A DNA stretch of 64,000 bases from an uncultured Planctomycetia bacterium (GTDB taxonomy: Bacteria > Omnitrophota > Gorgyraeia > Duberdicusellales > Duberdicusellaceae). Below the pieces are notes generated by a model that was not told the origin of the DNA, searched no databases, and saw only the letters and a list, made by a program, of their open reading frames with translations. The stretch covers positions 13,808-77,807 of the forward strand of contig CAZWJT010000007.1 of the NCBI GenBank assembly GCA_964634935.1, given 5' to 3'. Numbering within the stretch: the first letter of the stretch is position 1; each line of letters opens with the position of its first letter. Shown here piece after piece: positions 1 through 64,000 of this stretch. The position numbers were made by a program, and so were the translations under genes.

Positions 1-93
1 ATCAATCCAATCGTTGAACTTCATGAGCCTGGAAGTTTGCCGATATCTGAGGGGAAAGCCAAGCGCGTAGTTGATATGCGAAAGAAACTGTGA
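1..93 (+). CDS. 3' end of an upstream CDS (partial), hypothetical protein
   Basis: Open frame 1 runs from the window edge to TGA at 91-93 (…VDMRKKL*). No recognisable motif. Confidence 0.3.
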   Translation: MNPIVELHEPGSLPISEGKAKRVVDMRKKL

Positions 94-138
94 TGATCTG
101 TTTATGGTTGACTTGATACAAGAAACGGGAGGCGGATA

Positions 139-567
139 ATGGTACGACAACTGAATATTTTTATCGAGAATAAACCCGGACGCTTAAAGGCGGTAACGGA
201 AGTTTTGCTTGCTCAGCAGGTAAATATCCGCGCCTTTACCATCCAAGACAGGCGTGATTTTGGGCTGATGAAACTTCTCGTGAATATTCCACAACAAGCA
301 TACCTTGTGCTTGCGGATAAAGGATACGCTTGTGCTTTGAAAGATGTGGTCGCTCTCTCTATCAAAGATAAACCGGGGAATCTGCATAAGCTGCTTTCAC
401 TTCTTGCGCAGCACAACATTAATATTTCAGATACCTATGGATTTGTGCTTGAACCGCAAGCTCAGGGGGTTTGTTGTCTGGAAGTAGACAATCCTCAGGA
501 GCTCGAAATACTTCTGCAAAAAGAAGGATTTACGGTTTTGCAGGAAGAACAGCTGAATACCTTCTGA
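139..567 (+). CDS. ACT-domain protein (two ACT-like repeats)
   Basis: 142 aa with two repeats of the ACT-like pattern (…FIENKPGRL…, …IKDKPGNL…). SD GGGAGG upstream of the ATG. Confidence 0.55.
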   Translation: MVRQLNIFIENKPGRLKAVTEVLLAQQVNIRAFTIQDRRDFGLMKLLVNIPQQAYLVLADKGYACALKDVVALSIKDKPGNLHKLLSLLAQHNINISDTYGFVLEPQAQGVCCLEVDNPQELEILLQKEGFTVLQEEQLNTF

Positions 568-574
568 AGTAAGA

Positions 575-1378
575 ATGATTATCGATATCCATACCCATGC
601 CTGGCCGGAGAAAATTTCAGGAAAAGCCCGCGAGTTTCTCGAATCGTTATTTCATGTTCAAATGGTGGGTGATCCAACGGTAACCACATTGTTGCATGCG
701 ATGGATAAATGTGGTATTGACTTGAGCGTTATCTGCGGTGTTGCTGCTCGACCTGAACAGGTTCCTTCTATCAATAACTGGCTTTTTAGCGTACGCAGTG
801 AGCGCCTGAAGGTTTTTTGCGCGTTACACCCTGCCTATGAAAAGTGGACTGAAGAAATCTCGCGAATAGCAGACCAGGGCGATGGGGTTAAGTTACAGCC
901 GGAGTTTCAGAATTTCTATGTCGATAGTGAAGCTGTATTTCCGCTCTATGAACGACTGGAGCGGGATCAAATTCCTGTTTTATTCCACTGCGGAGAAGAA
1001 TTGTCCGGAACGATGTTGGTTCGTTCTTCACCGGAACGGATACTTGCCGTAAAGGAAAAATTTCCTCACCTGTGTATTATCGCTGCTCATTTCGGCGGAT
1101 TTCGTCTCTGGAAGGATGTAAAAAAATATCTTCTTGGGAAAGATATTTATTTGGATACGTCTTTTTTCTTTCCATATCTTTCCCCGGATGAAATAATCTC
1201 CTTTCTTACTTCGCATCCAGATGATCGGTTACTTTTCGGGACTGATTTTCCGTTAGTTGACCAGAAAGAAGACATACGGTTTCTTGAGAATCTTGATATT
1301 TCTACGTCTCTCCGGAGGAAAATTTTTTCTGAGAACGCTCAAAGACTTCTTGATTTTTCAAAAAAGCGAAAGGCATGA
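575..1378 (+). CDS. Amidohydrolase-family (TIM-barrel metal-dependent hydrolase) protein
   Basis: N-terminal IDIHTH metal-binding motif typical of amidohydrolase-2/TatD-like hydrolases; 267 aa. Confidence 0.6.
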   Translation: MIIDIHTHAWPEKISGKAREFLESLFHVQMVGDPTVTTLLHAMDKCGIDLSVICGVAARPEQVPSINNWLFSVRSERLKVFCALHPAYEKWTEEISRIADQGDGVKLQPEFQNFYVDSEAVFPLYERLERDQIPVLFHCGEELSGTMLVRSSPERILAVKEKFPHLCIIAAHFGGFRLWKDVKKYLLGKDIYLDTSFFFPYLSPDEIISFLTSHPDDRLLFGTDFPLVDQKEDIRFLENLDISTSLRRKIFSENAQRLLDFSKKRKA

Positions 1379-2916
1379 ATAAAAAAGGAGTTGTTCAAAA
1401 ACCAGGATTTGATAACGAGAGGTATTTACGCGAACAGACTGCGGCAATTCTGGAGCGGGTAGCCTTGTTCCACAACAAGCTTTATCTTGAGTTTGGAGGA
1501 AAGCTTTGTTTCGATTATCATGCTGCTCGAGTTCTTCCTGGATATGACCCGAATGTGAAAATCCGCCTCCTTCAAAAACTCAAAGATCAGATTGAGATGG
1601 TTCTTTGTATTTATGCGGGAGATATCGAACGGGGAAGGGTGCGAGGCGATTTTGGTATTACCTATGATCTGGCAACCCTGAAACTCATTGATGATTTGCG
1701 TAGATGGGGGTTGGATGTGGCGGCGGTTGTTATCACGCGATTCCACAATCAGCCGGCGGCAGTTACTTTTAAAAATAAGCTGGAACACAGAGGTGTCCGG
1801 GTGTATCTTCATTACCCCATCGAGGGATATCCTTCGAATCTCGATTTTGTTGTAAGCGCTGACGGGTTTGGTAAGAATGATTATATCAAGACCCAGAAAC
1901 CGATCATAGTTGTTACCGCTCCTGGGCCAAACAGCGGAAAATTGTCGGTTTGCCTTTCGCAGCTTTACCTGGAACATGCCCGGGGAGTTGGCGCTGGATA
2001 TGCCAAGTTTGAAACCTTCCCTATCTGGAACCTTCCTTTGACTCATCCGGTCAATATCGCGTATGAAGCGGCAACCGCGGATATCCAGGATTTTAATCTT
2101 GTCGATCCTTTTCACCTGAAAGCCTACAATACGATCGCGATTAACTATAATCGCGACGTGGAAAGTTTTCCGATACTGAAGTCCATGCTGAATAAGATTC
2201 TCGATACAAGCGGTTCGCTTCCTGCGTATCAGTCGCCCACCGATATGGGGGTAAATCGTGCGGGTTTTGGAATCATTAATGATGAAATAGTCCAGCAGGC
2301 AGCCCGGCAAGAGCTTATTCGAAGGTATTTTCGTTATCATGCTGAATACGTGCTGGGTATTGAACGGAGAGAAACTTTCGATCGGATTGTTTTCCTTATG
2401 GACGAGTTGAACGTCAAGGTCACGGAGCGGGCAGTGGTTGAGGCTGCGCGTACTGCTGCGATTGAAGCTGAGCAAACAGGGAAGGGGAACGAGGGGATTT
2501 ATTGCGGGGCAGCGCTGGCATTAAAAACAGGCGAGATGATTATCGGGAAGAATTCACCGCTTCTGCATGCGGCCTCAAGCTTGATTTTGAATGCGATCAA
2601 GAGACTCGCGAATATCCCGGATGAGATTTTACTGCTTTCCCCGCATATTATTAACCATATTCGCACCCTGAAGAAGGATACGTTTCAGATGGATGCAGTC
2701 AGTCTCGACCTCGAAGAAACCTTAATCGCTCTTTCAATCAGCGCTGCTACGAATCATACCGCGGAAGTAGCTATGGAGAAACTTTCTTATCTGAAAGATT
2801 GTGAAATGCACATGACGCATATTCCTACGCCCGGCGACGAAGTTGGAATTAAGCGGATAGGGATCAATCTGACTACCGACGGAAAATTTTCTTCACAAAA
2901 TTTGTTTATGGCATGA
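1375..2916 (+). CDS. DUF1846/UPF0371-family protein
   Basis: 513 aa. N-terminus …GFDNERYLREQTAAILERV… resembles the conserved start of UPF0371 proteins. Start overlaps the previous stop (ATGA). Confidence 0.45.
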   Translation: MNKKGVVQKPGFDNERYLREQTAAILERVALFHNKLYLEFGGKLCFDYHAARVLPGYDPNVKIRLLQKLKDQIEMVLCIYAGDIERGRVRGDFGITYDLATLKLIDDLRRWGLDVAAVVITRFHNQPAAVTFKNKLEHRGVRVYLHYPIEGYPSNLDFVVSADGFGKNDYIKTQKPIIVVTAPGPNSGKLSVCLSQLYLEHARGVGAGYAKFETFPIWNLPLTHPVNIAYEAATADIQDFNLVDPFHLKAYNTIAINYNRDVESFPILKSMLNKILDTSGSLPAYQSPTDMGVNRAGFGIINDEIVQQAARQELIRRYFRYHAEYVLGIERRETFDRIVFLMDELNVKVTERAVVEAARTAAIEAEQTGKGNEGIYCGAALALKTGEMIIGKNSPLLHAASSLILNAIKRLANIPDEILLLSPHIINHIRTLKKDTFQMDAVSLDLEETLIALSISAATNHTAEVAMEKLSYLKDCEMHMTHIPTPGDEVGIKRIGINLTTDGKFSSQNLFMA

Positions 2917-2947
2917 TGGTGGAACCGAAAGCAAACAGGAGGACGGG

Positions 2948-4345
2948 ATGGCGGTGAGTCTTAAATTTTTAGGCGGCGTACGTACCGTTACCGGATCAAG
3001 CCATCTTGTGAATACCGAGAAATCAAGAATTCTTCTCGACGCAGGAATGTTTCATGGACGCCGCAACGAATTTTATTCGGTGAATACGACGTTTACCTAC
3101 AATCCTTATAAAATTACCGCCTTACTTCTTTCACATGCCCACATCGATCATTGCGGGAATATTCCAAGCGTGATTAAACGAGGATTGAATTGTAAAATCT
3201 ACGGGACTTCTTCAACGAAAGATTTGGCGAAGCTGATGCTGGAAGATTCAGGGAAAATTCAAGAGGAAGATGTCCGCTACGTAAATAAAATTAACCGGCG
3301 TTTGCATCGCCCGCTCCAGCAGCCGCTCTATTCTCAGAAGGAAGCCCAGCGGGCCACCAAAAAATTTCGCCCGCTTTCATACGGGCAGAGATTCTGTGTT
3401 GCTAAGGATGTTTTTGTCACCCTCTATAATGCGGGGCATATTCTTGGTTCGAGCATCATCGTGCTCGATATCCATACGAATAATCGCCGACAGTTACGGC
3501 TTGGTTATGCGGTTGATCTTGGTAGAAGGAATCTTCCTCTTCTGCGCGATCCCGTTGTTCCTGAGCAACTTGATTATTTAATACTTGAAAGCACCTATGG
3601 AGGGAGAATCCGCGCGCCCATTTCCGAGGCGAAAGCAAAACTGCGCGATGCCATTGTGCGTACCGTTGAACGTAAAGGAAAAATTCTTATTCCTTCTTTT
3701 GCTTTGGAGCGAACACAAGAAGTGCTATATTTTCTCAGTGAACTTTTAAGAGAACGATTGATTCCAGGGATTCCTATCTATGTGGACAGTCCTTTAGCTA
3801 CAAACATAACGGAAGTTTTTAAATATCATCTCGGTGATCTTAACGAGGAAATTCATCGCGCCGTCAGAGATGGAAACAGCCCATTTGATTTTCTAAACTT
3901 GCGTTATGTGCAGAGTCAGGAAGAATCAAAAGCGTTAAACAGCGACGATCGACCGATGATTATCATCTCCAGCTCTGGGATGTGTGAATCCGGAAGGATT
4001 TTACACCACCTGCAGAATAATGTTACCGATTCTCGTAATACCATTCTGGTAGTTGGATACATGGCACAGGATACTCTTGGAAAACGGATTGTTGATAAGG
4101 CCCGTTTTATCCGTATTTTCGGCATTGAGCGAGAATTGAATGCCGAAGTAGTTGTGATCAACGCGTTTTCCGCGCATGCCGACCAAGGAGAGCTTGTCGA
4201 TTTTGTGGAACAATGCAAGTCAGTCAAGAAGGTTTTCTTAGTTCATGGGGATTTTGACCAATCAAAAGCACTCGCAGATATTTTGACAGGCAAAGGTTGG
4301 CAGGTTTCTATCCCAGAGAAGAATGAGGAAGTGTTGCTTGTGTAG
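2948..4345 (+). CDS. MBL-fold metallo-hydrolase, beta-CASP family (RNase J/CPSF-like ribonuclease)
   Basis: HAHIDHCG zinc-binding motif (HxHxDH), later conserved His/Asp residues and a C-terminal SAHAD motif typical of beta-CASP; 465 aa. Confidence 0.7.
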   Translation: MAVSLKFLGGVRTVTGSSHLVNTEKSRILLDAGMFHGRRNEFYSVNTTFTYNPYKITALLLSHAHIDHCGNIPSVIKRGLNCKIYGTSSTKDLAKLMLEDSGKIQEEDVRYVNKINRRLHRPLQQPLYSQKEAQRATKKFRPLSYGQRFCVAKDVFVTLYNAGHILGSSIIVLDIHTNNRRQLRLGYAVDLGRRNLPLLRDPVVPEQLDYLILESTYGGRIRAPISEAKAKLRDAIVRTVERKGKILIPSFALERTQEVLYFLSELLRERLIPGIPIYVDSPLATNITEVFKYHLGDLNEEIHRAVRDGNSPFDFLNLRYVQSQEESKALNSDDRPMIIISSSGMCESGRILHHLQNNVTDSRNTILVVGYMAQDTLGKRIVDKARFIRIFGIERELNAEVVVINAFSAHADQGELVDFVEQCKSVKKVFLVHGDFDQSKALADILTGKGWQVSIPEKNEEVLLV

Positions 4346-4350
4346 AGGAG

Positions 4351-4821
4351 TTGTCTACCGGAAAGGATAGTATGCAGTATACGCAAGGTTCTTTAGGCAG
4401 GATTTTTGTGATGCGATTTGAGCCGGGTGAGCTTCTCAACGAAACGATACAGAAATTTGTAGTTACAAAACGCATCAAAACTGGTCTGATGGTTTTTTTA
4501 GGGGCATTGGAGCGGGGCGATCTTGTCTCGGGGCCGAAGAAAGCAGTTGTTCCTCCAGTCCCAAACTGGGTTCATTTCCGAGATGGGTGGGAAGTCATGG
4601 GTATAGCCAGTATCTTTTCTGGCTCTCAGGGTTCTTCGATACATATCCATTCGTCTCTGGGAAAGAACGAGAAAGTTCTTACCGGGTGTATCAGAAAGAA
4701 CGCAAAAGTTTTTATTGTACTTGAAGCTGTGCTTTTTGAGTTGCGGGGTGTATCAGCGCGCAAGGAACTTAATCCAGAGACCGGGCTTACGCTTCTTGAG
4801 ATACTCCGGAGTAAAACATAG
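4351..4821 (+). CDS. PPC/DUF296-domain putative DNA-binding protein
   Basis: 156 aa with a GRIFVMRFEPGE…L…F…G.LERGDL pattern resembling PPC (plants-and-prokaryotes-conserved) domain proteins. Confidence 0.4.
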   Translation: MSTGKDSMQYTQGSLGRIFVMRFEPGELLNETIQKFVVTKRIKTGLMVFLGALERGDLVSGPKKAVVPPVPNWVHFRDGWEVMGIASIFSGSQGSSIHIHSSLGKNEKVLTGCIRKNAKVFIVLEAVLFELRGVSARKELNPETGLTLLEILRSKT

Positions 4822-4827
4822 GGCATT

Positions 4828-5487
4828 GTGCGATACGGCAGACGTTTCTTGCTCCGCTTGTGTTTCGTTGGTTTTTGTGGTTTGCTCGTTGGTGCTGGAG
4901 TTTCGTGGAACGTCCATCGCCGCTCAGAAGTTATTTTTCTTGGCGATAGCCTGACGCGTTCAGGTTGGTGGGATAAACTCATCGCCGGTTCTCTAATCAC
5001 GAATCAAGGTATCAATGGAGATACAACTGAGAAAACCCTTGGGAGAATCGGCACTATTATCCAAAAAAAACCAGAAAAAATTTTTATCATGGTTGGTATC
5101 AATGATCTGTGGCAGCAAATTGATACGCGCGTTTCCTTGGAGTATTACCGGCAGATGCTCGTCGTTCTTCGTGCGAAGCTGCCAAAGACCAAGATTTTTG
5201 TTCAGACGCTTATTCCAATCCATGAGGAACTATTTTCTTCTCGTTATCAAGGAACGCTTTCGAACGAAAAAATATTTTCTTTTAATGAAAAACTCACCCA
5301 CCTCACCCGGGAATTTGATGCCAGCTTAATTGATGTGTGTTCTTTTTTTTTGAAGCATTCACAAACCAAAGGATTGGACCCCCGGCATACAACAGATGGG
5401 ATTCATTTATCCGGGGAAGGGTATAAGCTTTGGAGTGTAATTCTTTCTCAGTGCTTAGCCGGGAAATGCCGGGAGGGATCTCAGTGA
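4828..5487 (+). CDS. SGNH/GDSL-family hydrolase (lipase/esterase)
   Basis: Block I IFLGDSLT, block II GINGDTT, block III GINDL; N-terminal membrane anchor. Probable GTG start. Confidence 0.65.
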   Translation: MRYGRRFLLRLCFVGFCGLLVGAGVSWNVHRRSEVIFLGDSLTRSGWWDKLIAGSLITNQGINGDTTEKTLGRIGTIIQKKPEKIFIMVGINDLWQQIDTRVSLEYYRQMLVVLRAKLPKTKIFVQTLIPIHEELFSSRYQGTLSNEKIFSFNEKLTHLTREFDASLIDVCSFFLKHSQTKGLDPRHTTDGIHLSGEGYKLWSVILSQCLAGKCREGSQ

Positions 5488-5501
5488 AGCGGAGGTGAGT
5501 T

Positions 5502-5990
5502 ATGAACCAGAAAATCTTTTATGTTTTTTTTGGTCTTTTCCTTTTGGTAGGTTTGTTGGTTGCAGCGTGGGGAATACGTTATCTTTATCTTTCGTCAGAA
5601 AGTACCAAGTGGCCATCCTCCGAAGCCGAGATTACCGCTTCAAAGGTAAGTTCGCATCGCAGCAGCAGACGGCAAGGGCGTCATCGAGTAGCAAGTCGCA
5701 CTTATTCGGCAAAAATAAATTATCTCTACTGGGTGCGCGGAGTGGAATATACGGGAAATCGTATTTCATTTGGTGATTATAGTTCCAGCAATAAAAACCA
5801 TGCTCTTTCTCTGGTTGCCCGGTACCCAGTAGGAAAAAAGGTGTTGGCTTACTATCATCCGAAGGATTGCGCGGTTTCTGTGCTCGAGCCGGGATTTCAG
5901 GGGGGAATTTTAATTCCCTTGGGCATTGGCGTGATTTTTGCTTTTGTAGGCGCGGGGGGTATTTTCTACGCGCGTAAAAATTTCCGGTAG
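5502..5990 (+). CDS. Membrane protein, DUF3592-like
   Basis: N-terminal TM helix, then a beta-rich segment (…YSAKINYLYWVRGVEYTGNRI…), and a C-terminal TM helix. Confidence 0.4.
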   Translation: MNQKIFYVFFGLFLLVGLLVAAWGIRYLYLSSESTKWPSSEAEITASKVSSHRSSRRQGRHRVASRTYSAKINYLYWVRGVEYTGNRISFGDYSSSNKNHALSLVARYPVGKKVLAYYHPKDCAVSVLEPGFQGGILIPLGIGVIFAFVGAGGIFYARKNFR

Positions 5991-6000
5991 ACAAAAAGAA

Positions 6001-6028
6001 AAAGGGATAATGCTATCCCTTTTTCTTT
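6001..6028. terminator. Bidirectional rho-independent terminator
   Basis: Hairpin AAAGGGATA-ATGC-TATCCCTTT with T-runs on both strands. Downstream of 5502..5990 (+) and of the small minus-strand ORF 6048..6125. Confidence 0.7.
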
Positions 6029-6047
6029 GAGAATTTTTCATTCCCAC

Positions 6048-6125
6048 TTATCTGCAGCAGGATCTTTTTTTACTCTTCTTTGTTCTTTTTTTTGCTGCTT
6101 TCTTTGCTTTTTTCTTTGTTGCCAT
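6048..6125 (-). CDS. Small, extremely basic peptide (25 aa; MATKKKAKKAAKKRTKKSKKRSCCR)
   Basis: Too short for the ORF track. Strong SD GGGAGGTG 5 nt upstream of the ATG; ends at the bidirectional terminator. Confidence 0.3.
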   Translation of the reverse strand: MATKKKAKKAAKKRTKKSKKRSCCR

Positions 6126-6558
6126 GATTACACCTCCCTTCCTATGAGTTTTTTTATTGGTTTTTCGGTTAGGTCTGTTCTCGGTGATTTGAAGTTTTGA
6201 GGTTCAGGTGCAAGGAGTCGCTCGGTAAGATAACATGGGAAACAAGAAAGAAAAAATATTTTTCCGGGAAGGAAAATTCTATTGTGTTCCTTATCGGCGT
6301 TTAGGAGATTTTGGATTTGAGGGGAGCAGGGGATAATTTGAGAGATGCGTGTGTGTACAAATTTTCTGATTCCAGCAATCTTTTTATTCATTAATAAAAG
6401 TTTAGCATAAAAATACTTTTTAAGGAAGTAAAAAAATAAAATATATAAATATCGATGGAAAGATATTGCAAAAATAAAAGTGGCAGTTACAATTAAGCAG
6501 TATGTTGAGAAGCATGAGTTTCCGGAAAACGAAAACCGCGTAGGGCCAATAAAATTGT

Positions 6559-7116
6559 ATGAAGAAAATTATCCTAAAACCAGTTAATGTAAGCACGAGG
6601 ATTTTTCAGTTTCTTGAGCGGCGTAATCTTATTAGGACTTTGAAACCAACGCAACGAATTATTCAAACGCGGTCACAGCGCGGATGCGTGGATACGATTT
6701 ATACGACAGCCCGGTCGTTTGGTTCGCATAAGCTTATTTGTGTCCGTATGGGGCCTTCGCAGGTATATTTGAATTCTCATCCGGATAATGAAGAATTTTT
6801 ACTGATGAATGCAAGTACAACGGCCTTTAAGCCATTCTTTATTGTTTTTGGTCTCTGTCCCCACAGGCAGCTTGAGGATAAAGTGAGGAAAAACCAGCTT
6901 TCTCAAGAAGATTTTTTGCTGGTGCGTATGCCTTTCAATGATCCGAGGTTTTCGGTATTTTCGCTTTTGAAGGATACTCCGCACTGTGAGGTGACAGCTC
7001 CGGGACGGGGAAATTCGCCAATTTTTTTTGTAGCCGAGCCAAGCAAGCTTCCGATGCGTTATGTTGATTTCCAAGGAAAATATTCTTTCTCTGTTTGCTA
7101 CAACGATCGTGTATGA
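6559..7116 (+). CDS. Hypothetical protein
   Basis: 185-aa ORF after a 430-bp AT-rich intergenic region; no recognisable motif. Stop overlaps the next gene's start. Confidence 0.3.
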   Translation: MKKIILKPVNVSTRIFQFLERRNLIRTLKPTQRIIQTRSQRGCVDTIYTTARSFGSHKLICVRMGPSQVYLNSHPDNEEFLLMNASTTAFKPFFIVFGLCPHRQLEDKVRKNQLSQEDFLLVRMPFNDPRFSVFSLLKDTPHCEVTAPGRGNSPIFFVAEPSKLPMRYVDFQGKYSFSVCYNDRV

Positions 7117-7793
7117 GTCATTCTCAAAATTTCAAGGCAGTCATTTTCGACATGGATGGAGTTTTAGTGGATTCCATGCCGTATCATTTTCTTGCCTGGT
7201 ATGAATCGTTACGTCCTATGGGGGTACGGGTAAATTGTTTTGAAGTATACGCCAAGGAAGGGGAACGCTGGGAGAAGACCCTGAGGTATTTTTTGCGGCG
7301 CGCTCACATGCATCCGGAAAAAGTTCTTTTAGAAAAAATTTTTTCCGAGCGCCAGCGAATTTTTAAGAAATATTTCAAACGTTTTATTTTTCATGATACT
7401 GAGGAATTTCTTGTTTATTGCGCCCGCCGAAATTACCAGCTTGCCTTAGTAACCGGAACTCCGCAGGAAGAGGTGAAAAAAATATTGCCTCAGCGGATTC
7501 GCAGGCTTTTTCGCTGTATCGTGGGTGGAGATGACGTGCGTCTTGGGAAGCCGCATCCCGAACCTTATAAAAAAGCGGCTCGGTTTTTGAACTTAGAACC
7601 GCGTGATTGTCTCGTGATTGAGAACGCACCGTTTGGAATACGCGCCGCCAAAGATGCCGGCATGTTTTGCGTGGCTTTAACCACAAGTTTGCCAAGACAG
7701 TATCTTCAGCATGCAAATGTCGTCGTTGATAATGTTTGGGATGTGTCTCGTTTTCTCAAGGCCCAAGGCGATTCTTCGTTAACCCATGAATAA
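7113..7793 (+). CDS. HAD-superfamily hydrolase (subfamily IA, beta-phosphoglucomutase-like)
   Basis: Motif I FDMDGVLVDS; later …GGDDV…GKP… and ENAPFGI (motif IV-like). Start placed at the in-frame ATG 7113. Confidence 0.7.
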   Translation: MSHSQNFKAVIFDMDGVLVDSMPYHFLAWYESLRPMGVRVNCFEVYAKEGERWEKTLRYFLRRAHMHPEKVLLEKIFSERQRIFKKYFKRFIFHDTEEFLVYCARRNYQLALVTGTPQEEVKKILPQRIRRLFRCIVGGDDVRLGKPHPEPYKKAARFLNLEPRDCLVIENAPFGIRAAKDAGMFCVALTTSLPRQYLQHANVVVDNVWDVSRFLKAQGDSSLTHE

Positions 7794-9090
7794 GAAGTTT
7801 TTCCATTCGCAGTTTGCCGTGCTCTTCCGCGCTTTTTCTTACCGTAACTACCGTCTTTTTTTCTTTGGGCAAAGCATTTCGCTTATTGGCACATGGATGC
7901 AAAATGTTGGAATGGGTTGGCTTGTGTACCGGATGACCCAATCGGCTTTCCTTCTGGGTATGGTGAGTTTTTTAAGCCAGATTCCGGTCTTTTTTCTGGC
8001 GCCTTTTGCCGGAGTACTTGCTGATCGGAAACGGCGGAAGAATATCCTTATCGTTACACAAGTTCTTTCAATGATTCAAGCCTCAGTCCTCGCATTCTTA
8101 GTGATGAGTCATCGCATAGCCGTGCCGCATATTCTACTTCTCAGCGTGTTCTTAGGCATTGTAAACGCTTTTGATGTTCCTGCCCGGCAGGCTTTCGTGT
8201 TTGAGCTCATCTCAGATAAGAATGATTTTAGCAATGCGATTGCTTTGAATTCGTTGATGTTCAATCTCGCGCGTTTCATGGGGCCGCTGATTGCCGGAAT
8301 GCTTATCGCGCTCTGGGGGGAAGGTGTTTGTTTTCTGATGAACGGGATTAGTTACTACGCGGTATTGTGGGCTCTTGGGCAGATGGTTGTTGTCTCGCGA
8401 GAAACGCCTCTGCAAAAGCAGCATCCATTGCAGGAGTTACGAGAAGGGTTTTCTTATGTTTGGCATTTTCCGCAAATTCGATCATTGTTGAGCTTAGTAA
8501 GTTTAATCAGCCTGGTTGGTGTTCCCTATGCGGTGCTTATGCCAATTTTTACCAGAGAGATTCTTCATGGAGGACCGCGCACCCTTGGTTTACTTATGTC
8601 TGGTGTAGGAATCGGGGCTCTCTGTGGAGCGATTTATCTGGCCTCTTGCCGTGATTTAATACGTTTTGGGCGGAATATTATTTACGCTGCTTTTATTTTT
8701 GGTTTTGGTGTTTTTTTGCTTTCTTTTATGAAAACGACAGTTTTATCTGTTTTTGTTTTAGCAGCGGTAGGTTTTGGAATCATGGTATGTCTGGCTTCTT
8801 CAAACACGCTCTTACAGACATTGGTGGATGATGATAAGCGTGGCCGGGTGATGAGTTTTTATGCTCTTGCATTTGTCGGGACTGCGCCACTCGGAAGTTT
8901 TGTCATCGGCAGCGTAGCATCTTCTTTGGGTATCGCTCATACGCTCATGCTTGGTGGTTTTTTCTCAATGACAGTCGCGATTTTATTTAGCAAGAAGATT
9001 TCAAGTATTTCTGCAGTCAGGTTGTCTCCCGAAAAAGAATTCGTACCGCAAGATTTGCCCGCAGAAGCTCTTTTCACTGACGCAGGATAG
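7786..9090 (+). CDS. MFS transporter
   Basis: 434 aa with about 12 predicted TM helices; MFS-like motif …PFAGVLADRKRRKNIL… between TM2 and TM3. Confidence 0.75.
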   Translation: MNKKFFHSQFAVLFRAFSYRNYRLFFFGQSISLIGTWMQNVGMGWLVYRMTQSAFLLGMVSFLSQIPVFFLAPFAGVLADRKRRKNILIVTQVLSMIQASVLAFLVMSHRIAVPHILLLSVFLGIVNAFDVPARQAFVFELISDKNDFSNAIALNSLMFNLARFMGPLIAGMLIALWGEGVCFLMNGISYYAVLWALGQMVVVSRETPLQKQHPLQELREGFSYVWHFPQIRSLLSLVSLISLVGVPYAVLMPIFTREILHGGPRTLGLLMSGVGIGALCGAIYLASCRDLIRFGRNIIYAAFIFGFGVFLLSFMKTTVLSVFVLAAVGFGIMVCLASSNTLLQTLVDDDKRGRVMSFYALAFVGTAPLGSFVIGSVASSLGIAHTLMLGGFFSMTVAILFSKKISSISAVRLSPEKEFVPQDLPAEALFTDAG

Positions 9091-9164
9091 AGCACTGTGT
9101 TCTTGACAATGGACGATTTCTTCTTTATAGTACCCTAAGGAGCATCTGGAACGAAAAGAGGTAT

Positions 9165-9734
9165 ATGAAAAAAACCATTTTGAGTCTTATCGGCCTATGT
9201 GTTTTTCCCTGCATTATTTCTTCGGTTTTTGCTGCGGAACGTTCTCAGCGGATACTTCTTTTGATTGCTGAACAGAATATTGAGAGTCCTCAGACTGCTT
9301 GGTGGGCTAGTGAAGTTGATTTATCGGTGGTTGAACAAGTTTTGGCTCAGAAGTTTCTTGAAAAAGGCTATCAGGTAGTTGAGCCCAATACGCTGCGCGA
9401 TTTCATTGTGCAGAAACCGGCGTTTCGGGCGCTTGAGCTTTCCGAAAATATATCTTTAGACATGGCGCATACCGCGTCCGCCGATTATATTCTTTTAGGT
9501 AAAGCCGTAGCTTCTGGAGGCGCACCTGTTCCTCATTCTTCGATGGGATCTTATTTTGGGAATATCAGTGTTAAGCTCATCAAGGTCGCAGATGGAACTA
9601 TGATCGGGCATTTTGAAGGGGGTGGAAATTCTGCGCATCTTGATGCGGTAACCGGCGGGAAAGAAGCGTTAACGCGCGCGAGTGAAGCGCTTGCTCAGAA
9701 GGTTTTTCTGGCCTTGGAAAAAGGAGGAAAATAA
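9165..9734 (+). CDS. Secreted hypothetical protein (CsgG-operon partner)
   Basis: Signal peptide; 189 aa. Sits immediately upstream of the CsgG-like gene with 0-nt spacing. Confidence 0.4.
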   Translation: MKKTILSLIGLCVFPCIISSVFAAERSQRILLLIAEQNIESPQTAWWASEVDLSVVEQVLAQKFLEKGYQVVEPNTLRDFIVQKPAFRALELSENISLDMAHTASADYILLGKAVASGGAPVPHSSMGSYFGNISVKLIKVADGTMIGHFEGGGNSAHLDAVTGGKEALTRASEALAQKVFLALEKGGK

Positions 9735-10481
9735 ATGAAGATACCCAGTTTTACCTTTATTATTTTAGTTGCAGTTTTTATTCTTTGTGGATGTGCCTCG
9801 TTAGATCAGATGGCTCAACCAAGCGCTCAGGTGGATACAACTGCGGGAACGCAACCGTTACCGCCTTATGCTGGTCCAAAGTCTCGCATTGCAATCGCTG
9901 ATTTTGAAGTGAAAGCGGCTCGGGCGACTGGGGCGATTGGTTCTGGATTGCGTGAAATGTTGATTACAGCCTTGGTTACCAGCAATCGGTTTAGTGTTCT
10001 TGAGCGGCAGGTGCTGGATGCGGTGATGCAAGAACAAGAATTGGCCAGTTCTGGAGCAGCCCAACAGGGCACTGGACCTCAGCGCGGACAGATTAAAACC
10101 GCTGATCTTATTGTTACTGCGGCAGTTACTGAATTTGAACCAGAAGCTTCAGGAACCGGTGCTGGTATCGGTGGCGGAGGAGTAGTCGGCGGGGGACTTC
10201 TGGGAGGTTTACTGGGAGGTAGCATGAATACGGCGCATATGGCTTTAGATATTCGTATCATCGATGCCTCTACGTCGGAAGTCATTGCTGTAACCAGAGT
10301 TCAAGGGCAAGCCAAGGAGATAAATGCTGCGGTTATGGCAGGTTTTTTTGGCGGTTGGGGGTTGGGAGCCGGTCTTTCTGGATATGCAAACACCCCGATG
10401 GAGAAAGCGATTCGAGTCTGTATTATTGAAGCTGTACGGTATATTTCTCAAGCAATACCACCACAGTATTATAAATATTAA
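9735..10481 (+). CDS. CsgG/HfaB-family secretion lipoprotein (curli-type secretion channel)
   Basis: Lipobox LCGC. Blocks aligning to E. coli CsgG: RIAIADFEVKA…MLITALVTSNRFSVLERQVLDAVMQEQEL…ADLIVTAAVTEFEP…GAGIGGGG…MALDIRIIDASTSEVI. Confidence 0.8.
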   Translation: MKIPSFTFIILVAVFILCGCASLDQMAQPSAQVDTTAGTQPLPPYAGPKSRIAIADFEVKAARATGAIGSGLREMLITALVTSNRFSVLERQVLDAVMQEQELASSGAAQQGTGPQRGQIKTADLIVTAAVTEFEPEASGTGAGIGGGGVVGGGLLGGLLGGSMNTAHMALDIRIIDASTSEVIAVTRVQGQAKEINAAVMAGFFGGWGLGAGLSGYANTPMEKAIRVCIIEAVRYISQAIPPQYYKY

Positions 10482-11653
10482 TGAAGGTTTTTTCACGATA
10501 CTCTCCAGGCGTTTATGGCTGGAGAATCGTTGTTTTGCTTCTGATGGGTTTTCTGCATTTCTCAACCAGCGCAGTTGACGAACAAAATATTTGTGATGCT
10601 GTTTTGACCCAGGCAACTGCCTTTCTTGAAGCAGGGGATGTTTCAGCCGCGACCGCGGTTTTACAGAAAGCTGTTCAATGTTCAACCCGCTTTGAATATT
10701 CGAATGCTTTGGGTTTCATTGCTCTTTCCCAAAAAGACCTTGTGAGGAGTTTTGATTATTTTAAAAAAGCAGCAGAAAAAATTCCATCTGGGCATCCTTC
10801 GGAGCACCTTGTTTATTATAACCTCGGGTTTTGCGCTTCCCAACATGGAGACTATGAAAACGCTCGCCTATACTACGAGAAATCAATTTCCTTAAAGCCG
10901 GATTTTGCTCAAGGTTTTTATAACCTTGGATTGGTTTTTCTTCATCAGGGGGATTCAGCGAAAGCATCGTTTCACCTCAAAAAGGCCGAAGAGCTTTTTC
11001 TGCAATCCGGCAATCAAGAATTAAGTAATGCCGCCAAGGGCCTTATTCTATCGCTTGGCGTTTTCAATGAAGACCAGCCTGAAGAAGGCGGCATTCTGTC
11101 TTCCGGCGAAGCTTCCCAGCCGAGAGGAAACGATGCAGTAACCTTGAATACGGATGAAAGCCCGCAAGAGAATACAGTCAGTTTACTTGAGAAGAGTTCT
11201 TTACTTTTTCGGGATGGTTCGTTTCCTGAGGCGCAAGCGGTTCTCGAAGATGTTATCCGCAAAGACCCATATTGCGTTCAGGCGTATTATCGTTTGGGGT
11301 TAGTTCGGATCTCACAAAATGATTACCAGGGAGCAATTGGATATTTTGAAAAAGTACTTGCCCTTGATCCTCAGTTTTCTCGGGCGTATGTCAATCTCGG
11401 AGTGATTTATAGTAAACTTGCAAAGCCTGAGCAAGCTTTTGAATATTTTAAAAAGGCCTATGCGCTGGAACCCAATAATCCAAAAGTAGTATATGACTTG
11501 GCGGTACTCTATCAGAAGATGGGACAGTATGAGCACGCCAAGAATTTTTTTAAGACTGCAGTTCAGTGTGCCACCCAAGAGGGGAATAACGAGATAATTG
11601 AGAAGTCTTCGAGAGCGCTTTCTGCACTTCAGGCCGTCCCGGAAAACCAATAA
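10481..11653 (+). CDS. Secreted TPR-repeat protein
   Basis: N-terminal signal/anchor, then multiple 34-aa TPR-like repeats (…YYNLG…A..Y..A..L.P…). Confidence 0.7.
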   Translation: MKVFSRYSPGVYGWRIVVLLLMGFLHFSTSAVDEQNICDAVLTQATAFLEAGDVSAATAVLQKAVQCSTRFEYSNALGFIALSQKDLVRSFDYFKKAAEKIPSGHPSEHLVYYNLGFCASQHGDYENARLYYEKSISLKPDFAQGFYNLGLVFLHQGDSAKASFHLKKAEELFLQSGNQELSNAAKGLILSLGVFNEDQPEEGGILSSGEASQPRGNDAVTLNTDESPQENTVSLLEKSSLLFRDGSFPEAQAVLEDVIRKDPYCVQAYYRLGLVRISQNDYQGAIGYFEKVLALDPQFSRAYVNLGVIYSKLAKPEQAFEYFKKAYALEPNNPKVVYDLAVLYQKMGQYEHAKNFFKTAVQCATQEGNNEIIEKSSRALSALQAVPENQ

Positions 11654-11661
11654 AAAGAAAA

Positions 11662-11731
11662 AAACAACAGCCAGCGCTTCAATGCTGTCTTGTTGTTTTC
11701 AAAACGAGCAGCAGGTCCGCGCGCCTGCTGC
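11662..11731. terminator. Pair of hairpins forming bidirectional terminators between convergent genes
   Basis: Hairpin 1: AACAACAG…CTGTCTTGTTGTTTT (serves + strand). Hairpin 2: GCAGCAGG-TCCGCGCG-CCTGCTGC with a T-rich tail on the minus strand. Confidence 0.5.
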
Positions 11732-11755
11732 CCAAAAGATCTATGCTTTAATAGC

Positions 11756-12070
11756 TTACTTCCATTCTTCGAAAATGAATTCAGGTTCCATGAGCGGGTC
11801 CGTAGGAATTGGGAAAGATACAGTGTCGTATGTTCCGGTTACGACGCGAAGTACTGAGTAGATTGATCCTTTTATCGGACCAAAGATAAGTCCGGTAAGC
11901 GGATCATGGTCGCGGGAAACAACATATATCTGAGTGGGCACTTCTAGCCAACTGGTCAATATATTTGTTACCCCTCGTCCCAATTTTTCACCTGGATTGT
12001 TTGCCGCGTATCCAGCAACGCTGAACCCGATGAGAAAAACAAGTGTGATTGCGATAACCTTTTTCAACAT
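11756..12070 (-). CDS. Small secreted protein (possibly exosortase-associated TIGR04073-like)
   Basis: 104 aa with signal peptide; …KLGRGVTNILTSWLEVP… motif recalled from a small exosortase-associated family. Weak call. Confidence 0.4.
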   Translation of the reverse strand: MLKKVIAITLVFLIGFSVAGYAANNPGEKLGRGVTNILTSWLEVPTQIYVVSRDHDPLTGLIFGPIKGSIYSVLRVVTGTYDTVSFPIPTDPLMEPEFIFEEWK

Positions 12071-12298
12071 AAGTCCTCCTTCCTTTAGTCACGGTCAATG
12101 TATAGCACAGAGCTGCAGAATTTTTCAAGGTAGCCTGCGCAAGTTCTCTTGGATCGTAAAGCAGGATTAAGCGATTCTGTTCTTATTTCTCAAGGCATAT
12201 TTTACCGCGGCTATGGCGCTGAATACGTTTTCATGAACCACAAAAAAGATGCCGGTTTTTCATTTTTGACAGGGAGTTCTTAATTTTTTCAGAAATTT

Positions 12299-12307
12299 GT
12301 GCTACAA
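12299..12307 (+). promoter_or_regulatory. Extended -10 element (TGcTACAAT) upstream of mtnA
   Basis: TGnTAnAAT-like sequence about 10 nt upstream of ATG 12318; would give a very short or absent leader. Confidence 0.25.
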
Positions 12308-12317
12308 TCTCAGTATT

Positions 12318-13355
12318 ATGCGCCGTGCGTTATGGCTTAAAAATAAGCAGCTTTTTATTCTCGACCAGACTCGGCTTCCAACCCGTGCAGTATATCTGCG
12401 GTGCAGGACGCTTTCTGACTGCTTTTCGGCTTTACGGAAACTTCAAGTGCGCGGGGCGCCCTTGATTGGTGTTTTTGCGGGATACGCTGTTTATGTTTCT
12501 TTGAAGGATAGAGGGAATACGAAAAAGAGTTTTCCCCGGCAGTTTTATCAGGTGTTGGAGTGTCTTCGTAAAAGCAGGCCAACAGCGGTGAATCTATTCT
12601 GGGCACTGAAACGCATGGAACAAAAATTCCAAGCTGTTCAAGATTCTTCTCCAGAGGAAATAATGGAAGCTCTTTTTGAGGAGGCATCCGCTATCCACCG
12701 CGAAGATATTCGAGCGTGCACCGCGATTGGAAAATATGGTCTTTCGGTAGTAGAAAAGAAAGATCGCATTCTTACTCATTGTAACGCTGGATTTTTAGCA
12801 ACCTCCGGCGATGGAACAGCTCTTTCAGTGTTCTATCAGGCACAAAAGGCGCATCGGGAGATCAGGGTATATAATACGGAAACTCGCCCTTTACTCCAGG
12901 GTTCCCGGCTTACCGCGTGGGAGCTCCTGCAGCGCGGGATACGAACAACGCTGCTTACTGATAATATGGCTGGGTTTTTGATGCAGAAGAAAATGATCAA
13001 CAAAATTATCGTCGGAGCAGACCGGATTACTGCGCATGGAGATGTTGCAAATAAAGTAGGTACATATTCATTGGCTGTTTTGGCCGCTGCGCACAAAATT
13101 CCTTTCTATGTAGCTGCTCCTTGTTCGACATTCGATCGTCTGCTTATAAGAGGGGAGGATATTCCTATTGAAGAAAGGAATCCTCAGGAAGTAAAAGAAT
13201 ATGCCGGGAAAGTGGTTGCGCCTTTAAAGGTGAAAGTATGGAATCCGGCCTTTGACATAACTCCCAGCAGGTATATTACGGGGTTTATCACTGATTACGG
13301 GATCATTAGACCGCCATTCTTGTCTCAGATAAGAAAAACATTTACCCATGGATGA
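12318..13355 (+). CDS. mtnA: S-methyl-5-thioribose-1-phosphate isomerase (eIF-2B alpha/beta/delta family)
   Basis: MRRALWLKNKQLFILDQTRLP…GAPLIGV… and later …TLLTDNMAG…IIVGADRI…NKVGTY… typical of MtnA. Confidence 0.8.
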   Translation: MRRALWLKNKQLFILDQTRLPTRAVYLRCRTLSDCFSALRKLQVRGAPLIGVFAGYAVYVSLKDRGNTKKSFPRQFYQVLECLRKSRPTAVNLFWALKRMEQKFQAVQDSSPEEIMEALFEEASAIHREDIRACTAIGKYGLSVVEKKDRILTHCNAGFLATSGDGTALSVFYQAQKAHREIRVYNTETRPLLQGSRLTAWELLQRGIRTTLLTDNMAGFLMQKKMINKIIVGADRITAHGDVANKVGTYSLAVLAAAHKIPFYVAAPCSTFDRLLIRGEDIPIEERNPQEVKEYAGKVVAPLKVKVWNPAFDITPSRYITGFITDYGIIRPPFLSQIRKTFTHG

Positions 13356-14220
13356 ATTATCGCTGATTGAGGAACTGAAAAAAACGAAAGTTTCTAAATC
13401 TGTTCGTTTGGGAATAGGAGATGATGCCGCTGTTTTAGAGAGCCCAAAAAAGCTTCTTGTTTTTTGCGGGGATATGATTATTGAGGGCGTGCATTTTCTA
13501 CCGGGGCGCTGTACATACGAAGCGATTGGGCATAAAGCAGCAGCCAGGACTTTAAGCGATATCGCGGCAATGGCTGCTATTCCAAGATATCTCGGGGTTT
13601 CTTTGGCTCTCCCTGCAAAAAAAGTTCGGGCTTCTAAGGCGATTCTCAAAGGAATAAAAAGATTGATCGGCAGATTTTCATGTGATCTGGTTGGAGGAGA
13701 CTTGAGCTCGGCGCCATTGATTTTTGTCGATACTTGGTGCGTGGGAGAGGTTGAAAAGAATAGATATCTTACGCGGGCAGGCGCCAAGAGCGGTGATGGT
13801 ATTTTTGTGAGCGGTAGATTGGGTGGCTCTCTGAAAGGGCATCATTTGCGTTTTCTGCCAAAGATTGAACAGAGCAGAACATTGCGCAGGAGAATTCCCA
13901 TACATGCGATGATTGATATTTCGGACGGATTGGTTGTTGATCTTTGGCGGGTACTTTCCGCAAGCGGCAAAGGGGCTTTGCTTTTTGCAGAAAAGATACC
14001 CCTTACTCGGGAAGCGCAGAACCTAGATGATGCGCTTTTTTCCGGAGAGGATTACGAACTCCTTTTTACCGCTCCGTTGCGGCATGCTTCTCAGATTATA
14101 CGTATGGGTTGTTTTCAGATTGGAGTCATTACTGAACGGAAGTTTGGTTTTTTCTTGGTGGATAAGCAGAATCATTATCGGCCGCTTGATTATCGAAAAG
14201 GGTTTCAACATTTTTCATGA
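13348..14220 (+). CDS. thiL: Thiamine-monophosphate kinase
   Basis: N-terminal ELSLIEEL…GIGDDAAVL… and AIR-synthase-related fold motifs; 8-nt overlap with mtnA. Confidence 0.8.
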   Translation: MDELSLIEELKKTKVSKSVRLGIGDDAAVLESPKKLLVFCGDMIIEGVHFLPGRCTYEAIGHKAAARTLSDIAAMAAIPRYLGVSLALPAKKVRASKAILKGIKRLIGRFSCDLVGGDLSSAPLIFVDTWCVGEVEKNRYLTRAGAKSGDGIFVSGRLGGSLKGHHLRFLPKIEQSRTLRRRIPIHAMIDISDGLVVDLWRVLSASGKGALLFAEKIPLTREAQNLDDALFSGEDYELLFTAPLRHASQIIRMGCFQIGVITERKFGFFLVDKQNHYRPLDYRKGFQHFS

Positions 14221-14666
14221 CAACAAAGAGCATTTCACCAGCGCAGACACGCATCCTGGCAAGAAAAATTGCTCGGACTTTATCCCCCGGAGACACCATC
14301 GCTCTTTCGGGAGATTTAGGGGTAGGGAAGACTACCTTTGTGAAAGGGGTGCTTCAAGGGTTTGGTTTTCCGGAAAACAATGTCATTAGCCCGTCATTTG
14401 TGCTGATGCGAACCTATTCAACTCGTTTCGGGAAAGTACACCATTTTGATTTATACCGGTTGAATCATCCAGCTCTCGAGCAGTTTGCTGATTTATGGGA
14501 AGCTCTTGAGGACGGCAGTTCGCTCAAGATTATTGAATGGGCAGATTGTATCGAGAAATTTCTTCCTCAAAAGACCATTTTCGTCGAGATAAGGTTTCTT
14601 TTAAATCAAGCTCGGAAAATCAGCATCATCGACAAGAGAAATGTATTGATCGGGAGGGTAGTATGA
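14217..14666 (+). CDS. tsaE: tRNA threonylcarbamoyladenosine biosynthesis ATPase TsaE
   Basis: Walker A GDLGVGKTTFVKG in a ~150-aa protein; ATGA overlap with thiL. Confidence 0.8.
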   Translation: MTTKSISPAQTRILARKIARTLSPGDTIALSGDLGVGKTTFVKGVLQGFGFPENNVISPSFVLMRTYSTRFGKVHHFDLYRLNHPALEQFADLWEALEDGSSLKIIEWADCIEKFLPQKTIFVEIRFLLNQARKISIIDKRNVLIGRVV

Positions 14667-15361
14667 ATATTCTTGCTTTTGACAGCTCAACCAGCCTGTT
14701 GAGTATCGCGCTTCTCCAGGACGAAAAGATTTCTGATATAAACGTATTCCGCACAGAAGGCATAAATTTCTTTTTCCTCGTCGATGATTTACTGAAAACC
14801 CAAAACATGAAGCTTGTGGATATTGATGCGATTTGCGTTGGGCTCGGTCCGGGATCTTTCACCGGCTTAAGAGTTTCTGGCGCAATTGCCAAGGGGTTTA
14901 GCCTCGCGCTTCAGAAGCCGCTTATCGGTATTTCCAGTTTCTGTTCGATCGCCTACCAGACTGCGATAATGGGGGATGTGGTAGTATTGGAAAATGCGGG
15001 GCGTAATCTTGTATACGCTGGTTATTTTCATCTCGATGCAAAACTCAATATTACCCGCAAACAAAAAGAAACGCTTTCGTCCCTTGATACGTTTTTAAAG
15101 ACTCTTCGGACAGAGCCTATATTTACGGGAGAAAGTTTCCGTTTCATGCAAGATATCCGCGAAAAATTTCCGAGAGCGTTCATCATTCCGTTTTCAGTCT
15201 ATCCTTTAGCTCGGTTTCTATTGAAAGAAGCAAAGCGAAGATTTGAGAAAGAGCTTTTTACTGATATAGAGAAGCTTTTTCCGTTATACCTTTATTCAAA
15301 GGTATGTCAGATACGAGGTGCTTCTGCTTTCATAAAAAATCCGCAAAAGCATAAAAAATGA
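14663..15361 (+). CDS. tsaB: tRNA t6A biosynthesis protein TsaB (YeaZ)
   Basis: MNILAFDSSTSLLSIALL… typical TsaB N-terminus. Start placed at ATG 14663, overlapping the tsaE stop. Confidence 0.75.
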   Translation: MNILAFDSSTSLLSIALLQDEKISDINVFRTEGINFFFLVDDLLKTQNMKLVDIDAICVGLGPGSFTGLRVSGAIAKGFSLALQKPLIGISSFCSIAYQTAIMGDVVVLENAGRNLVYAGYFHLDAKLNITRKQKETLSSLDTFLKTLRTEPIFTGESFRFMQDIREKFPRAFIIPFSVYPLARFLLKEAKRRFEKELFTDIEKLFPLYLYSKVCQIRGASAFIKNPQKHKK

Positions 15362-16467
15362 TCCACGACAGCTGGGTAGAAGTAAACCTTACGCACCTTG
15401 CCGGAAATTACCGGAGAATCAAAGCCGCGCTCGGGCGTACCGTGAAGGTTTTGGGCGTGGTCAAACAAGAAGCATATGGACATGGTCTTTTAACCGTGAG
15501 TAAAGCATTAGAGCAGAAGGGCATAGATTTTTTAGGAGTACATAATACCGAAGAAGCTTTGCAGCTTCGTCAGGGAGGGGTTAAAATTCCAATTTTAGTT
15601 TTAAGCCGTGTTCTTCTTCCTCAGGATTTTGAGCAGATAGCCGCGCGGGGAATTCGCCTTTCCATTGCTGATTCGGATATTCTGAATTCAGTCATTTCGG
15701 CCGGGAATTCCCTGAAGCATGTGCTTCGCGTGCATCTTAAGATTGATACCGGGATGAACAGGCTTGGTTTTTACTATAAAGATGTTCCTTGGATCATCGA
15801 AAAGCTTCTCGATTACAACAGCAGAGTTGGCGTTGAGGGCGTATTCTCACATTTATCTTCAGCGGATAGCGACCACGAATACACGAGGCTTCAGCGGGAA
15901 CGTTTTGAGTATGTGAGGAAGAAGCTTGCTCAGAAAAATATCCTTATTCCAATTTTTCATCTTGCCAATAGCGCAGGGGTAGCTCAGAGTGAACACCATT
16001 TCAACATGGTGCGGGCTGGTCTCTCGCTGTACGGCGTGAAGCCATTTGGCAAGTTTCAAATACCGCTTCAGCCCGTTCTTGAGTTTAAAACCAGGGTTGT
16101 TTCTTTGCGTAGGATTCCTTCAGCCAGCCGGGTAAGCTATGGAGGCACATTTGTTACTAAAAAACCGACCAATACCGCGGTTATTTCTTGCGGCTATGCC
16201 TATGGATATCCCTGGGCTCTTTCCAACAAAGGCTGGGTATTGATTCGAGGGAAAAAAGCCAGGATTCTTGGGAGAGTTTGCATGGACCATATTATCGTTG
16301 ATGTATCTTGTATTCCGGGGGTTTCAGTTGGTGACGAAGTTGTTCTTTTAGGCAAGCAGGGTAAAGAAGTGATTACTGCTGATTGCCTGGCTGCACTCGC
16401 TGCTACAATTCCCTATGAAATTCTTTGCGGCATTTCTCATACTATTCCGCGCGTTCCAGTTCGATAA
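15358..16467 (+). CDS. alr: Alanine racemase
   Basis: PLP-lysine motif VVKQEAYGHG plus C-terminal alanine-racemase blocks; 369 aa. Confidence 0.85.
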   Translation: MIHDSWVEVNLTHLAGNYRRIKAALGRTVKVLGVVKQEAYGHGLLTVSKALEQKGIDFLGVHNTEEALQLRQGGVKIPILVLSRVLLPQDFEQIAARGIRLSIADSDILNSVISAGNSLKHVLRVHLKIDTGMNRLGFYYKDVPWIIEKLLDYNSRVGVEGVFSHLSSADSDHEYTRLQRERFEYVRKKLAQKNILIPIFHLANSAGVAQSEHHFNMVRAGLSLYGVKPFGKFQIPLQPVLEFKTRVVSLRRIPSASRVSYGGTFVTKKPTNTAVISCGYAYGYPWALSNKGWVLIRGKKARILGRVCMDHIIVDVSCIPGVSVGDEVVLLGKQGKEVITADCLAALAATIPYEILCGISHTIPRVPVR

Positions 16468-16484
16468 GCCCATTTTTTAACACG

Positions 16485-16518
16485 AAATAAAAAACACAGG
16501 GAGGAGATTACTCCTCCC
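16485..16518. terminator. Rho-independent terminator (hairpin GGGAGGAG-ATTA-CTCCTCCC)
   Basis: A/T runs flank the hairpin; T-run on the minus strand downstream of tRNA-Ala, and directly after alr on the plus strand. Confidence 0.65.
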
Positions 16519-16666
16519 CGTGACTAAAGAAACGCGCGGCATGAAAGGTCTGGTGCTGTGTGGTTCAGGTATACCATATCTTTCCCGAAAATTGCAAGGG
16601 TATTTCTTTAGGTTTTCCAATCATTTTTTCTGGTAGTCCGGCAAAGAGGTAGGCGGGATACATTTT

Positions 16667-16739
16667 ATGGAGCTGGGGAGATTTGAACTCCCGACACCAA
16701 CGCTGCCAGCGTTGTGCTCTCCCAACTGAGCTACAGCCC
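16667..16739 (-). tRNA. tRNA-Ala (anticodon GGC)
   Basis: Reverse complement GGGGCTGTAGCTCAGTTGGGAGAGCACAACGCTGGCAGCGTTG…GGGAGTTCAAATCTCCCCAGCTCCA folds as a cloverleaf; anticodon loop CTGGCAG. Confidence 0.85.
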
Positions 16740-16899
16740 CTTAAGAAATTACTTGAAGATTCTGTTCAACGCAACACAACCGGAGCAAACATCTCATTTC
16801 AGGAGGATGAAAAGGTAATCGATAACGAATATATCATACCTGCATTTTGTAAATTGACAAGGATAAAGTAGGATGTTATGATTATACCCGGTTTCTTAC

Positions 16900-16982
16900 G
16901 CCGGGGTGTTGGAATGGCAGACAAGTCGGTCTCAAAAACCGATGGGGGCAACCCCGTAAGGGTTCAAGTCCCTTCCCCGGCA
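16900..16982 (+). tRNA. tRNA-Leu (anticodon CAA), long variable arm
   Basis: GCCGGGG acceptor, anticodon stem TCGGT/ACCGA with loop CTCAAAA, variable arm GGGG…CCCC, T-arm AAGGGTTCAAGTCCCTT. Confidence 0.85.
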
Positions 16983-17091
16983 GATAGTCCCGGTATTGCA
17001 AAATGAGTTACTTACAGTACAATGAAATTCATTATTGGCTTTCTGGTTTTGCTGCCATGTATTGAATTTTACTAAATCGGATTACTCTTGT

Positions 17092-17166
17092 GGCCCCATC
17101 GTCTAGCCTGGCCTAGGACACATGGTTCTCAACCATGTGACACGGGTTCAAATCCCGTTGGGGCTG
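17092..17166 (+). tRNA. tRNA-Glu (anticodon CTC)
   Basis: GGCCCCATCGTCTAGCCTGGCCTAGGACAC D-arm typical of tRNA-Glu; anticodon loop TTCTCAA; T-loop GGGTTCAAATCCC. Confidence 0.8.
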
Positions 17167-17333
17167 ATATATTGTACCAAAGGAAAGATTGCATGTATTG
17201 CAAGCACGGTCGAGAAACAAAATGATAGCAAGTGGCTACTTTTTTGTCATGATCCAGAACTGCAGTTTTCCGTCGCATCCGGAAGAAGATCTGTTCGGAG
17301 AATGTAAAATGATCAAGAACGAAAATTAAGGAT

Positions 17334-18173
17334 ATGAAGCTGGGGGTGCATGTTTCGATCGCCGGGGGATTTGGGAAAGCTTTAGAGCGTACCGAAAATT
17401 TAGGATGCAATACTTTACAGATTTTTTTGCGTAATCCGCGCGCCTTTAAACGATCTCCGTTTGACCGGGACGATGCTGCTTTATTCTTGAGCAAACGACG
17501 AGAGAAGAATATCGCTCCTCTTGTAGTCCATGAAGTGTATACGCGGAATCTCGCCAGCTCAAAAAAAGATTTCTACTATCTTACGATCAAGGAATTTATT
17601 CGTGACATAAAAGATGTTACCCTGCTTGGCGCTGAATATATCGTGACACACTTAGGAAGTTTCAAGGGTTCAACGTATCAATCGGGGATGAAACGGGTTG
17701 TGAGCGCTCTCAAGAGCATTCTTGCCGAAACCCCTTCGACAACGACAATTCTTTTGGAAAATACATCGGGAAGCGGCCAGTGGCTAGGGGCGTATTGGAG
17801 CGAACTTCAGTATGTTTTTGAGCATCTTAAATGGCCGAACAATCTTGGTGTGTGTTTTGATACCTGTCACGCGTGGGCCGCAGGTTACGATTTGCAGAGC
17901 TCAAAGGGTATCGATGCTGTATTCACTGAGATTGAAAAGACAATAAGCTTACGGAAGATCCAGGTAATTCATCTCAACGACACAAAAGATAAACTGGGTT
18001 CAAAAAAAGACCGGCACGCCCATATCGGAGAAGGGAAGATTGGCTATGCTGGTTTTTCTCGGATTCTCAATCATCCTGGTTTTGGCGATTGTGCGTTTAT
18101 TCTGGAGACACCGAAAGATTCAGAAGATGACGATAGGCGTAATTTAGAAGCGGTACGTTCCCTTAAAGCATAA
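17334..18173 (+). CDS. nfo: Deoxyribonuclease IV (endonuclease IV)
   Basis: MKLGVHVSIAGG… N-terminus and TIM-barrel AP-endonuclease family-2 His/Asp/Glu metal ligands. Confidence 0.85.
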   Translation: MKLGVHVSIAGGFGKALERTENLGCNTLQIFLRNPRAFKRSPFDRDDAALFLSKRREKNIAPLVVHEVYTRNLASSKKDFYYLTIKEFIRDIKDVTLLGAEYIVTHLGSFKGSTYQSGMKRVVSALKSILAETPSTTTILLENTSGSGQWLGAYWSELQYVFEHLKWPNNLGVCFDTCHAWAAGYDLQSSKGIDAVFTEIEKTISLRKIQVIHLNDTKDKLGSKKDRHAHIGEGKIGYAGFSRILNHPGFGDCAFILETPKDSEDDDRRNLEAVRSLKA

Positions 18174-18174
18174 G

Positions 18175-20640
18175 GTGATTATGGAATATCAGCATAAAGA
18201 AATAGATAGTAAATGGCAGAAGTATTGGGAAGAGCATGGAGTTTTTACGGTTGATGTAAAGAATTCTTCCAAGTCAAAATACTACTGTTTAGTGATGTTT
18301 CCATATCCTTCTTCGGAGCTTCACGTCGGACATGCCCGTAATTACATTATCGGAGATGCGGTAAGCAGGTATAAGATTATGCAGGGCTTTTCTGTTTTAT
18401 CGCCGATGGGCTGGGATGCTTTTGGGCTGCCTGCAGAAAATCAAGCGATTAAAAAAGGGGTTCCGCCAAAGGAATGGACTTTGAGGAATATTAAACGTAT
18501 TACCCAGCAGCTGCGTTCTTGGGGAATCGGGTATGATTGGGCTCGGGAAGTGACTACTTGTTTTCCTGAATATTACAAATGGACGCAATGGATTTTCCTC
18601 AAGCTTTACGAAAAGGGGCTGGCGTACAAGAAAAAATCAGCAGTGAATTTCTGTAATTCGTGTCAAACTGTCCTTGCCAATGAGCAGGTTATCCAAGGGA
18701 AATGCGAACGCTGTTCAACCGAGGTTATTCAGAAAGATCTGGAGCAGTGGTTTTTAAAAATTACTGATTATGCTGAACGTTTACTCGATGATACAGCGTT
18801 GCTGGAAAACTGGCCTGAGCGCGTGACCACGATGCAACGTAACTGGATTGGACGATCAGAGGGCGTTGAAATCAATTTCTCTTTGCCTGCTCAATCCTTC
18901 AGTCTCAATTGTTTTACAACTAGAGTTGATACAATTTTTGGAGCGACATTTCTTGCGGTCTCCTGTCAACATCCTCAAGTGCAAGCATTGATTCAAAATT
19001 CTCCAGAGTGTTTCAAACTCCAGGAGTTTATTGAAAAAGTAAACAACCAGCCGCGGTCCGCCCGGTTGCTTGAGGATTTTGAAAAAGAAGGGATGTTTAC
19101 TGGCGTGTATGCAATAAATCCGATGACCAGAAAAGAAATTCCGGTATGGCTGGCAAACTATGTTTTGATGGAATATGGCACCGGGGCAATCATGTGTGTT
19201 CCCGCCCATGATCAGAGGGATTTTGAGTTTGCCCAGAAATACAACCTTCCGGTTATTCCAGTCATTGAACCGATTGAGAACCAGGAACAAAAAGATGGGG
19301 TGTATGAAGGGGAAGGGCGGTTGATTCACTCCTTATCCTACACGGGGTTAACTTCCAGTAAGGCAAAGGAGAAGATCGCTGAGCAGATGGAGCGGCAGGG
19401 TATTGGCAGGAAAACCGTACACTATAAGCTGCGCGACTGGTTAATTTCTCGTCAGCGATACTGGGGCGCTCCAATTCCTATCGTCCACTGTAACCAATGT
19501 GGTCTTGTTCCGGTAGCAGAAAAAGACCTTCCGGTTCTTCTTCCGGAAAATGTTGAGTTTCGGCCAACGGGCGAATCACCCCTTACCTATGTCAAAGCAT
19601 TTCTGGAAACTGTCTGTCCCAAATGCGGCGGTTCCGCCAAGCGCGAACCGGAAACTATGGATACATTCGTTGATTCAAGCTGGTATTATTTGCGCTATAT
19701 CTCTCCCCGGGCAACGGAGCATGCTTTTATCAGTGAAGACGTAAATCGTTGGCTGCCGGTTGACCAATACATCGGAGGAGTTGAACATGCGATATTGCAT
19801 TTGATGTACTCACGGTTCATCAACAAATTCCTTTACGATCTGAAGCTGATCAATTTCAAGGAGCCGTTCGCGCGGCTGTTCACCCAAGGAATGATCGTCA
19901 AGGACGGTTTTAAAATGTCTAAATCAAAAGGCAACGTCGTCGCTCCGGATTATATCATCGACCGATACGGCGTCGATACGATGAGGCTCTACATTCTTTT
20001 TATGGGTCCGCCGGAAAAAGATGCCGAATGGAACGATGAGGGGTTAAAGGGCGCTTGGCGTTTTTTAAATCGCGCCTTGCGACTTGTGACGATGGTCAAA
20101 AATTTTAAGCACACGACAATCGATTCTGAGGGATATACACTTTCCGAAAAAGAGCTTCTTTCCAAGCTCCATTCAACAATAAAGAAAGTTACCGATGATC
20201 TTGAGGGTAGTTTTCAATTTAATACTGCGATCAGTCGGGTGATGGAACTGGTCAATGAATTATACCGTTTTATTCAGGAACCTGAGGCAAAAATAAGAGG
20301 GGAGCTTTTTCTGCAAGGAATTCAAACCGTTTTTCTATTGCTTGCTCCATTTGTGCCTCATGTTGCTGAAGAAGCATGGAAAGAGCTGGGAGGGAGCGGG
20401 TCAATCTTTACCAGAATGTGGCCTCAGTATGATCCTGGTTTTATTTTGCAGTCCCATGTAGAAATTGCGGTAATCATAAACGGAAAAGTCAGAGGGCATT
20501 GCTTGATTGATACCGCCTGGGCGGAGTCGCAAATCCAGGCTTGTGTTCTTTCAGACGATAAAATTCAGTCATTGTTAGCCGGAAAAACACCCAAAAGAAT
20601 TATCTACGTAAAAGAAAAGCTGGTTAATATCGTTTGTTAG
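18175..20640 (+). CDS. leuS: Leucine--tRNA ligase
   Basis: HVGH (HIGH) motif, KMSKS motif, editing (CP1) domain; 821 aa. Confidence 0.9.
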   Translation: MIMEYQHKEIDSKWQKYWEEHGVFTVDVKNSSKSKYYCLVMFPYPSSELHVGHARNYIIGDAVSRYKIMQGFSVLSPMGWDAFGLPAENQAIKKGVPPKEWTLRNIKRITQQLRSWGIGYDWAREVTTCFPEYYKWTQWIFLKLYEKGLAYKKKSAVNFCNSCQTVLANEQVIQGKCERCSTEVIQKDLEQWFLKITDYAERLLDDTALLENWPERVTTMQRNWIGRSEGVEINFSLPAQSFSLNCFTTRVDTIFGATFLAVSCQHPQVQALIQNSPECFKLQEFIEKVNNQPRSARLLEDFEKEGMFTGVYAINPMTRKEIPVWLANYVLMEYGTGAIMCVPAHDQRDFEFAQKYNLPVIPVIEPIENQEQKDGVYEGEGRLIHSLSYTGLTSSKAKEKIAEQMERQGIGRKTVHYKLRDWLISRQRYWGAPIPIVHCNQCGLVPVAEKDLPVLLPENVEFRPTGESPLTYVKAFLETVCPKCGGSAKREPETMDTFVDSSWYYLRYISPRATEHAFISEDVNRWLPVDQYIGGVEHAILHLMYSRFINKFLYDLKLINFKEPFARLFTQGMIVKDGFKMSKSKGNVVAPDYIIDRYGVDTMRLYILFMGPPEKDAEWNDEGLKGAWRFLNRALRLVTMVKNFKHTTIDSEGYTLSEKELLSKLHSTIKKVTDDLEGSFQFNTAISRVMELVNELYRFIQEPEAKIRGELFLQGIQTVFLLLAPFVPHVAEEAWKELGGSGSIFTRMWPQYDPGFILQSHVEIAVIINGKVRGHCLIDTAWAESQIQACVLSDDKIQSLLAGKTPKRIIYVKEKLVNIVC

Positions 20641-20673
20641 TTTTTCTAAAAACCTTTTCTGAAAAACGAAGCC

Positions 20674-21006
20674 GTGATTTATTTTACCCGGCAGGAACAG
20701 AAAGCGATCCTTTGTATCGCTGCATTCTTTCTTATTGGCATTGCGGTCCACGTTGTTTGTAAATTAAATCCTTCTTTTATCCAGCCGACCGAGCACTATC
20801 CTGAAACAAAGAAGGCGTCTTGCAATCTGAACACTGCGACCATTGCCGAATTAATAGAGGTTCCGGGAATTGGCCCGCAGACAGCAGAAAAGATTATGAA
20901 ACGCCGGTCGGTGAAAAAATTCCAGAGTATTGATGAGCTTAAAGAAATAGACGGCATTAAGGAAAAGAAATTCTTGCGGCTTAAGGAATATCTCGATGCG
21001 CCGTGA
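20674..21006 (+). CDS. comEA: ComEA-family helix-hairpin-helix DNA-binding competence protein
   Basis: N-terminal TM helix; LNTATIAELIEVPGIGPQTAEKI HhH motif. Confidence 0.7.
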   Translation: MIYFTRQEQKAILCIAAFFLIGIAVHVVCKLNPSFIQPTEHYPETKKASCNLNTATIAELIEVPGIGPQTAEKIMKRRSVKKFQSIDELKEIDGIKEKKFLRLKEYLDAP

Positions 21007-22454
21007 GGTATCCATTAGTTCTTCTATTCAGCGCTTTTTCTTTCGGATTATGGCTTGGAAAAATTATTCTGGTTCCTTGGTTCATTCTTGCATCTGGAAC
21101 AGCAATATTTTTTCTTATTGTATTGTTTATTTTTTTGCGGGCTCTTCCCCTGATTCATGTTGGACTTGTTGTCCTTTTCACGTTCATTGGTTTTTTGCAC
21201 ATGCGCGTGGATGAGCTTGGCAAGTTAGAAGGTAAAAAAGAGATCCTCGGAGTTGAACGACAGTTTTTCTTCCGGATAACCAGTCTTCCGCGAGAGAATG
21301 AGCTGTTCACAGTGTATCGTGCTGTCCTCACGGGAGTCATGCAAGGGAAGCGTCGGTTATTCCTTTCGCAGGCTGTTCAGGTACGCGATTATACCAAGGG
21401 GCCGAAGGAGTATTTCGCCGAATATCGCTGTCAGGGATTAGCGCGGGAAGTTTTTTATGATACCGCGAAAGGAATATTTGTTCTTTGGATTCAAAAAGAT
21501 CATTTCCCTCAAAAAATAAAAGATCCTCCTTGGTGGCGCGCTGGTCCGTTCTTTGTGTCTCAGACCCTCCGGAATTTCTTCATCCGCCATCTAACGCCAG
21601 AAGCTGCCGCTTTTTCATCCCTTTTCCTTTTAGGCACAGAGGAAAGTGGAAATATTTCTATTAAAAGTATTTTTATCGAAGCAGGGACTATTCATATTCT
21701 TGCTGTTTCCGGTCTGCATGTCGGCATGGTCTATCTTATTACCTCTGTTCTATTAAAAGCGCTTGGGATTCGAAAAAGATGGAAGTACTGTATTTCCGCT
21801 CTGGTTATTGTTGGATATGCTTTTCTCTGCGGTTTGCACCCTCCGGTTGCGCGGTCCGCGTGCATGTTTCTTCTTTTCACTTTAAGTAAGTTTTTTCAAA
21901 GAAAAAGCAACGCTTTATGCGCTTTAGTTCTTTCTGGTTTTATTTTATTATGCCTGAATCCTCAAGACGCTTTTGCCGTCAGCTTTCAGCTTTCTTTTCT
22001 CGGGGCCTTGAGTCTCATTCTTGGTTTTCAGTATTTTTATTTTCGCCGGCTGCTTTCTTCTCCCTGGGAATCGCTTCGTAAGCTATTCTTCGGATCTCTC
22101 TATGCAGAAATAATGCTGGCGCCACTCCTTGGCTATTATTTCAGCACGATTTATCCTCTTGCGCTTTTTTCTAATATTCTTGTTGTTCCCGTATCGTTTC
22201 TGATCCTGGTTTTCATATTTATTTTTATAGGATTTGGGTATTTTTATCCATTTTCTTTCCTGGGAGAAGGACTTTCCTGGTCTATCAATATGTTTATTTT
22301 TCTCAATTCGCTCTGCGCGCACGGTAAGGTTGCGCGTATTTCTTTCCAGTGGAACATCTGGGGTGTTATCCTGTGGTTTTTCTTTTTGGGTTTTTTCCTA
22401 TGGGTGCGCGCCCGGGCTGAGAATAACCGCATTGATTTCGACAGGGCACAATAA
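21003..22454 (+). CDS. comEC: ComEC/Rec2-family DNA internalisation channel protein
   Basis: Polytopic membrane protein with the ComEC signature IHILAVSGLHVGMV; overlaps the comEA stop. Confidence 0.75.
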   Translation: MRYPLVLLFSAFSFGLWLGKIILVPWFILASGTAIFFLIVLFIFLRALPLIHVGLVVLFTFIGFLHMRVDELGKLEGKKEILGVERQFFFRITSLPRENELFTVYRAVLTGVMQGKRRLFLSQAVQVRDYTKGPKEYFAEYRCQGLAREVFYDTAKGIFVLWIQKDHFPQKIKDPPWWRAGPFFVSQTLRNFFIRHLTPEAAAFSSLFLLGTEESGNISIKSIFIEAGTIHILAVSGLHVGMVYLITSVLLKALGIRKRWKYCISALVIVGYAFLCGLHPPVARSACMFLLFTLSKFFQRKSNALCALVLSGFILLCLNPQDAFAVSFQLSFLGALSLILGFQYFYFRRLLSSPWESLRKLFFGSLYAEIMLAPLLGYYFSTIYPLALFSNILVVPVSFLILVFIFIFIGFGYFYPFSFLGEGLSWSINMFIFLNSLCAHGKVARISFQWNIWGVILWFFFLGFFLWVRARAENNRIDFDRAQ

Positions 22455-22514
22455 CTTTTCCTCGATTTTATTCCTAATCATGGTACAATTCTGTCCTAGA
22501 GATCAGGAAAGACC

Positions 22515-23132
22515 ATGGCGTTGGACAAAAAAATAATTCTCGATACCAATATTTTTATCAACCCGGCTTCGTTCTGTTTTTTTGGGCGAAATGCTGAAGA
22601 GGCATTTTCTAATTTTTTACAGCAGGCGATGCAAAATCGTACCATCAGTCTCTATATGCCAGTTTCAGTATTTGACGAACTTTCAAAGTTTATTAATATC
22701 AATTCGATAGATCCCGGGCTCGTTCGCTCGATACTCCGGAAATCTCCAAAGCGCTATGAACTTCCAGTCCCAGGGTTATTTCTCTATGAGCTTGTTGAAG
22801 AAATGCGTTATCGTACGAACAAGGGTTTGCGAATCGTTGAAAAATACATTTATAAAGCGCAGCATCAGCCGGATCTTACCCCGCTTGTTGCTTCATCCCG
22901 GCAGGAATATCGGGTTGCTCTCCGTGAGGGCATTATTGACAGTCGCGAGGATATCGATCTTTTGCTCCTGGCCCGAGAACTCAAAGCTTTTTTGGCGACG
23001 GCGGATAATGGTCTTGCGAAGTGGGCGGATAAACTAGGGATTTCCTTGCTTTGTACGGAAGATTTAAAGATTTTCTTAGGGAACCAGCGTGTTTCTCGGA
23101 AGAAAGCCGCGAAAAAGACCAAGCCTGCCTGA
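22515..23132 (+). CDS. PIN-domain protein with basic C-terminal tail
   Basis: ILDTNIF (first Asp), DELSKF, and …DIDLLLLARELKAFLATADNG… acidic PIN residues; K-rich C-terminus. Confidence 0.5.
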   Translation: MALDKKIILDTNIFINPASFCFFGRNAEEAFSNFLQQAMQNRTISLYMPVSVFDELSKFININSIDPGLVRSILRKSPKRYELPVPGLFLYELVEEMRYRTNKGLRIVEKYIYKAQHQPDLTPLVASSRQEYRVALREGIIDSREDIDLLLLARELKAFLATADNGLAKWADKLGISLLCTEDLKIFLGNQRVSRKKAAKKTKPA

Positions 23133-23134
23133 AT

Positions 23135-24097
23135 TTATCGTAGTGATTCCTGCGGTCCCGTGAAGGATCCAAGAATACATTCCATAATATCTGTGAGAAA
23201 GAGTACCCCGACAGATTTGTTGCCTTTTTTGACTAAGGCGATGCTTTCTTTTTTTCTGCGGAGCAGTTCAAAAATATCCGCTAATTTTTGGCTTGATCCT
23301 ACCACGGTTATCTTCCGCGTGTGTTCTTGCCAGGTGGTGGTTTCAGCATCGTAACAGAGGTCGAAAATGTTAATGTAGCCGGTGATACACGTGTCGTGAT
23401 AGACTGGGTATCTGGTAAATCCCGAGAAACGAGCCTGTTCCAAGATATGCTCTTTTGCATCTAATGAATCAAGACAGACGACATTCTGGAGCGGCAGCAT
23501 CACCTCGCGCGCTCTCCGATCCGAGAATTCCAGAATGTCAGCAATCGCTTCTTTTTGTGCCCGATTGATTGCGCCGTCGCCGTGCAGAGTATCGATCATG
23601 ATTTTAATGTCTTCTTTGTTCCATGAAATCGGTTTGCGCTTGAAGAAAATCTTGGTGAGGATCGATGAAAAGAAATCAACGAGTGCGGTGAGCGGATGGA
23701 AAAGTTTTTCACAGAACGAAAAAATAGGTAGGGCATAGATGATAAATTTTTCCCGGAAAAACCATCCAATGCTTTTTGGCAGCATCTGAGCAAAAATAAT
23801 CGTAACTGGAGGAAAGAATATCCCGATCCAGAATGATGGACGGGCAATGTTCAGATGAATGAACGAAAGCGTCATAAGCCCTGTACTGATAATCAAGGCG
23901 ATATTCGAGCTGATGAGCATTGTTGAGAGTATGTGCTCGGGCTTTGTGCGGAAGTCCTTAAAATATTTCTGAAAGAGCTTATTCTTCTCGCGCCTTGCGG
24001 TTAACGGGTTGGTGCAAATGAATGCCGTTTCTGTTCCTTCGAAAATTCCGGCAAGGATCAGAAAAAAAATACTGAGAAGGAAATAGAGGTTATTCAT
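23135..24097 (-). CDS. CNNM/DUF21 membrane protein with CBS pair (CorC/TlyC-like, shorter paralog)
   Basis: N-terminal DUF21-like TM region (…GTETAF…) followed by a CBS-pair region; 320 aa. Confidence 0.65.
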   Translation of the reverse strand: MNNLYFLLSIFFLILAGIFEGTETAFICTNPLTARREKNKLFQKYFKDFRTKPEHILSTMLISSNIALIISTGLMTLSFIHLNIARPSFWIGIFFPPVTIIFAQMLPKSIGWFFREKFIIYALPIFSFCEKLFHPLTALVDFFSSILTKIFFKRKPISWNKEDIKIMIDTLHGDGAINRAQKEAIADILEFSDRRAREVMLPLQNVVCLDSLDAKEHILEQARFSGFTRYPVYHDTCITGYINIFDLCYDAETTTWQEHTRKITVVGSSQKLADIFELLRRKKESIALVKKGNKSVGVLFLTDIMECILGSFTGPQESLR

Positions 24098-25319
24098 TTT
24101 TTAGTATTCGCAGAATTACGGTTATGATTCTTCGGTTGGTAAACTTTCCCACGCTGAGCTCTAAATTCTTGTACACTGCAGTTTCGTTCGTTTTGGGAAA
24201 ATGATCGAGCAATGTCAGTAAGAATCCGGCAATGGTATCGGTTTCTTCCGGTATGGTTGTTCCTAGCTGATAGTTTATGTCGGCGATCAGGGTAGTGCCG
24301 AGGACTTGGTATTCTTTCTCGTTGATCAACTTTATCGATTCTTGAGTCTGTTCGAACTCATCGTATATTTCACCAAATATTTCTTCCTGAGCGTCTTCCA
24401 GGGTAACCATGCCTGCTGTTCCGCCGTATTCGTCGATTACGATAGCAATTTTTTCTTTCTTTTGATAAAATTCCGAAAAAAGCGTTATCAGTTTTTTATT
24501 TTCTGGAACAAAGAGCGGCGATTTTAGCAATTCACGCACAGGTTTTTTTTCGAGAAAGAAATCTTTTGTCTGTAACGTACCAACGATGTTGTCCACCGTG
24601 TTTTCATAAACGGGAACACACGTGTGTTTTACTTCGCAGAGAAATCTTTTTATCTCTTCAGGAGATTTTGTTATTTCGAGCGCTTTCATGTCAATGCGGG
24701 GTGTCATGATTTCTTTTACCTGAGTGGTGCGGAATTCCAGGGTTGAGTAAATCATATCTTTTTCTTCTTGCTCAAGCACTCCATCGGTTTTACCGGTTTC
24801 CAAGACAACCTTCAATTCTTCTTCAGTAAGGATATCATCGCGCAGAGGCTGACGCCGGAAAAAGAAACGAAACAGCGTATCTGAGATGAATATGATTCCT
24901 TTGGCCAGAGGAGAAGCTACACGCATTAAGATATAAATCGGATAAACAAGTACAAGCGATAATTTTTCCGCAGTATAGAGGGCGTATGTTTTTGGCAGTA
25001 TTTCTCCCGGGATAAGTAAAAGTATGCTGGTGCTTATAACGGCAACAGTCAGTCCGATGTCTCCCCAGATTTCAAAGGCGAGGTATGTCATCAGAGATGA
25101 AAAGATAACATTGGCAAACATATTCCCGATCAGGATTGTAGAAAGCAGGTGATTCGGAGTTTTCTTCAGCGTTTCAACCAGGCGTGCGCTTCGATGCCGT
25201 TTTTTAAGCTTTTCAATCTTTAATTTTGTTAAAGAGAATAAGGCAGTTTCACTTGCCGAGAAAAATGCCGAAAAGAGAAGGAGGAGTCCCAAGATCAGGA
25301 CTGAGGGGAGCGTAATCAT
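24090..25319 (-). CDS. Hemolysin/CorC-family protein (DUF21-CBS-CorC_HlyC)
   Basis: …FFSASETALFSL… DUF21 motif, CBS pair, C-terminal transporter-associated domain; 409 aa. Confidence 0.75.
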   Translation of the reverse strand: MITLPSVLILGLLLLFSAFFSASETALFSLTKLKIEKLKKRHRSARLVETLKKTPNHLLSTILIGNMFANVIFSSLMTYLAFEIWGDIGLTVAVISTSILLLIPGEILPKTYALYTAEKLSLVLVYPIYILMRVASPLAKGIIFISDTLFRFFFRRQPLRDDILTEEELKVVLETGKTDGVLEQEEKDMIYSTLEFRTTQVKEIMTPRIDMKALEITKSPEEIKRFLCEVKHTCVPVYENTVDNIVGTLQTKDFFLEKKPVRELLKSPLFVPENKKLITLFSEFYQKKEKIAIVIDEYGGTAGMVTLEDAQEEIFGEIYDEFEQTQESIKLINEKEYQVLGTTLIADINYQLGTTIPEETDTIAGFLLTLLDHFPKTNETAVYKNLELSVGKFTNRRIITVILRILKNE

Positions 25320-26068
25320 TCTGGTGTATGCTGCCTTTTGTCTTTGAGAATCATCGTGTAGCCGAACACCCCTGGATTTTCGATTCTGAGAGGTGTTCTT
25401 TCTTTATCGGTGCTCAACCAGAGGATAAATTTATCAGCCGGAATGCTCTGAAAAACAAGAACATCTCGCATCTCTTTGGCAAATTTTACTTTTTTTATCC
25501 CCAAAAATTCGATCGTTAACGACAAAAGGGGAAAATCGACAACAAATTGTTCGGTTGGCTGAAGGTTTTTTCGTGTCCGGTAGTGATAGCTTAAGAGAAT
25601 TCCATTCGAGAGCGGTTTTTGCTTTTCGATAACTGTAGTTTGAGATTTTTTCCCGGTTGTTTTTGTGATGGAAACTTTTCCTTCTTTCTGAGAGTATGTT
25701 TCCTCGATTGTCATCGGTTTTGCGCCGAATTTTCTTATGGTCCGCTTGATTACTTTCGGTAAAAACGTTTCTTTCTCGGCGTAAATCTCTTCAAGATCCT
25801 TAAATCCCGGGGTTTCAGTCTTGAAGGTTACGTAAAAAAAATCTTGGTCCGCCAGAGTTTTTATTCCATGGAATGCAAGCGTGGAAGTTCCGATTTTTAA
25901 CCCTTTGTAGAAAATCCCATAGGTTAAAGTTTCGCCGGCTTGGAAAGGGATGCTGGTTGAAGTTTTTTCTACCAAGGGCACTTGTGGCATATCAGTAGAG
26001 GAGGCATGCGGAATTTGTAAAGTCAGAAGAAGAGCAACCATTACAAGTATCTGCGTTATTTCTTTCAT
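25316..26068 (-). CDS. Secreted hypothetical protein (possibly DUF3108-like)
   Basis: Signal peptide, 250 aa, beta-rich; divergently oriented from the EPS locus. Confidence 0.35.
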   Translation of the reverse strand: MKEITQILVMVALLLTLQIPHASSTDMPQVPLVEKTSTSIPFQAGETLTYGIFYKGLKIGTSTLAFHGIKTLADQDFFYVTFKTETPGFKDLEEIYAEKETFLPKVIKRTIRKFGAKPMTIEETYSQKEGKVSITKTTGKKSQTTVIEKQKPLSNGILLSYHYRTRKNLQPTEQFVVDFPLLSLTIEFLGIKKVKFAKEMRDVLVFQSIPADKFILWLSTDKERTPLRIENPGVFGYTMILKDKRQHTPE

Positions 26069-26220
26069 ATTTTATTTTCTTGCTCCGTGCGTTGTATATT
26101 GTAACGGGAACTGATATAATAGTCAAACAATAAAGCAATTTCGCGATTGCGGTAGCTTGTCACGCAGTAGCGAGGAAATATATTGCATTCTTATCCTTGG
26201 AGGATACAATAAATTATACT

Positions 26221-27807
26221 ATGAGCCAGATACCTCCTTCAATAACGATTACCGTTCATGATTTTCTTGACCTTGCCTTTCGGCGCAAATGGTTTTTTAT
26301 TATACCCTTTGTGCTTATCGCTTCACTCTCATTCATTGCTGCCTACACAAAACCAGCAGTTTACAAAAGTGTCGCGTTGATTGTCGTCGAAGAGGAACTT
26401 GTGCGTAATCCGTTTGTTTCAGGTCTTGCAATTCCGACTTCCGTCCAGCAGAAGTTGAATACCTTAATGCAGAAAATACTCAGCCAATCCCACTTAGAGA
26501 AGGTTGTTAATGAATTATATCTGGAGAAGCGGATGCCGAAGATGCCGGAAAAAGAAATGATTATCAACCTGATCAAGTCGAACATTAACACGACATTTCG
26601 TTCTGGTTCAGTAATTGAGATGGGTTTTGAAGGTCCCGATCCTTTGGTGTGCAAAGAGATTTTAGAAACCTTGGTCGATACTTTAGTGAAAGAGAGCTTA
26701 AAGGTTGAAGATACGCAAACACAGCGGGGCATTGAGTTTTTGAACGGTCAAATTGAATTTTACCGCAAGAAGCTGGAAGACTCGGAACGGGCGCTTTCCG
26801 AATACAAGAAGAATAATATGAAAGATCTGTCAGTCCAGACGACTGAGGCTATTCGCGGGACAATCGGTTTTCCGTCCGGGGTAAACATCAATGTGTCCCG
26901 GGTAATGGGTTTTGAAATGCAGCTGATTGATATACGTCTTGAACTTGATCAGCTTTTGAAAGAAAAGGAGGGGCTCGAAGCTCAGCTTACCAAGGAACAG
27001 AAGGTGGTTGTGTCACAGACCGTGCGCAGCGCTGATCCAGTTACCCGGGAATTAAGCAACCAACTTGTTGAGCTGCAGGTTAAGATGAATAATTTATTAG
27101 TTGACAGTTCTTCTGATCATCCAGAAGTTTTGCGCCTGCAAAAGAAAATAGACAATATTACTGAAATGCTCCAGAAGCGTTCAAATGACCGAGTAGAAGA
27201 AGAAACCTATTCCTTGAATCCAGTGCGCATTGAACTGCAGAAACGTTATAACGACATCAATGTGAAGATTGATTCATTGAGGACCAAAGAGAAGACCCTT
27301 TCAATACTTACCTCGAAATTTAACGAAAAAATAGAGCGACTTCCCGATCAAGAACGAGAGTTTGCAAAATTGAACCGCGACTATGGCATTAACGCCTCTA
27401 TGTATTCAATGTTACGCGATAAACTTGAAACTGCCCAGATTACGAAGCGCCTGGAAACAAACGAAGAAGGGGCGCGGTTTAAGCTGATTGATCCACCGAA
27501 TCTACCTACAAAACCAATCAAGCCGAAACGGATGAGAATTTTAGTCCTGGGGATTGCGGTTGGTCTGATGATTGGCGTTGGATGTGTTGTCGGAGTCCAA
27601 TACATGGATAAGTCATTTAAGACGGAGAAGGGATTGGGGGCAATTATTGGAGTTCCAGTATTGTCCTCGATCCCCAAGATGCTCCTTGAGCAGGAAGACC
27701 AGATCCGCAAAGCCAAACAGAAGTTTACCATAATTCTTCTTGGATGTTGTGTTTTATTGAGTGTTATTTTAGTTCTGGTTAAGTACGCTGTGAAACTAAA
27801 GATCTAA
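26221..27807 (+). CDS. Polysaccharide chain-length determinant protein (Wzz/GumC/EpsF-like)
   Basis: N-terminal TM, long coiled-coil periplasmic region, C-terminal TM: Wzz architecture. ATG 26221 preferred over TTG 26197. Confidence 0.7.
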   Translation: MSQIPPSITITVHDFLDLAFRRKWFFIIPFVLIASLSFIAAYTKPAVYKSVALIVVEEELVRNPFVSGLAIPTSVQQKLNTLMQKILSQSHLEKVVNELYLEKRMPKMPEKEMIINLIKSNINTTFRSGSVIEMGFEGPDPLVCKEILETLVDTLVKESLKVEDTQTQRGIEFLNGQIEFYRKKLEDSERALSEYKKNNMKDLSVQTTEAIRGTIGFPSGVNINVSRVMGFEMQLIDIRLELDQLLKEKEGLEAQLTKEQKVVVSQTVRSADPVTRELSNQLVELQVKMNNLLVDSSSDHPEVLRLQKKIDNITEMLQKRSNDRVEEETYSLNPVRIELQKRYNDINVKIDSLRTKEKTLSILTSKFNEKIERLPDQEREFAKLNRDYGINASMYSMLRDKLETAQITKRLETNEEGARFKLIDPPNLPTKPIKPKRMRILVLGIAVGLMIGVGCVVGVQYMDKSFKTEKGLGAIIGVPVLSSIPKMLLEQEDQIRKAKQKFTIILLGCCVLLSVILVLVKYAVKLKI

Positions 27808-27809
27808 GT

Positions 27810-28610
27810 ATGAAAAAATGGTTTGAAAAGTTTATTAACTTTCTCCATAAAAAGAGAGAAGAGGCCCGTTATCGCTATGATAGTCTTTATATCGCTCGGG
27901 CGAATGACGCATCCGAGGAAGTTGGCATTGATCCGCGAGTGGTGTGTCTTTCCGATCCGCATTCCCATGTTGCTGAGCAATACAGGCTTTTGCGGACGAA
28001 CATACAATCCCGTTTTACTGAGCGTCCCCTGCGCACTCTGCTTATTACGAGCGCTTTGCGCGGGGAAGGAAAAACTATTACCAGCGCTAATCTCGCCGCT
28101 TTGTTCGCCCGTCACCATGACGGGAAAAGAGTTTTGCTTGTAGATTGCGATATTCGTCGGCCGGCCGTACACGCGCTCTTTCGGATTGAACACTATCCCG
28201 GGCTCAGCGAGGTTATCAGGGGAGAAATTGATTTCCAAAAAGTAATCAAAGAAAAGATCAAGAATCGGCTCTTTATTCTTCCTGCCGGAAAATACTTAGA
28301 GAATCCCGCGGAGCTTTTTGAATCAAATAAATTTCTTGATGTACTGCGAATGTTGAAGGATCATTTCGACTTAATCATTCTCGACGCCCCGCCGATCATT
28401 CCCGTTACTGACGCAGGGATTCTTTCTCCGTTCACCGATGCAACTCTTTTGGTTGTAAAGGCCATGGTTACGCAGACTCCCGACATTATCAAGGCCAGGG
28501 ACCTGCTTATTGAAGCAAAAGGGAAACTTACCGGCATCGTGCTTGTCAGTGTTGAAAATTACGTTCCGTACTACCTGCAGAGATATTCGTATATGTATAA
28601 ATATGTCTGA
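27810..28610 (+). CDS. BY-family protein tyrosine kinase / ParA-MinD-like ATPase (EpsG/CapB-like)
   Basis: Walker A LLITSALRGEGKTITSANLA, Walker A' VLLVDCDIRRP, Walker B LIILDAPP, C-terminal Tyr-rich YYLQRYSYMYKY. Confidence 0.75.
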   Translation: MKKWFEKFINFLHKKREEARYRYDSLYIARANDASEEVGIDPRVVCLSDPHSHVAEQYRLLRTNIQSRFTERPLRTLLITSALRGEGKTITSANLAALFARHHDGKRVLLVDCDIRRPAVHALFRIEHYPGLSEVIRGEIDFQKVIKEKIKNRLFILPAGKYLENPAELFESNKFLDVLRMLKDHFDLIILDAPPIIPVTDAGILSPFTDATLLVVKAMVTQTPDIIKARDLLIEAKGKLTGIVLVSVENYVPYYLQRYSYMYKYV

Positions 28611-30147
28611 TGTCCCGAAGACCCTCTACGCGCCGCCTGCGAGAAAAGTTCGCTCTTCTTCCGAATATTTCAAATATTTTGTTGGGATTGTTTGTGTTGC
28701 GATTTTCGCCTACGTTATTCGCCAGGGAACGTTTGCCACCCAACAGCTTCGAACGGTTGTCGGGTTAAGCGGTTCATTCGCGATTTTTCTCCTTTCGTTT
28801 TATTTCCCGCTCGTTCCGCTTTTTATTTTTCTTGCCTATAATCCTTTTAGCTCCGCTATGCCTGCGGATTTCGGCAGTATTATGCGAGCGTTAAATCTGA
28901 CAAATATTCTGCTTGTGAGTTGTTTTGTGGGGTGGGTTTCATTATCAATACGCGGTAAGCAGAAATTTTGGCATCACAGTGAACTGGGACGGGCAATTGC
29001 TGTTTTTCTTTTGCTGGTTACTTTCTCTTATTTGTACGGTACTGTGCAATTTGGTGGGTCTTATTTTACCGCGAATATATGGGGGTTTAAGCGCTGGACT
29101 ACCCCGTTTATTACGTATTATTTCATTTATAATCTTGTTCGTGACCGGGAGAATTTCAAGGTTGCTCTTATGATTATGCTGTTGATTATTCCGGTACAGG
29201 CACATCTGGGGCTTGAAAGTCAGGGTGAGGTTTGGCACTATTCACATGAGAGCCGCATGGAAGGTTCTTTTGGCCACTCCAATACCATGTCGGCTTTCAT
29301 CTGCTATTATATTTTTTACCATCTCGGCATCGCGTTTACTCATATCAAGAATTTCCGTTACTGGTTTTTATTTCTTGCTTTGATTCCCGGGATTAAAGGC
29401 ATCCTCTACACGTTTTCGCGCGGAGGGTACATTGGTTTTTCTGCCGGGTGCCTTGTCGTTTCATTTCTGTGGCGCCGTTCAATGATTGCTGTGGTGCTTT
29501 TAGGAATGATTTTTCTCTATTTTAACCAAGAATTTCTACCTCAGGCCGTTCAGGAGCGGTTGGCGATGACCATGCAGAAAGATCAAAGTGTTATTTACGG
29601 TGAGGAGAAGGAGATTTTAGAGCAGAGCGCTGCTGCTCGCCTGGCGATCTGGGAAGGGGGTTTTAAGATGATTTTGGAGAATCCTTTTCTTGGACTTGGT
29701 TTTGCAACCTTCCGTTTTGCTATACCTTGGTATGCCAATACGTTCGGCTTGCAGCTTGATGCTCACAATGCCTATCTTTTGATGGCAGCAGAAAACGGCA
29801 TTCCGACTCTGTGCGTTCTTTTCTGGATGTTTTCTATTATTGTCCGTGCTTCGTGGAGAATTTTGAAGCAGAGCGATGATTTACTGTACCAAGGGGTTGC
29901 TTTAGGCGCGATTACCTCGGTTGTTACCTTTGTTATTGTGAATTGTTTCGGCTCGCGCATCTACGAAGAAGCATTGGTGACCTATTTCTGGAGTTTTGGG
30001 GCTTTAGTGATGTTTATGCAAGATGATGTTCGGAGGAAAGCCCAAGAGGGCGAATGCTCTCAGGAAGCCGAACAGAGAAAGGACGTTACATACGCTGATC
30101 TTTTTGATTCACGATGGGGCAAAGGAGCCTATGATCGCGGGCAATGA
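28603..30147 (+). CDS. O-antigen ligase/Wzy_C-family polysaccharide polymerase-like membrane protein
   Basis: Polytopic membrane protein with Wzy_C signature …H.HN…(FSRGG)… and a large periplasmic loop. ATG 28603 overlaps the kinase stop. Confidence 0.65.
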   Translation: MSDVPKTLYAPPARKVRSSSEYFKYFVGIVCVAIFAYVIRQGTFATQQLRTVVGLSGSFAIFLLSFYFPLVPLFIFLAYNPFSSAMPADFGSIMRALNLTNILLVSCFVGWVSLSIRGKQKFWHHSELGRAIAVFLLLVTFSYLYGTVQFGGSYFTANIWGFKRWTTPFITYYFIYNLVRDRENFKVALMIMLLIIPVQAHLGLESQGEVWHYSHESRMEGSFGHSNTMSAFICYYIFYHLGIAFTHIKNFRYWFLFLALIPGIKGILYTFSRGGYIGFSAGCLVVSFLWRRSMIAVVLLGMIFLYFNQEFLPQAVQERLAMTMQKDQSVIYGEEKEILEQSAAARLAIWEGGFKMILENPFLGLGFATFRFAIPWYANTFGLQLDAHNAYLLMAAENGIPTLCVLFWMFSIIVRASWRILKQSDDLLYQGVALGAITSVVTFVIVNCFGSRIYEEALVTYFWSFGALVMFMQDDVRRKAQEGECSQEAEQRKDVTYADLFDSRWGKGAYDRGQ

Positions 30148-30201
30148 GAGAGATGGCGGGATTGCTATGCGCAAGCTCCATTGATACTTTAGGGGCATAG
30201 T

Positions 30202-31953
30202 ATGGTTAAATCACCGGGTAGGAAAAATTGTCTTTTCTTTCTTTGTGGTATCATTGGTGTTGCATTCGTCTTGCGAGTTTTTTCTATCGCCGATGAGCTG
30301 CCAAATCATTACTATATTGATGAGAATAATTACGTATATATGGCTCTGCGTTTTGGAACCGGAGATTTGAACCCGCATGAATTTATTAATCCCGCTTTTT
30401 TTCAATACATCCTTTTTTTCCTCTACGGAGTTTATTTTTTAATAGGAAAAGCCTTTACTGTTTTTAAGTCGTCTTCAGACTTTCTGCTGTTTTATTTAAC
30501 TGATCCTACCAACTTTTTTCTTATCGGCAGATTTTTTTCCGCCGCGGTAGGAAGTCTAACTTGTTTTTTAATCTATCGTATTTTAAGAAAAACCACCCGA
30601 GATGTGCGATTTGCTCTTTTGGGCGGCCTTGCCTATGCTTGTTTACCGTTCTGTGTTAAGTATGCTCATTTTGCGACGGTTGAGACACTTCTTGTGTTCT
30701 TAATTCTTCTTTCGTTCTATTTCTTCATTTCATTCATTCAGGAGCGGCGTATATCTTTTTTTTACCTTGGGAGTTTCTTTATCGGGCTTGCCTGTGGAAC
30801 AAAATACTCTGCTTTCATTCTTTTCGTTGTTTTTCTTGTGAGTTTTTTCTATGGGAATTCCGCGCAGAAGAGACTGGTAACATTTTCTCTCGGGCTTATA
30901 GCGGTATTCTTCGGATTCTTTATCAGTTCGCCCTATTGCATCCTGGACTTTTCTAGTTTTATCCGCGATATGCGTTCGCAGGCAATCGCAATGACTACGG
31001 GGTACTGGGGCTGGGAGGAGGGGGCGCATACGTATTGGCACCAGCTTTCCATCAATATCCGCTATGGCATGGGGTTATTTCTCGAACTTGCCGCTTTTGC
31101 CGGAATTATTTTAAGTGTTTTTCGTCGCCAACGCGAAGATATCCTTATCCTAAGTTTTGTGCTTCCATTCTATATCTGGATTGGGAAGAACGTTTTAACC
31201 TATGAACGCTTTGTGCTTCCGCTTTTTCCTTTCTTGCTTATTCTCGGGATACATTTCTTCGCTTGGTTTCAAAGGCGGTGGTTTGCGATTTTGCGTATCG
31301 GGAGCATTCCCTTCCTTTCCTGCGTAATTTTAATATCGGTTGCCAAGGAGATTTATATCATCAAGCGGGAGTTTTTTCTTCCAGCAACCTTTACCCTGGC
31401 AAGACAATGGTGCGAAGACCGCATTTTGCCCGGAAGTAGAATCCTCGTGGACACGCTTTGTCCCCAACTTCAGCAGAATACCATAAGCCTTGAGCGATAT
31501 CATCGATGGAAGCACGAAGGTGTGCGTGAGGAGTTTTCTTACCGAGAACACCGCTCGTCGTACTTTGCCTTACAGAATGAAGCAGCCCGCAGGAAACCAA
31601 TCACGTACGACATTACTTATATTCCGCATCCGGCCGCCTATCTGCCCGGAGAGCGGGAGTATTTTGAAACATGGATGAACTTAGACCGCGCCAGGGCGAT
31701 TGTCGATCCCTATCGGTATGATTATGTAATTGTGAATACGGAATTTTTAAGCCATTATATAGGTAAAGAAAAACTTCCCAAGAAGTTTAAATTTATGGCT
31801 GATTTTTATCAGCAGGTTGCGAATGAGTGCATCCGCATTGGAGAGTTTGCCGATAGAGGGGCGAGCATTGGAAGCACCATTTGGATTTTTGAAGTTCCCA
31901 AAAGGCGCCTGGCGGGAATCGAATTATCCGTTCGGAAATATTCTACAAAATAA
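30202..31953 (+). CDS. GT-C fold glycosyltransferase (PMT/ArnT-like, GT39/83)
   Basis: Loop-1 DE motifs (SIADELPNHYYIDENNYVYMA), many N-terminal TM helices, C-terminal soluble domain. Confidence 0.6.
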   Translation: MVKSPGRKNCLFFLCGIIGVAFVLRVFSIADELPNHYYIDENNYVYMALRFGTGDLNPHEFINPAFFQYILFFLYGVYFLIGKAFTVFKSSSDFLLFYLTDPTNFFLIGRFFSAAVGSLTCFLIYRILRKTTRDVRFALLGGLAYACLPFCVKYAHFATVETLLVFLILLSFYFFISFIQERRISFFYLGSFFIGLACGTKYSAFILFVVFLVSFFYGNSAQKRLVTFSLGLIAVFFGFFISSPYCILDFSSFIRDMRSQAIAMTTGYWGWEEGAHTYWHQLSINIRYGMGLFLELAAFAGIILSVFRRQREDILILSFVLPFYIWIGKNVLTYERFVLPLFPFLLILGIHFFAWFQRRWFAILRIGSIPFLSCVILISVAKEIYIIKREFFLPATFTLARQWCEDRILPGSRILVDTLCPQLQQNTISLERYHRWKHEGVREEFSYREHRSSYFALQNEAARRKPITYDITYIPHPAAYLPGEREYFETWMNLDRARAIVDPYRYDYVIVNTEFLSHYIGKEKLPKKFKFMADFYQQVANECIRIGEFADRGASIGSTIWIFEVPKRRLAGIELSVRKYSTK

Positions 31954-33107
31954 TGCGCGTCCAATCAGAGCCGCTCACAAACGTAAAGAGATGCTTCATT
32001 ACCGCAGGTAAGATAGGTTTCTGGTTTTTGGAGTATTGGAATTATCTGTGTACCTGTGTTCGGCTCTGGCGAATCCCTCAGAAAAAAGTCTGCAATATTT
32101 TAGTTGTGCGGTATTCGGGTTTGGGGGATATCCTTATGGCTTCAGTGGTGCTTTCGCAATTACACAAGAAGTACCCAAACGCAAAAATCTCTTTTTTTAC
32201 GAGTAACGACGGATTTACTCTGCTTCAGAATCATCCGTTGATAGACCGAATCTATACTGATGAGGCAGTTTTTCAAGAGGCCCAACAGGTATTTGATCTG
32301 GTGATTAACCTGCAGGTTTTCGATAATGCTCCAGAGGTAAGAACATTAATGCAATATGTTCGCGCCCGGGTTTTTCTAGGGCGTTGTTTTTCGCGTTCCG
32401 GAAGATACGCCTATGTACCTGAAGGGCTCTACATGAAAACCTGGGTTAAGAAGTTTTTTTCTATTGCGGGGCTTTCTTGCCGCGGCAGAGACGTGACGGA
32501 CGAATCGTTCTGCGGTTTTTCAGGCTGTTTGCCTGATATTTTATCAGAAAGTAGAGGACAATATCAAGAGGTCGTAGGGATTGGAATTGCTGATACTGCC
32601 AAGGAATGGGTTTTTATCCGCAATTTTTCCATCGATTATTTGAGAAGATTATGCCAGACGCTTTCGGCTCCGGGTCGGTGTATATACTTATTCGGTACCC
32701 TTGGCCAAGAAGATGAAGAGCGTGTAAGGAATATTTCTTCGGAATTACCGTCGGTAGTGAATTTGGTCAATAAAACATCACTGAGCGAATTATTCGGGTA
32801 TCTACGACAGTGCGATTGTTTGGTAACAGTTAATTCTTTTTTCATGCATGCGGCTTTTTGCTGTAACATTCCGGTTGTTGTACTCAGCGGTGGAGTGAAC
32901 TGGCGGGAATTTTTTCTCTCACCGAGAGAGAAATCCTATAGTATAATTGAGGGAGAAAAAGTCTGTGTTCCCTGCGAGTTCTATCCCTTAAAAGAGTGCA
33001 ATCAAACGAAGACAGCACATTGCATTGAAGAGATATCGCCGAGGAAAGTGCTCGATGAAATTGAAGTATTTTTACATAACCTAAAAAAGAGCAAAAATTC
33101 ACCGTGA
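31953..33107 (+). CDS. Glycosyltransferase family 9 (heptosyltransferase-like)
   Basis: ILVVRYSGLGDILM (GT9 N-terminal signature) and a C-terminal GT-B half. Exact start uncertain; likely an internal alternative start. Confidence 0.65.
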   Translation: MRVQSEPLTNVKRCFITAGKIGFWFLEYWNYLCTCVRLWRIPQKKVCNILVVRYSGLGDILMASVVLSQLHKKYPNAKISFFTSNDGFTLLQNHPLIDRIYTDEAVFQEAQQVFDLVINLQVFDNAPEVRTLMQYVRARVFLGRCFSRSGRYAYVPEGLYMKTWVKKFFSIAGLSCRGRDVTDESFCGFSGCLPDILSESRGQYQEVVGIGIADTAKEWVFIRNFSIDYLRRLCQTLSAPGRCIYLFGTLGQEDEERVRNISSELPSVVNLVNKTSLSELFGYLRQCDCLVTVNSFFMHAAFCCNIPVVVLSGGVNWREFFLSPREKSYSIIEGEKVCVPCEFYPLKECNQTKTAHCIEEISPRKVLDEIEVFLHNLKKSKNSP

Positions 33108-34528
33108 GCAAGAGATTAAAAGTTTTACTGCTGAAGCCGTTTAATTTAAGTGATCATATCCAGCCGGCTCTTGGCCTTGGCTATCTTGCTACAGCGGTAC
33201 GGGAAAATCACGATATCAAGATACTTGATTGCATTAAAGAAAAAGTTTTCGGGGAGAGACTTCTCGAATATATTCGGGTTTTTCAGGCCGATATAGTCGG
33301 TTTTCAAATTTATACGTATGATTTGGCGCGCGTCCGTGCTGAATTAAAAGCAATTAAGGAACATTTTCCTCTGATGATTACTGTTGCCGGAGGGCCGCAT
33401 CCAAGCGCCTTGGCGCATGATACCATCCGTCACATGAGAGGAAACTTAGATTTTGTTTTTTGCGGAGAAGCGGAGCGAAGCTTCCCAAAATTTCTCGATT
33501 TATTGGCGTCAAACGCTTCTTCGACAATCCGAGATCTTCAGCAAGGTGATTTAATGAAAATTCCCGGGCTTACCTGGGTTAAACAGGGGCAGGGATTCTC
33601 TAGCCCTCCGGAATTAATTCAGAATCTAGACCAACTTGGTTTTCCGGCATGGGATTTGATCCGGCCGCACACCTATCCTGAGGCTCAGCATGGAGCGTTT
33701 TTTAAGAATTTTCCTATTGCGCCAATCATGACCGGACGTGGTTGTCCTTGTCCCTGTACTTTTTGTGCCGGTCACATCATTACTGGCCGGCGTATTCGCA
33801 AGCGGAGCGTCGAGAATGTTATCGAGGAGATTAAGATTCTGACGCGCGACTATCGGATTCGAGAAATTCATATCGTTGATGACAATTTTACGATTGAGAA
33901 GAAGTATGTCATGAATTTTTGTGAGCAGCTTCTGCGGGAAAATATTAAAATTAGCTGGGCTACCCCTAATGGCGTACGCATTGATTCTCTTGACCGTGAA
34001 ATGCTTTTGATGATGAAGAAAAGCGGGTATTATCTCGCGTCTGTCGGGATTGAGTTTGGCTCAGAGCGTATGCTTCAGATAACCGAAAAGCACTTGACTC
34101 AGCAGAAAATTCGCGAAGGAATCGAGCTAATCAGAGGTACCGGGCTTGACGTTGCCGGATTCTTCATGATCGGATATCCCGGAGAGCGGAAAGAAGAAAT
34201 AGAAAAAACAATAGAATTTGCTTTGAGTTTGCCGCTTATCCGCGCTAACTTCTTTATTTTTCTTCCTCTCCCGGGCACTGAGGTATATCAAGAACTTGAG
34301 AAAAAGCTCGAACTCGGTAAGGTTGACTGGGAGCATTTTTATTTTACCCATCCCGCGTATACGTATGGAGGTTTTTCACCGGGCGAGCTTAAAAACTTTC
34401 AGCGGACAGCTTTTCTTAAATTTTATCTCAGGCCGCATATTTTTCTTGAAAACTTGAAGCAAATCAAAAGCATACGCCAGTTTAAATATCTGCTCCGCCG
34501 GGGTTACCGGTGGATTCTTGCTTGGTAA
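33104..34528 (+). CDS. B12-binding-domain radical SAM protein
   Basis: N-terminal cobalamin-binding Rossmann-like region, then CPCPCTFCAG (CxxxCxxC) radical SAM cluster motif. Confidence 0.8.
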   Translation: MSKRLKVLLLKPFNLSDHIQPALGLGYLATAVRENHDIKILDCIKEKVFGERLLEYIRVFQADIVGFQIYTYDLARVRAELKAIKEHFPLMITVAGGPHPSALAHDTIRHMRGNLDFVFCGEAERSFPKFLDLLASNASSTIRDLQQGDLMKIPGLTWVKQGQGFSSPPELIQNLDQLGFPAWDLIRPHTYPEAQHGAFFKNFPIAPIMTGRGCPCPCTFCAGHIITGRRIRKRSVENVIEEIKILTRDYRIREIHIVDDNFTIEKKYVMNFCEQLLRENIKISWATPNGVRIDSLDREMLLMMKKSGYYLASVGIEFGSERMLQITEKHLTQQKIREGIELIRGTGLDVAGFFMIGYPGERKEEIEKTIEFALSLPLIRANFFIFLPLPGTEVYQELEKKLELGKVDWEHFYFTHPAYTYGGFSPGELKNFQRTAFLKFYLRPHIFLENLKQIKSIRQFKYLLRRGYRWILAW

Positions 34529-34584
34529 GAATGGAGTTCTTTTCTTTCCCGGTTTTTCTTTTATAATAGGGAACACTGTAATGT

Positions 34585-35277
34585 ATGTTGGAGAAAAAGA
34601 TGCACGATAAAAAAATATCTGTGGTAATTCCCGCACGCAATGAAGCTCCTACTATTTGTGAGATTATCAGCGAAGCCAAGAAAGTTGCCTGGGAAGTGTT
34701 GGTAATCGATGGTAATTCGTCTGACGATACCGCTTCTTTGGCCGTTCAGGCTGGAGCGCGTCTTATTCGGGATGAGGGAAAAGGAAAAGGACGAGCTGTC
34801 CGTTTGGGAATTCAGGAAGCACAGGGCGATGTTATTGTATTTATTGATGCTGATGGTTCACATGACCCACGGGATATCTCCCGTCTCGTCCAGCCGATCT
34901 TTGATGATACTGCAGATATGGTGATTGCTTCACGGAGTACAGGCGGGAGCGATGAGCTTCATGGGACAGTCAATAAATTTTTGAGGCTCATTGGGAGCGA
35001 AATTATAACGCTTATTATCAATATTCGTTTCCGACAAACATTGACAGATACCCAAAATGGATTTCGCGCACTTCGAGCCCCAGCCGCAAAGAGTATTCGG
35101 CTTACTGAAAATATCACCACGATAGAGCAAGAGATGGTAATTAAGTTTTTAAAGAAGAACTACCGGATTGTTGAAGTTTCAAGTCACGAGTATGAGCGGA
35201 AATATGGTAAATCAGTAATCGTACTCAGGCGCGTTTGGTTTCGCTATGTGTATTCTGTTATAAAAAATATTTTTTAA
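34585..35277 (+). CDS. Glycosyltransferase family 2 (Dpm1/polyprenyl-phosphate sugar synthase-like)
   Basis: KISVVIPARNE…VIDGNSSDDT…FIDADGSHDP (DxD) motifs. Confidence 0.8.
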   Translation: MLEKKMHDKKISVVIPARNEAPTICEIISEAKKVAWEVLVIDGNSSDDTASLAVQAGARLIRDEGKGKGRAVRLGIQEAQGDVIVFIDADGSHDPRDISRLVQPIFDDTADMVIASRSTGGSDELHGTVNKFLRLIGSEIITLIINIRFRQTLTDTQNGFRALRAPAAKSIRLTENITTIEQEMVIKFLKKNYRIVEVSSHEYERKYGKSVIVLRRVWFRYVYSVIKNIF

Positions 35278-35278
35278 T

Positions 35279-36379
35279 GTGAAGATTCCTGTTTTTTTCG
35301 AGCGTCTATACCGATATTGCTCATTCGGCACACGGCTTCTTCAGGCAAATTTTCTCTCGGGGACAGTTCCCTATAAGATAAACCTGATTGTTACTTACCA
35401 TTGTAATTCTCGCTGCAAGCATTGCGCTATTTGGCGCAAGGAACATGTTCCCGAACTCAGTGTTTTGGATTACCAAAAAATGCTCTCTCAGGTATCTGCG
35501 CATTGGATTGATGTAAGCGGGGGAGAGATAGTATTGAGAAAGGATATTCGGGATATTTTTCAGATTTGTCTCAATACTCAAAAAAGATTGGCACTCCTTC
35601 ATTTTCCCACGAATGGGTCTTTTCCTGAAAAAGTTTGGGAATTGTCACATGATATCGTGCGTATATTTCCCGGTAAACTTGTGGTGAGCGTAAGCCTTGA
35701 TGGGCCGCGTGGTCTGCACAACCAACTGCGGGGAACGGATTCCTGGGAGAAGGCGGTTGAAACCTTCAAACGTCTTCGGGAAATTACCAAGAAAAACTTT
35801 GGTGTTTTTTTCGGTTATACGATTTCTGAGGAAAATGCTTCCGTTCTCGAAGAAACTTTCCGTGATTTACGGCGGTATATTCCCAAGATTTCCTACAGAG
35901 ATATCCATATTAATATTGATCATATTAGTCCGCACTACTACGCAAATTCTTTCCGGAAGATCGACCGGGAAAAAGTATTGGCAGGCGTTTATCATTATGC
36001 ACGGAAGAGAACGTACGGTTTTGGGGTTTTTGAGTATCTTGAAAGAGCCTATCACCGTTCGATCGCGGGATATTTGAATCTGGGAAAGACCCCGCGTCAA
36101 TGCGTAGCTCTCCGTGATAGCGTCTTTATTGATCCATATGGTAATGTTTTTCCCTGTAGTATTTACGCTGAGAATTTAGGAAATATCAAGGAATATGATT
36201 TTAGTATTTCCAAGATATTGAGCTTGGAATCTGCGGGGCACCTGCGCAAAGAAATCCAAGGCGGTAAGTGTCCTCAGTGCTGGACGCCTTGTGAAGCGTA
36301 TCCAATGATTCTCGGATCTTTTTTTAAAAAACACAATCATTTCTTGGTGCAACGTAAAAGTAAAAATAATGCGTGCTAA
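35279..36379 (+). CDS. Radical SAM protein with C-terminal SPASM-like Cys cluster
   Basis: CNSRCKHC CxxxCxxC motif near the N-terminus; C-terminal CPQCWTPCEAYP auxiliary-cluster motif. Confidence 0.7.
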   Translation: MKIPVFFERLYRYCSFGTRLLQANFLSGTVPYKINLIVTYHCNSRCKHCAIWRKEHVPELSVLDYQKMLSQVSAHWIDVSGGEIVLRKDIRDIFQICLNTQKRLALLHFPTNGSFPEKVWELSHDIVRIFPGKLVVSVSLDGPRGLHNQLRGTDSWEKAVETFKRLREITKKNFGVFFGYTISEENASVLEETFRDLRRYIPKISYRDIHINIDHISPHYYANSFRKIDREKVLAGVYHYARKRTYGFGVFEYLERAYHRSIAGYLNLGKTPRQCVALRDSVFIDPYGNVFPCSIYAENLGNIKEYDFSISKILSLESAGHLRKEIQGGKCPQCWTPCEAYPMILGSFFKKHNHFLVQRKSKNNAC

Positions 36380-37445
36380 ATACGTTCGATTATTTTCCAA
36401 ATGCCTTCAGCAGAAACAATATGCGTATTTGTTCCGTCAGCCCTTTAAGCTTATTCAGCTTTTTTTTACCTACCATGGAGTTAAGCTTTCAAAAAAGAGG
36501 AAACCTTTTGTGGCCACCTTGATTCCAACGTATCGGTGCAACAGTAGCTGCCCGAAGTGCGTAAAAAAGGGGATGCACGATGTTATGCAGGAGATGACTA
36601 CCGAACAATTGAAGCGCGTCATCGATGAACTTCAGGCATTAGGTATTTCCGCGATTGATTTTACCGGGGGAGAACCGCTTCTCCGGGACGATCTCACGGA
36701 GCTTCTGCGGCATACCTCTGGCAAGGGGCTCCTCAGTCACTTAAACACAAACGGCTACTTGCTTACTCCGGAGCGTGTCCAGGATATAGTACAGAGCGGG
36801 GTAAACTCTATTAATGTTTCATTAGATAGTGTATCGCCGGAAAAGATGGAAGTTTTAACGGGTATCCCCGGAGCTTTGGCGAAAATTCAGGAAGGTTTAA
36901 TTTCTCTTCTTGCTGCTCGCGCGATGCGTCGCTCGCTTCTGGAAATAACAATTGTCACTGTACTGAGTAAAGAGAATCGGGATGAGCTTGAAGCGATTAT
37001 TGATTTTGCTCGAAAGATTGGAGTTGATGGGGTCAGTATCAATCCCTATCATGCGTTTCCTCGTCCCTTATCCGGCATACGGGATGATTCTTTTCAGGAG
37101 ACGATTGGGAAGCTGATGCGCTGGAAGAACCAAGGAGGGTTGCTTGAGAATAGCAAAGAGTATTTTTTTCTTTTACATAAGTTTTTTAAAGGTGAGCCGT
37201 TCCCCTTGCGCTGTTCAGCGGCTGATTCATACCTTATTATTGATACGTATCGGAGAATATTTCCTTGTTTCTGCTGGTTAGAGACGGGAGGCAGATCGAT
37301 TTCTTTTACAGATTCAATTCGCCAAGCAATCCAGTCAGAGGAATATCGGCAGATACTTGTCTCTGCGCGGTTGTGCCGTGCGTGCTATTGGAATTGTCAT
37401 GCGGAACTCAGTATTTTTCTTAACCCTTTTTTCCGTTATGTCTAA
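36369..37445 (+). CDS. Radical SAM protein with C-terminal SPASM-like Cys cluster (paralog)
   Basis: CNSSCPKC motif, GGEPLL SAM-binding motif, C-terminal CRACYWNCHAE; overlaps the previous gene. Confidence 0.7.
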   Translation: MRAKYVRLFSKCLQQKQYAYLFRQPFKLIQLFFTYHGVKLSKKRKPFVATLIPTYRCNSSCPKCVKKGMHDVMQEMTTEQLKRVIDELQALGISAIDFTGGEPLLRDDLTELLRHTSGKGLLSHLNTNGYLLTPERVQDIVQSGVNSINVSLDSVSPEKMEVLTGIPGALAKIQEGLISLLAARAMRRSLLEITIVTVLSKENRDELEAIIDFARKIGVDGVSINPYHAFPRPLSGIRDDSFQETIGKLMRWKNQGGLLENSKEYFFLLHKFFKGEPFPLRCSAADSYLIIDTYRRIFPCFCWLETGGRSISFTDSIRQAIQSEEYRQILVSARLCRACYWNCHAELSIFLNPFFRYV

Positions 37446-39096
37446 ACAGATAAAGGGTATACATCTTTTCATCATTCTTTTCAGCGCCCTTGTGATTCGT
37501 GTTTTTTTTCTCTCCGCATCGCATTTCCATATTCATTCTGATCATGCTACCTGGGCATTGATGGCTTTAGATTTTCTAAAAGGTAATTTTTATTTTTTTC
37601 CTGCCGGGCAAACGTTTGGCTCGCCGCTGGAGCCATTCTGTATGATTCCTTTTTTCAAGATAATCGGCAGCAATCACTATGCGGTGCGCGCCCTTGGCTT
37701 CGGAATTTCCATCGGCATTATTCTGGCGCATTATGGAATGATTCGCACGATGTTCCATAGAAGAATCGCCTTGCTCTCAGCGTGGTATTTTGCGCTTGGT
37801 CCTCAATTTCTGATCGAATGGACTTTAGAGGTTAGGGGAGGGAGGAGTCCAACGCTTATCTTTGGTCCGCTTATTCTGCTGGCGGGGTTTTTTATTTTAC
37901 GCTGTCCGGAACAAAAAAAACGGAGGCTTATCTTTCTTTATGCGTGGTGTGGATTTATTTCAGGGGTAGGGTATACAAACGACATGCTTGCTTTTACCTA
38001 TATAGGTACGTTTCTCCTTTGCGCATGTTTGCAGGATTTTCGAAGGATGGTAAAGCATTTAGTTTTTTTCCTGTTTCCGTTCTTTATCTTATATCTTCCG
38101 CATTTTTTCTACAATATAACCACAGGGGCCTCTACTTATGCGCATTTTTTCGGAATGATGAAATTATACAATCTTAAGTTTGTGCCGTTACGCATATTCC
38201 ATATGCTTGCAGAATCGTTTCCAGTGCTGATTGGCGCGCGCATCAGCCATTCATTCCAAGATTTCTTTCCCTTTCTCTCTATTCCGGTATCAGTTCTTTT
38301 TGTGGTCCTTTTTTTCCGGATGGGCAAGCTGTTTTTTGCGCATATCAGCAGGATTACTCCATGGACCAAAATCCCGCGGGCAAGAATTACTCAATGTTCA
38401 AAGCTGCTGGTTCTCAAAAATAATTTTATTGATGCGGTGCGGAATGCTGACCCCGTGGCGTATGCTTTTGTATTTTTGATTGTGCATTGCGGATTTTTCT
38501 TGGCTAGTAATTCCGGTGATCTCATTACGCACAGTCCAAGGTATCTTTTGCCGCTTTACAGTGTTCTTGTTCCGCTTTTTTTCTTTTTTCTTTTTCAGTT
38601 CCGGGCCAGGATCATTCGTTTTTTAGTTTGTGGGTTTGTTTTTTTGCTTAATCTCGGAAGCATTTTTGTGTATGCTCAAGAATGTTCTCTCCCGGGGACT
38701 CAGCGCGGCCAATGGACCGCTGATTTTCTTGATCAGAAGATGATTACCGAAACTTTACTGAGTCGGGATATACATCAGCTCTATGCCGATTATTGGATTT
38801 GCTACACAGTCGGATTTCTTTCTCAAGGACAAATTTTGGTTAGCCCTCTCTGTGGTCCAAACCGGGAAGATCGAAGGCCCTGGGATACAAAAACTATCCA
38901 GCAGACCAAGGTTCCAAAAGCGGTTATTTTTTCAATGGAAGCGGCTTACGAAGAATCCGGGTTTTTGGATTTTATCCGGAATATTCAAACACCGTATGTA
39001 CGGATCGATTTTGGGCGATTTCATGTTTATTTAACCAAAGCAATCATTTGTTTTTCAGAAAAGGGGGTGCCGTATGTCTGTGGAACGGACGATTGA
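37438..39096 (+). CDS. GT-C fold membrane glycosyltransferase (ArnT/PMT-like)
   Basis: Polytopic (more than 10 TM) protein with a C-terminal soluble domain; start at ATG 37438 overlapping the upstream stop. Confidence 0.5.
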   Translation: MSKQIKGIHLFIILFSALVIRVFFLSASHFHIHSDHATWALMALDFLKGNFYFFPAGQTFGSPLEPFCMIPFFKIIGSNHYAVRALGFGISIGIILAHYGMIRTMFHRRIALLSAWYFALGPQFLIEWTLEVRGGRSPTLIFGPLILLAGFFILRCPEQKKRRLIFLYAWCGFISGVGYTNDMLAFTYIGTFLLCACLQDFRRMVKHLVFFLFPFFILYLPHFFYNITTGASTYAHFFGMMKLYNLKFVPLRIFHMLAESFPVLIGARISHSFQDFFPFLSIPVSVLFVVLFFRMGKLFFAHISRITPWTKIPRARITQCSKLLVLKNNFIDAVRNADPVAYAFVFLIVHCGFFLASNSGDLITHSPRYLLPLYSVLVPLFFFFLFQFRARIIRFLVCGFVFLLNLGSIFVYAQECSLPGTQRGQWTADFLDQKMITETLLSRDIHQLYADYWICYTVGFLSQGQILVSPLCGPNREDRRPWDTKTIQQTKVPKAVIFSMEAAYEESGFLDFIRNIQTPYVRIDFGRFHVYLTKAIICFSEKGVPYVCGTDD

Positions 39097-40387
39097 CACA
39101 GGCTATTCTTTTTACCGCGTGCTTCTTACTACGCTTTTGATCCTTTTTTCTTGTGCCCGTTATTACGATACCATGGTTTCTTCGGTGCTTCCTGCTGAGT
39201 GTGGTGATTTTGCTGCCGTGTACGCTGGCATCAAGAATATGTCGTCCGGCGTGAGCCCTTATTCGGCTTCCGGGGGTACCTTTTATACTGGAAAATCATT
39301 TCTTACTACTACCTATAATTATCTTCCCTTTTACGGAACAATGCTTTGGTTTTTCAATAATTTTGAATATCGGACCGCACGGTATCTTTGGATCTTCTTC
39401 AATCAATTCTTTTTAGGGGTTTTACTCTATCTTTTGTTTCGCCTTTTGCGTGTTTATAAGAAGAATGCCGATTTTTTTGATTTTGCAATACTCTTTGCGC
39501 TGTTGTTTAACTTTCATCCGTTGATAACAGGTCTTACGATGGGGCAGAACCACATTTTGCTTTTGGTGATTTTTTTAAGTATGTTTCTTGCCGCATTGAG
39601 CGGCCGCGATTTTATCGCAGGTATCGTGCTTGCGCTTCTTATTTTGATTAAGATCAATTTTGGTTTTTTTCTTGTTTTTTTCCTGCTTAAGAAGCGCTGG
39701 AAAATTCTCTGGGGAACTTGTGTCGGTTGTGTCCTTGGGGTCATCGGATCATGCCTTTTAGTCAGCCCGCAATTTTATCTTGATTTTTTTAGTGACATGC
39801 TTCGGCGCATCGAACGGAATAAAGTAATTTTTTATGATCCGAATACACAGGCGTTATCGAGTTTTCTGGTGCGGGTCTTTTGGAGCAATGAATATGGAAG
39901 TATTTTTTCATTGCCGTTCTGGTTTGTAAAGCTTCTTGTCACGGTAAGCTGTCTTTGCGTTTGTGGGGTGACATTTTTCTTGGTATCATTGCGCCGGACT
40001 ATTCTCTCGCGCCAAGTAAGAGATTTCCTGGAGTGTTCGTATGTGCTTTTTTGCGTACTACTCGTTTCTCCCTATGCCTGGCGTCATTACTTTTTCTGGC
40101 TTCTTTTTTTGTTTCCGGTTGGATTCTATATTTTTCGGGGTACCGGGAATCCGGATAAAACAACATTCTTGGTGCTTTTTTTTGGTTACTCTTTTGTCGC
40201 CGTCAATCCGTTCTATCTGCTTGTTGATTTCCTAAAAGACATTCTTGGTCCGGAGATGTTTTATTCTTCGGCAATCATGGCAAAGCCTTGGACGCTTCTG
40301 CTTGATTACGGATATTTTTATATTTTAGGGATGCTTTGGCTGTATTTCAGTTTCTTTTTATTCCATGCGCGGGATCGTAACCGATAA
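39074..40387 (+). CDS. GT87/DUF2029-like polyprenol-phosphate-dependent membrane glycosyltransferase
   Basis: Polytopic membrane protein; …LILIKINFGFF… region resembles DUF2029/GT87. Overlaps both neighbours. Confidence 0.5.
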   Translation: MSVERTIDTGYSFYRVLLTTLLILFSCARYYDTMVSSVLPAECGDFAAVYAGIKNMSSGVSPYSASGGTFYTGKSFLTTTYNYLPFYGTMLWFFNNFEYRTARYLWIFFNQFFLGVLLYLLFRLLRVYKKNADFFDFAILFALLFNFHPLITGLTMGQNHILLLVIFLSMFLAALSGRDFIAGIVLALLILIKINFGFFLVFFLLKKRWKILWGTCVGCVLGVIGSCLLVSPQFYLDFFSDMLRRIERNKVIFYDPNTQALSSFLVRVFWSNEYGSIFSLPFWFVKLLVTVSCLCVCGVTFFLVSLRRTILSRQVRDFLECSYVLFCVLLVSPYAWRHYFFWLLFLFPVGFYIFRGTGNPDKTTFLVLFFGYSFVAVNPFYLLVDFLKDILGPEMFYSSAIMAKPWTLLLDYGYFYILGMLWLYFSFFLFHARDRNR

Positions 40388-42125
40388 AGCCCAAATCATT
40401 GTGGTAACCCGATTATTTGTATTTTGGTTTCAGAAGTTACATGAAAGACCAGGATGGTTTGTTGCCGCGTTTCTTTTTATTTTTTTGAGTATCTGCATAA
40501 GTAGTATGCTGCAAACTTCCGCCACTTTTGATGAAACTTTTCATATCACCGAAGGGGTCTACCCGTTTACGAATGCCCAGCTTTCGGTTATCTTTGAGCA
40601 TCCGCCATTAGTGCGCACCTATGCGGCACTTCCCTTGATTTTTTTCCAGAAACAGCTGCAGCTTCAATGGCCGCAGGAAAAACACAGTTATCAGAAATTC
40701 TGTGATGAGTTTGTTTGGGGTGCGAACAAAAAGAATAGCCTTTTGATCATTTTCTTAGGCCGGGTTATGATCGTTTCGCTTGGAGTTTTGCTCGGTTTTT
40801 TTATTTTCAAGTTTGCTGCGCTTCTTTTTGGATCCCAAGCTGGCATTTTTGCGCTTTTTTTATATGTGTTTTGTCCAAATTGTATTGCTCACAGCCGGTT
40901 GATTACTACTGATATCGGAGGAGCCTGTTTTTCATTCATTGCGTTGTATTTTTTCTGGAAATTCTTATTTCGGAGATTCTCAACAAATATTTTTTTATTT
41001 GGCCTTTTTCTCGGGTTTGCCTGTTCAGCAAAATATTCAGCGCTTTTCCTTTATCCTTTTGCTTGCGGAGGGGTTATGTTTTTTACGGCGAGAGGAAGCC
41101 GCAAAAAATATTTTTCCGGACTACTTGGGGCTTTTCTGGTCAGTTTTTTTGTTATCTGGGCAAATTATGGTTTTCAGCTGAAAACGCTTACTACAAAAGC
41201 AGAGAGGCCGCATTTTGCCTTGGACAATCTTCCAATCCCGGAATTCGGAAAAACTCTTGCGTATGGAGTCGTCGAAAACCTGTATTTTCCCTGGGATTTT
41301 TTCAAGGGGATTTACGGTTTATCCAAGCATAACCTTGGAGGGCATCCGAGCTATATCCGAGGAATATACAGCCGGAGCTCGGTTTGGTACTATTATCTCT
41401 ATGCGTTGTTTTTGAAAACTCCCATACCGGTGCTTGTTCTTTTTCTCTGGGTTTTTTGGATTACGGTAAAGCGTTGGCGCGATCAACCAAAGCTTTTTCT
41501 GCTCTATGCGCTGGGTGTTTTTTTCGGAGTATCGTTTTTAAGTAAACAGCATGTTGGTATCCGTCATGTTATTCTGCTCTATCCCATACTGTTTGTTTTT
41601 ATCAGCAGTTTGATCCGGAGTCTGGTCTGTCGCGTGCATTCTTTAAAAATTGCAAAGATCATTGTGCTCATTGTCCTGTGCGGCTGGTATGTTTTTGAAA
41701 GTATGACCCATTGGCCTGATTATTTAAGTTACTTTAATAACGTTATCGGGAAAAGAGAAAATGCCTATCGGCATCTTGTTGATTCCAATCTTGACTGGGG
41801 GCAAGGATTATTCCAGTTAAAAAAATTCATGGACAGGGAAAATATCTCTAGAATAAAGCTTGTTTACTTTGGAACAGCCCGGCCCGAAGCCTATGGTATT
41901 AACTATGAACTTCTTCCTTCGACTTTCGCGCAGCATTTGGTCCGGGTCGGACAGGCATGTCCGGGCGATTTTGGATCTATCCCTGCGCGTGGTATTCTCG
42001 CGGTTAGTGCAACGGATTTAACGGGTGTTTATATCGGCGGCCCCGGAACATATTCCTGGCTTAGAAACTATACTCCTTGGGAACATTTATCCGGCTCGAT
42101 ATTCATCTATAGGATTCCAAATTAA
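40365..42125 (+). CDS. GT-C fold glycosyltransferase, PMT_2/ArnT family (protein O-mannosyltransferase-like)
   Basis: First-loop TFDETFHITEG matches the PMT/ArnT catalytic DE motif; more than 10 TM helices and a C-terminal soluble domain. Confidence 0.65.
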   Translation: MRGIVTDKAQIIVVTRLFVFWFQKLHERPGWFVAAFLFIFLSICISSMLQTSATFDETFHITEGVYPFTNAQLSVIFEHPPLVRTYAALPLIFFQKQLQLQWPQEKHSYQKFCDEFVWGANKKNSLLIIFLGRVMIVSLGVLLGFFIFKFAALLFGSQAGIFALFLYVFCPNCIAHSRLITTDIGGACFSFIALYFFWKFLFRRFSTNIFLFGLFLGFACSAKYSALFLYPFACGGVMFFTARGSRKKYFSGLLGAFLVSFFVIWANYGFQLKTLTTKAERPHFALDNLPIPEFGKTLAYGVVENLYFPWDFFKGIYGLSKHNLGGHPSYIRGIYSRSSVWYYYLYALFLKTPIPVLVLFLWVFWITVKRWRDQPKLFLLYALGVFFGVSFLSKQHVGIRHVILLYPILFVFISSLIRSLVCRVHSLKIAKIIVLIVLCGWYVFESMTHWPDYLSYFNNVIGKRENAYRHLVDSNLDWGQGLFQLKKFMDRENISRIKLVYFGTARPEAYGINYELLPSTFAQHLVRVGQACPGDFGSIPARGILAVSATDLTGVYIGGPGTYSWLRNYTPWEHLSGSIFIYRIPN

Positions 42126-42236
42126 ACTGTAGAGCCCAAAAAATCCTTAAGAGATGTTGATTTCTTAAGGTTGATTTTTGATTGGTAAACCTTGATTATT
42201 CTCCATAGTATGTGGTATACTGAACCGGTGGGTTAG

Positions 42237-43829
42237 ATGAGGCAGTTCATAAAAATAGTATGGTTCTCTATTCTACTCTTAGAGGTATCTTTTGTTTATT
42301 GCGAGAACAGCATCTCTGTTGATTCATACTTTCCTATTCCCGAACAGCAGTATCGAAACCTTAAAGCCGAACAGTTTTCTTCCGTAAATACTGAGGTGCG
42401 GATTGCTTTCCAGAAATATGACCCGTCCGGCCAGCTTGTTTTCCAGGCATCTCGTAATCCGCTCGCTAAGAACGCGACGAATTTTCCCATCGCAGGCTCC
42501 ATACCTTTTACGAGCGACGGCAATGTCTATTCGGCTTTATTCAAGCCGCTTACCATTGCTGATCTTACCCAGCCAAACCAGCCGCTCAATGTGCCATTTG
42601 GTAACAAGGAAATTATTACGAATGCCATCGAGAATGTCGAGTTTCTAAGCGATGGGAGCACGAATCCCGATGGTTCAGTCCGGGGGATTTCGACGTGGCC
42701 GGGGATGGGAACATGCGAAGAGGTAAACGGGCAATTTTATATCGGTATGTACCAGGCAAACTGCGGTGACTCGGCGTACCTTGCTTGGCTCAATGAATCA
42801 TCAGGTTTTTATGTCGCAGCCGGAGTGGGTATGGGCTGGGCAAGTCCTTTGTCAGCGCTTGGTATGGGAGTAGTCGGCATCAAGATGGGCACGATTGATT
42901 ATAAATGCTGCAGGCTTCAGGAGAACCGTCCGATTCCTCAAGGAGAAAATCTTCAGGATTGCCGTCCCTTGGCAAATCAGGTGCAGCAGATTTCCGATCA
43001 GATTAAAGGTTATTACGATGGATACTATGATGCATTTAATGATGCATGGAACCGAGGCTGTTTCCGGACAACAAATCCTCCGGCATTGATCAAAACATAT
43101 ACGCATGGGGCGCGTACCGGGCAGTGGAGAGGGTGTGACCGGTATACTTGGGCGTGTCAAACCCCGCAATGCCAGGGCGCTTGCACAACCTGTAATACGT
43201 GTACCTACACGGAAACCATTACCCATACAGGTCCAGATGCGTCGTGTGGATGTGCAGCGTATAATTCATGTGATTATCCGTGTACGCAGTGGGCTTGGGG
43301 AGAAAATGATTGTGGTAATTGTGGCAATTATTGTTCTCTTTATTGGTGTAACTGGTGTTGGCAGGGGATTTTCTATCTACCGAATTGTGCGGTCTGCGGT
43401 ACGGGTGCTTGCGCACAGTGGTCATGCAACAGCTGTTGGTATTCGTATACAGGAACATGCAATGGTCCGCATTCTTCCTGTGGCTGTGGTACCTATAATT
43501 CCTGTTCGCATAGTCATACTTCAACGGTTACCAATGCGAACTGCACGCAATGCGGGTGTGCGGCGTATTCCCAGGTGTGCTGTCCAAATCCAGGAGAAGG
43601 AAATGTTACCAATGGTTGGAATTGGACGATTACGGATGATGGCTGCGGTGTTGGAAATAAGCCGCAGTGCGAAGCTGATATCGCGATTCTCGACGGAAAT
43701 ACAAGTGGTCTTGACGCTCTGAAACAGGCATATTTTGATGCAAAGCAAGCTCTTTGTAATTGTGCCTGTCAGGGCAGTCCTCAAATGGCGTCTTGCGTTA
43801 ATTCTTGTTTTGAGGGGATGAGGGAATAA
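42237..43829 (+). CDS. Cassette A, type-1: secreted Cys-rich protein (~530 aa), unknown family
   Basis: Signal peptide, then SVDSYFPIPE motif; conserved WPGMGTCE, GVGMGWASPLSA, YKCCRL blocks; C-terminal region packed with CGC / YNSC repeats. Confidence 0.65.
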   Translation: MRQFIKIVWFSILLLEVSFVYCENSISVDSYFPIPEQQYRNLKAEQFSSVNTEVRIAFQKYDPSGQLVFQASRNPLAKNATNFPIAGSIPFTSDGNVYSALFKPLTIADLTQPNQPLNVPFGNKEIITNAIENVEFLSDGSTNPDGSVRGISTWPGMGTCEEVNGQFYIGMYQANCGDSAYLAWLNESSGFYVAAGVGMGWASPLSALGMGVVGIKMGTIDYKCCRLQENRPIPQGENLQDCRPLANQVQQISDQIKGYYDGYYDAFNDAWNRGCFRTTNPPALIKTYTHGARTGQWRGCDRYTWACQTPQCQGACTTCNTCTYTETITHTGPDASCGCAAYNSCDYPCTQWAWGENDCGNCGNYCSLYWCNWCWQGIFYLPNCAVCGTGACAQWSCNSCWYSYTGTCNGPHSSCGCGTYNSCSHSHTSTVTNANCTQCGCAAYSQVCCPNPGEGNVTNGWNWTITDDGCGVGNKPQCEADIAILDGNTSGLDALKQAYFDAKQALCNCACQGSPQMASCVNSCFEGMRE

Positions 43830-43832
43830 AAG

Positions 43833-44801
43833 ATGGGTATACAAAAAAATATTTTTTCTGTTTTTTTCTGCACTCTTGGCATTGTAACTTTTTTCGCATA
43901 TGCACAGGAAGCGCAAACCATTCGGGTAACTACATATTATCCGTCGCCAAATGTAAAAACATTGTCGCTGATTGTTCAGGATATGGAAGTTCGCAAAACC
44001 ACCGAAACGAGCATGGTGCCGCGTTTAGAGATCCCTGTAGGTGGTGTTTTTTATGTCGACAGCCCGGTTGCAGGGAGTGCTTTTCGTATTGATAGCGCTG
44101 GGGTTTCTTTCTCCGAGAATGCTTATGTTCATGAGACGATAGGATACCAGTGTGTTCGAAGCAATAATAACAGGGTTTGCAGCGGTAATGTTACCACGGG
44201 AAATTTAACGCCGCGGTCTTTTAATGGGAATGCTTCATATCTTCGTTTGAATGGTATCGCGTTGCATTCAATGCCGGTATTGGTTTTAAATGAAGAGGGG
44301 AATACCAGAATTCATAATGATTACCAGGGGATGCAGAACGCAACAAATACTTTGACCAATACCTATCCGCTTGCGCAGGATGCCTGTGCTATGTGCGAGA
44401 TGTGCGAACAGAAAGAAACGACGGCTTTAAAGAATGCGTGTTATACAGCGGAAAACTGCAATGCAGGATACATCAATGCCGACAGGAATTTTGATCTCGC
44501 GGCATGTTTAAATACGGCAAAAACCATTGCCACAAATACCCTTGGAACGCTTACCTATACCAACGCGCAAGGTCGTTTTTCGAATAAAAAAGGTATTTTC
44601 CGGATGACGAAGACTGGCGAGTATGCCTTTGGCGGTGGAGTAGGCGTGGGCATTGGCGGGCACTTTGGAGCTGGGGTGGGAGCTCTTTTCGGCACAAATA
44701 CAAAACCTGCTCCAGGCTGGCTTGGTTTTATTCCGACAGGTGATCCGGCAAAAAGTTTTGGTTATAAAACATTTCAGTATCAAACAAAGGATCCGCAGTG
44801 A
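43833..44801 (+). CDS. Cassette A, type-2: secreted protein (~320 aa), Gly-rich C-terminus, unknown family
   Basis: Signal peptide, RVTTYYPSPN motif, CAMCEMCE block, GGGVGVGIGGHFGAGVGALFG and YKTFQY near the C-terminus. Confidence 0.65.
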   Translation: MGIQKNIFSVFFCTLGIVTFFAYAQEAQTIRVTTYYPSPNVKTLSLIVQDMEVRKTTETSMVPRLEIPVGGVFYVDSPVAGSAFRIDSAGVSFSENAYVHETIGYQCVRSNNNRVCSGNVTTGNLTPRSFNGNASYLRLNGIALHSMPVLVLNEEGNTRIHNDYQGMQNATNTLTNTYPLAQDACAMCEMCEQKETTALKNACYTAENCNAGYINADRNFDLAACLNTAKTIATNTLGTLTYTNAQGRFSNKKGIFRMTKTGEYAFGGGVGVGIGGHFGAGVGALFGTNTKPAPGWLGFIPTGDPAKSFGYKTFQYQTKDPQ

Positions 44802-45421
44802 GAGTAAGTTTAGTGTCAAAAATTTTGTTTTTCATAGTATGCTGCATAGTGAGCGCGGTTCATCCGTGCGGGATGGTTTTGGCGAATGACGAAACAGTCA
44901 ATATTTCGACTTTTTATCCTTCTCCCAAAGGGATTTATGACCGTATCGATGTGGTGAATGCCGGTGGAATTTCTGGAAGCGCTCTTATTGGTAATACCCT
45001 GAAGATGATTAATACCGACCCAGCGGGAACCGTGGTTGATGGTCCGGGAACAGATATTGATAAGGATGGTAATATTAAGTCCAAGGCTTTTGCTTTTTTG
45101 GGGCAGAAATACTATACGCCGACTCTCAGGGCTCGCTCTTTAACCGTGACCCAGAATTCTCAGTGGCGGATTCCATCTTGGCAGGTGGAAGTGGGCGCAT
45201 TAGATTGGGGAGTTGTTCTTGCGAGCTTAGCCTTTAGCATCGATCAGACTGCAGAGTGTCCAAATGGCCTGGTGAATTCGATTACTAATTTAAGTGGTAT
45301 CTCACCCTTTTGTTTGGGAGTACCTGTGTCATTAAGCCCGCCGGTAGCAATAGTGCTGTGCGTGGGCCAGGAAAAGTTTATTCTTGGGTATAGCTGTTTG
45401 AATTTATATGCTCAAAATTAA
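44798..45421 (+). CDS. Cassette A, type-3: secreted protein (~205 aa), unknown family
   Basis: GTGA overlap with the previous gene; signal peptide, ISTFYPSPKGIYD motif, GQKYYTPTLR, LSGISPFCLGVP blocks. Confidence 0.6.
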   Translation: MRVSLVSKILFFIVCCIVSAVHPCGMVLANDETVNISTFYPSPKGIYDRIDVVNAGGISGSALIGNTLKMINTDPAGTVVDGPGTDIDKDGNIKSKAFAFLGQKYYTPTLRARSLTVTQNSQWRIPSWQVEVGALDWGVVLASLAFSIDQTAECPNGLVNSITNLSGISPFCLGVPVSLSPPVAIVLCVGQEKFILGYSCLNLYAQN

Positions 45422-45464
45422 GAAAAAAATCACAAGCAGGAAAAATCTGATATAATATAACCAT

Positions 45465-47030
45465 ATGCGGAGCAAGATAACCAGTGTGATTCTCCGAATC
45501 TATCAAAGAGGGGGTATACTTGGTTTTGTTTGTTTGATGCTTTTCTGTTCTTTGTCTTCCGCAAGCACCCTCACCGTCGATACATATTTTCCAGCTCCAG
45601 AAGTACGTTATCGTAAAGTTTTAGCCCAAGAGGTAGTTTCTAAACGCACTGAAATTGATGGTCGTCTTATCAAATATGATGAATTAGATGGAACAAAGAT
45701 TGTTCTTGAGATCGCAACAACCCCTCTGACGAAAGCCGCTTTTTCTGCGGAAGCAAAAACATTCACCAGCGATTCTGATATTGTCGTATCTCTTTTTAAA
45801 CCGCTTACCGTGCCCGCTTCTTCGCTCAATAATGCCAAGATTTATGTAAACGCAGTTGAAGATTTGATTTCTTTTAGCGATGGAGCAAACCGTATTGGAA
45901 TATGGCCCGGCCTTGGGTCCTGTGAACGGCAAAGTTTTCTTTTTCTTGGTTATTACACCGTTGATTGCGGAGATGGCGCGTATCTCGCCTATATTCAAGA
46001 GAGTTCAGGTATTTATTTTGCTATCGGCGGAGGTATGGGTTGGGCGAGTCCTCTTTCAGCGATAGGAACTGGATTCGGCATAAAATCCGGAAGCGTTGAT
46101 TATATCTGTTGCCGGTTGGATCAAAATGCGGTTATTCCTATTGGAAGCGGTAATATGAGTTGCGGAGTAGAAGAGACTGAGGTAAAAGACGCAAAGACCA
46201 GAGTAGATATAAAGCAGCAAGAATATAATGCGGCTTTTGATGCGGCAAAAGCCGCTGGCTGTTTTCGAGAGATGGGAGTAGGCGGTACAAAATACCATAC
46301 AAATTGGCCCGCTCCTGGAGTTGATGTTTCTTATGAGAAGACCTGGTTAGACGGCACAAACGTGGAACAGGAGTTTGGCAGATGGCTTGGTTGCAGTATG
46401 TATACCTGGGAATGCCGCGCACCAGCTGATGCGATATGTAACGGTAGTTGCAACACGTATTGTACATGTCAGAATTCTGCTTGTGGCTGTTGTGCTTCGG
46501 TGTGTACAGCGTATTGCGCTTGTTCAAGCTGTGGCTGTTGTTCTTCCACATGTACTTCGTATTGTTCTTGTGCTACTGCTGCTTGCGGCTGCGCGACTAA
46601 AGACCCAAAAACAGGAGCATGCACATCGTATAACACATGTCAGAATTCTGCTTGTGGCTGTTGTGCTTCGGTGTGTACTGGGTATTGCGCTTGTTCAAGC
46701 TGTGGCTGCTGTGCTACTGCCTGCACTTCGTATTGTTCCTGCGCTACTTCTGCTTGTGGCTGTTGTGTCTATAACAAAGTTTGCTGTGCTAATCCTGGAG
46801 AAGGGGTTGGAGGAAGCGGTTGGCGGTGGTACGAAGACCAGAACGGCGCATGTAACCGCGCTAACTGCAATAGCTTGATTTCTACTCTTTCTTCTGCAGG
46901 GCAGGCTTTGCGAGATGAAAAGGCAAACTACGAAAATAAGAAACGTTCTTATTGTACTTGTGTTTGTAACGCGCTGGGCAACCCCGGCGAACCGTGCATC
47001 AGTACTTGTATGGTGAGCAATCAGTTATAG
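45465..47030 (+). CDS. Cassette B, type-1: secreted Cys-rich protein (521 aa) with internal 57-aa tandem repeat
   Basis: Signal peptide, TVDTYFPAPE motif, WPGLGSCE, GGGMGWASPLSA, YICCRL. Two CGCC-rich 57-aa repeats; VCCANPGEG near the C-terminus as in A1. Confidence 0.65.
   Translation: MRSKITSVILRIYQRGGILGFVCLMLFCSLSSASTLTVDTYFPAPEVRYRKVLAQEVVSKRTEIDGRLIKYDELDGTKIVLEIATTPLTKAAFSAEAKTFTSDSDIVVSLFKPLTVPASSLNNAKIYVNAVEDLISFSDGANRIGIWPGLGSCERQSFLFLGYYTVDCGDGAYLAYIQESSGIYFAIGGGMGWASPLSAIGTGFGIKSGSVDYICCRLDQNAVIPIGSGNMSCGVEETEVKDAKTRVDIKQQEYNAAFDAAKAAGCFREMGVGGTKYHTNWPAPGVDVSYEKTWLDGTNVEQEFGRWLGCSMYTWECRAPADAICNGSCNTYCTCQNSACGCCASVCTAYCACSSCGCCSSTCTSYCSCATAACGCATKDPKTGACTSYNTCQNSACGCCASVCTGYCACSSCGCCATACTSYCSCATSACGCCVYNKVCCANPGEGVGGSGWRWYEDQNGACNRANCNSLISTLSSAGQALRDEKANYENKKRSYCTCVCNALGNPGEPCISTCMVSNQL
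46455..46796 (+). repeat. In-frame tandem direct repeat, 171-bp period, two copies at about 90% identity
   Basis: TGTCAGAATTCTGCTTGTGGCTGTTGTGCTTCGGTGTGTAC… recurs at 46467 and 46638; it encodes the Cys-rich TCQNSACGCCASVCT.YCACSSCGCC… units of protein B1. Confidence 0.85.
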
Positions 47031-47033
47031 CGT

Positions 47034-47933
47034 ATGAAAAAAGAATATTTGCGCTTTATTGTTCTTTTCTGGTGGTGCATTTTTTTCTCTGGTTACGCTT
47101 TTTCTCAAAACCAAGAGATAAGGATGAGCACGTACTATCCTACGCCTAATCTTGATGCAAACCAGTTTTTTGTTGATGAAGTTGATATCGAGAAAACAAC
47201 TCCAAAGACAACCCCGCCTTCATTTCGCATTGAGCAGGGCGGAGAGTTATTTGTAGGTACGGATAACGCAAACCGGATTCTTACGATCAATAATGCCGGA
47301 GTTTCCGCAAACGGAAATTCCTATGTTGAAGAAACCATAAGCTATGAGTGTGATCTTGCAACCGGCATATGTTCCGGAAGTTTAGCAACAAAAGATATGG
47401 AGCCGCGAGCCTATGGCGGCCAGTCTCCTTACATACGGTTAAGCGGTATTGCGCTCTATAGTATGCCGAGGTTGGTTGAAGTCGCGAATGATTGGACCTC
47501 AATGACCGACGGGGGAATTTTGAATGCGGTCAATGATGCGAATAATTACCTGCGCAATGTTTATCCAACAACCCGGCAAGGTTGTTTTACCTGCGAAGCC
47601 TGTGAATTGGAGAGTGATCCAGTAGCCTGTTTTACGGCGCATGGGTGCGGGTATGTGGCAGGGGAAGCTTTTGATTTAACGTTGTGCCTTACCGACACAT
47701 CCAATTTGGCAGGAGGTCATTTTGACGCAATGCTTGAAGATCCCGCGGCAAATCCCGGATATTCGCGGGAACGAGGCGTGCATGGGTTGACTAAGAATGG
47801 CGAATGGGCTGCTGGGATTGGTATTGGCGGTGTTTTAGGCGGGCATTTTGGCATTGGAGGCGCTATTCTTTTCGGTGGTGGAACACCGATGAATCGAAGC
47901 TATAACACCTTTGAATATAATTATAAAGAATAA
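47034..47933 (+). CDS. Cassette B, type-2: secreted protein (299 aa), Gly-rich C-terminus
   Basis: Signal peptide, RMSTYYPTPN motif, CFTCEACE block, GIGIGGVLGGHFGIGGAILFGGG and YNTFEY. Confidence 0.65.
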   Translation: MKKEYLRFIVLFWWCIFFSGYAFSQNQEIRMSTYYPTPNLDANQFFVDEVDIEKTTPKTTPPSFRIEQGGELFVGTDNANRILTINNAGVSANGNSYVEETISYECDLATGICSGSLATKDMEPRAYGGQSPYIRLSGIALYSMPRLVEVANDWTSMTDGGILNAVNDANNYLRNVYPTTRQGCFTCEACELESDPVACFTAHGCGYVAGEAFDLTLCLTDTSNLAGGHFDAMLEDPAANPGYSRERGVHGLTKNGEWAAGIGIGGVLGGHFGIGGAILFGGGTPMNRSYNTFEYNYKE

Positions 47934-47934
47934 G

Positions 47935-48633
47935 ATGAAATCGCCATTGAATCAAAAGATGCTCTTTCGGGTGCTTGCGCTTTTGGCATTCCTTTCTATG
48001 GCCCATACTAGTTCTTTTTCTCAAGGAACTGATGAGGAAGTCATCATTTCGCCCTTTTACCCGTCACCGAAGGGAATTTATGATAATCTGGAAGTCGTCA
48101 CTGATTTAATATTGGATCCTGGCCAAGACGGACGGGTTGGCGAAGGGGTATTGAAAATTGCCGGAGGAGCGCCTACTCCGTCAGGACAAGGATTAAACGC
48201 TCCAGGGATTTTGATGACAACCCCTACTTTTCCGGGAGAAAAGATAACCAGGATTAAAGAAGATGGTTCTCTGCGCGCCTCAGGTTTCCAATTTATTGGC
48301 GATAAATACTATACGAAAACATTAAGAGCCGGAGAGCTTGTGCTTACTGACAGCACGGGGGCATGGAAAGTTCCTACGCTCCAGATTGATAACGCTGAAT
48401 GGCTTGGAGGCTGGAGTGATCCCCGGTGGGGTGTCGGGTTTGGAAGTTCTACGAGTTTTGATTGTAACGACGGAGGTAATTTAGGATTTATCGGAGGCGT
48501 CCAAAACCTCAGCGGAATTATGCCGTGGTGTATCGGTATTCCTATTCCTCCAGATTTTTGTATAGCTGTTCTTTTGTGCGCGGGAGAAGAGCAGTTTATT
48601 ATGAGCTATAAATGCATTCGTCCTCAGTATTAA
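47935..48633 (+). CDS. Cassette B, type-3: secreted protein (~232 aa)
   Basis: Start set at ATG 47935, just after the B2 stop. Signal peptide, ISPFYPSPKGIYD motif, GDKYYTKTLR, LSGIMPWCIGIP. Confidence 0.6.
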   Translation: MKSPLNQKMLFRVLALLAFLSMAHTSSFSQGTDEEVIISPFYPSPKGIYDNLEVVTDLILDPGQDGRVGEGVLKIAGGAPTPSGQGLNAPGILMTTPTFPGEKITRIKEDGSLRASGFQFIGDKYYTKTLRAGELVLTDSTGAWKVPTLQIDNAEWLGGWSDPRWGVGFGSSTSFDCNDGGNLGFIGGVQNLSGIMPWCIGIPIPPDFCIAVLLCAGEEQFIMSYKCIRPQY

Positions 48634-48647
48634 AAAAGGAGAAAGAC

Positions 48648-49172
48648 ATGATCAAGAAAACCTTGTGGCTATTTCTGTTGACTTGTTCGTTTGGTTTTTC
48701 GTGTTTTGCGGTTTCTGATCCTATTGACATTAAAAATAATGTTCTTGATAAATTGGATATCCCTGTGTATCCTTCGATGCAATCGCCCGAGGCTTACGGG
48801 ATTTCGCTTAATTATACCCTGCAGGATACTTGCGTTGATTGCGTTATTTCTTTCTTTAAAACAGAACTCAAGAAAAAAGGCTGGAAGGTTGATGACGAAA
48901 AACTTGACCGAAGTTTTCAGGAGGCTTTTAGCAAGGTTCGCGGTCAGCTTGAGGGAATGCAAGGAAGTTATCCGCAGGGTTTTGATACGAAAACAGCAGA
49001 AGCGATACTTTCCGGGAAGAACGACAGTTACATTAAGGAACAAATTAAGAAAATGTCTCCAACGGTGATTGAGGCAAGAAGAGAAGAAGACGGGATCATT
49101 TGCCGTATTTTTATCCATGGAACTTCGGGGACCCAGGGAATGAAAATAACTTTAACGCTTTCTGCCCAATAA
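48648..49172 (+). CDS. Secreted hypothetical protein (174 aa) inserted between cassettes B and C
   Basis: Good SD AAAGGAGAAAG; signal peptide; lacks the (Y/F)(Y/F)P-x-P N-terminal motif of the cassette proteins. Confidence 0.5.
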   Translation: MIKKTLWLFLLTCSFGFSCFAVSDPIDIKNNVLDKLDIPVYPSMQSPEAYGISLNYTLQDTCVDCVISFFKTELKKKGWKVDDEKLDRSFQEAFSKVRGQLEGMQGSYPQGFDTKTAEAILSGKNDSYIKEQIKKMSPTVIEARREEDGIICRIFIHGTSGTQGMKITLTLSAQ

Positions 49173-49178
49173 TACTGA

Positions 49179-50558
49179 ATGCGGTTGACGCTTGACAGAT
49201 GCTCTAAAAAAACATCGTGCGGTGTTTTTTTAGGGCTTTTGTTCTTTGGGGTAGGTTTTTGCGGTTATACCGCCTATGCGGCAAACGATCTTACTGTCGA
49301 TACCTATTATCCCGCTCCAGCGTTAAATTACAAAGAAGCAAAGGCTCATGATTTTTCTTCACGCGATACTGAGGTAAAGAAGAAGATTGAGAAGCAAGAC
49401 CGGGCTTTTCTTGCTTCGGTTGATTCCCTGGATAAGAATCAATTTCCTACAGCTGGCGCAAAGGATTTTACAGACGCAGCTGATTCAATCTATATCGGAC
49501 TCTTCCGTGATTCTTCAAATGCATCCAATGTACGTCCTTTGCGCGTATTGAACGGAGCAGCGTTCGCCCCTACATCATCGCTCATTATCAATAAGGCGCG
49601 GCATGTATCGTATCTTACTGAAAACGGGGAAACAATGAGTATGTGGCCTGGATTAGGACGATGTGCTTCCCGTAGTATTTGGAAGCTCATTGCCGGATTC
49701 GCCCAGTGTGCCAGCGATGAATATCTCGCAGATTATTCGGAAAGTCCTGGTTTGTATCTTGGTGGTGGCGTAGGAAGCGCCAGCATGGGCAATATGGGTG
49801 GGGGAATTGGCTTTAAAATGTCGACGATTAACTATACCTGCTGTAAGTTGCGAGGAGATGAAGAGCCGGTAACCAGTATAGACGGATGTGTTACAAAACA
49901 AAATGACGCCGAGACAGCACGGCGTAATCTGGATCTTGCCAAATGCAGGTATATCCAAGCGATTCGTGATGCAAAAGCCGCAGGGTGTAATCACAGCAGA
50001 GATTTTGCTTGTTTCGGGAACAGTTGTCAAGATACAGGGGCGACCTGCACAAAGCGATTTGAAGATATGTCTATTAATGAAAACGCTTGTCCGTATTTAT
50101 TAAGCGGGCAACCTGTACCGTCGCCTCTACCGGCTGATTCAAGAATGCCCAGTCTTTTAGCTTTACTTGGGCTTATACCTTCAGAACCTCCCTCTATATG
50201 TTATGCAGGATGCACCGAATGTTCAACGTTCTGTTGTGGGTATGATTCAGCGGGGTTTTGTACCTCAACCTGCTGTAATTCTTGGGACGTCTGCAACGAG
50301 GCGGATTGTCAAAGTCGGATTGCAGATATAGACCAGAAAAAACAAGATATTGAGAATGCCCGGGCGCAGCTGAGGAATGTGCTCGAGGATTTATGTAATA
50401 CGTGCGTCTGCGGCCGCTGGGATGGTATTCGTTCTGAGATTGAAGCTTTCGTCCCTGGTTTGGATCTTGCCGGTTACATCGGTTCCTTGCTCAATCCGGG
50501 AGAATCTCTCTGTGATAATATGTGTAGTACTCAGATGCTTGACGCCGCGATACAATAA
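49179..50558 (+). CDS. Cassette C, type-1: secreted Cys-rich protein (459 aa)
   Basis: Signal peptide, TVDTYYPAPA motif, WPGLGRCA, YTCCKL, C-terminal LCNTCVCG as in A1/B1 (LCNCACQG / YCTCVCN). Confidence 0.65.
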   Translation: MRLTLDRCSKKTSCGVFLGLLFFGVGFCGYTAYAANDLTVDTYYPAPALNYKEAKAHDFSSRDTEVKKKIEKQDRAFLASVDSLDKNQFPTAGAKDFTDAADSIYIGLFRDSSNASNVRPLRVLNGAAFAPTSSLIINKARHVSYLTENGETMSMWPGLGRCASRSIWKLIAGFAQCASDEYLADYSESPGLYLGGGVGSASMGNMGGGIGFKMSTINYTCCKLRGDEEPVTSIDGCVTKQNDAETARRNLDLAKCRYIQAIRDAKAAGCNHSRDFACFGNSCQDTGATCTKRFEDMSINENACPYLLSGQPVPSPLPADSRMPSLLALLGLIPSEPPSICYAGCTECSTFCCGYDSAGFCTSTCCNSWDVCNEADCQSRIADIDQKKQDIENARAQLRNVLEDLCNTCVCGRWDGIRSEIEAFVPGLDLAGYIGSLLNPGESLCDNMCSTQMLDAAIQ

Positions 50559-50571
50559 TGGTGGCATAGTT

Positions 50572-51405
50572 ATGAAAATGAACGTTCAAAAAAAAGTAAG
50601 TATCCTCAAGTGCTTTCTCTATTGTTTTTTAGTTATTATTTCTGGTAGCGCGTACGCTGAAGGACAAGAAGTGCAGATGACTACTTTTTATCCGACGCCA
50701 AACGCGGTAACCAAGAATTTCATCGTTGATATTCTTCATATCGAAGATACGACGGGGGTTCCTGGCCCGGTTTTTACCATTACCACGGAAAGTGGAGTTG
50801 ACGGCTGGCTTAAGTTACGAGGAACAAATAGCTCAGGTGTTTTAACAGATGTTCTTGAAATAAATAATCTGGGGCTTGTTTTTCGCAAAAATGCGTACAG
50901 TGATGAAACCAGGGCTTATCCTTCAGTCCAACAACCCGGGATACTGGAACTACGACAATTTGGAACAGGGTCAGATTCTACTCCTGCTATTGAACTCAGA
51001 GGTATCCCTTTGACGCATACTCCGGAACTTGTTGTTTCTGTAAACCCATTCCGCAATAATTTTAATCCATTTAGTGATACTTTTTTTACACAGTATGATG
51101 ATCTGCAAAACGGTTGTTTATCCGCGGGGGGCGATCCCGAAACTTGCTTACAACTTTTAACTCCAATAGGCCGAGCAAGTTTTGACGTGATCACTGCTCC
51201 GTATGCGATTCCGGCATCAGAAAAATATTCTTCGCGGAAAGCGCTTTTCCTCTTGAACCAAACTCCAGAAACTGTTTTTGGGGTTGGGATATATTGTGGC
51301 ACAGGGAATGGCTGGGGTCCGGGTGCGGGTATACTTTTTGGGTTTGGAGGCGGCACAAACGCGCTCTATAAAACATTTAAGTACAGCGTGTATACGGGGA
51401 ATTAA
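50572..51405 (+). CDS. Cassette C, type-2: secreted protein (~277 aa)
   Basis: Start set at ATG 50572; the track ORF from 50377 overlaps C1 and is rejected. Signal peptide, QMTTFYPTPN, G-rich GILFGFGGG and YKTFKY. Confidence 0.6.
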   Translation: MKMNVQKKVSILKCFLYCFLVIISGSAYAEGQEVQMTTFYPTPNAVTKNFIVDILHIEDTTGVPGPVFTITTESGVDGWLKLRGTNSSGVLTDVLEINNLGLVFRKNAYSDETRAYPSVQQPGILELRQFGTGSDSTPAIELRGIPLTHTPELVVSVNPFRNNFNPFSDTFFTQYDDLQNGCLSAGGDPETCLQLLTPIGRASFDVITAPYAIPASEKYSSRKALFLLNQTPETVFGVGIYCGTGNGWGPGAGILFGFGGGTNALYKTFKYSVYTGN

Positions 51406-51406
51406 A

Positions 51407-52006
51407 ATGAGCATGAAAGTCGTTCAACAGTTCTGTATCGTAGCCGTCATTTTTTCTTTACAGGCGATTGTATCTGCCGCGGATGAAACGATACAACTTA
51501 CGCCGTTTTATCCTTCGCCGAAAGGTATCTATAATAGCGTACGCACCACTGAACTGACGACGGTTCAGGATAGTTTGCTGTTATCACAAGATGCGGAATT
51601 AAAATATCATAACGGGAGTTCTTCTCTCAACAACGACAGATTTCTGACAAATCGGCTTTCCTTCAATGGAGAAAAGTACTATACTCCGATACTGAAGACG
51701 CAGATTTTGGATGCGTCTGATATTCTTCCGGCGACAGGCGACTGGAAAGTTCCGCGACCAAGTATTAATTTGCCTTCCATTCCTGCTCTTGCGTTGGGGG
51801 CTTTTACCGGCACGGTCGTGTGCGGTCAAAGCGAGGTGATTAACAGCGTTATTTCAATAAGTACGGCTGTCGGTTTTTGTGTCCCGATTCCTATCGGCGG
51901 CATGGGAGGAACGATGCCAGTTATCTGTCTCGGCCGAGAGGACTTGAAGCTTTTTGGTAGCTGTATGAATACGGATTTAAGTGAAACAGGAATTACCGCT
52001 TTTTAA
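51407..52006 (+). CDS. Cassette C, type-3: secreted protein (~199 aa)
   Basis: Start at ATG 51407, 1 nt after the C2 stop. Signal peptide, LTPFYPSPKGIYN, GEKYYTPILK, VICLG. Confidence 0.6.
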   Translation: MSMKVVQQFCIVAVIFSLQAIVSAADETIQLTPFYPSPKGIYNSVRTTELTTVQDSLLLSQDAELKYHNGSSSLNNDRFLTNRLSFNGEKYYTPILKTQILDASDILPATGDWKVPRPSINLPSIPALALGAFTGTVVCGQSEVINSVISISTAVGFCVPIPIGGMGGTMPVICLGREDLKLFGSCMNTDLSETGITAF

Positions 52007-52080
52007 GACCTTCCCTGTTTTAAAAACAAGAGTTTGTCATAAGATCAGAAGTATGTTTTTTAATTATTTATAATGTTCAT

Positions 52081-54069
52081 ATGAACGAACGATTTAGCCT
52101 CCAATCAAACTTTCGCCCCAAGGGAGACCAGCCGCAAGCGATTGAAAAATTAGTTCGTTTTTTCCAAGAACAAAGAAAGTTTCAGACGCTTGTCGGAGTT
52201 ACTGGTTCAGGAAAAACATTTACTCTTGCCTGCGTTATTGAAAAGATTAATAAGCCGACCTTGGTTATTTCCCACAATAAGACCTTGGCAGCTCAGCTCT
52301 ATGCCGAATTTAAAGAATTTTTCCCCCACAATGCCGTTGAGTATTTTGTAAGTTACTACGATTATTATCAGCCAGAGGCATATATTCCGCAGACCGACAC
52401 GTATATTGAGAAAGATGCTTCAATTAACGAGCGTATCGACCGACTTCGTCTCTCGGCAACCAGTTCTCTTTCCTACCGTCGCGACGTCTTAGTTGTTGCT
52501 TCGGTTTCCTGTATTTATAATATCGGTTCGCCCGATGAATATCAGGAATTTGTGATTTCTTTACAGAAAGGTCAGCACGCGTCGCTTGACGGGATATCTC
52601 AACAGTTAGTTTCGCTCCAGTATGAGCGTGCAGATTTTTCTTTTAAGCGAGGTACCTTCAGGGTGCGGGGAGGGATTTTGGATCTTTATCCTTCCTATAA
52701 AGAGAAAATAATCCGGATTGATTTTTCGGACGATAGAATTTCTGGAATTTTTGAGCTCCATCCAATAAACTTTAAAGTTGAAGGCAGTTTTGAAAAGATT
52801 AATATTTATCCAGCAAAACATTTTTTAATCTCTCGTAATAAGATGGAACCATCGCTCCTTGAAATCAAAAAAGAACTCGACGTACGGTGTAGGGAGCTTG
52901 AGCATCACGGTAAAATTATGGAGGCAGAGCGTTTAAAAAAGAGGACATTCTATGATCTTGAAATGCTCGGTGAGTGCGGATGGTGTCATGGTATAGAAAA
53001 CTATTCCCGGCATTTATCCGGGAGGCCTCAAGGGTCAAGGCCGTATTGTCTTCTTGATTATTTCCCAAAGGATTATTTACTGGTTATTGATGAATCTCAT
53101 ATGACCATTCCCCAGGTGCGCGGCATGTATCATGGCGATCGGTCGCGTAAAGAAGTTCTGGTTGAATATGGGTTTAGACTTCCGTCGTGTCTCGATAATA
53201 GGCCGCTGAAAGGCGAAGAGTTTTTTGGGCTTCTCAATCAGGTTATTTTTGTTTCGGCAACTCCTGCGAAAGAGGAATTGAAGCTTTCCGGAGAGTGTCT
53301 TGTTGAGCAAATTATCAGGCCAACAGGGCTTGTTGATCCTAAGATTGAAGTACGCTCCACCACAGACCAGATTGAAGACTTGGTGAAAGAAATACGCCTG
53401 GTAGCACGGAAAAAACAGAGAGTTTTAGTTACAACGCTCACCAAGCGCATGGCTGAGGATTTGACGGCGTATTTGGAAGACGAAGGAATCCGGGTGCGCT
53501 ATATCCATTCGGACTTTGGTGTTCTCGACCGCGCAAAAATTATTCAGGATCTGCGGAAAGCAGAGTTTGATTGTTTGGTTGGCATTAATTTGCTGCGGGA
53601 AGGATTGGATCTGCCGGAAGTCGCGCTCGTTGCCGTTCTTGATGCGGATAAAGAAGGTTTTCTCCGCTCAGAAGTTTCTCTGATCCAAGTCATTGGGCGT
53701 GCCGCGCGCCATGTTGAGGGCCGCGCGGTCTTTTATGCCGAAACAGTGACTCATTCAATGAAACGGGCCATTGAAGAATCACAGAGGAGGCGCATGCTTC
53801 AGCTTGCGTATAACAAGAAACACAAGATTACGCCGAAAACAATCAAGAAGAAAATTCAGGAAGGGATTGAAATCTGGGCAAAAGCTGAAGAGCTGAGTGA
53901 GATGGTGCTTTCCGAAGAAAATGATGAGAGAGATGTTTTAAGGGCGATTTCAATTCTTGAAAAGGAAATGCTCATCGCCGCGAAAAATCTTAAATTTGAA
54001 AGGGCTGCTGAATTAAGAGATAAGATTGAGCATTTGCGGAAAGCGAAGAAATCAAATCCAAGGGTATGA
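52081..54069 (+). CDS. uvrB: Excinuclease ABC subunit B
   Basis: Walker A GVTGSGKT, helicase motifs, beta-hairpin region, C-terminal UVR domain (…ERAAELRDKIEHL…). Confidence 0.9.
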   Translation: MNERFSLQSNFRPKGDQPQAIEKLVRFFQEQRKFQTLVGVTGSGKTFTLACVIEKINKPTLVISHNKTLAAQLYAEFKEFFPHNAVEYFVSYYDYYQPEAYIPQTDTYIEKDASINERIDRLRLSATSSLSYRRDVLVVASVSCIYNIGSPDEYQEFVISLQKGQHASLDGISQQLVSLQYERADFSFKRGTFRVRGGILDLYPSYKEKIIRIDFSDDRISGIFELHPINFKVEGSFEKINIYPAKHFLISRNKMEPSLLEIKKELDVRCRELEHHGKIMEAERLKKRTFYDLEMLGECGWCHGIENYSRHLSGRPQGSRPYCLLDYFPKDYLLVIDESHMTIPQVRGMYHGDRSRKEVLVEYGFRLPSCLDNRPLKGEEFFGLLNQVIFVSATPAKEELKLSGECLVEQIIRPTGLVDPKIEVRSTTDQIEDLVKEIRLVARKKQRVLVTTLTKRMAEDLTAYLEDEGIRVRYIHSDFGVLDRAKIIQDLRKAEFDCLVGINLLREGLDLPEVALVAVLDADKEGFLRSEVSLIQVIGRAARHVEGRAVFYAETVTHSMKRAIEESQRRRMLQLAYNKKHKITPKTIKKKIQEGIEIWAKAEELSEMVLSEENDERDVLRAISILEKEMLIAAKNLKFERAAELRDKIEHLRKAKKSNPRV

Positions 54070-54791
54070 GAGTATTCTATTTTAAGGAAATTTCTTCGAC
54101 CAATGATGAAGCTGTGCGCATGGCAGAATCTGGAGCTGAAGAAGGCACTGTCGTTCTTGCTGATAGTCAGACCAACGGACGAGGAAGATGCGGGAATGTT
54201 TGGCTTTCGCCTCATGGAGGAATGTATGCATCGTTTGTCCTCCGGCCGAATTTTTCTTCAGAAAACATGTACTTGCTGGGTCTTGTTCTGGGTTTAGCTG
54301 TCGTGCGTGTTCTTAGGCGTGAGCATCTCGATGCTGTTCTTAAGTGGCCAAACGATATCCTGATTTTTGGGAAAAAACTAGGTGGTATCTTAGCGGAAGC
54401 TAAGACAAAAGACAAAAAAATAGACTTTGTTGTTCTGGGGTTAGGTCTTAACGTGAATACAGATTTCTCCCTGCTTTTTTCAGGAGCGACTTCACTGTAT
54501 ATTGAGGATGGGAGAGTCCGTAACATTGAACAGCTTTTTACTGTGTTGTACGATGAATTTCTTAATTTTTACCAGAAGATACCCGATAAAAAACATGATA
54601 TAATACGCGAAATGAGTATATATCTTTCAACGCTCGGTATGCATATCGAAGCTACTCTTGGGGATTCCAAGATCAGCGGTTATGCTCTTTCGTTGCAGGA
54701 TAATGGTCAGCTCTGCGTTCGCACCGAAGAAGGGATGATTTTATATCTTTCTCCCGGAACCGTAACGCATATCCGTGATTATGAAGCTTGA
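54066..54791 (+). CDS. birA: Biotin--[acetyl-CoA-carboxylase] ligase (group I, no HTH)
   Basis: GRGRCGNVWLSP biotin-binding loop motif; 241 aa; overlaps the uvrB stop. Confidence 0.8.
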   Translation: MRVFYFKEISSTNDEAVRMAESGAEEGTVVLADSQTNGRGRCGNVWLSPHGGMYASFVLRPNFSSENMYLLGLVLGLAVVRVLRREHLDAVLKWPNDILIFGKKLGGILAEAKTKDKKIDFVVLGLGLNVNTDFSLLFSGATSLYIEDGRVRNIEQLFTVLYDEFLNFYQKIPDKKHDIIREMSIYLSTLGMHIEATLGDSKISGYALSLQDNGQLCVRTEEGMILYLSPGTVTHIRDYEA

Positions 54792-55530
54792 GAAAGACCG
54801 CGTTATTTTTCTCGATGCCGGGAATACCTCGGTAAAACTTGCTGTTTCCTCAGGTTTGATAACACGCAAAACAGTGCGGGTTTTTCCTTTGCGGGCCGCT
54901 CCACATACAATAAATTCTTTTCTCCAAAAATACCGAGCCTCTCAAGTGTATATGGTAAGCACAAATGTTTCGATTACAAAGAGGCTCCGTTCAGTTTTCA
55001 CGAAGCACAAGCTTGCTATTTTTGAGATAGGGCGGGAAATACAGGTTCCCATGAGAACGCTCTACGGCCCGTCACTTGGGCAGGATCGGCTCCTGGGGGT
55101 TTTTTCCGCCAGCCGGCTTTATACGCGTGTTGGCATGGTTATCAGTTTTGGGAGCGCGGTTACCATTGATTTTCTTTCAAAGCGTGGAGTGCATCGTGGA
55201 GGATTTATTATTCCTGGCCTGTCTTCTTCTTTCTGTGCAATGCAGAAAAATTGTCCGTCACTTTCGCGGGATATTCTTTTTCGTATGCCCAAAAAAATAA
55301 TTGCTTCTACAACTGAGGGAGCCCTGCAGAGTGGTATTTTTTATGGGGTTAGCTTGGAGATTTCCGGTATTATCAAGTATTTCCGCAAACGTAAACAAGA
55401 TTTTCGGGTGGTTGCGTCTGGCGGAGATGTATTTCTAGTTTCTCAGCGTCTATCTGGAATTGATATTATTGAGCCTTATCTTAACCTGGAAGGCCTTAGG
55501 ATAATATATCGAGAATATCGGAGTAAATAG
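54775..55530 (+). CDS. coaX: Type III pantothenate kinase
   Basis: VIFLDAGNTSVKLAV (ASKHA phosphate-1 motif DAGNT) and …GGD… C-terminal motifs. Confidence 0.8.
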   Translation: MIMKLEKDRVIFLDAGNTSVKLAVSSGLITRKTVRVFPLRAAPHTINSFLQKYRASQVYMVSTNVSITKRLRSVFTKHKLAIFEIGREIQVPMRTLYGPSLGQDRLLGVFSASRLYTRVGMVISFGSAVTIDFLSKRGVHRGGFIIPGLSSSFCAMQKNCPSLSRDILFRMPKKIIASTTEGALQSGIFYGVSLEISGIIKYFRKRKQDFRVVASGGDVFLVSQRLSGIDIIEPYLNLEGLRIIYREYRSK

Positions 55531-55644
55531 CCATAATATAGCGAGAAATTGAGATAAATTTCATTAAAATCCTCTATAGTCTATAATAATCCCAATAATA
55601 TCCGAAAATAACCCTTGATTTTTGTAATTTTTACAGTAAAATTA

Positions 55645-55671
55645 TTAGCACTCTCTAAGGCTGTCTGCTAA
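55645..55671 (+). promoter_or_regulatory. CIRCE-like inverted repeat (HrcA operator) upstream of groES
   Basis: TTAGCACTC-N9-GTCTGCTAA versus consensus TTAGCACTC-N9-GAGTGCTAA: left arm 9/9, right arm 7/9, correct 9-nt spacer, about 35 nt upstream of the groES SD. Confidence 0.55.
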
Positions 55672-55706
55672 TTTAAAATAATGGCAATTTAAGAGGAGGT
55701 GAGTTT

Positions 55707-56000
55707 ATGAAGATACAGCCACTAGGAGACCGGGTTGTGGTCAAGCCGCTTGCTGCGGAAGAAAAAACAAAAGGGGGAATTCTTATTCCGGATACAGCAA
55801 AAGAAAAGCCTCAAGAAGGTGAAGTTATTGCTGTTGGTCAGGGTAAGACAGAAAACGGGAAACTAGTTCCGCCGGAGGTAAAACCAGGAGACAAAATTCT
55901 CTATGGGAAATATTCGGGCACCGAAATTCGTTCAAAAGAGGGTGATGAATATTTGATCCTGCGTGAGGACGATATCTTAGCGATTATTAAGGACAAGTAG
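55707..56000 (+). CDS. groES: Co-chaperonin GroES
   Basis: [14 protein letters not shown]… canonical GroES; SD AAGAGGAGGTG. Confidence 0.9.
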
Positions 56001-56012
56001 AGGTAAGGAGGA

Positions 56013-57653
56013 GTGGCTATGGCAAAACAGCTTTTATATAATGAGGAAGCTCGCAACAAAATCGTAAAGGGCGTTGAGGCTCTTGCGCGAGCAGTTAAGG
56101 TAACTCTTGGTCCCAAGGGTCGGAATGTGGTTATTGAGAAAAAGTTTGGCTCTCCGACCATCACCAAGGACGGGGTCACGGTTGCAAAAGAAGTTGAGCT
56201 AGAAGATCCTTTTGAAAATATCGGAGCTCAACTGGTGAAGGAAGTTGCTGAAAAAACTTCCGATAACGCGGGCGATGGAACAACAACGGCGACACTGCTT
56301 GGCGAGATTATTTTTAAAGAAGGCATGAAGAACGTTACCGCCGGCGCGAATCCAATGGCTTTGAAACGAGGTATTGATAAGGCGGTTATTGCGGTAATCG
56401 ATAATTTAAAGAAGATGTCCAAACAAGTCAAGGACAAAAAAGAAATAGCGCAAGTTGCCACGATCGCCGCGAATGGCGAAACCAAAATCGGCGAATTAAT
56501 CGCTGATGCCATGGATAAAGTTGGCAAAGACGGAGTTATTACCGTCGAAGAAGCAAAATCAACGGCAACCACCCTTGAAGTTGTCGAAGGTATGCAGTTT
56601 GACCAGGGGTATCTTTCTCCGTATTTTGTTACCGACCCCGAGAAGATGGAATGCAGCATGGAGGATCCGCACATTCTCATCTATGAGAAGAAAATTTCTA
56701 ACTTAAAAGACATGCTTCCCTTACTTGAGAAAATTGCCCGAAGCGGTAAACCACTTCTGATTATTGCAGAGGATGTTGAAGGAGAAGCGCTCGCGACTCT
56801 GGTCATTAATAATATCCGGAAAACCCTTGTTTGCGCAGCGGTGAAGGCTCCTGGCTATGGCGATAGACGGAAAGCTATGCTTGAAGATATCGCTGTTCTT
56901 ACTGGCGGGACGCCAATTACCGAAGACATCGGGCGTAAGCTTGAAAGTATCGATTTGAATGATTTAGGCCGGGCAAAGCGGGTACGGATTGATAAAGAGA
57001 ACACTACTATTATCGAAGGCGCTGGAAAGACCGCGGCAATTACCGGAAGAGTGGCTCAAATTAAGAAGCAAATTGAAAACACAGATTCTGATTACGACAA
57101 AGAAAAACTGCAAGAGCGTTTAGCGAAACTTTCTGGCGGTGTCGCAGTTATCAACGTTGGTTCTGCGACTGAAACAGAAATGAAAGAAAAGAAGGCTCGT
57201 GTTGAAGACGCGCTCCATGCGACCCGCGCCGCTGTTGAAGAAGGTATTATCCCTGGTGGAGGCATCGGGCTTTTACGCTCAGTGAGCATCGTTGAAAAAT
57301 TGAAACTAGAGGGCGATGAGCAAATCGGTGCACGAATTATTCGTCGGGCTATTGAAGAGCCGATTCGTCAGCTTCTTGCAAACGCGGGACTCGAGGGTTC
57401 GGTTATTGTTGAGAAATTAAAGTCCGAGAAAGAACATGTGGGATTTGATGTTGAAAAGGGTGAAGTTGTAGACATGCTTGAGGCAGGGGTTATTGATCCG
57501 ACAAAAGTAACTCGTTCAGCCCTTGAGAATGCGGCATCGATTTCCTCACTTTTGATTACAACCGAGTGTATCATCGTTGAAAAACCGGAAAAAGAAGCTA
57601 AGACACCTCCAATGCCACCAGCTGGTATGGGCGGCGGTTACGGTGACTATTAA
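56013..57653 (+). CDS. groEL: Chaperonin GroEL
   Basis: [11 protein letters not shown]…[11 protein letters not shown]… canonical GroEL, C-terminal GGM-like tail (MGGGYGDY). Confidence 0.95.
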
Positions 57654-57672
57654 GGTTTAAGAAGGATCCTGC

Positions 57673-57712
57673 GAGGGAGATTCCTTACACAAGGAATCTC
57701 CCTCTTTTTTTT
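57673..57712 (+). terminator. Rho-independent terminator after groEL
   Basis: GAGGGAGATTCC-loop-GGAATCTCCCTC hairpin followed by TTTTTTTT. Confidence 0.8.
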
Positions 57713-57983
57713 GTTGTTTAAACCAGAAAAATTCTATATAATTTATATTTCAAGTTCCTAAGTAATTTAAAATACAGAAATACCTATATGCAACGGCAGG
57801 GATTTTATAATGAGGAAATTAGGTTATTTTCTTTGAAGTTACATAAGCCATATCCATACGATGTGTAACCTATTTGGTAAATTTTCAAGTTCTCTGAGAA
57901 CGTGGTAACTTTTTCTAGGAAAAGCGCCTTAAGAAGGGGAATTGTCGGCATGGAGTTTTCTATTTTGGACAAAGCAATACTGA

Positions 57984-59378
57984 ATGGCAAAGATTCTTTT
58001 TGTTAATCCGCCTTTACGAAAAAGCGCGTATCTGGTTACGAATACTTCTGTGGCAGCTCCAAGCTACCCAAGCCTTACCCTTGCGAATCTTGCAGGGCAA
58101 ATTAGGAAAAATCACCAGGTACAAATTCTCGATTTGGAGCTTGTTTCTCATGCGGAGGAAGCGCTTTGGGAGACGATAGATACTGTTCGGCCTGACTTTG
58201 TGGCATCTTCCGCAAACACCCCTTCGTATCTTTTTATCGCAAATTCCATGAAGCAGATCAAAGAACGCTATCCTTGGATTACTACTATTGTTGGAGGAGT
58301 TCATATAACTGCTTTGCCAGGGGAAGCAGCGCAGAACCCGTATTTTGACATCATTGTACTTGGCGAAGGGGATAAGACAATCGAAGAAATTTTAGAAAAG
58401 CCGCTTTCTAGTGTTGCCGGGGTTATGTATTTCGATTCACAGAAAAAGCGAGTTTCCGGTAAAAAACGGGAATACTTAAAAGATTTAGATGCTTTAGCGT
58501 ATCCGGCTTGGAATCTTTTTTCGCTTAAACAGTATAAAAATTCCCGTGTTTCCTGCAGGAAGAATCCCGCGGGTCTCATCGAAACTAGCAGGGGATGTGC
58601 GTTTCAGTGTAATTTTTGCAACAAGCTTACTTTTGGAACTTTATTTCGGGTCAAAAGTCCTCGGCGCGTTGTTGATGAAATTGAATATATGCTTCAATGT
58701 GGTTTTAAGGAAATTCATATTACCGACGATAGTTTTACTCAGGACATTGGACGGGCAAAAGAAGTGTGCGCAGAGATTTTACGGAGGAATCTTAAGTTTC
58801 CCTGGTCGATATTAAATGGGGTACGCGCAGACAAAGTTGACCAGGAATTTTTTATGCTCGCAAAACGTTCAGGATGTTGGCAAACAGGATTTGGCATTGA
58901 AAGTGGAGATGACGCAGTGCTCCAGAGAATTAGTAAGCAGATTACTACAGAGCAGATTCAAAAGTCAATTAGAATGGCAAAAAATGCGGGTATTGAAACT
59001 TTTGGGTTTTTTATCTTTGGGCTGAGCGGGGAGTCCATACAATCGATGCAAAAAACAATAGATTTTGCTTGTGAGCTTCCTCTCGATATCGCAAAGTTTG
59101 ATATTTGTATTCCTTATCCGGGTACTCCGTATTACAATGAGCTAAAAAGTCAGAATCGACTTGCTTCAGAGGATTGGTCAAAGTATGTTTGTCATCAGAT
59201 CGACGAGCCTTTGTTCCAGCACGAAAATATTTCCTGGCAGAATCTCCAGCAATATTATCGACAGGCGTTTCGAATATTCTATCTTCGTCCCCGGTATATT
59301 ATCCAGCGTTTCTTGCGCGACTTATGCAAGGGAGATTTTTTGTACGATTTAAGCTATTTTCTCCGGGCAAAATGGTAA
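57984..59378 (+). CDS. B12-binding-domain radical SAM protein
   Basis: N-terminal B12-binding-like domain (…ILFVNPP…), CAFQCNFC radical SAM motif; same architecture as 33104..34528. Confidence 0.8.
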   Translation: MAKILFVNPPLRKSAYLVTNTSVAAPSYPSLTLANLAGQIRKNHQVQILDLELVSHAEEALWETIDTVRPDFVASSANTPSYLFIANSMKQIKERYPWITTIVGGVHITALPGEAAQNPYFDIIVLGEGDKTIEEILEKPLSSVAGVMYFDSQKKRVSGKKREYLKDLDALAYPAWNLFSLKQYKNSRVSCRKNPAGLIETSRGCAFQCNFCNKLTFGTLFRVKSPRRVVDEIEYMLQCGFKEIHITDDSFTQDIGRAKEVCAEILRRNLKFPWSILNGVRADKVDQEFFMLAKRSGCWQTGFGIESGDDAVLQRISKQITTEQIQKSIRMAKNAGIETFGFFIFGLSGESIQSMQKTIDFACELPLDIAKFDICIPYPGTPYYNELKSQNRLASEDWSKYVCHQIDEPLFQHENISWQNLQQYYRQAFRIFYLRPRYIIQRFLRDLCKGDFLYDLSYFLRAKW

Positions 59379-59800
59379 AATTGAACGGTATCGCAAATCG
59401 AGAATTTCTGAGCAACGTCCTTTTTCCCTGCAAAAAGGTGATTTTGCATTTTCTGTAAGTTGCCCTTGAAGTGTTTGTGCCCACTCCCAGATGTTGTATC
59501 AACGATATTATAAGACGAAAGCTTCATGCGATTTTGTTCTGGGCTCGAGAATATCGTTCATTTTTTTCCCGTTGAAAATGTCTAGTCTGCCTGCAGGGTA
59601 AAACTATTTTAGATAAAAATCAGAAAAATCTGATATTTCGCGATAGTTTTTCTTAAAATAATAAACGCCGAACTACCCTTGACAATACTCTGGATTTATG
59701 CTACGCTTTAAATGTGGATACGCTCTTTGATAGGTTTTTCTTTATAATCATTTAAGCTTATCGAAAAAGAGCAAACATATCCGGAAAGGAGGGATAGAAG

Positions 59801-60211
59801 ATGAAAAGAAAATCAGGTTTTACTCTTGTAGAAATCATGATCGTTGTTGCTATCATCGCGCTCCTTGCATCAATTGCTATACCCAACTTAATGAAGGCAC
59901 GGCAAAGCGCAAATGATTCTGCGGCAAAAGCAGAATTACAGACTCTTCAGACAGCGCTTGAGAACTACGCGGTTGACATGAACGGAAACTATGCTGCTGC
60001 TGACAACACAAATAGTCTTGCGCACTTAGTTACTGCCGGTTATCTGCGAGTTGATACATGTGCTGCTGGTGTTCCTGCTAACGCAATTAAGTCAGGACAT
60101 AGGTTTACCTGCGATGTTGATATTACCGGGTATACCATCACAGCTGTGAAAGAAGGAAACTCTGGAACTAAGAATTTTGTTATGACGCAGCTCGGTATCA
60201 ATGAGTATTAG
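59801..60211 (+). CDS. Type IV pilin / pseudopilin (prepilin-type N-terminal cleavage/methylation domain)
   Basis: MKRKSGFTLVEIMIVVAIIALLASIAIP: class III signal peptide (G|FTLVE) plus hydrophobic helix; strong SD GGAAAGGAGGGA. Confidence 0.8.
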   Translation: MKRKSGFTLVEIMIVVAIIALLASIAIPNLMKARQSANDSAAKAELQTLQTALENYAVDMNGNYAAADNTNSLAHLVTAGYLRVDTCAAGVPANAIKSGHRFTCDVDITGYTITAVKEGNSGTKNFVMTQLGINEY

Positions 60212-60240
60212 TCCAGGACTTTTCATGGTTTGAATACCAC

Positions 60241-60278
60241 AAAGGGCGAAAGATACAATCTTTCGCCCTTTGTATTTT
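60241..60278 (+). terminator. Rho-independent terminator after the pilin gene
   Basis: AAAGGGCGAAAG-ATACAAT-CTTTCGCCCTTT hairpin followed by a T-rich tract. Confidence 0.75.
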
Positions 60279-60317
60279 ACCTGGGCTAATCTATTTCTTT
60301 GAATAAAACAGTTAGTA

Positions 60318-62891
60318 ATGTTGAAACGAGTAAGTTTCGTTCTTTTTTTTATAAGCTTTTTTGTGAATATATATTTTCGGCTTACCCCTGTCTACTTTCC
60401 TGCCATGAAAGAATGGGCTGAAACGCTCGCCAAGAAAGAATTGCAAGCTCATGCAGAAAAGTTCCTTACGGACCGCTCACGCAGTTCTTTAGTAAAAAAT
60501 ATACTCCAGAAAGAATCTATCTTATTCGAGAGTGAAGTTCAAAAAAAGAAATTGCATTCCCGGATAGAACAGATTTATCGTAAGTTGAAAGATCCTTATC
60601 AGGATCTATCGGGGCAAACATATCTTTTGGAGCTTGATGGTTACCATTGGAAGCGTTATGTGAAAAATATTCTTCAGCATGGAAGTCCAGGTGATATAAC
60701 GGAAGATAAACAAGAATACGATATATATACACTTGCTCCTGTTGGCGTTCCTGTCTTTGAACAAAAAGGCTATTTTTATTTATCAGCTTTTTTTATCAAG
60801 GTAATTCAGTATTTTTTCCCTGCCGTGAAGTTTGATACAGCCATTTTTTATCTTCCGCTTGTATATTTTTTTATCTTTTTCTGCGTTTTGTACGGATTCA
60901 TCCGATATGTATTCTCCAATGTCGCAGCATTCTTTTCAACGCTCTTTATTGGATTAAGCGGTGCTTGGATTCAGCGTAGTTCTGCCGGATGGTTCGATTA
61001 TGATAGCCTGATTGTTACATTGCCTTTGTTGGCCTCTTGGCTTATTATTACGGCGTTATACGAGAAAACATCTTTTTTAAAAAGATTTTTCTTCAGTATT
61101 TTAAGTGCCATAGTCGTTTTTTTCTATGCATTTACCTGGGCAGGTTACGGTTGGTGGTGGTTATTGTTGGCATCATTCTTTATTTTTTCTTTGATCAACA
61201 GCTATCTCATTTCTCATTCTTTAAAAACAGATTCTCTGAAGTATCTTTTGGTTGGGAGTATCTGTATTTTGACAAGCATTCTTCTTGTTATCTTTTTTCT
61301 GCATCGTAATTTAATTCTGAATATTTTCCAGCTTGCCGGCCTTTTTACTTCTTCTACAATTTATGGTTCTATCTGGCCAAATGTCTATTATACAGTGCGG
61401 GAATTACTTCCATTTTCTATATCAGAAATCTTAGGACATCTTCATGGGGGGGTTATTGCATCTTTTTCTTTATGCGGTTTTCTTTATATTTTTCTGAAAG
61501 AACGGAGATCGGAGAAAAAAGACTTCCTTTTGCTGACTTTTCTGTGGCTTGTTGGCATGTTTTACGCTTCTTTAAAGTCACAGCGTTTTGTTCTGTTTCT
61601 TATTGTGCCATTTGGAATAAGTTTTGGAATTTTTACAGTTGAAATAGGACGGTATTTGTTCCGCGATTTTCTCAAAAAACATGCAATGATCACGAGTAAC
61701 TTTTTCCGGATTCGTCGGGTAAATTTTGTGCTTGGTAAAAACATCTCTCTGTATTTTGGGCGTATTCTTTTTGTTGGTTTCATGATGTTTTCATTTGTCA
61801 GATTTGGTTTATCAGCAAGAACCACAGCCGATACCTTAATTCCGATCATGAATGATTCTTGGCAGAGTGCTCTGGCATATCTGAAACAGGAAACACCGAA
61901 AGAGGCCATTATTAATACAATGTGGGACTACGGTGTTTTTATCGAGACTGAATCTCAAAGGAGGGTGTTATACGATGGGATCTCTCAGGATGGGTTTATT
62001 GGATATTGGATTACTCGTGTTTTGTTGAGTACTTCCGAGAAAGAATCTCTTCGTATTTTACGCATGCTTAACAATTCTTCATGTCTTTTACGGAATGAGC
62101 TATGGGAAGAACTTCATGATTCTTTTGAAGCGGGAATGCTTTTGCAGCTGCTTATAAGCAGTGAGTTCTCGCAGACAGAGAAGATTTTTGATATGTATAC
62201 TATTTCGCCGAACTTACGTAAGCGAATTCTCGATGTTCTATATATACGGCGACCAGACCCGGCTTATCTTTTTATCGATAAGGGTCTATTTCGAAAGATG
62301 AAATCCATATCGTTCTTACGGAATTGGAATTTCGCAAAATTGTATATTTCTCAAAATAAAGACCGGCTTTCACAGAATCGCCTTATTCAAAGAGTAGTTG
62401 AAAAGTTCGGGATTTCTGTTGAGCAGGCAGAAGGATTTTATGCTGATGTGCTTCTTGCTTCTGTTTCCAAAGATTTTAATGAAGTATTATCCGAACGTTG
62501 GGAAATGAGTCAGGTTCCTTCTTTTGGATTGCAGCAAGGCGAAGTTGTTTTGTTTAATAATAATATTGTATTTGATTTGAAAGATAAAAAAGGGTATGTA
62601 TTTTCTCTGGAACAACAAAAATATAACCAACTTAGATTTATAACCATCTTTGACGCGCTAGCAGGAACCTCGGCATATTATGAAAATAAAGATGCCAACT
62701 TAGAGTCCGGCGGCATTGTTATCCATTCTCCGGATGGTTGGAAATCACTGTTAGTTTCTCATCAAGAGCTTGCCAGCGCTTTGTTCGCAAAGTTATATTT
62801 TCTGAATGGAAAAGAGCTGGAATATTTTAAGCCAGTTTATTCTGATCCTGAGGGAGGAATTTTTATCTTCAAAATTATTTGGCCAGAATGA
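60318..62891 (+). CDS. STT3/AglB/PglB-family oligosaccharyltransferase-like membrane protein
   Basis: 857 aa. TM1 followed by a long first loop; about 13 TM region; MWDYG (compare WWDYG) about 25 aa after the last TM; SISE (compare SVSE/TIXE) in a late loop; C-terminal soluble domain. Confidence 0.55.
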   Translation: MLKRVSFVLFFISFFVNIYFRLTPVYFPAMKEWAETLAKKELQAHAEKFLTDRSRSSLVKNILQKESILFESEVQKKKLHSRIEQIYRKLKDPYQDLSGQTYLLELDGYHWKRYVKNILQHGSPGDITEDKQEYDIYTLAPVGVPVFEQKGYFYLSAFFIKVIQYFFPAVKFDTAIFYLPLVYFFIFFCVLYGFIRYVFSNVAAFFSTLFIGLSGAWIQRSSAGWFDYDSLIVTLPLLASWLIITALYEKTSFLKRFFFSILSAIVVFFYAFTWAGYGWWWLLLASFFIFSLINSYLISHSLKTDSLKYLLVGSICILTSILLVIFFLHRNLILNIFQLAGLFTSSTIYGSIWPNVYYTVRELLPFSISEILGHLHGGVIASFSLCGFLYIFLKERRSEKKDFLLLTFLWLVGMFYASLKSQRFVLFLIVPFGISFGIFTVEIGRYLFRDFLKKHAMITSNFFRIRRVNFVLGKNISLYFGRILFVGFMMFSFVRFGLSARTTADTLIPIMNDSWQSALAYLKQETPKEAIINTMWDYGVFIETESQRRVLYDGISQDGFIGYWITRVLLSTSEKESLRILRMLNNSSCLLRNELWEELHDSFEAGMLLQLLISSEFSQTEKIFDMYTISPNLRKRILDVLYIRRPDPAYLFIDKGLFRKMKSISFLRNWNFAKLYISQNKDRLSQNRLIQRVVEKFGISVEQAEGFYADVLLASVSKDFNEVLSERWEMSQVPSFGLQQGEVVLFNNNIVFDLKDKKGYVFSLEQQKYNQLRFITIFDALAGTSAYYENKDANLESGGIVIHSPDGWKSLLVSHQELASALFAKLYFLNGKELEYFKPVYSDPEGGIFIFKIIWPE

Positions 62892-64000
62892 GCGGAAATT
62901 TTGTTTCGGTGCTTATCCCTTGTTTGAATGAAGAAAGAACCATCGGGACTTGTGTTCGAAAAGTCCTGAATGTTTTTCGCGAAAAAAATATCCCGGGAGA
63001 AGTTATTGTGATTGATAACGGTTCTTGGGACAACTCTGCTCAGATTGCCCGCCAGGAGGGTGCCTTGATTGAGTTGCAGCCAGTGAAAGGGTACGGAGCT
63101 GCTTACTTAAAAGGCATTGAGGTAGCAAGGGGTGATATCATTATCATGGGGGATGGGGATGATACATACGATTTTAGCGAGCTCCATTCTTTGATTATTA
63201 AAATTAAGGAAGGGTATGACTGTGTGATTGGCTCTCGGTTTAAAGGAAAAATTCTTCCGGGAGCGATGCCTTTTGCTAACCGGTATCTTGGTAATCCTAT
63301 TCTGACCGGTATCCTGAATCTTTTCTATGATGCCTCAATTTCCGACGCGCACTCTGGTTTTCGGGCGATTACCAAACAAGCCGTAGAAAAGCTTGATCTT
63401 AAAACAATAGGAATGGAATTTGCTTCAGAAATGATTATCGCGGCATTTAGAGAAAAGCTGAAGATATCCGAGATTCCGATTGTTTACTATCCCCGGCAGG
63501 GTGAATCAAAGCTGAAACCATTTTCTGACGCTTGGCGCCATTTGCGATTCATGCTTTTATTTAGTCCAGATTGGCTGTTTTTTATTCCTGGAATAATTTT
63601 ATTTTTTGGCGGTTTCATATTAGCGCTTGCAACTGGGTTTGGAGTATTACGGTTATTTGGTTATGCATTCGATGTCCATTCAATGGTTTTTTTTACATTT
63701 GTTGCTTTAGTGGGGTTCCAGATTCTGAGTATCGGATTTTTTGCAAAAACCTACAGCTATAAAGAAGGTTTTTTGAGGCATGATCGATTCATTGAGTTGT
63801 TTTTCCGGTGTTTTAACCTCGAAAAAGGAATTTTGAGCGGATTAGTCCTTTGCTTGATCGGCATTTTTGGGGGTTTTTCTATTGTAGTAAAGTGGGTTCA
63901 TTCGAATTTTGGCCAGCTTTCAGAGATGAGATTTACGCTTATCTGGTTCTTATTCTTGATGGTTGGAGCTCAAACGATCTTTTCTTCTTTTTTTCTCAGT
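62888..64000 (+). CDS. GT2 polyprenyl-phosphate glycosyltransferase (Dpm1/ArnC/AglD-like), 3'-truncated by window end
   Basis: VSVLIPCLNEE…VIDNGSWDNS…GDGDDTYD (DxD); C-terminal TM helices begin before the window end. ATGA overlap with the OST gene. Confidence 0.7.
   Translation, partial: MSGNFVSVLIPCLNEERTIGTCVRKVLNVFREKNIPGEVIVIDNGSWDNSAQIARQEGALIELQPVKGYGAAYLKGIEVARGDIIIMGDGDDTYDFSELHSLIIKIKEGYDCVIGSRFKGKILPGAMPFANRYLGNPILTGILNLFYDASISDAHSGFRAITKQAVEKLDLKTIGMEFASEMIIAAFREKLKISEIPIVYYPRQGESKLKPFSDAWRHLRFMLLFSPDWLFFIPGIILFFGGFILALATGFGVLRLFGYAFDVHSMVFFTFVALVGFQILSIGFFAKTYSYKEGFLRHDRFIELFFRCFNLEKGILSGLVLCLIGIFGGFSIVVKWVHSNFGQLSEMRFTLIWFLFLMVGAQTIFSSFFLS

What the first reader, a model, noticed from the sequence alone, without database searches (positions are those of the whole stretch)
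42237..52006. Three tandem paralogous three-gene cassettes of secreted proteins with no recognisable family
Genes come as A1-A2-A3, B1-B2-B3, (extra gene), C1-C2-C3. Within each position the proteins are clearly homologous but strongly diverged. Type-1 share WPG(L/M)G.C, GGGMGWASPLSA and CC(R/K)L blocks. Type-2 share a CxxCExCE block, a Gly-rich GG.GGHFG.G..LFG segment and YKTF.Y. Type-3 share FYPSPKGIY, KYYT..L and LSGI.P.C.G.P. All nine have signal peptides. Genes are tightly packed, including a GTGA overlap and 1-3 nt gaps, so the set looks co-transcribed with the upstream GT-C genes. The order is maintained through triplication, which argues for a functional three-component module such as a fibre, adhesin or surface-layer unit. 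I recognise none of these domains.
Basis: seen in the sequence. Interest (0 to 1): 0.9.

Follow-up and report, generated by a model that had tools for sequence, protein, structure and literature searches.

The report
Triplicated orphan secreted-protein cassette, shared N-terminal tag
Three diverged copies of a rare, fast-evolving gene cassette encode exported proteins of unknown families that all start with the same short N-terminal tag, most likely parts of a cell-surface structure, but no function has been shown.

Summary
Window 42237-52006 holds three sets (A, B, C) of three exported proteins (T1, T2, T3), 26-36% identical within a type, plus one extra gene, X. None matches Pfam, NCBIfam, PHROGs, PADLOC or PDB sequences.

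- The unit is a four-gene cassette, T1-T2-T3-X. X is conserved elsewhere; here it follows only set B.
- The cassette occurs, in the same order, in at least nine other metagenomic lineages. One has the same downstream uvrB; the other neighbours differ, and none of the flanks recovered (several cut short by contig ends) has the GT-C genes. T1 has a sigma-70-like promoter in nearly every lineage checked. The proposed co-transcription with the GT-C genes is therefore not supported.
- All 35 T1/T2/T3 and related sequences examined carry one tag about eight residues after the likely signal-peptide cleavage site: (A)DE-x-h-x-[IV]-[TS]-T-[YF][YF]-P-x-P-x-x-x-Y. The same tag heads a Peptidase_S74 "tail-fibre" protein and two small proteins elsewhere.

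Best reading, inferred and not shown: co-assembling, disulfide-rich envelope or surface subunits. The tag would be a common assembly, anchoring or sorting element. T1 would display a hypervariable Cys-rich insert. X would be a shared helper. Both structure predictions failed (pLDDT 35-37).

The parts
42145..42170 (+). Terminator-like hairpin followed by a T-run, downstream of the last GT-C gene
   Evidence: Consensus scan. Consensus-level evidence only.
42192..42221 (+). Sigma-70-like promoter, TTGATT-18-TATACT with TG extension, upstream of A1
   Evidence: Consensus scan. Equivalent TGnTATACT-type elements lie upstream of T1 in most of the other lineages checked.
42237..43829 (+). A1, type-1 protein (530 aa). 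Layout: signal peptide, N-terminal tag, conserved ~250-aa N-domain, helix, Cys-rich insert (43 Cys in the whole protein), C-terminal helix/Cys module.
   Evidence: T1 HMM E = 3e-119.
42303..42368 (+). N-terminal tag of A1 (ENSISVDSYFPIPEQQYRNLKA)
43833..44801 (+). A2, type-2 protein (322 aa). Layout: signal peptide, tag, Gly-rich FG.G.G..GGHFG.G segment, YKTF.Y near the C-terminus.
43911..43976 (+). N-terminal tag of A2 (EAQTIRVTTYYPSPNVKTLSLI)
44798..45421 (+). A3, type-3 protein (207 aa). GTG start overlapping the A2 stop. Three Cys invariant across 8 lineages.
44888..44953 (+). N-terminal tag of A3 (DETVNISTFYPSPKGIYDRIDV)
45429..45456 (+). Promoter-like site, ATCACA-16-TATAAT with TG, in the 43-nt gap before B1
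   Evidence: Consensus match only.
45465..47030 (+). B1, type-1 protein (521 aa, 54 Cys)
45561..45626 (+). N-terminal tag of B1
46449..46762 (+). Direct duplication inside B1, 171-nt period (46449-46591 and 46620-46762, 87% identical). This is a duplicated 57-aa Cys-rich module.
   Evidence: The Logan contig L001 ends inside it.
47034..47933 (+). B2, type-2 protein (299 aa)
47109..47174 (+). N-terminal tag of B2
47935..48633 (+). B3, type-3 protein (232 aa from the ATG; the ORF also opens at TTG 47911)
   Evidence: (P0002 = 232 aa)
48031..48096 (+). N-terminal tag of B3
48648..49172 (+). X, the fourth cassette member (174 aa; alternative ATG at 48612). It has a signal peptide but no tag. There is one copy for the three sets.
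   Evidence: Homologs lie after T3 in L006, L009, L011 and L016 at 26-41% identity. X HMM E = 2e-76.
49179..50558 (+). C1, type-1 protein (459 aa, 29 Cys)
   Evidence: (P0010)
49281..49346 (+). N-terminal tag of C1
50572..51405 (+). C2, type-2 protein (277 aa from ATG 50572; the public gene call is 297 aa from an upstream GTG)
   Evidence: (P0008)
50662..50727 (+). N-terminal tag of C2
51407..52006 (+). C3, type-3 protein (199 aa)
   Evidence: (P0003)
51482..51547 (+). N-terminal tag of C3

Best explanation
The region holds three diverged sets of a lineage-restricted, fast-evolving four-gene cassette, T1-T2-T3-(X), transcribed from its own promoter(s).

**What I think it does (inferred, not shown)**
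- T1, T2 and T3 are exported by Sec and are cut at an AxA-type site a few residues upstream of a shared ~20-residue tag. In most sequences the mature chain would then begin (A)DE-x-h-x-[IV]-[TS]-T-[YF][YF]-P-x-P-x-x-x-Y.
- The three proteins of a set then co-assemble into a disulfide-stabilised envelope or cell-surface structure, such as a fibre, adhesin complex or coat.
- The tag would be the common assembly or anchoring strand, or else a sorting signal. It is also used by other surface proteins, such as S74 trimeric fibres.
- T1 would present a hypervariable Cys-rich insert, flanked by two predicted helical segments, as the exposed variable part.
- The single X would be a set-independent periplasmic helper.
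- The three sets would give alternative or variant versions of the structure.

**What is shown**
- The gene families, the gene order, the tag, how rare the cassette is, how fast it evolves, and that the sets duplicated as whole units.
For: **The unit and its distribution**
- The cassette is real and duplicated as a unit. Paralogy E-values run from 1e-17 to 1e-70. The trees for T1, T2 and T3 agree, with A+B as sisters.
- The cassette is conserved in order elsewhere.
  - L004 has T1-T2-T3.
  - L006/L007 have T1-T2-T3-X followed by uvrB, as in the window.
  - L009, L011 and L016 have T1-T2-T3-X.
  - L008, L013 and L019 have T1 then T2, cut by the contig end; L015 is cut just after T1.
- Tight or overlapping junctions are conserved, which suggests coupled, stoichiometric expression.

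**Export and disulfides**
- Each protein has an N-terminal hydrophobic leader with an AxA site and no other membrane-spanning segment.
- Conserved Cys are typical of extracytoplasmic disulfides: at least 8 invariant in T1 and 3 in T3.

**The tag**
- Pro is at the first proline position in 35 of 35 sequences and at the second in 33 of 35, at a fixed distance from the likely cleavage site.
- In the window, [FY][FY]PxP occurs in ORFs of at least 80 aa only in the nine cassette proteins.
- Profile-profile similarity between the families is significant but confined to the leader-plus-tag region plus at most a few tens of residues after it (28-63 aligned columns): 95.6-98.5% probability.
- The same tag heads a 540-aa protein with a C-terminal Peptidase_S74 domain, a 169-aa protein (L011) and a 130-aa protein in an Omnitrophota MAG.
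- S74 fibres in Bdellovibrio are surface-located trimers. Their conserved post-signal N-terminal domain is proposed to bind an unidentified surface element (PMC10769870). This is an analogy only.

**Signs of exposure and diversification**
- UvrB is 66% identical between the window and the L006 organism, but the cassette proteins are about 27-31% identical.
- The T1 insert ranges from nearly absent to roughly 150-200 aa. B1 carries a recent 57-aa duplication.

**X**
- There is one X for three sets, and X has no tag.
Against: - Nothing here shows localisation, assembly or interaction.
- Both AlphaFold runs were uninformative (pLDDT 35.1 and 36.5), so no fold supports a fibre or a donor strand.
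- No dedicated export or assembly machinery (usher, secretin, sortase, T9SS) is conserved next to the cassette. GspA/ExeA-like genes sit beside it only in L008/L009.
- L004 lacks X.
- The tag could equally be a modification site or a purely structural N-terminal cap.
- Fast evolution also fits secreted effectors.
- The taxonomy of the source is not established. Omnitrophota is only a hint, from one tag-bearing protein.
Confidence: 0.45

Rival explanations
1. The nine proteins are the glycoprotein substrates, S-layer-like, of the adjacent glycosylation machinery (three GT-C enzymes directly upstream, Wzy_C, STT3). The Thr/Ser/Tyr-Pro-rich tag would be the glycosylation site. This does not exclude a surface-structure role.
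For: - In the window the cassettes follow PMT_2, GT87 and PMT_2 genes. These sit within a Wzz / Wzy_C / GT2 / GT9 / radical-SAM locus, and an STT3 gene lies 8 kb downstream.
- The tag is rich in T, S, Y and P.
- From general knowledge: S-layer glycan clusters often sit next to their structural genes, and PMT-type enzymes act on Sec-translocated chains.
Against: - None of the other recovered cassette loci has GT-C or other glycosylation genes beside it. The neighbours are uvrB, POR, CODH/ACS, polA, PPIase and GspA-like genes, though several flanks are cut short.
- A terminator-like hairpin and a separate promoter-like site lie between the GT-C gene and A1.
- No Ser, Thr or Tyr position in the tag is invariant. 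The residue between the two prolines is A, I, V or L in most T1 proteins.
Confidence: 0.15
2. They are secreted effectors or toxins aimed at a host or prey cell. T1 would be a Cys-knotted active component and T2/T3 would be accessory or delivery proteins. The cassette would diversify in an arms race.
For: - They evolve very fast relative to housekeeping genes.
- T1 has a Cys-rich, repeat-expanding region.
- The locus carries multiple diverged copies.
The taxonomy of this organism is not established.
Against: - Triplets co-duplicate in strict order, and translational coupling is conserved. That fits stoichiometric partners better than independent effectors.
- In several lineages the T1 Cys-rich insert is nearly absent while the rest is conserved.
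- The tag is shared with a structural fibre protein.
- No toxin, enzyme or defence domain was detected.
Confidence: 0.15
3. They form a non-exposed, disulfide-cross-linked periplasmic or outer-membrane scaffold. This would work like the chlamydial cysteine-rich outer-membrane complex, giving envelope rigidity rather than adhesion.
For: - T1 is Cys-rich (6-10% Cys), and T2 and T3 have conserved Cys.
- T1 and T2 have Gly-rich hydrophobic segments that resemble glycine zippers. I judged this by eye.
- T2 ends in an aromatic-rich stretch (YKTF.Y).
Against: - There is no match to chlamydial OmcA, OmcB or MOMP, or to glycine-zipper Pfam families.
- Such extreme sequence divergence and a hypervariable insert are unusual for an internal scaffold.
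- The T2 C-terminus is not a canonical terminal beta-signal: the protein does not end on the aromatic residue.
Confidence: 0.15
4. The Cys-rich T1 regions are substrates of the upstream radical-SAM/SPASM enzymes, giving thioether-type cross-links as in ranthipeptides and sactipeptides.
For: Two radical-SAM genes, one with a SPASM domain, lie 5-7 kb upstream. T1 has dense CxxxC patterns.
Against: - The radical-SAM genes score far below every curated peptide-maturase cut-off.
- Three GT-C genes separate them from the cassettes.
- They are absent next to the cassette in other lineages.
- T1 proteins are 340-530 aa and Sec-exported, and several lack the Cys-rich insert.
Confidence: 0.03

Closest known systems
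Multi-pilin gene clusters (type IV pilus or T2SS minor pilins; sortase pili such as Corynebacterium SpaABC/SpaDEF/SpaHIG)
   Same: Several different subunit genes sit in a fixed order. They share a short conserved N-terminal element, or a sorting motif in the sortase pili. They can occur as several paralogous clusters per genome, and they are exported and assembled outside the cytoplasm.
   Different: The leader is an ordinary Sec-type signal with an AxA site, not a class III prepilin leader. There is no N-methylation motif, no hydrophobic pilin helix, and no C-terminal LPxTG signal with an anchor. No prepilin peptidase or sortase is nearby. There is no sequence similarity.
Bdellovibrio MAT (mosaic adhesive trimer) fibres and other Peptidase_S74 'tail-fibre' surface proteins (PMC10769870)
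   Same: These are a set of different surface proteins with a conserved element directly after the signal peptide and variable distal parts. In L011 an S74 fibre protein carries the very tag found on T1-T3 and sits next to the cassette.
   Different: T1-T3 have no S74 domain and no beta-helix repeats. The shared element here is about 20 residues, not a ~130-aa domain. I could not test homology to the MAT N-terminal domain because no MAT sequences were available.
Chaperone-usher and type V pili (donor-strand assembly through an N-terminal extension)
   Same: The exposed N-terminal segment alternates hydrophobic and polar residues (h-x-h-T-T-Y-Y), which could act as a donor strand. There are several subunit types per operon.
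   Different: No usher, PapD-like chaperone or lipoprotein-type pilin precursor is present. No Pfam fimbrial domain was found. The strand role is pure inference.
Cysteine-rich variable surface proteins (Giardia VSPs) and the chlamydial cysteine-rich outer-membrane complex
   Same: They have high Cys content with short-period CxxC/CxxxC patterns, large sequence variation and multiple paralogs.
   Different: There is no homology. The hosts and protein architectures differ. The Cys-rich part of T1 is an optional insert.

Membership tests
Type IV pilins / T2SS pseudopilins | Class III leader cleaved at G|F(T/S)L(I/L)E, an N-methylation motif (Pfam N_methyl), and a hydrophobic N-terminal helix in the mature protein | tested here: not met
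   There are no Pfam or NCBIfam hits. The leaders are n-h-c type with AxA. The sequence after the likely cleavage site is polar, not hydrophobic.
Chaperone-usher fimbriae | Usher and PapD-like chaperone genes in the operon, and a fimbrial subunit domain | tested here: not met
   No such Pfam domains occur in the cassette proteins, in the 64-kb window or in the related loci.
Sortase-assembled pili / LPXTG surface proteins | A C-terminal LPxTG motif followed by a hydrophobic segment and a basic tail, plus a sortase gene | tested here: not met
   There is no C-terminal LPxTG and no C-terminal hydrophobic segment. No sortase was found in the window.
Curli / functional amyloid | Curlin repeat subunits (CsgA/B) encoded together with CsgE/F/G | tested here: not met
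   The cassette proteins have no Curlin_rpt hit. A CsgG-family gene exists at 9735-10481, but it is 32 kb away and has no csgA/B/E/F.
S-layer proteins | A recognised S-layer or anchoring domain (SLH, or an S-layer family HMM) | tested here: not met
   There are no hits in Pfam or NCBIfam. Many S-layer proteins have no family, so a function of that kind is not excluded.
T9SS / PEP-CTERM / other C-terminal sorting cargo | A C-terminal sorting domain (T9SS CTD, PEP-CTERM, etc.) | tested here: not met
   There are no Pfam or NCBIfam hits. The C-termini are listed.
Chlamydial cysteine-rich envelope proteins (OmcA/OmcB) | A match to the Chlam_OMP6/OMP3 families | tested here: not met
   No Pfam hit at E <= 1.
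MAT / S74 trimeric fibres | A conserved ~130-aa beta-rich N-terminal domain after the signal peptide, a trimeric beta-helix shaft, and an S74 or other tip | tested here: not met
   T1-T3 have no S74 domain and no fibre repeats. Only the neighbouring L011 540-aa protein does. Homology of the tag to the MAT N-terminal domain could not be tested with these tools.
Radical-SAM/SPASM-modified peptides (ranthipeptide/sactipeptide/SCIFF) | A short leader-bearing precursor without a signal peptide, plus a cognate maturase that is conserved next to it | tested here: not met
   The proteins are 200-530 aa with Sec leaders. The nearby rSAM genes score below all maturase cut-offs and are not conserved with the cassette.
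T1-T2-T3-X cassette family (defined here) | A T1 N-domain (WPG.G.C ... G.K.G..Y.CC), then T2 (Gly-rich FG.G.G ... YKTF.Y), then T3 (three Cys, C.[IV]P[IV] ... C.G.E), each with the N-terminal tag, in that order | tested here: met
   HMM hits at 1e-62 to 1e-119 for all nine window proteins. The same order is found in the loci where those genes are recovered: T1-T2-T3 in L004, L006, L008, L009, L011 and L016, and T1-T2 in L013 and L019.

The most novel reading that the evidence does not exclude
The ~20-residue segment that follows the signal peptide, (A)DE-x-h-x-[IV]-[TS]-T-[YF][YF]-P-x-P-x-x-x-Y, is a previously undescribed N-terminal sorting or assembly signal. It would be an N-terminal counterpart of C-terminal signals such as the T9SS CTD or PEP-CTERM. 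It would direct unrelated cargo (T1, T2, T3, S74 trimeric fibres, small proteins) to one surface-attachment system in a clade of uncultivated, possibly Omnitrophota-related bacteria. T1-T2-T3-X would be the core or base of that system, and the triplication would provide interchangeable variant surfaces.
Probability: 0.25. Interest if true: 0.8.

Novelty: new variant of a known kind. Interest (0 to 1): 0.55.

Why it matters
**If the reading is right**
- It defines four new protein families and a new portable N-terminal tag. Together they would organise the cell surface of a poorly known group of uncultivated bacteria.
- In such bacteria, surface structures are thought to mediate attachment to hosts or prey.
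- The tag would be a simple sequence handle for listing the surface proteome of these organisms.
- The single X gene and the co-duplicating triplets give a concrete, testable assembly model.

**If it is wrong**
- The result is still a clean example of a rare orphan cassette with conserved synteny.
- Only about nine cluster representatives were found among 1.84 billion.
- It evolves much faster than the neighbouring housekeeping genes.

Tried and rejected
- **Family libraries.** Pfam, NCBIfam, PHROGs and PADLOC on all ten proteins, and Pfam on homologs and on X, gave nothing credible.
- **PDB.** Sequence-profile searches with 3- to 12-sequence profiles of T1, T2, T3 and X gave nothing better than E = 0.18.
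- **Structure prediction.**
  - AlphaFold2 on T3 (3 sequences) gave pLDDT 35.1 and on T2 (4 sequences) 36.5. Neither model is usable.
  - I did not run fold search, because low-confidence models give meaningless matches.
- **Word-index protein searches.**
  - T1 and T3 returned only proteins from the window itself.
  - T2 gave one outside homolog, P0009, which opened the trail.
- **Genome and metagenome scans.** Scanning for FYPSPKGI found only a 130-aa protein that shares the tag and nothing else.
- **Phage origin of the tag.** An IMG/VR scan for ITTYYP[ST]P gave two out-of-frame chance hits.
- **Literature.** There were no hits for the tag, for the accessions or for the run id. The supplements of the Bdellovibrio MAT paper hold no matching motif.
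- **Taxonomy.** I could not establish it. The NCBI contig is not in the locus index, and the genome scan did not return the window's own genome.
- **Rejected readings.** I rejected three readings for the reasons given under the rival explanations and the membership tests.
  - an assembly artefact
  - an operon with the GT-C genes
  - a radical-SAM RiPP system

Full report
**1. Observation**

- Set A: A1 42237-43829, A2 43833-44801, A3 44798-45421.
- Set B: B1 45465-47030, B2 47034-47933, B3 47935-48633.
- Extra gene X: 48648-49172.
- Set C: C1 49179-50558, C2 50572-51405, C3 51407-52006.

The gaps between genes are 3, -4 (GTGA overlap), 43, 3, 1, 14, 6, 13 and 1 nt.

Within each type the proteins are clearly homologous but far diverged.

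| Type | A/B | A/C |
|---|---|---|
| T1 | 34%, E = 8e-70 | 31%, E = 6e-30 |
| T2 | 36%, E = 5e-50 | 26%, E = 4e-17 |
| T3 | 34%, E = 1e-36 | 26%, E = 6e-18 |

- Profile HMMs find exactly 3 T1, 3 T2, 3 T3 and 1 X in the six-frame ORFs of the window.
- An independent Logan reassembly of run SRR12133403 is 100% identical to window 43194-46493, so the A/B junction is not an assembly artefact.
- The DNA copies are old: the best-conserved 51 nt are 73% identical.
- Each protein starts with a basic and hydrophobic leader ending in an AxA-like site, and has no other membrane-like segment. No dedicated signal-peptide predictor was available.

**2. No known family**

- Pfam, NCBIfam, PHROGs and PADLOC gave no hit that reached a curated cut-off or was otherwise credible for any of the ten proteins.
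- PDB sequence-profile searches gave nothing better than E = 0.18, even with the later, deeper profiles.
- AlphaFold2 with the shallow alignments then available failed: T3 pLDDT 35.1 and T2 pLDDT 36.5. I therefore ran no fold search.

**3.

- All nine proteins carry [FY][FY]-P-x-P about 8 residues after the likely cleavage site.
- In the whole window this pattern occurs in ORFs of at least 80 aa only in these nine proteins.
- Over 35 sequences from all lineages and families, the consensus is AxA|(A)-D-E-x-[ILV]-x-[IV]-[TS]-T-[YF]-[YF]-P-[SAT]-P-x-[GV]-x-Y-x-x-[LV]. The first Pro is present in 35 of 35 and the second in 33 of 35.
- Profile-profile comparison shows where the families resemble each other: in the leader-plus-tag region, plus at most a few tens of residues after it.

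| Comparison | Probability | Aligned columns |
|---|---|---|
| T2 vs T3 | 96.6% | 63 |
| T1 vs T3 | 95.6% | 51 |
| Fibre/small-protein group vs T3 | 98.5% | 38 |
| Fibre/small-protein group vs T2 | 96.1% | 28 |

The tag is therefore a portable N-terminal element on otherwise unrelated proteins.

**4. Relatives**

- Word-index searches of 5.8 billion proteins returned only window proteins for T1 and T3. For T2 they returned one outside homolog, P0009 (E = 6e-24).
- The contig of P0009 (L004) carries the T1 C-terminus, then T2, then T3, followed by pyruvate:ferredoxin oxidoreductase genes.
- An exhaustive HMMER search of 1.84 billion cluster representatives with the T1 N-domain found just nine outside proteins, at E = 5e-41 to 1e-13.

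Their contigs show the following.

| Locus | Content |
|---|---|
| L006/L007 | T1-T2-T3-X, then uvrB (same downstream neighbour as the window) |
| L009 | T1-T2-T3-X, with a divergent GspA/ExeA-like AAA_22 gene and a weak T2SSC-like gene upstream, and PilZ genes downstream |
| L008 | The same divergent ATPase, then T1-T2 and the start of T3 |
| L010-L012 (Hainich groundwater) | Cyclophilin, T1, T2 (with an in-frame TAG), T3, X, then a 169-aa protein and a 540-aa Peptidase_S74 protein that both carry the tag |
| L016-L018 | CODH/ACS, T1-T2-T3-X, polA |
| L013, L015, L019 | T1, cut soon after by the contig end; the start of T2 is visible in L013 and L019 |

- X is conserved at 26-41% identity, has a signal peptide and has no tag. 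The ancestral unit is therefore T1-T2-T3-X, and the window has three T1-T3 sets but a single X.
- Genome and metagenome scans for FYPSPKGI found only a 130-aa tag-bearing protein, in a Candidatus Omnitrophota MAG and in its ortholog. This is the only taxonomic hint, and the source organism remains unplaced.
- IMG/VR holds no in-frame occurrence of the tag.

**5. Evolution**

- Neighbour-joining trees of T1, T2 and T3 all place A and B as sisters. C branches near the other lineages (D and E). The sets therefore duplicated as whole units, and the C split is old.
- UvrB of the window and of the L006 organism are 66% identical. Their cassette proteins are about 27-31% identical, and X is 36% identical.
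- T1 consists of four parts:
  - a conserved ~250-aa N-domain;
  - a helix;
  - an insert that ranges from nearly absent (F1, G1) to roughly 150-200 aa of dense Cys patterns (A1, B1, E1);
  - a conserved C-terminal helix with a C-x29-C-x-C-x-C-x9-C-x3-C pattern.
- B1 contains a 171-nt duplication at 87% identity, which shows that the insert is still expanding.

**6. Context and transcription**

- Upstream of the cassettes the window carries a surface-glycan locus. In order it holds Wzz/GNVR, a P-loop ATPase, Wzy_C, PMT_2, GT9, a B12-radical-SAM gene, GT2, two radical-SAM genes (one with SPASM), PMT_2, GT87 and PMT_2.
- Downstream lie uvrB, birA, coaX, groES/EL, another B12-radical-SAM gene and an STT3-type oligosaccharyltransferase.
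- The 111-nt gap before A1 contains a terminator-like hairpin and a TTGATT-18-TATACT promoter-like site with TG.
- Comparable -10 elements, often with a TTGAC-type -35, precede T1 in most other lineages checked.
- None of the other recovered loci has GT-C genes next to the cassette, though several flanks are short.
- The link to the GT-C genes is therefore local and not conserved. Co-transcription with them is not supported.

**7. Most likely mechanism**

Shown:
- The proteins have Sec-type leaders.
- Gene order is strictly conserved.
- Start/stop coupling is conserved.
- The sets co-duplicated as units.
- Conserved Cys are typical of extracytoplasmic proteins.
- One tag sits at a fixed short distance after the leader.
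- The same tag is found on an S74 fibre protein.
- The proteins evolve very fast, and T1 has a hypervariable insert.

Inferred:
- T1, T2 and T3 of a set co-assemble into a disulfide-stabilised envelope or surface structure.
- The tag acts as a common assembly or anchoring strand, or as a sorting signal. Its alternating h-x-h-T-T-Y-Y pattern would suit a beta-strand.
- T1 exposes the variable Cys-rich tip.
- X, which has one copy and no tag, is a set-independent periplasmic helper.
- The three sets are alternative or variant versions of the structure.

The closest functional parallel is the Bdellovibrio MAT fibre family. Its conserved post-signal N-terminal domain is thought to bind an unidentified surface element (PMC10769870). 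This is an analogy only, and homology could not be tested. I put about 0.45 on the surface-assembly reading as a whole.

**8. Rivals**

- Glycoprotein substrates of the neighbouring GT-C enzymes. This is compatible with a surface role, but the linkage is not conserved and no hydroxyl residue in the tag is invariant.
- Secreted effectors. Fast evolution fits, but the stoichiometric triplets and the optional Cys insert argue against it.
- A non-exposed Cys-cross-linked envelope scaffold.
- Radical-SAM-modified peptides, which is disfavoured.

**9. Comparison with known systems**

Every family I considered fails at least one defining feature that I could test (see the membership table). This covers type IV pilins, chaperone-usher fimbriae, sortase pili, curli, S-layer domains, C-terminal sorting cargo, the chlamydial Cys-rich proteins, S74/MAT fibres and RiPP precursors. 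The system resembles multi-subunit surface appendages in its logic, not in its sequence.

**10. Verdict**

- The finding is real and rare, and its families and tag are new. Its function is unproven.
- The conserved four-gene unit, the portable N-terminal tag and its link to S74 fibres still give a concrete, testable hypothesis.
- I score interest at 0.55.
- On novelty I file it as a new variant of a known kind (multi-subunit exported surface modules). I give 0.25 to the more novel reading, that the tag is a new sorting or assembly signal.

Noticed in passing
window 9165-11653: A CsgG-family outer-membrane channel lipoprotein gene lies at 9735-10481 (Pfam E = 1.6e-39). It is preceded by a 189-aa ORF with no family and followed by a TPR protein. 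It could be a secretion module. No curlin genes are present.
   Followed up: no
window 26197-42125 and 60318-62891: There is an unusually dense set of lipid-linked-donor glycosyltransferases: three PMT_2, one GT87, Wzy_C, and an 857-aa STT3/AglB-like oligosaccharyltransferase. Alongside them are Wzz/GNVR, GT2, GT9, two B12-radical-SAM genes and two further radical-SAM genes, one with a SPASM domain.
   Followed up: partly
window 46449-46762: A 171-nt-period direct duplication (87% identity) lies inside B1 and encodes a 57-aa Cys-rich module. The short-read Logan contig L001 breaks inside it.
   Followed up: yes
L011 2874-2876 (also L010, L012): The T2 gene of the Hainich groundwater lineage has an in-frame TAG in three replicate assemblies. 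Homology to T2 continues after it. It could be a pseudogene, a nonsense polymorphism or read-through.
   Followed up: partly
L011 4448-6603: Directly after the cassette lie a 169-aa protein and a 540-aa protein. The 540-aa protein has NT..G-type repeats and a C-terminal Peptidase_S74 domain. Both carry the same N-terminal tag, and they are 50% identical over their first ~150 residues.
   Followed up: partly
L002 10001-10393; L003 2131-2529: A 130-aa tag-bearing protein (ADENITITTFYPSPKGIF...) occurs in a Candidatus Omnitrophota MAG and in its ortholog, in conserved smpB - inositol monophosphatase synteny. A radical-SAM/SPASM gene lies about 650 nt downstream.
   Followed up: partly
L008 110-931 (-); L009 4471-5860 (-): A GspA/ExeA-like AAA_22 ATPase is transcribed divergently from the cassette in two sister lineages. 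In L009 there is also a Pro-rich 179-aa protein with a weak T2SSC match.
   Followed up: no
window 16668-17167: A cluster of three tRNA genes: Ala-GGC on the minus strand, and Leu-CAA and Glu-CTC on the plus strand.
   Followed up: no
window 50377-50571: The public gene call for C2 (P0008, 297 aa) starts at an upstream GTG that overlaps C1. The ATG at 50572 gives a canonical leader, as in the homologs. Likewise, X more likely starts at 48648 than at 48612.
   Followed up: yes

Follow-up and report, generated by a model that had tools for sequence, protein, structure and literature searches.

Earlier short sorting and assembly tags (LPXTG, PEP-CTERM, the T9SS C-terminal domain and pilin extensions) have each revealed a whole pathway. 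In chaperone-usher pili (Pap/Fim), several subunits encoded in one operon carry a short amphipathic strand at the mature N-terminus, and the subunits are joined there. TasA/TapA fibres of Bacillus and the archaeal bundling pili or threads are also assembled from Sec-exported subunits through an N-terminal strand, without chaperone or usher, and in TasA/TapA-type fibres the minor subunit bears the strand of the major one. In the Bacillus cereus group, the exosporium-targeting motif of BclA, BclB and BetA is a short N-terminal segment that docks differing proteins, a trimeric fibre among them, onto a common cysteine-rich basal layer. The TonB box, an acidic residue and then a T-h-x-h-T-type strand (h, hydrophobic) in the first 10 or so residues of the mature protein, works through beta-augmentation onto one conserved partner. 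The subunits of curli, CsgA and CsgB, share a post-signal-peptide segment of 22 residues (N22) that is read by the CsgG channel; the lipoprotein export signal of Bacteroidota is a comparable N-terminal signal, and the T9SS C-terminal domain and PEP-CTERM are its mirror image at the other end of the protein. Finally, in Peptidase_S74 phage tail fibres and tail spikes the N-terminus is a conserved plug, while the rest varies.

The locus described here comes from the Omnitrophota, which are widespread, uncultivated and often ultra-small bacteria thought to attach to or prey on other cells; to our knowledge, almost nothing is known about their surface. The window, the whole 64-kb stretch of DNA that was analysed, holds on its + strand three successive triplets of genes from families A, B and C. 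The first consists of A1 (42237..43829, 530 aa), with a conserved beta-rich N-domain and a C-terminal half of 252 aa that is rich in Cys (36 residues), B1 (43833..44801, 322 aa), with a Gly-rich C-terminus, and C1 (44798..45421, 207 aa), which has a GTG start and overlaps B1 by 4 bp. Each has a signal peptide followed by a common motif, SISVDSYFPIP in A1 (42309-42341), TIRVTTYYPSP in B1 (43917-43949) and TVNISTFYPSP in C1 (44894-44926), where it runs on into KGIYD. The second triplet comprises A2 (45465..47030, 521 aa; TLTVDTYFPAP at 45567-45599), whose C-terminal 252 aa contain 46 Cys, B2 (47034..47933, 299 aa; EIRMSTYYPTP at 47115-47147) and C2 (47935..48633, 232 aa, in an ORF opening at 47911; EVIISPFYPSP at 48037-48069, then KGIYD). 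Next comes X, a secreted, motif-free protein of 186 aa as an ORF (48612..49172) and of 174 aa from its probable start, MIKKTLW, at 48648. The third triplet is formed by A3 (49179..50558, 459 aa; DLTVDTYYPAP at 49287-49319), B3 (50572..51405, 277 aa from MKMNVQ, in an ORF that opens at 50377 and overlaps A3; EVQMTTFYPTP at 50668-50700) and C3 (51407..52006, 199 aa from MSMKVV, in an ORF opening at 51278; TIQLTPFYPSP at 51488-51520, then KGIYN).

A first-pass annotation of this DNA had placed the motif just past the signal-peptidase site of all nine A, B and C proteins. All nine peptides were found where it had put them, each encoded by 33 nt. Signal peptides were assigned by rule (n-region, h-region, small-x-small site) rather than by a trained predictor, and start codons were chosen to fit the gene packing (50572 for B3, 47935 for C2 and 51407 for C3). 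With such starts, an n-region and a hydrophobic h-region are present in every one of the nine ahead of a small-x-small site (AYA|Q, AFS|Q, AYA|E, VLA|N, SFS|Q, VSA|A, VYC|E, SSA|S or SAS|T, and AYA|A), and the motif lies outside the signal peptide. Counted from these canonical signal-peptidase I sites, the aromatic pair of the motif is at mature residue 7-12 in all nine. The public gene call for B2 (269 aa) begins at a Met inside the motif, and the signal peptide is thereby lost.

In a six-frame translation of the 64 kb, the regular expression of the first-pass annotation had exactly nine matches, all in the A, B and C proteins, and even the loose core [YF][YF]P.P occurred only once more, in a non-coding frame. 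About 0.00016 matches to the full expression would be expected by chance per window proteome (an analytic estimate), and 2000 residue shuffles gave none. Some six other proteins of the window with signal-peptide-like N-termini, including X, do not have the motif.

The motif proved to be the core of a longer module than the 10-12 residues first proposed, reaching from an acidic cap before the strand to a second short strand past the P-x-P; its consensus is A|[DE][DE]-x-h-x-[IV]-[ST]-T-[YF][YF]-P-x-P-x-[GV]-x-Y. In a logo of 35 N-termini, T-Y-Y-P-x-P peaks at 3.2-4.1 bits over flanks of about 1 bit. Ahead of the strand, 34 of the 35 have an acidic residue, and 32 are hydrophobic at both alternating strand positions. 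The aromatic pair, in which Phe is allowed, and the prolines are nearly invariant, and the middle residue of P-x-P is mostly A, I, V or L in family A. The invariant positions use all four Pro codons and both codons each for Tyr and Phe, indicating selection at the level of the peptide and not gene conversion. By profile comparison, the families resemble each other only in the signal peptide and about 25-30 mature residues: hhalign aligned 52 columns of A with B, 49 of A with C and 99 of B with C, the last confident only in its first part. Past the module the similarity stops, as had been claimed, and the arm leads without a linker into conserved sequence specific to the family (x-x-x-Y-[KR]-x-h..S..TEV in A, x-G-x-Y-D-x-h-x-V in C). 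It is therefore a genuine N-terminal module common to three otherwise unrelated secreted families.

A full HMMER search returned nine remote homologues of A in metagenomes and Omnitrophota MAGs (E 8e-45 to 4e-16). The motif is kept in all nine; the A family has just 16-17 invariant columns, and the two prolines of the motif account for two of them. Around these homologues the genes have a conserved, tightly packed order A-B-C, mostly followed by X, in which A, B and C overlap by 1-4 bp or lie up to about 50 bp apart; the module is on every B and C and never on X, which is 25-38% identical among lineages. A few B proteins deviate, with YYPSA or YYDAP in place of the motif core. A signal peptide, the motif within about 12 residues of it and the order A-B-C(-X) characterise the nine window proteins and also eight related loci (L004, L005/6, L007, L008, L009/10, L013/14, L015 and L016). 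The first-pass annotation had counted nine cassette proteins; X, which is the conserved fourth gene at other loci, is a tenth and carries no motif. The cassettes at L004-L016 have no conserved accessory neighbours, which would fit an assembly process that requires little other than the cassette itself. Pfam, NCBIfam, PHROG, PDB and literature searches gave no match to the motif or the cassette families, and X had no recognisable fold or family in Pfam, NCBIfam and PDB sequence searches. Recurring in other Omnitrophota-type genomes together with its cassette, and matching no described family, the segment has the look of a docking or assembly tag not described before. The module and the A-B-C-X operon are restricted to Omnitrophota-type sequences.

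The module is also portable. It heads two further proteins at L010 (g169 and g540) and solitary proteins of 130 and 132 aa at L002 and L003, and in all is found on at least five unrelated passenger families. The L010 g540 protein has repeats like those of tail fibres and ends in a Peptidase_S74 intramolecular-chaperone domain (E 2e-16), and the C profile aligns with it over 37 columns only. The S74 domain is a mark of homotrimeric fibres, of which the N-terminus is the attachment end. This is the architecture of a phage tail fibre; however, the module carriers have Sec signal peptides, none of A, B, C and X matched a PHROG, a search of viral contigs for the pattern TTYYPSPxGxY gave no match, and no phage record shares the module.

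The reading that we prefer, at a probability of roughly 40%, is that the motif is the core of a portable docking peptide of about 25 residues, through which one conserved acceptor assembles different subunits into a common extracytoplasmic structure. A single acceptor is suggested by the arm being all that the three families share and almost unchanged between families and distant lineages. Each of A, B and C would leave the cytoplasm through Sec and be cleaved by signal peptidase I. The new N-terminus would open with one or two acidic residues, followed by an amphipathic beta-strand of 7 residues (h-x-h-[ST]-T-aromatic-aromatic), a rigid kink at Pro-x-Pro and then another short strand (x-[GV]-x-Y-x-x-h). 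The acceptor, for which X, an envelope protein from another locus and a joint site of the subunits are candidates, would read all arms, probably by beta-strand augmentation, and hold them permanently rather than in passing. This would unite the three co-expressed subunits in one structure, probably stabilised by disulfides, which accessory passengers such as the trimeric tail-fibre-like protein would also enter. A functional parallel, the exosporium docking of BclA, BclB and BetA, differs in that assembly takes place there in the mother-cell cytoplasm without signal peptides, by a motif of unrelated sequence and in another phylum. The TonB box is similar in position and strand pattern, but YYPxP is missing from TonB boxes, none of the 35 N-termini matched a PROSITE-like TonB-box pattern, and there was no match to Plug or TonB_dep_Rec.

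The first-pass annotation had likened the motif to the donor strands of chaperone-usher or type V pilins, and a fibre of A, B and C joined head to tail, the N-terminal strand of each subunit completing the fold of its successor, has to be weighed. The likeness holds for the amphipathic alternating strand (32/35), which directly follows the signal peptide and would be terminated by the prolines. Several different subunits of one operon share it, much as the strand is shared in TasA/TapA fibres, and X is without it, as a tip or terminal subunit would be. All families are also beta-rich, in poor models of low pLDDT. On an incomplete Ig-like pilin fold with an open groove, AlphaFold2 gave models of only pLDDT 35 for C1 and 51 for the A N-domain, and the PDB had no sequence relatives; the N-terminal 38 residues, unstructured in the A model, carry no weight at that confidence. 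Membership of these systems, however, was not supported. Pfam and NCBIfam found no PapD-like chaperone or usher in the cassette, in 51 ORFs of the window or in the genes called at L004-L016, and no FimA/Mfa match at E <= 1 for the cassette proteins, which belong to no common sequence family and appear not to share a pilin fold. All nine have signal-peptidase I sites without a lipobox, Cys never being the first mature residue, and neither FimA/Mfa families nor lipoboxes turned up at the eight related loci. Neither a type IV class III signal (G|F-T-L-x-E) nor a prepilin methylation domain was seen in the sequences, Pfam or NCBIfam, and there was no TasA/Peptidase_M73 match and no SipW-type peptidase gene in the window or the related-locus cassettes. 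Unlike the single fold of TasA/TapA, A, B and C are unrelated past the arm, and three folds would each need a groove for one strand. In the donor-strand systems known to us, the extensions differ between subunits and have no invariant aromatic-aromatic-Pro-x-Pro; the arm here is nearly identical on three families and on further passengers, which suggests a shared reader more than grooves particular to each subunit. It is moreover carried by the Peptidase_S74 protein, whose trimeric-fibre type does not polymerise in this manner. A strand-exchange fibre is therefore conceivable but improbable.

Export or sorting is a closer competitor to permanent docking. Here a transport machine would read the arm transiently and move periplasmic intermediates across or onto the outer membrane, and we regard this as possible, if on balance unlikely. 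The arm is at the extreme mature N-terminus, a fixed 7-12 residues from the cleavage site, and is nearly identical on all of at least five unrelated passenger families, implying one reader, for which the cassette itself has no obvious gene. A transient signal would account as well as docking does for the short, constant spacing from the cleavage site and for an arm that is the same on every carrier. A CsgG-family lipoprotein (9735-10481) and a TPR protein are encoded at 9735-11653 of the window, the L007 and L008 cassettes adjoin a divergent AAA_22 (GspA/MshM-like) ATPase gene, and L008 has a weak T2SSC-like protein (22.8 bits, under the Pfam cut-off). No transport gene beside the cassettes is conserved, however: the CsgG-like gene of the window, some 30 kb from the cassette, was not seen at the other loci. 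In contrast to curli, the cassette proteins had no match to Curlin_rpt and the arm is unrelated in sequence to N22. The arm is also fused directly to family-specific sequence, unlike most cleavable or detachable signals. The known carriers are few and clustered; since they were sought mainly beside cassettes, this apparent clustering is partly ascertainment bias.

The Ser/Thr-Pro residues of the motif had also been put forward as an O-glycosylation acceptor site. As a modification sequon, for O-glycans or otherwise, the arm would be a substrate of the GT-C enzymes whose genes lie a short way upstream: a glycosylation island (26197-42125; three PMT_2, GT87, Wzy_C, GT2, GT9 and radical-SAM genes) immediately precedes the cassette, and an STT3-type oligosaccharyltransferase is encoded at 60318-62891. 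Ser/Thr is frequent at the three candidate positions but invariant at none (25, 30 and 23 of 35), and the invariant residues are the prolines and aromatics that, with Phe allowed, need no hydroxyl. Furthermore, the island is not conserved, as cassettes at L004, L005, L008, L010, L013 and L016 adjoin no glycosyltransferases. Between the last PMT_2 gene and A1 there are a terminator-like hairpin and a promoter-like site, both of kinds that occur at chance level regionally. On these grounds, the lack of an invariant Ser/Thr and of a conserved island, a modification site is very improbable.

The conserved operon of four orphan secreted families is triplicated in this genome and makes a strong candidate for a surface or envelope structure specific to the lineage. 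It has an invariant N-terminal tag on three of its four families, from which an HMM of about 25 residues would list the structure's proteins in any genome and, with phylogenetic profiling, allow a search for the partner that reads it; the tag also permits clean deletion or swapping in heterologous hosts. More speculatively, and with considerable doubt, the arm could be the address label of a previously unknown, Omnitrophota-restricted envelope-assembly or sorting pathway that mounts a heterotrimer-like unit of A, B and C, with plug-in fibres, on the surface of these ultra-small cells, which may be predators or parasites. If so, LPXTG, PEP-CTERM and the T9SS C-terminal domain would have an N-terminal equivalent in this arm, and the four families A, B, C and X would form a new kind of surface organelle without a homologue among known pili, S-layers and secretion systems. 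The three triplets of the window have diverged in step, with the first and second closer to each other and the third the outlier in A, B and C alike, which fits duplication of a functional A+B+C unit.

Ten tightly packed genes on the forward strand (42237-52006) run in the order A1-B1-C1-A2-B2-C2-X-A3-B3-C3 and are followed by uvrB. The A proteins, first in each triplet, are large and Cys-rich (459-530 aa); the B proteins, second, are medium-sized with a Gly-rich C-terminus (277-322 aa); and the C proteins, third, are small (199-232 aa). X (174-186 aa) is the tenth gene and lies between triplets 2 and 3. Spacing between the A, B and C genes ranges from a 4-bp overlap to a 13-bp gap. The three paralogues of each family are 25-44% identical, and in all three families triplet 3 is the outlier, triplets 1 and 2 being more alike, indicating an ancient duplication of the entire triplet. 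In A1 and A2 the C-terminal halves (43071-43829 and 46272-47030) hold 36 and 46 Cys per 252 aa, among CGCC/CxxC-like repeats. Most orthologues lack this region or have a much shorter version of it, so that it is a lineage-specific expansion.

The first-pass annotation had placed a shared motif directly after the signal peptide of the nine A, B and C proteins. Its regex, [ILVM].[ILVM][TSD][TSP][YF][YF]P[STAI]P, matched nine times in a six-frame translation of the 64 kb, always in these proteins, confirming the nine copies. The loose core [YF][YF]P.P gave one extra match, in a non-coding frame. About 0.00016 matches are expected by chance in a proteome of the window's size and composition, and none occurred in 2000 shuffles. 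With start codons chosen to fit gene packing, each of the nine proteins shows a basic n-region followed by a hydrophobic h-region and a small-x-small cleavage site, and the aromatic pair falls at mature residue 7-12 in all nine, so that the motif lies beyond the signal peptide. The refuting case named in the first-pass annotation, a motif inside the signal peptide, does not hold. None of the roughly six other window proteins with signal-peptide-like N-termini carries it (a GDSL lipase, a CsgG-like lipoprotein, a TPR protein, a DUF3108 protein, a 189-aa protein and X). The nine 33-nt motif segments are only 33-76% identical, and all four Pro codons and both Tyr and Phe codons are used at invariant positions; selection has therefore acted on the peptide, and a DNA repeat or gene conversion is ruled out as the cause of conservation. 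In the public gene calls (L001), B2 (47034-47933) starts at a motif-internal Met, giving 269 aa and no signal peptide, and B3 (50377-51405) has a GTG start overlapping A3, giving 297 aa. Such misplaced starts would conceal signal peptide and motif from automated surveys.

When profiles of the enlarged family alignments were compared, A matched B over 52 columns and C over 49; B matched C over 99, with confidence dropping beyond the first part. What the families share is therefore the signal peptide and some 25-30 residues of the mature protein, and the remainder of the three families is unrelated, as had been proposed. A logo of 35 N-termini reads A|[DE][DE]-x-h-x-[IV]-[ST]-T-[YF][YF]-P-[SAT]-P-x-[GV]-x-Y-x-x-h-x-[AVT]. 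Information reaches 3.2-4.1 bits at T, Y, Y, P and P, whereas flanking positions hold about 1 bit. In 34 of the 35 the strand has an acidic residue before it, and in 32 both alternating strand positions are hydrophobic. Past P-x-P, family-specific conserved sequence follows directly, without a linker.

Word-indexed protein searches with B2 and a C-family profile returned the window's own proteins only, and a module-only profile of 44 columns, too short for searching 5.8 billion entries, matched nothing. The A N-domain profile, run with full HMMER against 1.84 billion representatives, recovered nine remote A homologues (E 8e-45 to 4e-16). All nine have a signal peptide and then the motif (ELSTFFPTP, VLVNTYFPAP, LVISAYHPVP, LTINTFYPLP, MTITTYYPAP, FSITTYYPVP, LNITAYFPSP, LSITTYYPAP and VTFSTYYPIP), and both motif prolines are among the only 16-17 invariant columns of the A family. 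Their contigs hold the same operon, A, B, C and usually X. The module is on every B and C at these loci, with YYPSA or YYDAP replacing YYP-x-P in a few B proteins; X is itself conserved but has the module at none of them. Two sequences, contig L002 and homologue P0016 (MBP7216563.1), are source-assigned to Candidatus Omnitrophota/Omnitrophica, and the arm, the four families and the cassette appear confined to Omnitrophota-type sequences.

As in the window, uvrB follows the cassette in L005 and L006; other neighbours vary (ribonucleotide reductase, CODH/ACS, polA, a MiaB-like gene). No conserved neighbouring chaperone, usher, peptidase, glycosyltransferase or transporter was found at the homologue loci. 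A divergent AAA_22 ATPase is encoded in L007 and L008; L008 also encodes a weakly T2SSC-like protein. Small PilZ-domain proteins lie near cassettes in two lineages (L008 9048-9966; L009 2629-3033). The B gene of L010 (2361-3158), like that of L009, is in two pieces, a 171-aa and a 62-aa ORF, reflecting a frameshift, a pseudogene or an assembly error. A cyclophilin-type prolyl isomerase lies directly upstream of A in L009 and L010 (L010 647-1195), and a SurA-like PPIase a few kb from the cassette in L004 (9293-10711). In view of the invariant motif prolines these neighbours are suggestive, but they were seen at no other loci.

The arm also occurs on other proteins. On the Hainich groundwater contig L010, two further carriers, g169 and g540, follow the cassette; they are paralogous across their first ~140 residues, beyond which g540 has tail-fibre-like repeats and a C-terminal Peptidase_S74 'chaperone of endosialidase' domain (E 2e-16). 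The match of the C profile to g540 is limited to 37 module columns. The only protein that genome and metagenome scans seeded on FYPSPKGI turned up was a solitary, secreted one of 130/132 aa from another Omnitrophota lineage, with the same arm and an unrelated remainder. At least five unrelated passenger families thus bear the arm. A phage origin is not supported: the module pattern had no matches in viral contigs, and the sole phage tblastn match (E = 4) fell in a generic fibre repeat, LG[IV]GTT.P, outside the module. A PHROG scan of all ten cassette proteins gave no meaningful match. Behind the 130-aa carrier on L002 (10502-12901) lie a 103-aa ORF, the gene for a 477-aa radical-SAM/SPASM enzyme and that for a 141-aa Cys/Gly-rich protein, together perhaps a peptide-maturation set. 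A link between the radical-SAM/SPASM genes near this carrier and those near the window cassette was rejected, their similarity being a generic 24-28%.

The most robust inference from these sequences is that the arm would have to be read by one conserved partner, because it is near-identical on unrelated proteins from distant lineages, the rest of which drifts to 25-40% identity. We favour a structural role, at a probability of roughly 0.4, in which the arm would dock or join subunits into a common extracytoplasmic assembly. This reading draws on the fixed A-B-C order with genes overlapping or nearly abutting, the copying of the triplet in one piece, the extra carriers clustered beside a cassette, the homotrimeric-fibre architecture of g540, and the way the arm passes directly into conserved sequence specific to each family. 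In S74 homotrimeric fibres the N-terminus is normally the attachment end; by analogy, and as speculation, the three different arms of A, B and C might mimic the three identical arms of such a fibre. A transient export signal would fit the position and sameness of the arm as well as the structural role does, and is possible though less probable.

In composition the arm matches a beta-augmentation ligand, with an acidic cap ahead of an amphipathic strand, then an aromatic pair, a Pro-x-Pro stop and another short strand. The first-pass annotation had likened it to the donor strands of chaperone-usher or type V pilins. True donor-strand polymerisation is improbable, since three unrelated folds would have to present the same groove, and membership of either pilin class did not hold up: neither chaperone nor usher was found, nor a lipobox or a FimA/Mfa family match. 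Type IV pilins (class III signal missing), TasA fibres (neither family match nor SipW-type peptidase) and curli (no curlin repeats, no adjacent CsgG) were likewise rejected, as was a TonB box (a PROSITE-like pattern in none of 35 N-termini; no Plug domain). A short N-terminal tag shared for assembly or targeting, which the arm may be, is a principle already known from pilins, TasA/TapA, BclA-type exosporium proteins, curli and TonB boxes.

Pfam and NCBIfam scans of the ten cassette proteins gave nothing meaningful, PDB sequence profile searches with X, C, B and A had no match below E 0.28, and searchable papers on the peptide strings or on Omnitrophota surface and secreted proteins held nothing relevant. 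Neither the libraries searched (Pfam, NCBIfam, PHROG, PDB) nor the searchable literature describes the arm, the four protein families or the cassette. That the arm marks a categorically new assembly or sorting pathway is possible but less likely than not. AlphaFold2 gave pLDDT 35 for C1 (3-sequence alignment) and 51 for the A N-domain (12 sequences), and Foldseek with the latter returned noise (best E 1.4).

The arm might instead be a modification site, a glycosylation acceptor. Directly upstream of the cassette is an envelope-glycan island (26197-42125) encoding Wzz/GNVR, a tyrosine-kinase-like ATPase, a Wzy_C ligase/polymerase, three PMT_2 GT-C enzymes, GT87, GT9 and GT2, together with a B12-binding radical-SAM, a radical-SAM/SPASM and one more radical-SAM protein. 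Downstream, an 857-aa protein (60318-62891) carries an STT3 oligosaccharyltransferase domain (E 2e-28), an enzyme of the N-glycosylation type encoded by a bacterium; the gene before it (57984-59378) is for a B12-binding radical-SAM protein. The modification reading draws on this striking setting, but the island is linked to a cassette at no other locus and candidate acceptors are not conserved: Ser/Thr occupies three positions in 25, 30 and 23 of 35 N-termini and is invariant at none, and Phe freely substitutes for Tyr, so the hydroxyl is not needed. The O-glycosylation site suggested initially thus failed to find support, and modification is the weakest reading, very improbable.

Elsewhere in the window, a CsgG-family lipoprotein gene (9735-10481, E 2e-39) is flanked by genes for a secreted, family-less 189-aa protein and a 390-aa TPR protein; these genes (9165-11653) could form an outer-membrane channel module, and no tie to the cassette was found. 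A promoter and terminator scan of the cassette region gave matches at chance level. Just past the X stop, within the first A3 codons, a hairpin with a 16-bp stem and T-rich tail (49201-49236) could terminate or attenuate transcription internally, between X and triplet 3, or be there by chance.

Follow-up and report, generated by a model that had tools for sequence, protein, structure and literature searches.

By sequence, the cysteine-rich part of B1 lies inside the protein, as an insert with a conserved helix and a Cys-containing tail behind it, and is not a terminal repeat region. B1 is a type-1 protein of 521 aa with 54 Cys (45465..47030, from the ORF list; identical to P0001) in the 64,000-nt stretch of DNA that was analysed, here called the window. 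An earlier note on this DNA had described the Cys-rich region as C-terminal and placed it at 45465–47030, coordinates that delimit the whole B1 ORF; the insert itself occupies aa 267–467. We propose, with a probability of roughly one half, that B1 and its paralog A1 are secreted and serve as structural proteins of a cell-surface assembly that is so far uncharacterised, in which the insert would form a disulfide-held, exposed tip. The features of B1 and the genes of its module lie on the + strand.

Anatomy of B1 and its relatives

Cysteine makes up 10.4% of B1, 8.1% of A1 (530 aa, 43 Cys; 42237..43829, ORF list) and 6.3% of a third type-1 paralog, C1 (459 aa, 29 Cys; 49179..50558, ORF list). 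These are the top three values among window ORFs of ≥150 aa, for which the median is 1.7%. The 132-aa core of B1 reaches 29.5% Cys, arranged in 11 CxC, 6 CC, 10 CxxxC and 2 CxxC motifs with charged residues almost absent, and ranks with the most Cys-dense sequences likely to be met in bacteria. The 150-aa core of A1 is 19.3% Cys, and seven CxxC motifs occur in A1. Tyr and Trp together account for 6.9% of the residues in the B1 core and for 12.6% in the A1 core, and the Cys-rich regions repeat with periods of ∼17 and ∼57 aa. All the dense Cys motifs that the earlier note had quoted are present in the frame it gave, namely ACGCCASVCTAYCACSSCGCC, VCCANPGEG and CTCVC in B1, and CGCAAYNSC, CGNCGNYC, CNWCW, VCCPNPGEG and CNCAC in A1. 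B1 also contains TCT-like and YC-x-C units.

The N-terminus of B1 is a signal peptide (aa 1–32, 45465..45560), read by eye from the sequence, and the strand motif TLTVDTYFPAP (aa 35–45) stands right after it, at the mature N-terminus. Alignments and profile searches define a conserved N-domain (aa 33–232, 45561..46160) with WPGLGxC, a Gly-rich hydrophobic segment, Y-x-CC and four invariant Cys. Helix 1 (46161..46262) is placed between invariant C233 and C266 (C-x32-C) by AF2 and by the spacing in closer homologs. The insert follows (46263..46865), delimited by sequence comparison and composition; it holds 40 Cys, and its repeat core sits inside a conserved frame that opens with W..GC..YTW.C and closes with CG..VCCANPGEG..GW.W. 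AF2 and the alignment then place helix 2 (invariant C468 to C499, C-x30-C), which shares 46866..47030 with the tail at the C-terminus, CTCVC...C...C, and with the stop codon. By insert comparison, the insert of A1 covers aa 276–477 (43062–43667, +), and that of C1 is shorter (106 aa, 13 Cys).

Twelve representatives of the type-1 family were found among 1.84 billion proteins. The family has no match in Pfam, NCBIfam, PHROG or PDB; neither its profile nor the B1 core found anything when PDB sequences were searched with it. Across the 12 representatives, the insert lies between invariant Cys columns and ranges from 27 to 202 aa and from 2 to 40 Cys. Beyond A1 and B1, only P0006 has a long insert; the inserts of these three are homologous (36% and 31% identity, with conserved frame motifs). 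In the remaining eight homologs the linker is short and holds 2–6 Cys. Hence the Cys repeats are a clade-specific expansion and not a family-wide trait. The earlier note had named homologs lacking the repeats as a refutation, and this is half the case: eight homologs do lack them, whereas P0006 shares the long insert.

When full-length B1 was the query of a word-indexed homolog search, B1 alone came back, because Cys words saturated the candidate list; the same kind of search with an N-domain profile gave two proteins. When the genome collection was searched for related loci with one family profile, none was found, and related loci were sought with a hand-made degenerate DNA pattern. One match to this pattern, in a Chitinophagales genome (L004), is due to chance, as it has no tblastn hit. 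The type-1 pattern and the N-terminal motif pattern are both absent from viral contigs, and a phage origin was dropped for this reason. Nothing relevant to the N-terminal motif, or to surface or Cys-rich proteins of Omnitrophota, emerged from literature searches.

The insert varies 7-fold in length while helix spacing stays nearly constant. Helix 2 is bounded as C-x30/31-C in 9 of the 12 sequences, and helix 1 as C-x32/33-C in six, including A1, B1, C1 and P0006. Two conserved helices of ∼31 residues, each bounded by invariant Cys, suggest a helical hairpin that disulfides staple and whose tip carries the insert. Structure prediction, which the earlier note had recommended, gave models of low overall confidence: those of B1 and P0005 average pLDDT 47 and 54.5, the two helices are the only confidently modelled elements, and pLDDT stays <50 in the insert and over most of the N-domain. 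In the B1 model, the helices span residues 234–263 (block-mean pLDDT 62–86) and 465–503 (78–89); in the AlphaFold model of P0005, two helices (pLDDT 70–90) are joined by a β-hairpin. Foldseek found no match in PDB at E≤0.001, and the nearest PDB shapes are prefoldin-type helix-hairpin-helix elements with non-significant TM-scores of 0.43–0.47 relative to the target.

A four-gene module with a shared N-terminal motif

The type-1 genes always occur within a module of conserved order, type 1–type 2–type 3–X, set in differing genomic neighbourhoods. Only in the present window is the module triplicated. Downstream of A1 are A2 (43833..44801), a type-2 protein with a signal peptide, TTYYPSP, a Gly-rich C-terminal segment and the ending YKTFQY, and A3 (44798..45421), a type-3 protein with a signal peptide and STFYPSPKGIYD. 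B1 is followed by B2 (type 2, 47034..47933), B3 (type 3, 47911..48633) and X (48612..49172), the fourth conserved gene, which is present once in the window and encodes a predicted secreted protein of ∼175–190 aa. C1 precedes C2 (type 2, 50572..51405), whose likely start is ATG 50572, as the mechanical ORF from 50377 overlaps C1, and C3 (type 3, 51407..52006; likely start ATG 51407). None of the ten module proteins matches Pfam, NCBIfam or PHROGs. Promoter and terminator scans gave results at chance level.

Sec-type signal peptides, assigned by eye from an N-terminal hydrophobic stretch with an A-x-A-type end, are present in all 12 type-1 proteins, and all three protein types start with one. 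At every locus, proteins of types 1–3 carry x-[ILV]-x-[ILV]-[ST]-[TSP]-[YF]-[YF]-P-x-P 4–8 residues past the signal peptide. The YYPxP motif also heads tail-fibre-like secreted proteins elsewhere, among them a signal-peptide-bearing protein with matches to Peptidase_S74 (2.3e-16) and to a PHROG tail spike (1e-52). Types 1 and 2 further share a Gly-rich segment (hhalign probability 96.9%). Around the module are cell-envelope genes (three PMT_2, GT87, GT2, GT9, Wzz, Wzy_C and STT3), and a gene for a CsgG-type channel is found 32 kb off. From the signal peptides, the tail-fibre-like N-terminal motif and the cell-envelope neighbourhood, we infer that type-1 proteins are surface proteins, which lends indirect support to the surface module postulated in the earlier note.

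The host samples are digester sludge (Ga0116144, Ga0116237) and groundwater (Hainich), and in one related locus (L012) CODH/ACS adjoins the module; the hosts look like strict anaerobes. Another related locus, L003, comes from a MAG that bears the label Planctomycetales.

Disulfide bonding and its alternatives

Eleven of the 12 type-1 proteins have an even number of Cys once mature, over counts of 12 to 52 (binomial p ∼0.003), as do 7/8 type-2 and 7/9 type-3 proteins, or 25/29 for the three types together, although parity is not fully independent evidence here, since the homologs share ancestry. Even numbers maintained despite such widely varying counts favour intramolecular disulfides over metal thiolates. 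The earlier note had offered disulfide-knotted and metal-binding as alternatives; on parity and on the invariant Cys that flank the helices, the former is favoured, with pairing probably within the chain. Type-1 proteins thus share with generic disulfide-rich extracellular modules both an export signal (by eye, 12/12) and paired Cys (11/12 even). One caveat is that extracellular disulfides are less self-evident in hosts that look strictly anaerobic, and no thiol-oxidase gene was seen within the window.

Because the hosts appear to be anaerobic, metal binding is kept as a rival, albeit an unlikely one. Under anoxia the Cys would stay reduced in an extracellular or periplasmic module that binds metals of the soft type (Zn, Cu, Ni, Fe, Cd) or else metal-sulfide clusters. 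The module would be a secreted counterpart of metallothioneins, taking up or storing metal or, conceivably, having a redox-active role. The B1 core, with its Cys level, its CxC, CC and CxxxC patterns and its scarcity of charged residues, does resemble metallothioneins, and its ∼30% Cys is at the level typical of them; the A1 core, at 19.3%, falls short of it. The B1 region is predicted to be secreted, lies inside a large protein and is rich in Tyr and Trp, as is the A1 core, whereas metallothioneins are small, lack aromatic residues and are not secreted. There is no match to metallothionein or HMA families in Pfam (E≤10 for the cores, E≤1 for X), and most type-1 homologs, with only 2–6 insert Cys, have no Cys-rich module. 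Even Cys numbers across very different counts likewise speak against metal. In five of six X orthologs, (D/E)(T/S)C-x-x-C is followed by a helix, a site that we take to resemble the MTCxxC site of HMA metallochaperones and that would fit a metal-binding partner. However, CxxC is absent from the X ortholog of exactly the Cys-rich P0006 lineage, and X was rejected as a dedicated thiol oxidoreductase or metallochaperone.

It is also rather improbable that the inserts form an intermolecular matrix, with inter-subunit disulfides hardening an envelope layer or fibre. Such cross-linking is known from chlamydial OmcA/OmcB, planctomycetal YTV wall proteins and keratin-associated proteins; OmcA and OmcB are Cys-rich secreted proteins of the outer-membrane complex of chlamydiae, which are PVC bacteria, and are thought to act through disulfide bonding. 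The N-terminal strand common to the three co-encoded secreted partners looks like an assembly element, as cross-linking would have it, and P0004 has an odd Cys count. YTV-domain wall proteins of Rhodopirellula and Gemmataceae are likewise secreted, Cys-rich, located in the envelope and of narrow phyletic range, and planctomycetal wall preparations yield Cys-rich proteins (PMC8567305). Type-1 proteins resemble them as secreted Cys-rich proteins of PVC-type bacteria, one locus being labelled Planctomycetales (L003), but differ in lacking a Pfam YTV match, in their organization (N-domain, helical hairpin and tip insert), in their anaerobic hosts and in their four-gene module. Nor is there a chlamydial or keratin family match: type-1 proteins share no sequence family with OmcA/OmcB, which cross-link between molecules, whereas even Cys numbers in 11/12 fit closed pairing within the chain better. 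A short insert suffices in most members, which argues that the insert is not needed for assembly.

Thioether cross-linking of the Cys by a radical-SAM enzyme is very improbable. Ranthipeptides and sactipeptides carry links from Cys sulfur to carbon, and three radical-SAM genes lie 5–9 kb upstream, one of them encoding a SPASM enzyme (35279–36379) that could install such links in B1. These genes are part of a glycosyltransferase cluster, no such enzyme adjoins the module in related loci, and the radical-SAM gene nearby in L003 is of another type by our reading of its sequence, as probably is that of the related L014.

The reading frame of B1 is established by several observations. Self-comparison and codon comparison reveal an internal duplication of a 171-nt (57-aa) unit, with copies at 46449..46591 and 46620..46762 that are 87% identical over 143 nt. 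Within its 47-aa core all Cys are kept in both copies, and five of them differ between copies only by the synonymous change TGT/TGC; overall, codon differences comprise 7 synonymous changes versus 5 conservative replacements. The Cys positions of the B1 insert are under selection. In all 12 aligned family members, moreover, the N-domain and the C-terminal helix and tail flank the insert in the same frame. As the earlier note had observed, the Cys-codon periodicity yields spurious ORFs (46375..46878 on the + strand in B1, 43105–43722 in A1): the +1 frame is free of stop codons across the Cys-rich stretches of both proteins, which in B1 is possible through the Cys/Ser/Thr/Ala codon composition. 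This second open frame is all that speaks for an artefact (a misassigned frame, a frameshift or low-complexity DNA that does not code), a reading refuted by the same-frame conserved domains on either side, the purely synonymous Cys-codon changes and the insert frame motifs common to P0006, from independent metagenomes.

A proposed surface assembly

The assembly that we propose would be encoded by a self-contained module of four genes (types 1, 2, 3 and X), present in few lineages of uncultured anaerobic bacteria and in three sets here. Its type-1 subunit would have four parts: a signal peptide followed by a β-strand motif, x-I/V-x-V/I-S/T-T-Y-Y/F-P-x-P, at the mature N-terminus; the ∼200-aa N-domain with its four invariant Cys; an antiparallel hairpin of two ∼31-residue helices, which flanking invariant Cys probably staple at both ends, in B1 by the predicted pairs C233–C499 and C266–C468; and the short Cys-containing tail. 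The insert would be placed at the far tip of the hairpin, having expanded in one clade (A1, B1 and P0006), with the 57-aa tandem duplication in B1 as the latest step. Closed by intramolecular disulfides, it may fold as a compact, protease-resistant module that is exposed, projecting ∼45 Å from the assembly core, and would form the outward-facing part, adhesive or protective.

Parts of this design have parallels in known systems. Flagellin combines a conserved assembly part with two long helices that pair, and the turn between them takes up a domain whose length varies. Type-1 proteins likewise have a conserved part, paired helices and a variable insert at the turn, but are not homologous to flagellin; their hairpin is Cys-bounded, and the assembly element would be the N-terminal strand plus a β-rich domain. 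The alternating-hydrophobic N-terminal extension in types 1–3 is like that of donor-strand (chaperone-usher-like) subunits; no PapD or usher family was found in the module or its flanks, and X matches no family. Giardia variant-specific surface proteins, keratin-associated proteins and the β-helix antifreeze proteins of beetles are repetitive extracellular modules rich in Cys, Thr, Ser, Ala and Gly that grow by tandem duplication. They are eukaryotic families, however, and the Cys-rich regions here repeat every ∼17 and ∼57 aa instead of every 12.

The comparison with metallothionein-like or keratin-associated-like repeats that the earlier note had advised came out negative. The isolated cores of A1, B1 and P0006 match no Pfam family even at E≤10, including the models for keratin-associated proteins, chlamydial OMP6, Giardia VSP and insect antifreeze proteins, with the reservation that HMMER composition filters may hide weak matches; whole type-1 proteins match none at E≤1. 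Disulfide-rich surface modules are a known kind of protein, and the insert is most likely a new version unrelated to the others, with a function that we infer.

It is doubtful, but conceivable, that the module is something further: an undescribed extracellular appendage or lattice of anaerobic PVC-type bacteria, built from subunits and tail-fibre-like proteins that dock via the YYPxP strand, with metal-thiolate or metal-sulfide clusters in place of disulfides in its hyper-Cys tip. If true, this would be a surface with a metal-scavenging or electron-handling function.

The family is without annotation or solved relative, and its sequence clusters number about a dozen among almost two billion, yet its four-gene module is strictly conserved. 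If the disulfide-held tip is the right reading, it would mark an unknown surface structure of uncultured groundwater and digester anaerobes, in which a conserved scaffold first received a Cys-rich module that later expanded. The B1 core bears on whether strict anaerobes build disulfide-knotted surfaces.

Gene layout and the type-1 family

The + strand carries nearly all genes in this stretch of bacterial chromosome, and ten closely spaced genes at 42237-52006 make up three cassettes (A, B and C) of three protein types each, plus one additional gene, X. Cassette A comprises type 1 (42237-43829), type 2 (43833-44801) and type 3 (44798-45421); cassette B comprises type 1 (45465-47030), type 2 (47034-47933) and type 3 (47911-48633), followed by the only X of the window (48612-49172); and cassette C comprises type 1 (49179-50558), type 2 (about 50572-51405) and type 3 (about 51407-52006). 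Neither A nor C has an extra gene. The mechanical ORFs of C2 and C3 (types 2 and 3 of cassette C) begin too early, overlapping the preceding genes (surplus 50377-50571 and 51278-51406); positioned by their signal peptides, the true starts are predicted at about 50572 and about 51407. An earlier note placed a Cys-rich feature at 45465-47030, which is exactly the ORF of B1, the type-1 protein of cassette B.

An exhaustive profile search of 1.84 billion cluster representatives, with the N-terminal 270 aa as query, recovered only 12 representatives of the type-1 family, three of which are A1, B1 and C1. Of these, A1 and B1 are sister paralogs that share about 40% identity, with C1 as an older paralog.

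The Cys-rich insert and its reading frame

B1 (54 Cys in 521 aa), A1 (43 in 530 aa) and C1 (29 in 459 aa) are the top three in Cys content among window ORFs of at least 150 aa (median 1.7%). The B1 core (132 aa) is 29.5% Cys, with 11 CxC, 6 CC and 10 CxxxC motifs, and the A1 core (150 aa) is 19.3% Cys, with Trp and Tyr unusually abundant. Each of the Cys motifs that the earlier note quoted for A1 and B1 was found in that frame. A wrong frame or frameshift was considered as a source of these motifs, and the frame proved correct. Conserved domains lie in the same frame on either side of the Cys-rich region in all family members, and P0006, an independent metagenomic homolog, has the same insert frame motifs. 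The codons of a 171-nt tandem duplication in B1 (46449-46591 versus 46620-46762, 87% identity) point the same way: in its 47-residue core, codon differences are synonymous (7) or conservative (5), and all Cys are retained, five via TGT/TGC changes. This pattern argues for purifying selection on this frame. The Cys-rich regions are real and under selection. Spurious ORFs in other frames, on which the earlier note also remarked, do occur, as the +1 frame is stop-free across the Cys-rich stretches of both A1 and B1, giving rise to ORFs 43105-43722 and 46375-46878.

Alignment of all 12 representatives gave the order of parts in type-1 proteins: a signal peptide; a mature N-terminus bearing a strand motif; a conserved N-domain containing WPGxGxC, a hydrophobic stretch rich in Gly, and Y-x-CC; a segment between two invariant Cys (C233 and C266 in B1); a variable insert; a second segment between two invariant Cys (C468 and C499 in B1); and a short tail, C.C.C...C...C. 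Only the two Cys-bounded segments were confidently modelled by AlphaFold, both as long helices (pLDDT 62-86 for the first and 78-89 for the second in B1; 70-90 in P0005, a short homolog in which a beta-hairpin links them). Both vary little in length: 9 of 12 sequences have C-x30/31-C as the second segment, and 6 of 12, among them A1, B1, C1 and P0006, have C-x32/33-C as the first. In contrast, the insert spans 27-202 aa and holds 2-40 Cys across the family. Within the A1/B1/P0006 clade, the long inserts are homologous, their identity (36% and 31%) being close to that of the N-domain, and a conserved frame at both ends encloses an idiosyncratic repeat core. We infer that the bounded segments form an antiparallel helical hairpin, disulfide-stapled at both ends (predicted pairs C233-C499 and C266-C468 in B1), with the Cys-rich region grafted onto the far tip. 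This arrangement of a conserved assembly part, paired helices and a variable tip domain resembles flagellin in design logic only. A fold search returned only prefoldin-like helix-hairpin-helix matches, all non-significant.

Disulfides versus metal

The region had been proposed to form a disulfide-knotted or metal-binding surface module. Intramolecular disulfides predict that Cys are gained and lost in pairs, a constraint that does not apply to metal-thiolate clusters. Counted after the signal peptide, Cys are even in number in 11 of the 12 type-1 proteins (12, 14, 14, 14, 14, 16, 18, 19, 26, 38, 42 and 52), with the same trend in type 2 (7/8) and type 3 (7/9). The proposal is partly supported, in that the module is secreted and, given the even counts, probably disulfide-knotted. 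A metallothionein-like or metal-thiolate role, a possible alternative, would be in keeping with hosts that seem to be strict anaerobes and with the metallothionein-like composition of the B1 core motifs, but the cores match no family at all even at E<=10 and are rich in aromatic residues, and most homologs are without the Cys-rich expansion.

X, a secreted protein (about 175-190 aa) with no match in Pfam, carries (D/E)(T/S)C-x-x-C ahead of a helix ending in KKGW. This site recalls the CxxC sites of HMA or thioredoxin type. Five of 6 orthologs have it, and the related locus L001 does not. At the locus encoding the Cys-rich P0006, X lacks the CxxC, and hence X does not link the module to a partner dedicated to redox or metal chemistry.

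A four-gene module with a probable role at the cell surface

A degenerate DNA pattern written by hand to represent the N-domain hit the three paralogs and nothing else within the window; in public collections it uncovered true relatives in a MAG labelled Planctomycetales (L003), Hainich groundwater contigs (L005, L007) and digester contigs (L006, L008); exact look-ups added more loci. Every locus with flanking sequence preserves the order type 1 - type 2 - type 3 - X, X being absent only from L006. The neighborhoods are otherwise unlike, with uvrB near the module both in L001 and in the window, CODH/ACS and polA in L012, and PilZ genes in L014 and L003. The module is thus a self-contained unit, single-copy in all related loci and triplicated only in the window. 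In L012, CODH/ACS lies directly upstream (1570-3753), marking the host as a Wood-Ljungdahl anaerobe. The labels of the related loci suggest that the hosts are uncultured anaerobes resembling Planctomycetota or Omnitrophota.

Proteins of types 1, 2 and 3 all have a signal peptide and a YYPxP strand. The motif, [ILV]-x-[ILV]-[ST]-[TSP]-[YF]-[YF]-P-x-P, lies 4-8 residues past the signal peptide in every such protein from the nine window genes (42312-51530), to which it is confined in the window, and from L001, L003, L005-L007, L012 and L014; in type 3 it extends to YYPSPKGIYD. Types 1 and 2 also have a common Gly-rich hydrophobic segment, G-x-G-V-G-x-G...G-x-G (hhalign probability 96.9% for type 2 versus type-1 N-domains), and the C-terminus of type 2 is a conserved Y-K/N-T-F-x-Y. 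Adjoining the module in L007 is a tail-fibre-like 540-aa protein (2072-3694, - strand; Peptidase_S74 chaperone domain, 2.3e-16; PHROG tail spike, 1e-52) with a signal peptide and YYPSP N-terminus, and a 169-aa protein (3718-4227, - strand) has the same N-terminus. Database proteins P0020-P0030 have it too, among them short GNVGIGT-type fibre proteins and a protein from a Candidatus Omnitrophica MAG. Neither the motif nor the type-1 pattern was found in a viral contig collection. From these sequence comparisons, we conclude that YYPxP would serve cell-surface proteins as a common element for docking or assembly.

Upstream of the cassettes lie genes for three PMT_2 GT-C enzymes, GT87, GT2, GT9, Wzz (Wzz/GNVR) and Wzy_C, with STT3 further downstream, consistent with an envelope island. 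This large envelope/glycan island (26197-42125 and 57984-62891) also holds a P-loop ATPase with AAA_31/CbiA/ParA domains, possibly a tyrosine kinase partner, as well as three radical-SAM enzymes, of which one is B12-binding and one SPASM; another B12 radical-SAM gene and the STT3-type oligosaccharyltransferase (857 aa) lie further downstream. Glycosylation of the cassette proteins is possible. At 9165-11653, an unannotated 189-aa ORF and a TPR protein flank a CsgG-family gene (curli-type outer-membrane secretion channel, 1.6e-39), which could provide an export route for surface proteins, though 32 kb separate it from the cassettes. Three tRNA genes (one -, two +) cluster at 16668-17166.

Searches of Pfam, NCBIfam and PHROGs gave no match for any module protein, and the type-1 family profile had none among PDB sequences. 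Nearest by function are eukaryotic repetitive Cys-rich surface/matrix proteins and two groups of Cys-rich envelope proteins from PVC bacteria, one of them chlamydial OmcA/B. The other is the planctomycetal YTV proteins (PMC8567305). Profile search placed the module in none of these families. This four-gene system, which we infer to build a surface structure, is very rare and wholly uncharacterised. Its Cys-rich module is new and unrelated to known families, yet of a known kind, the disulfide-rich surface module.
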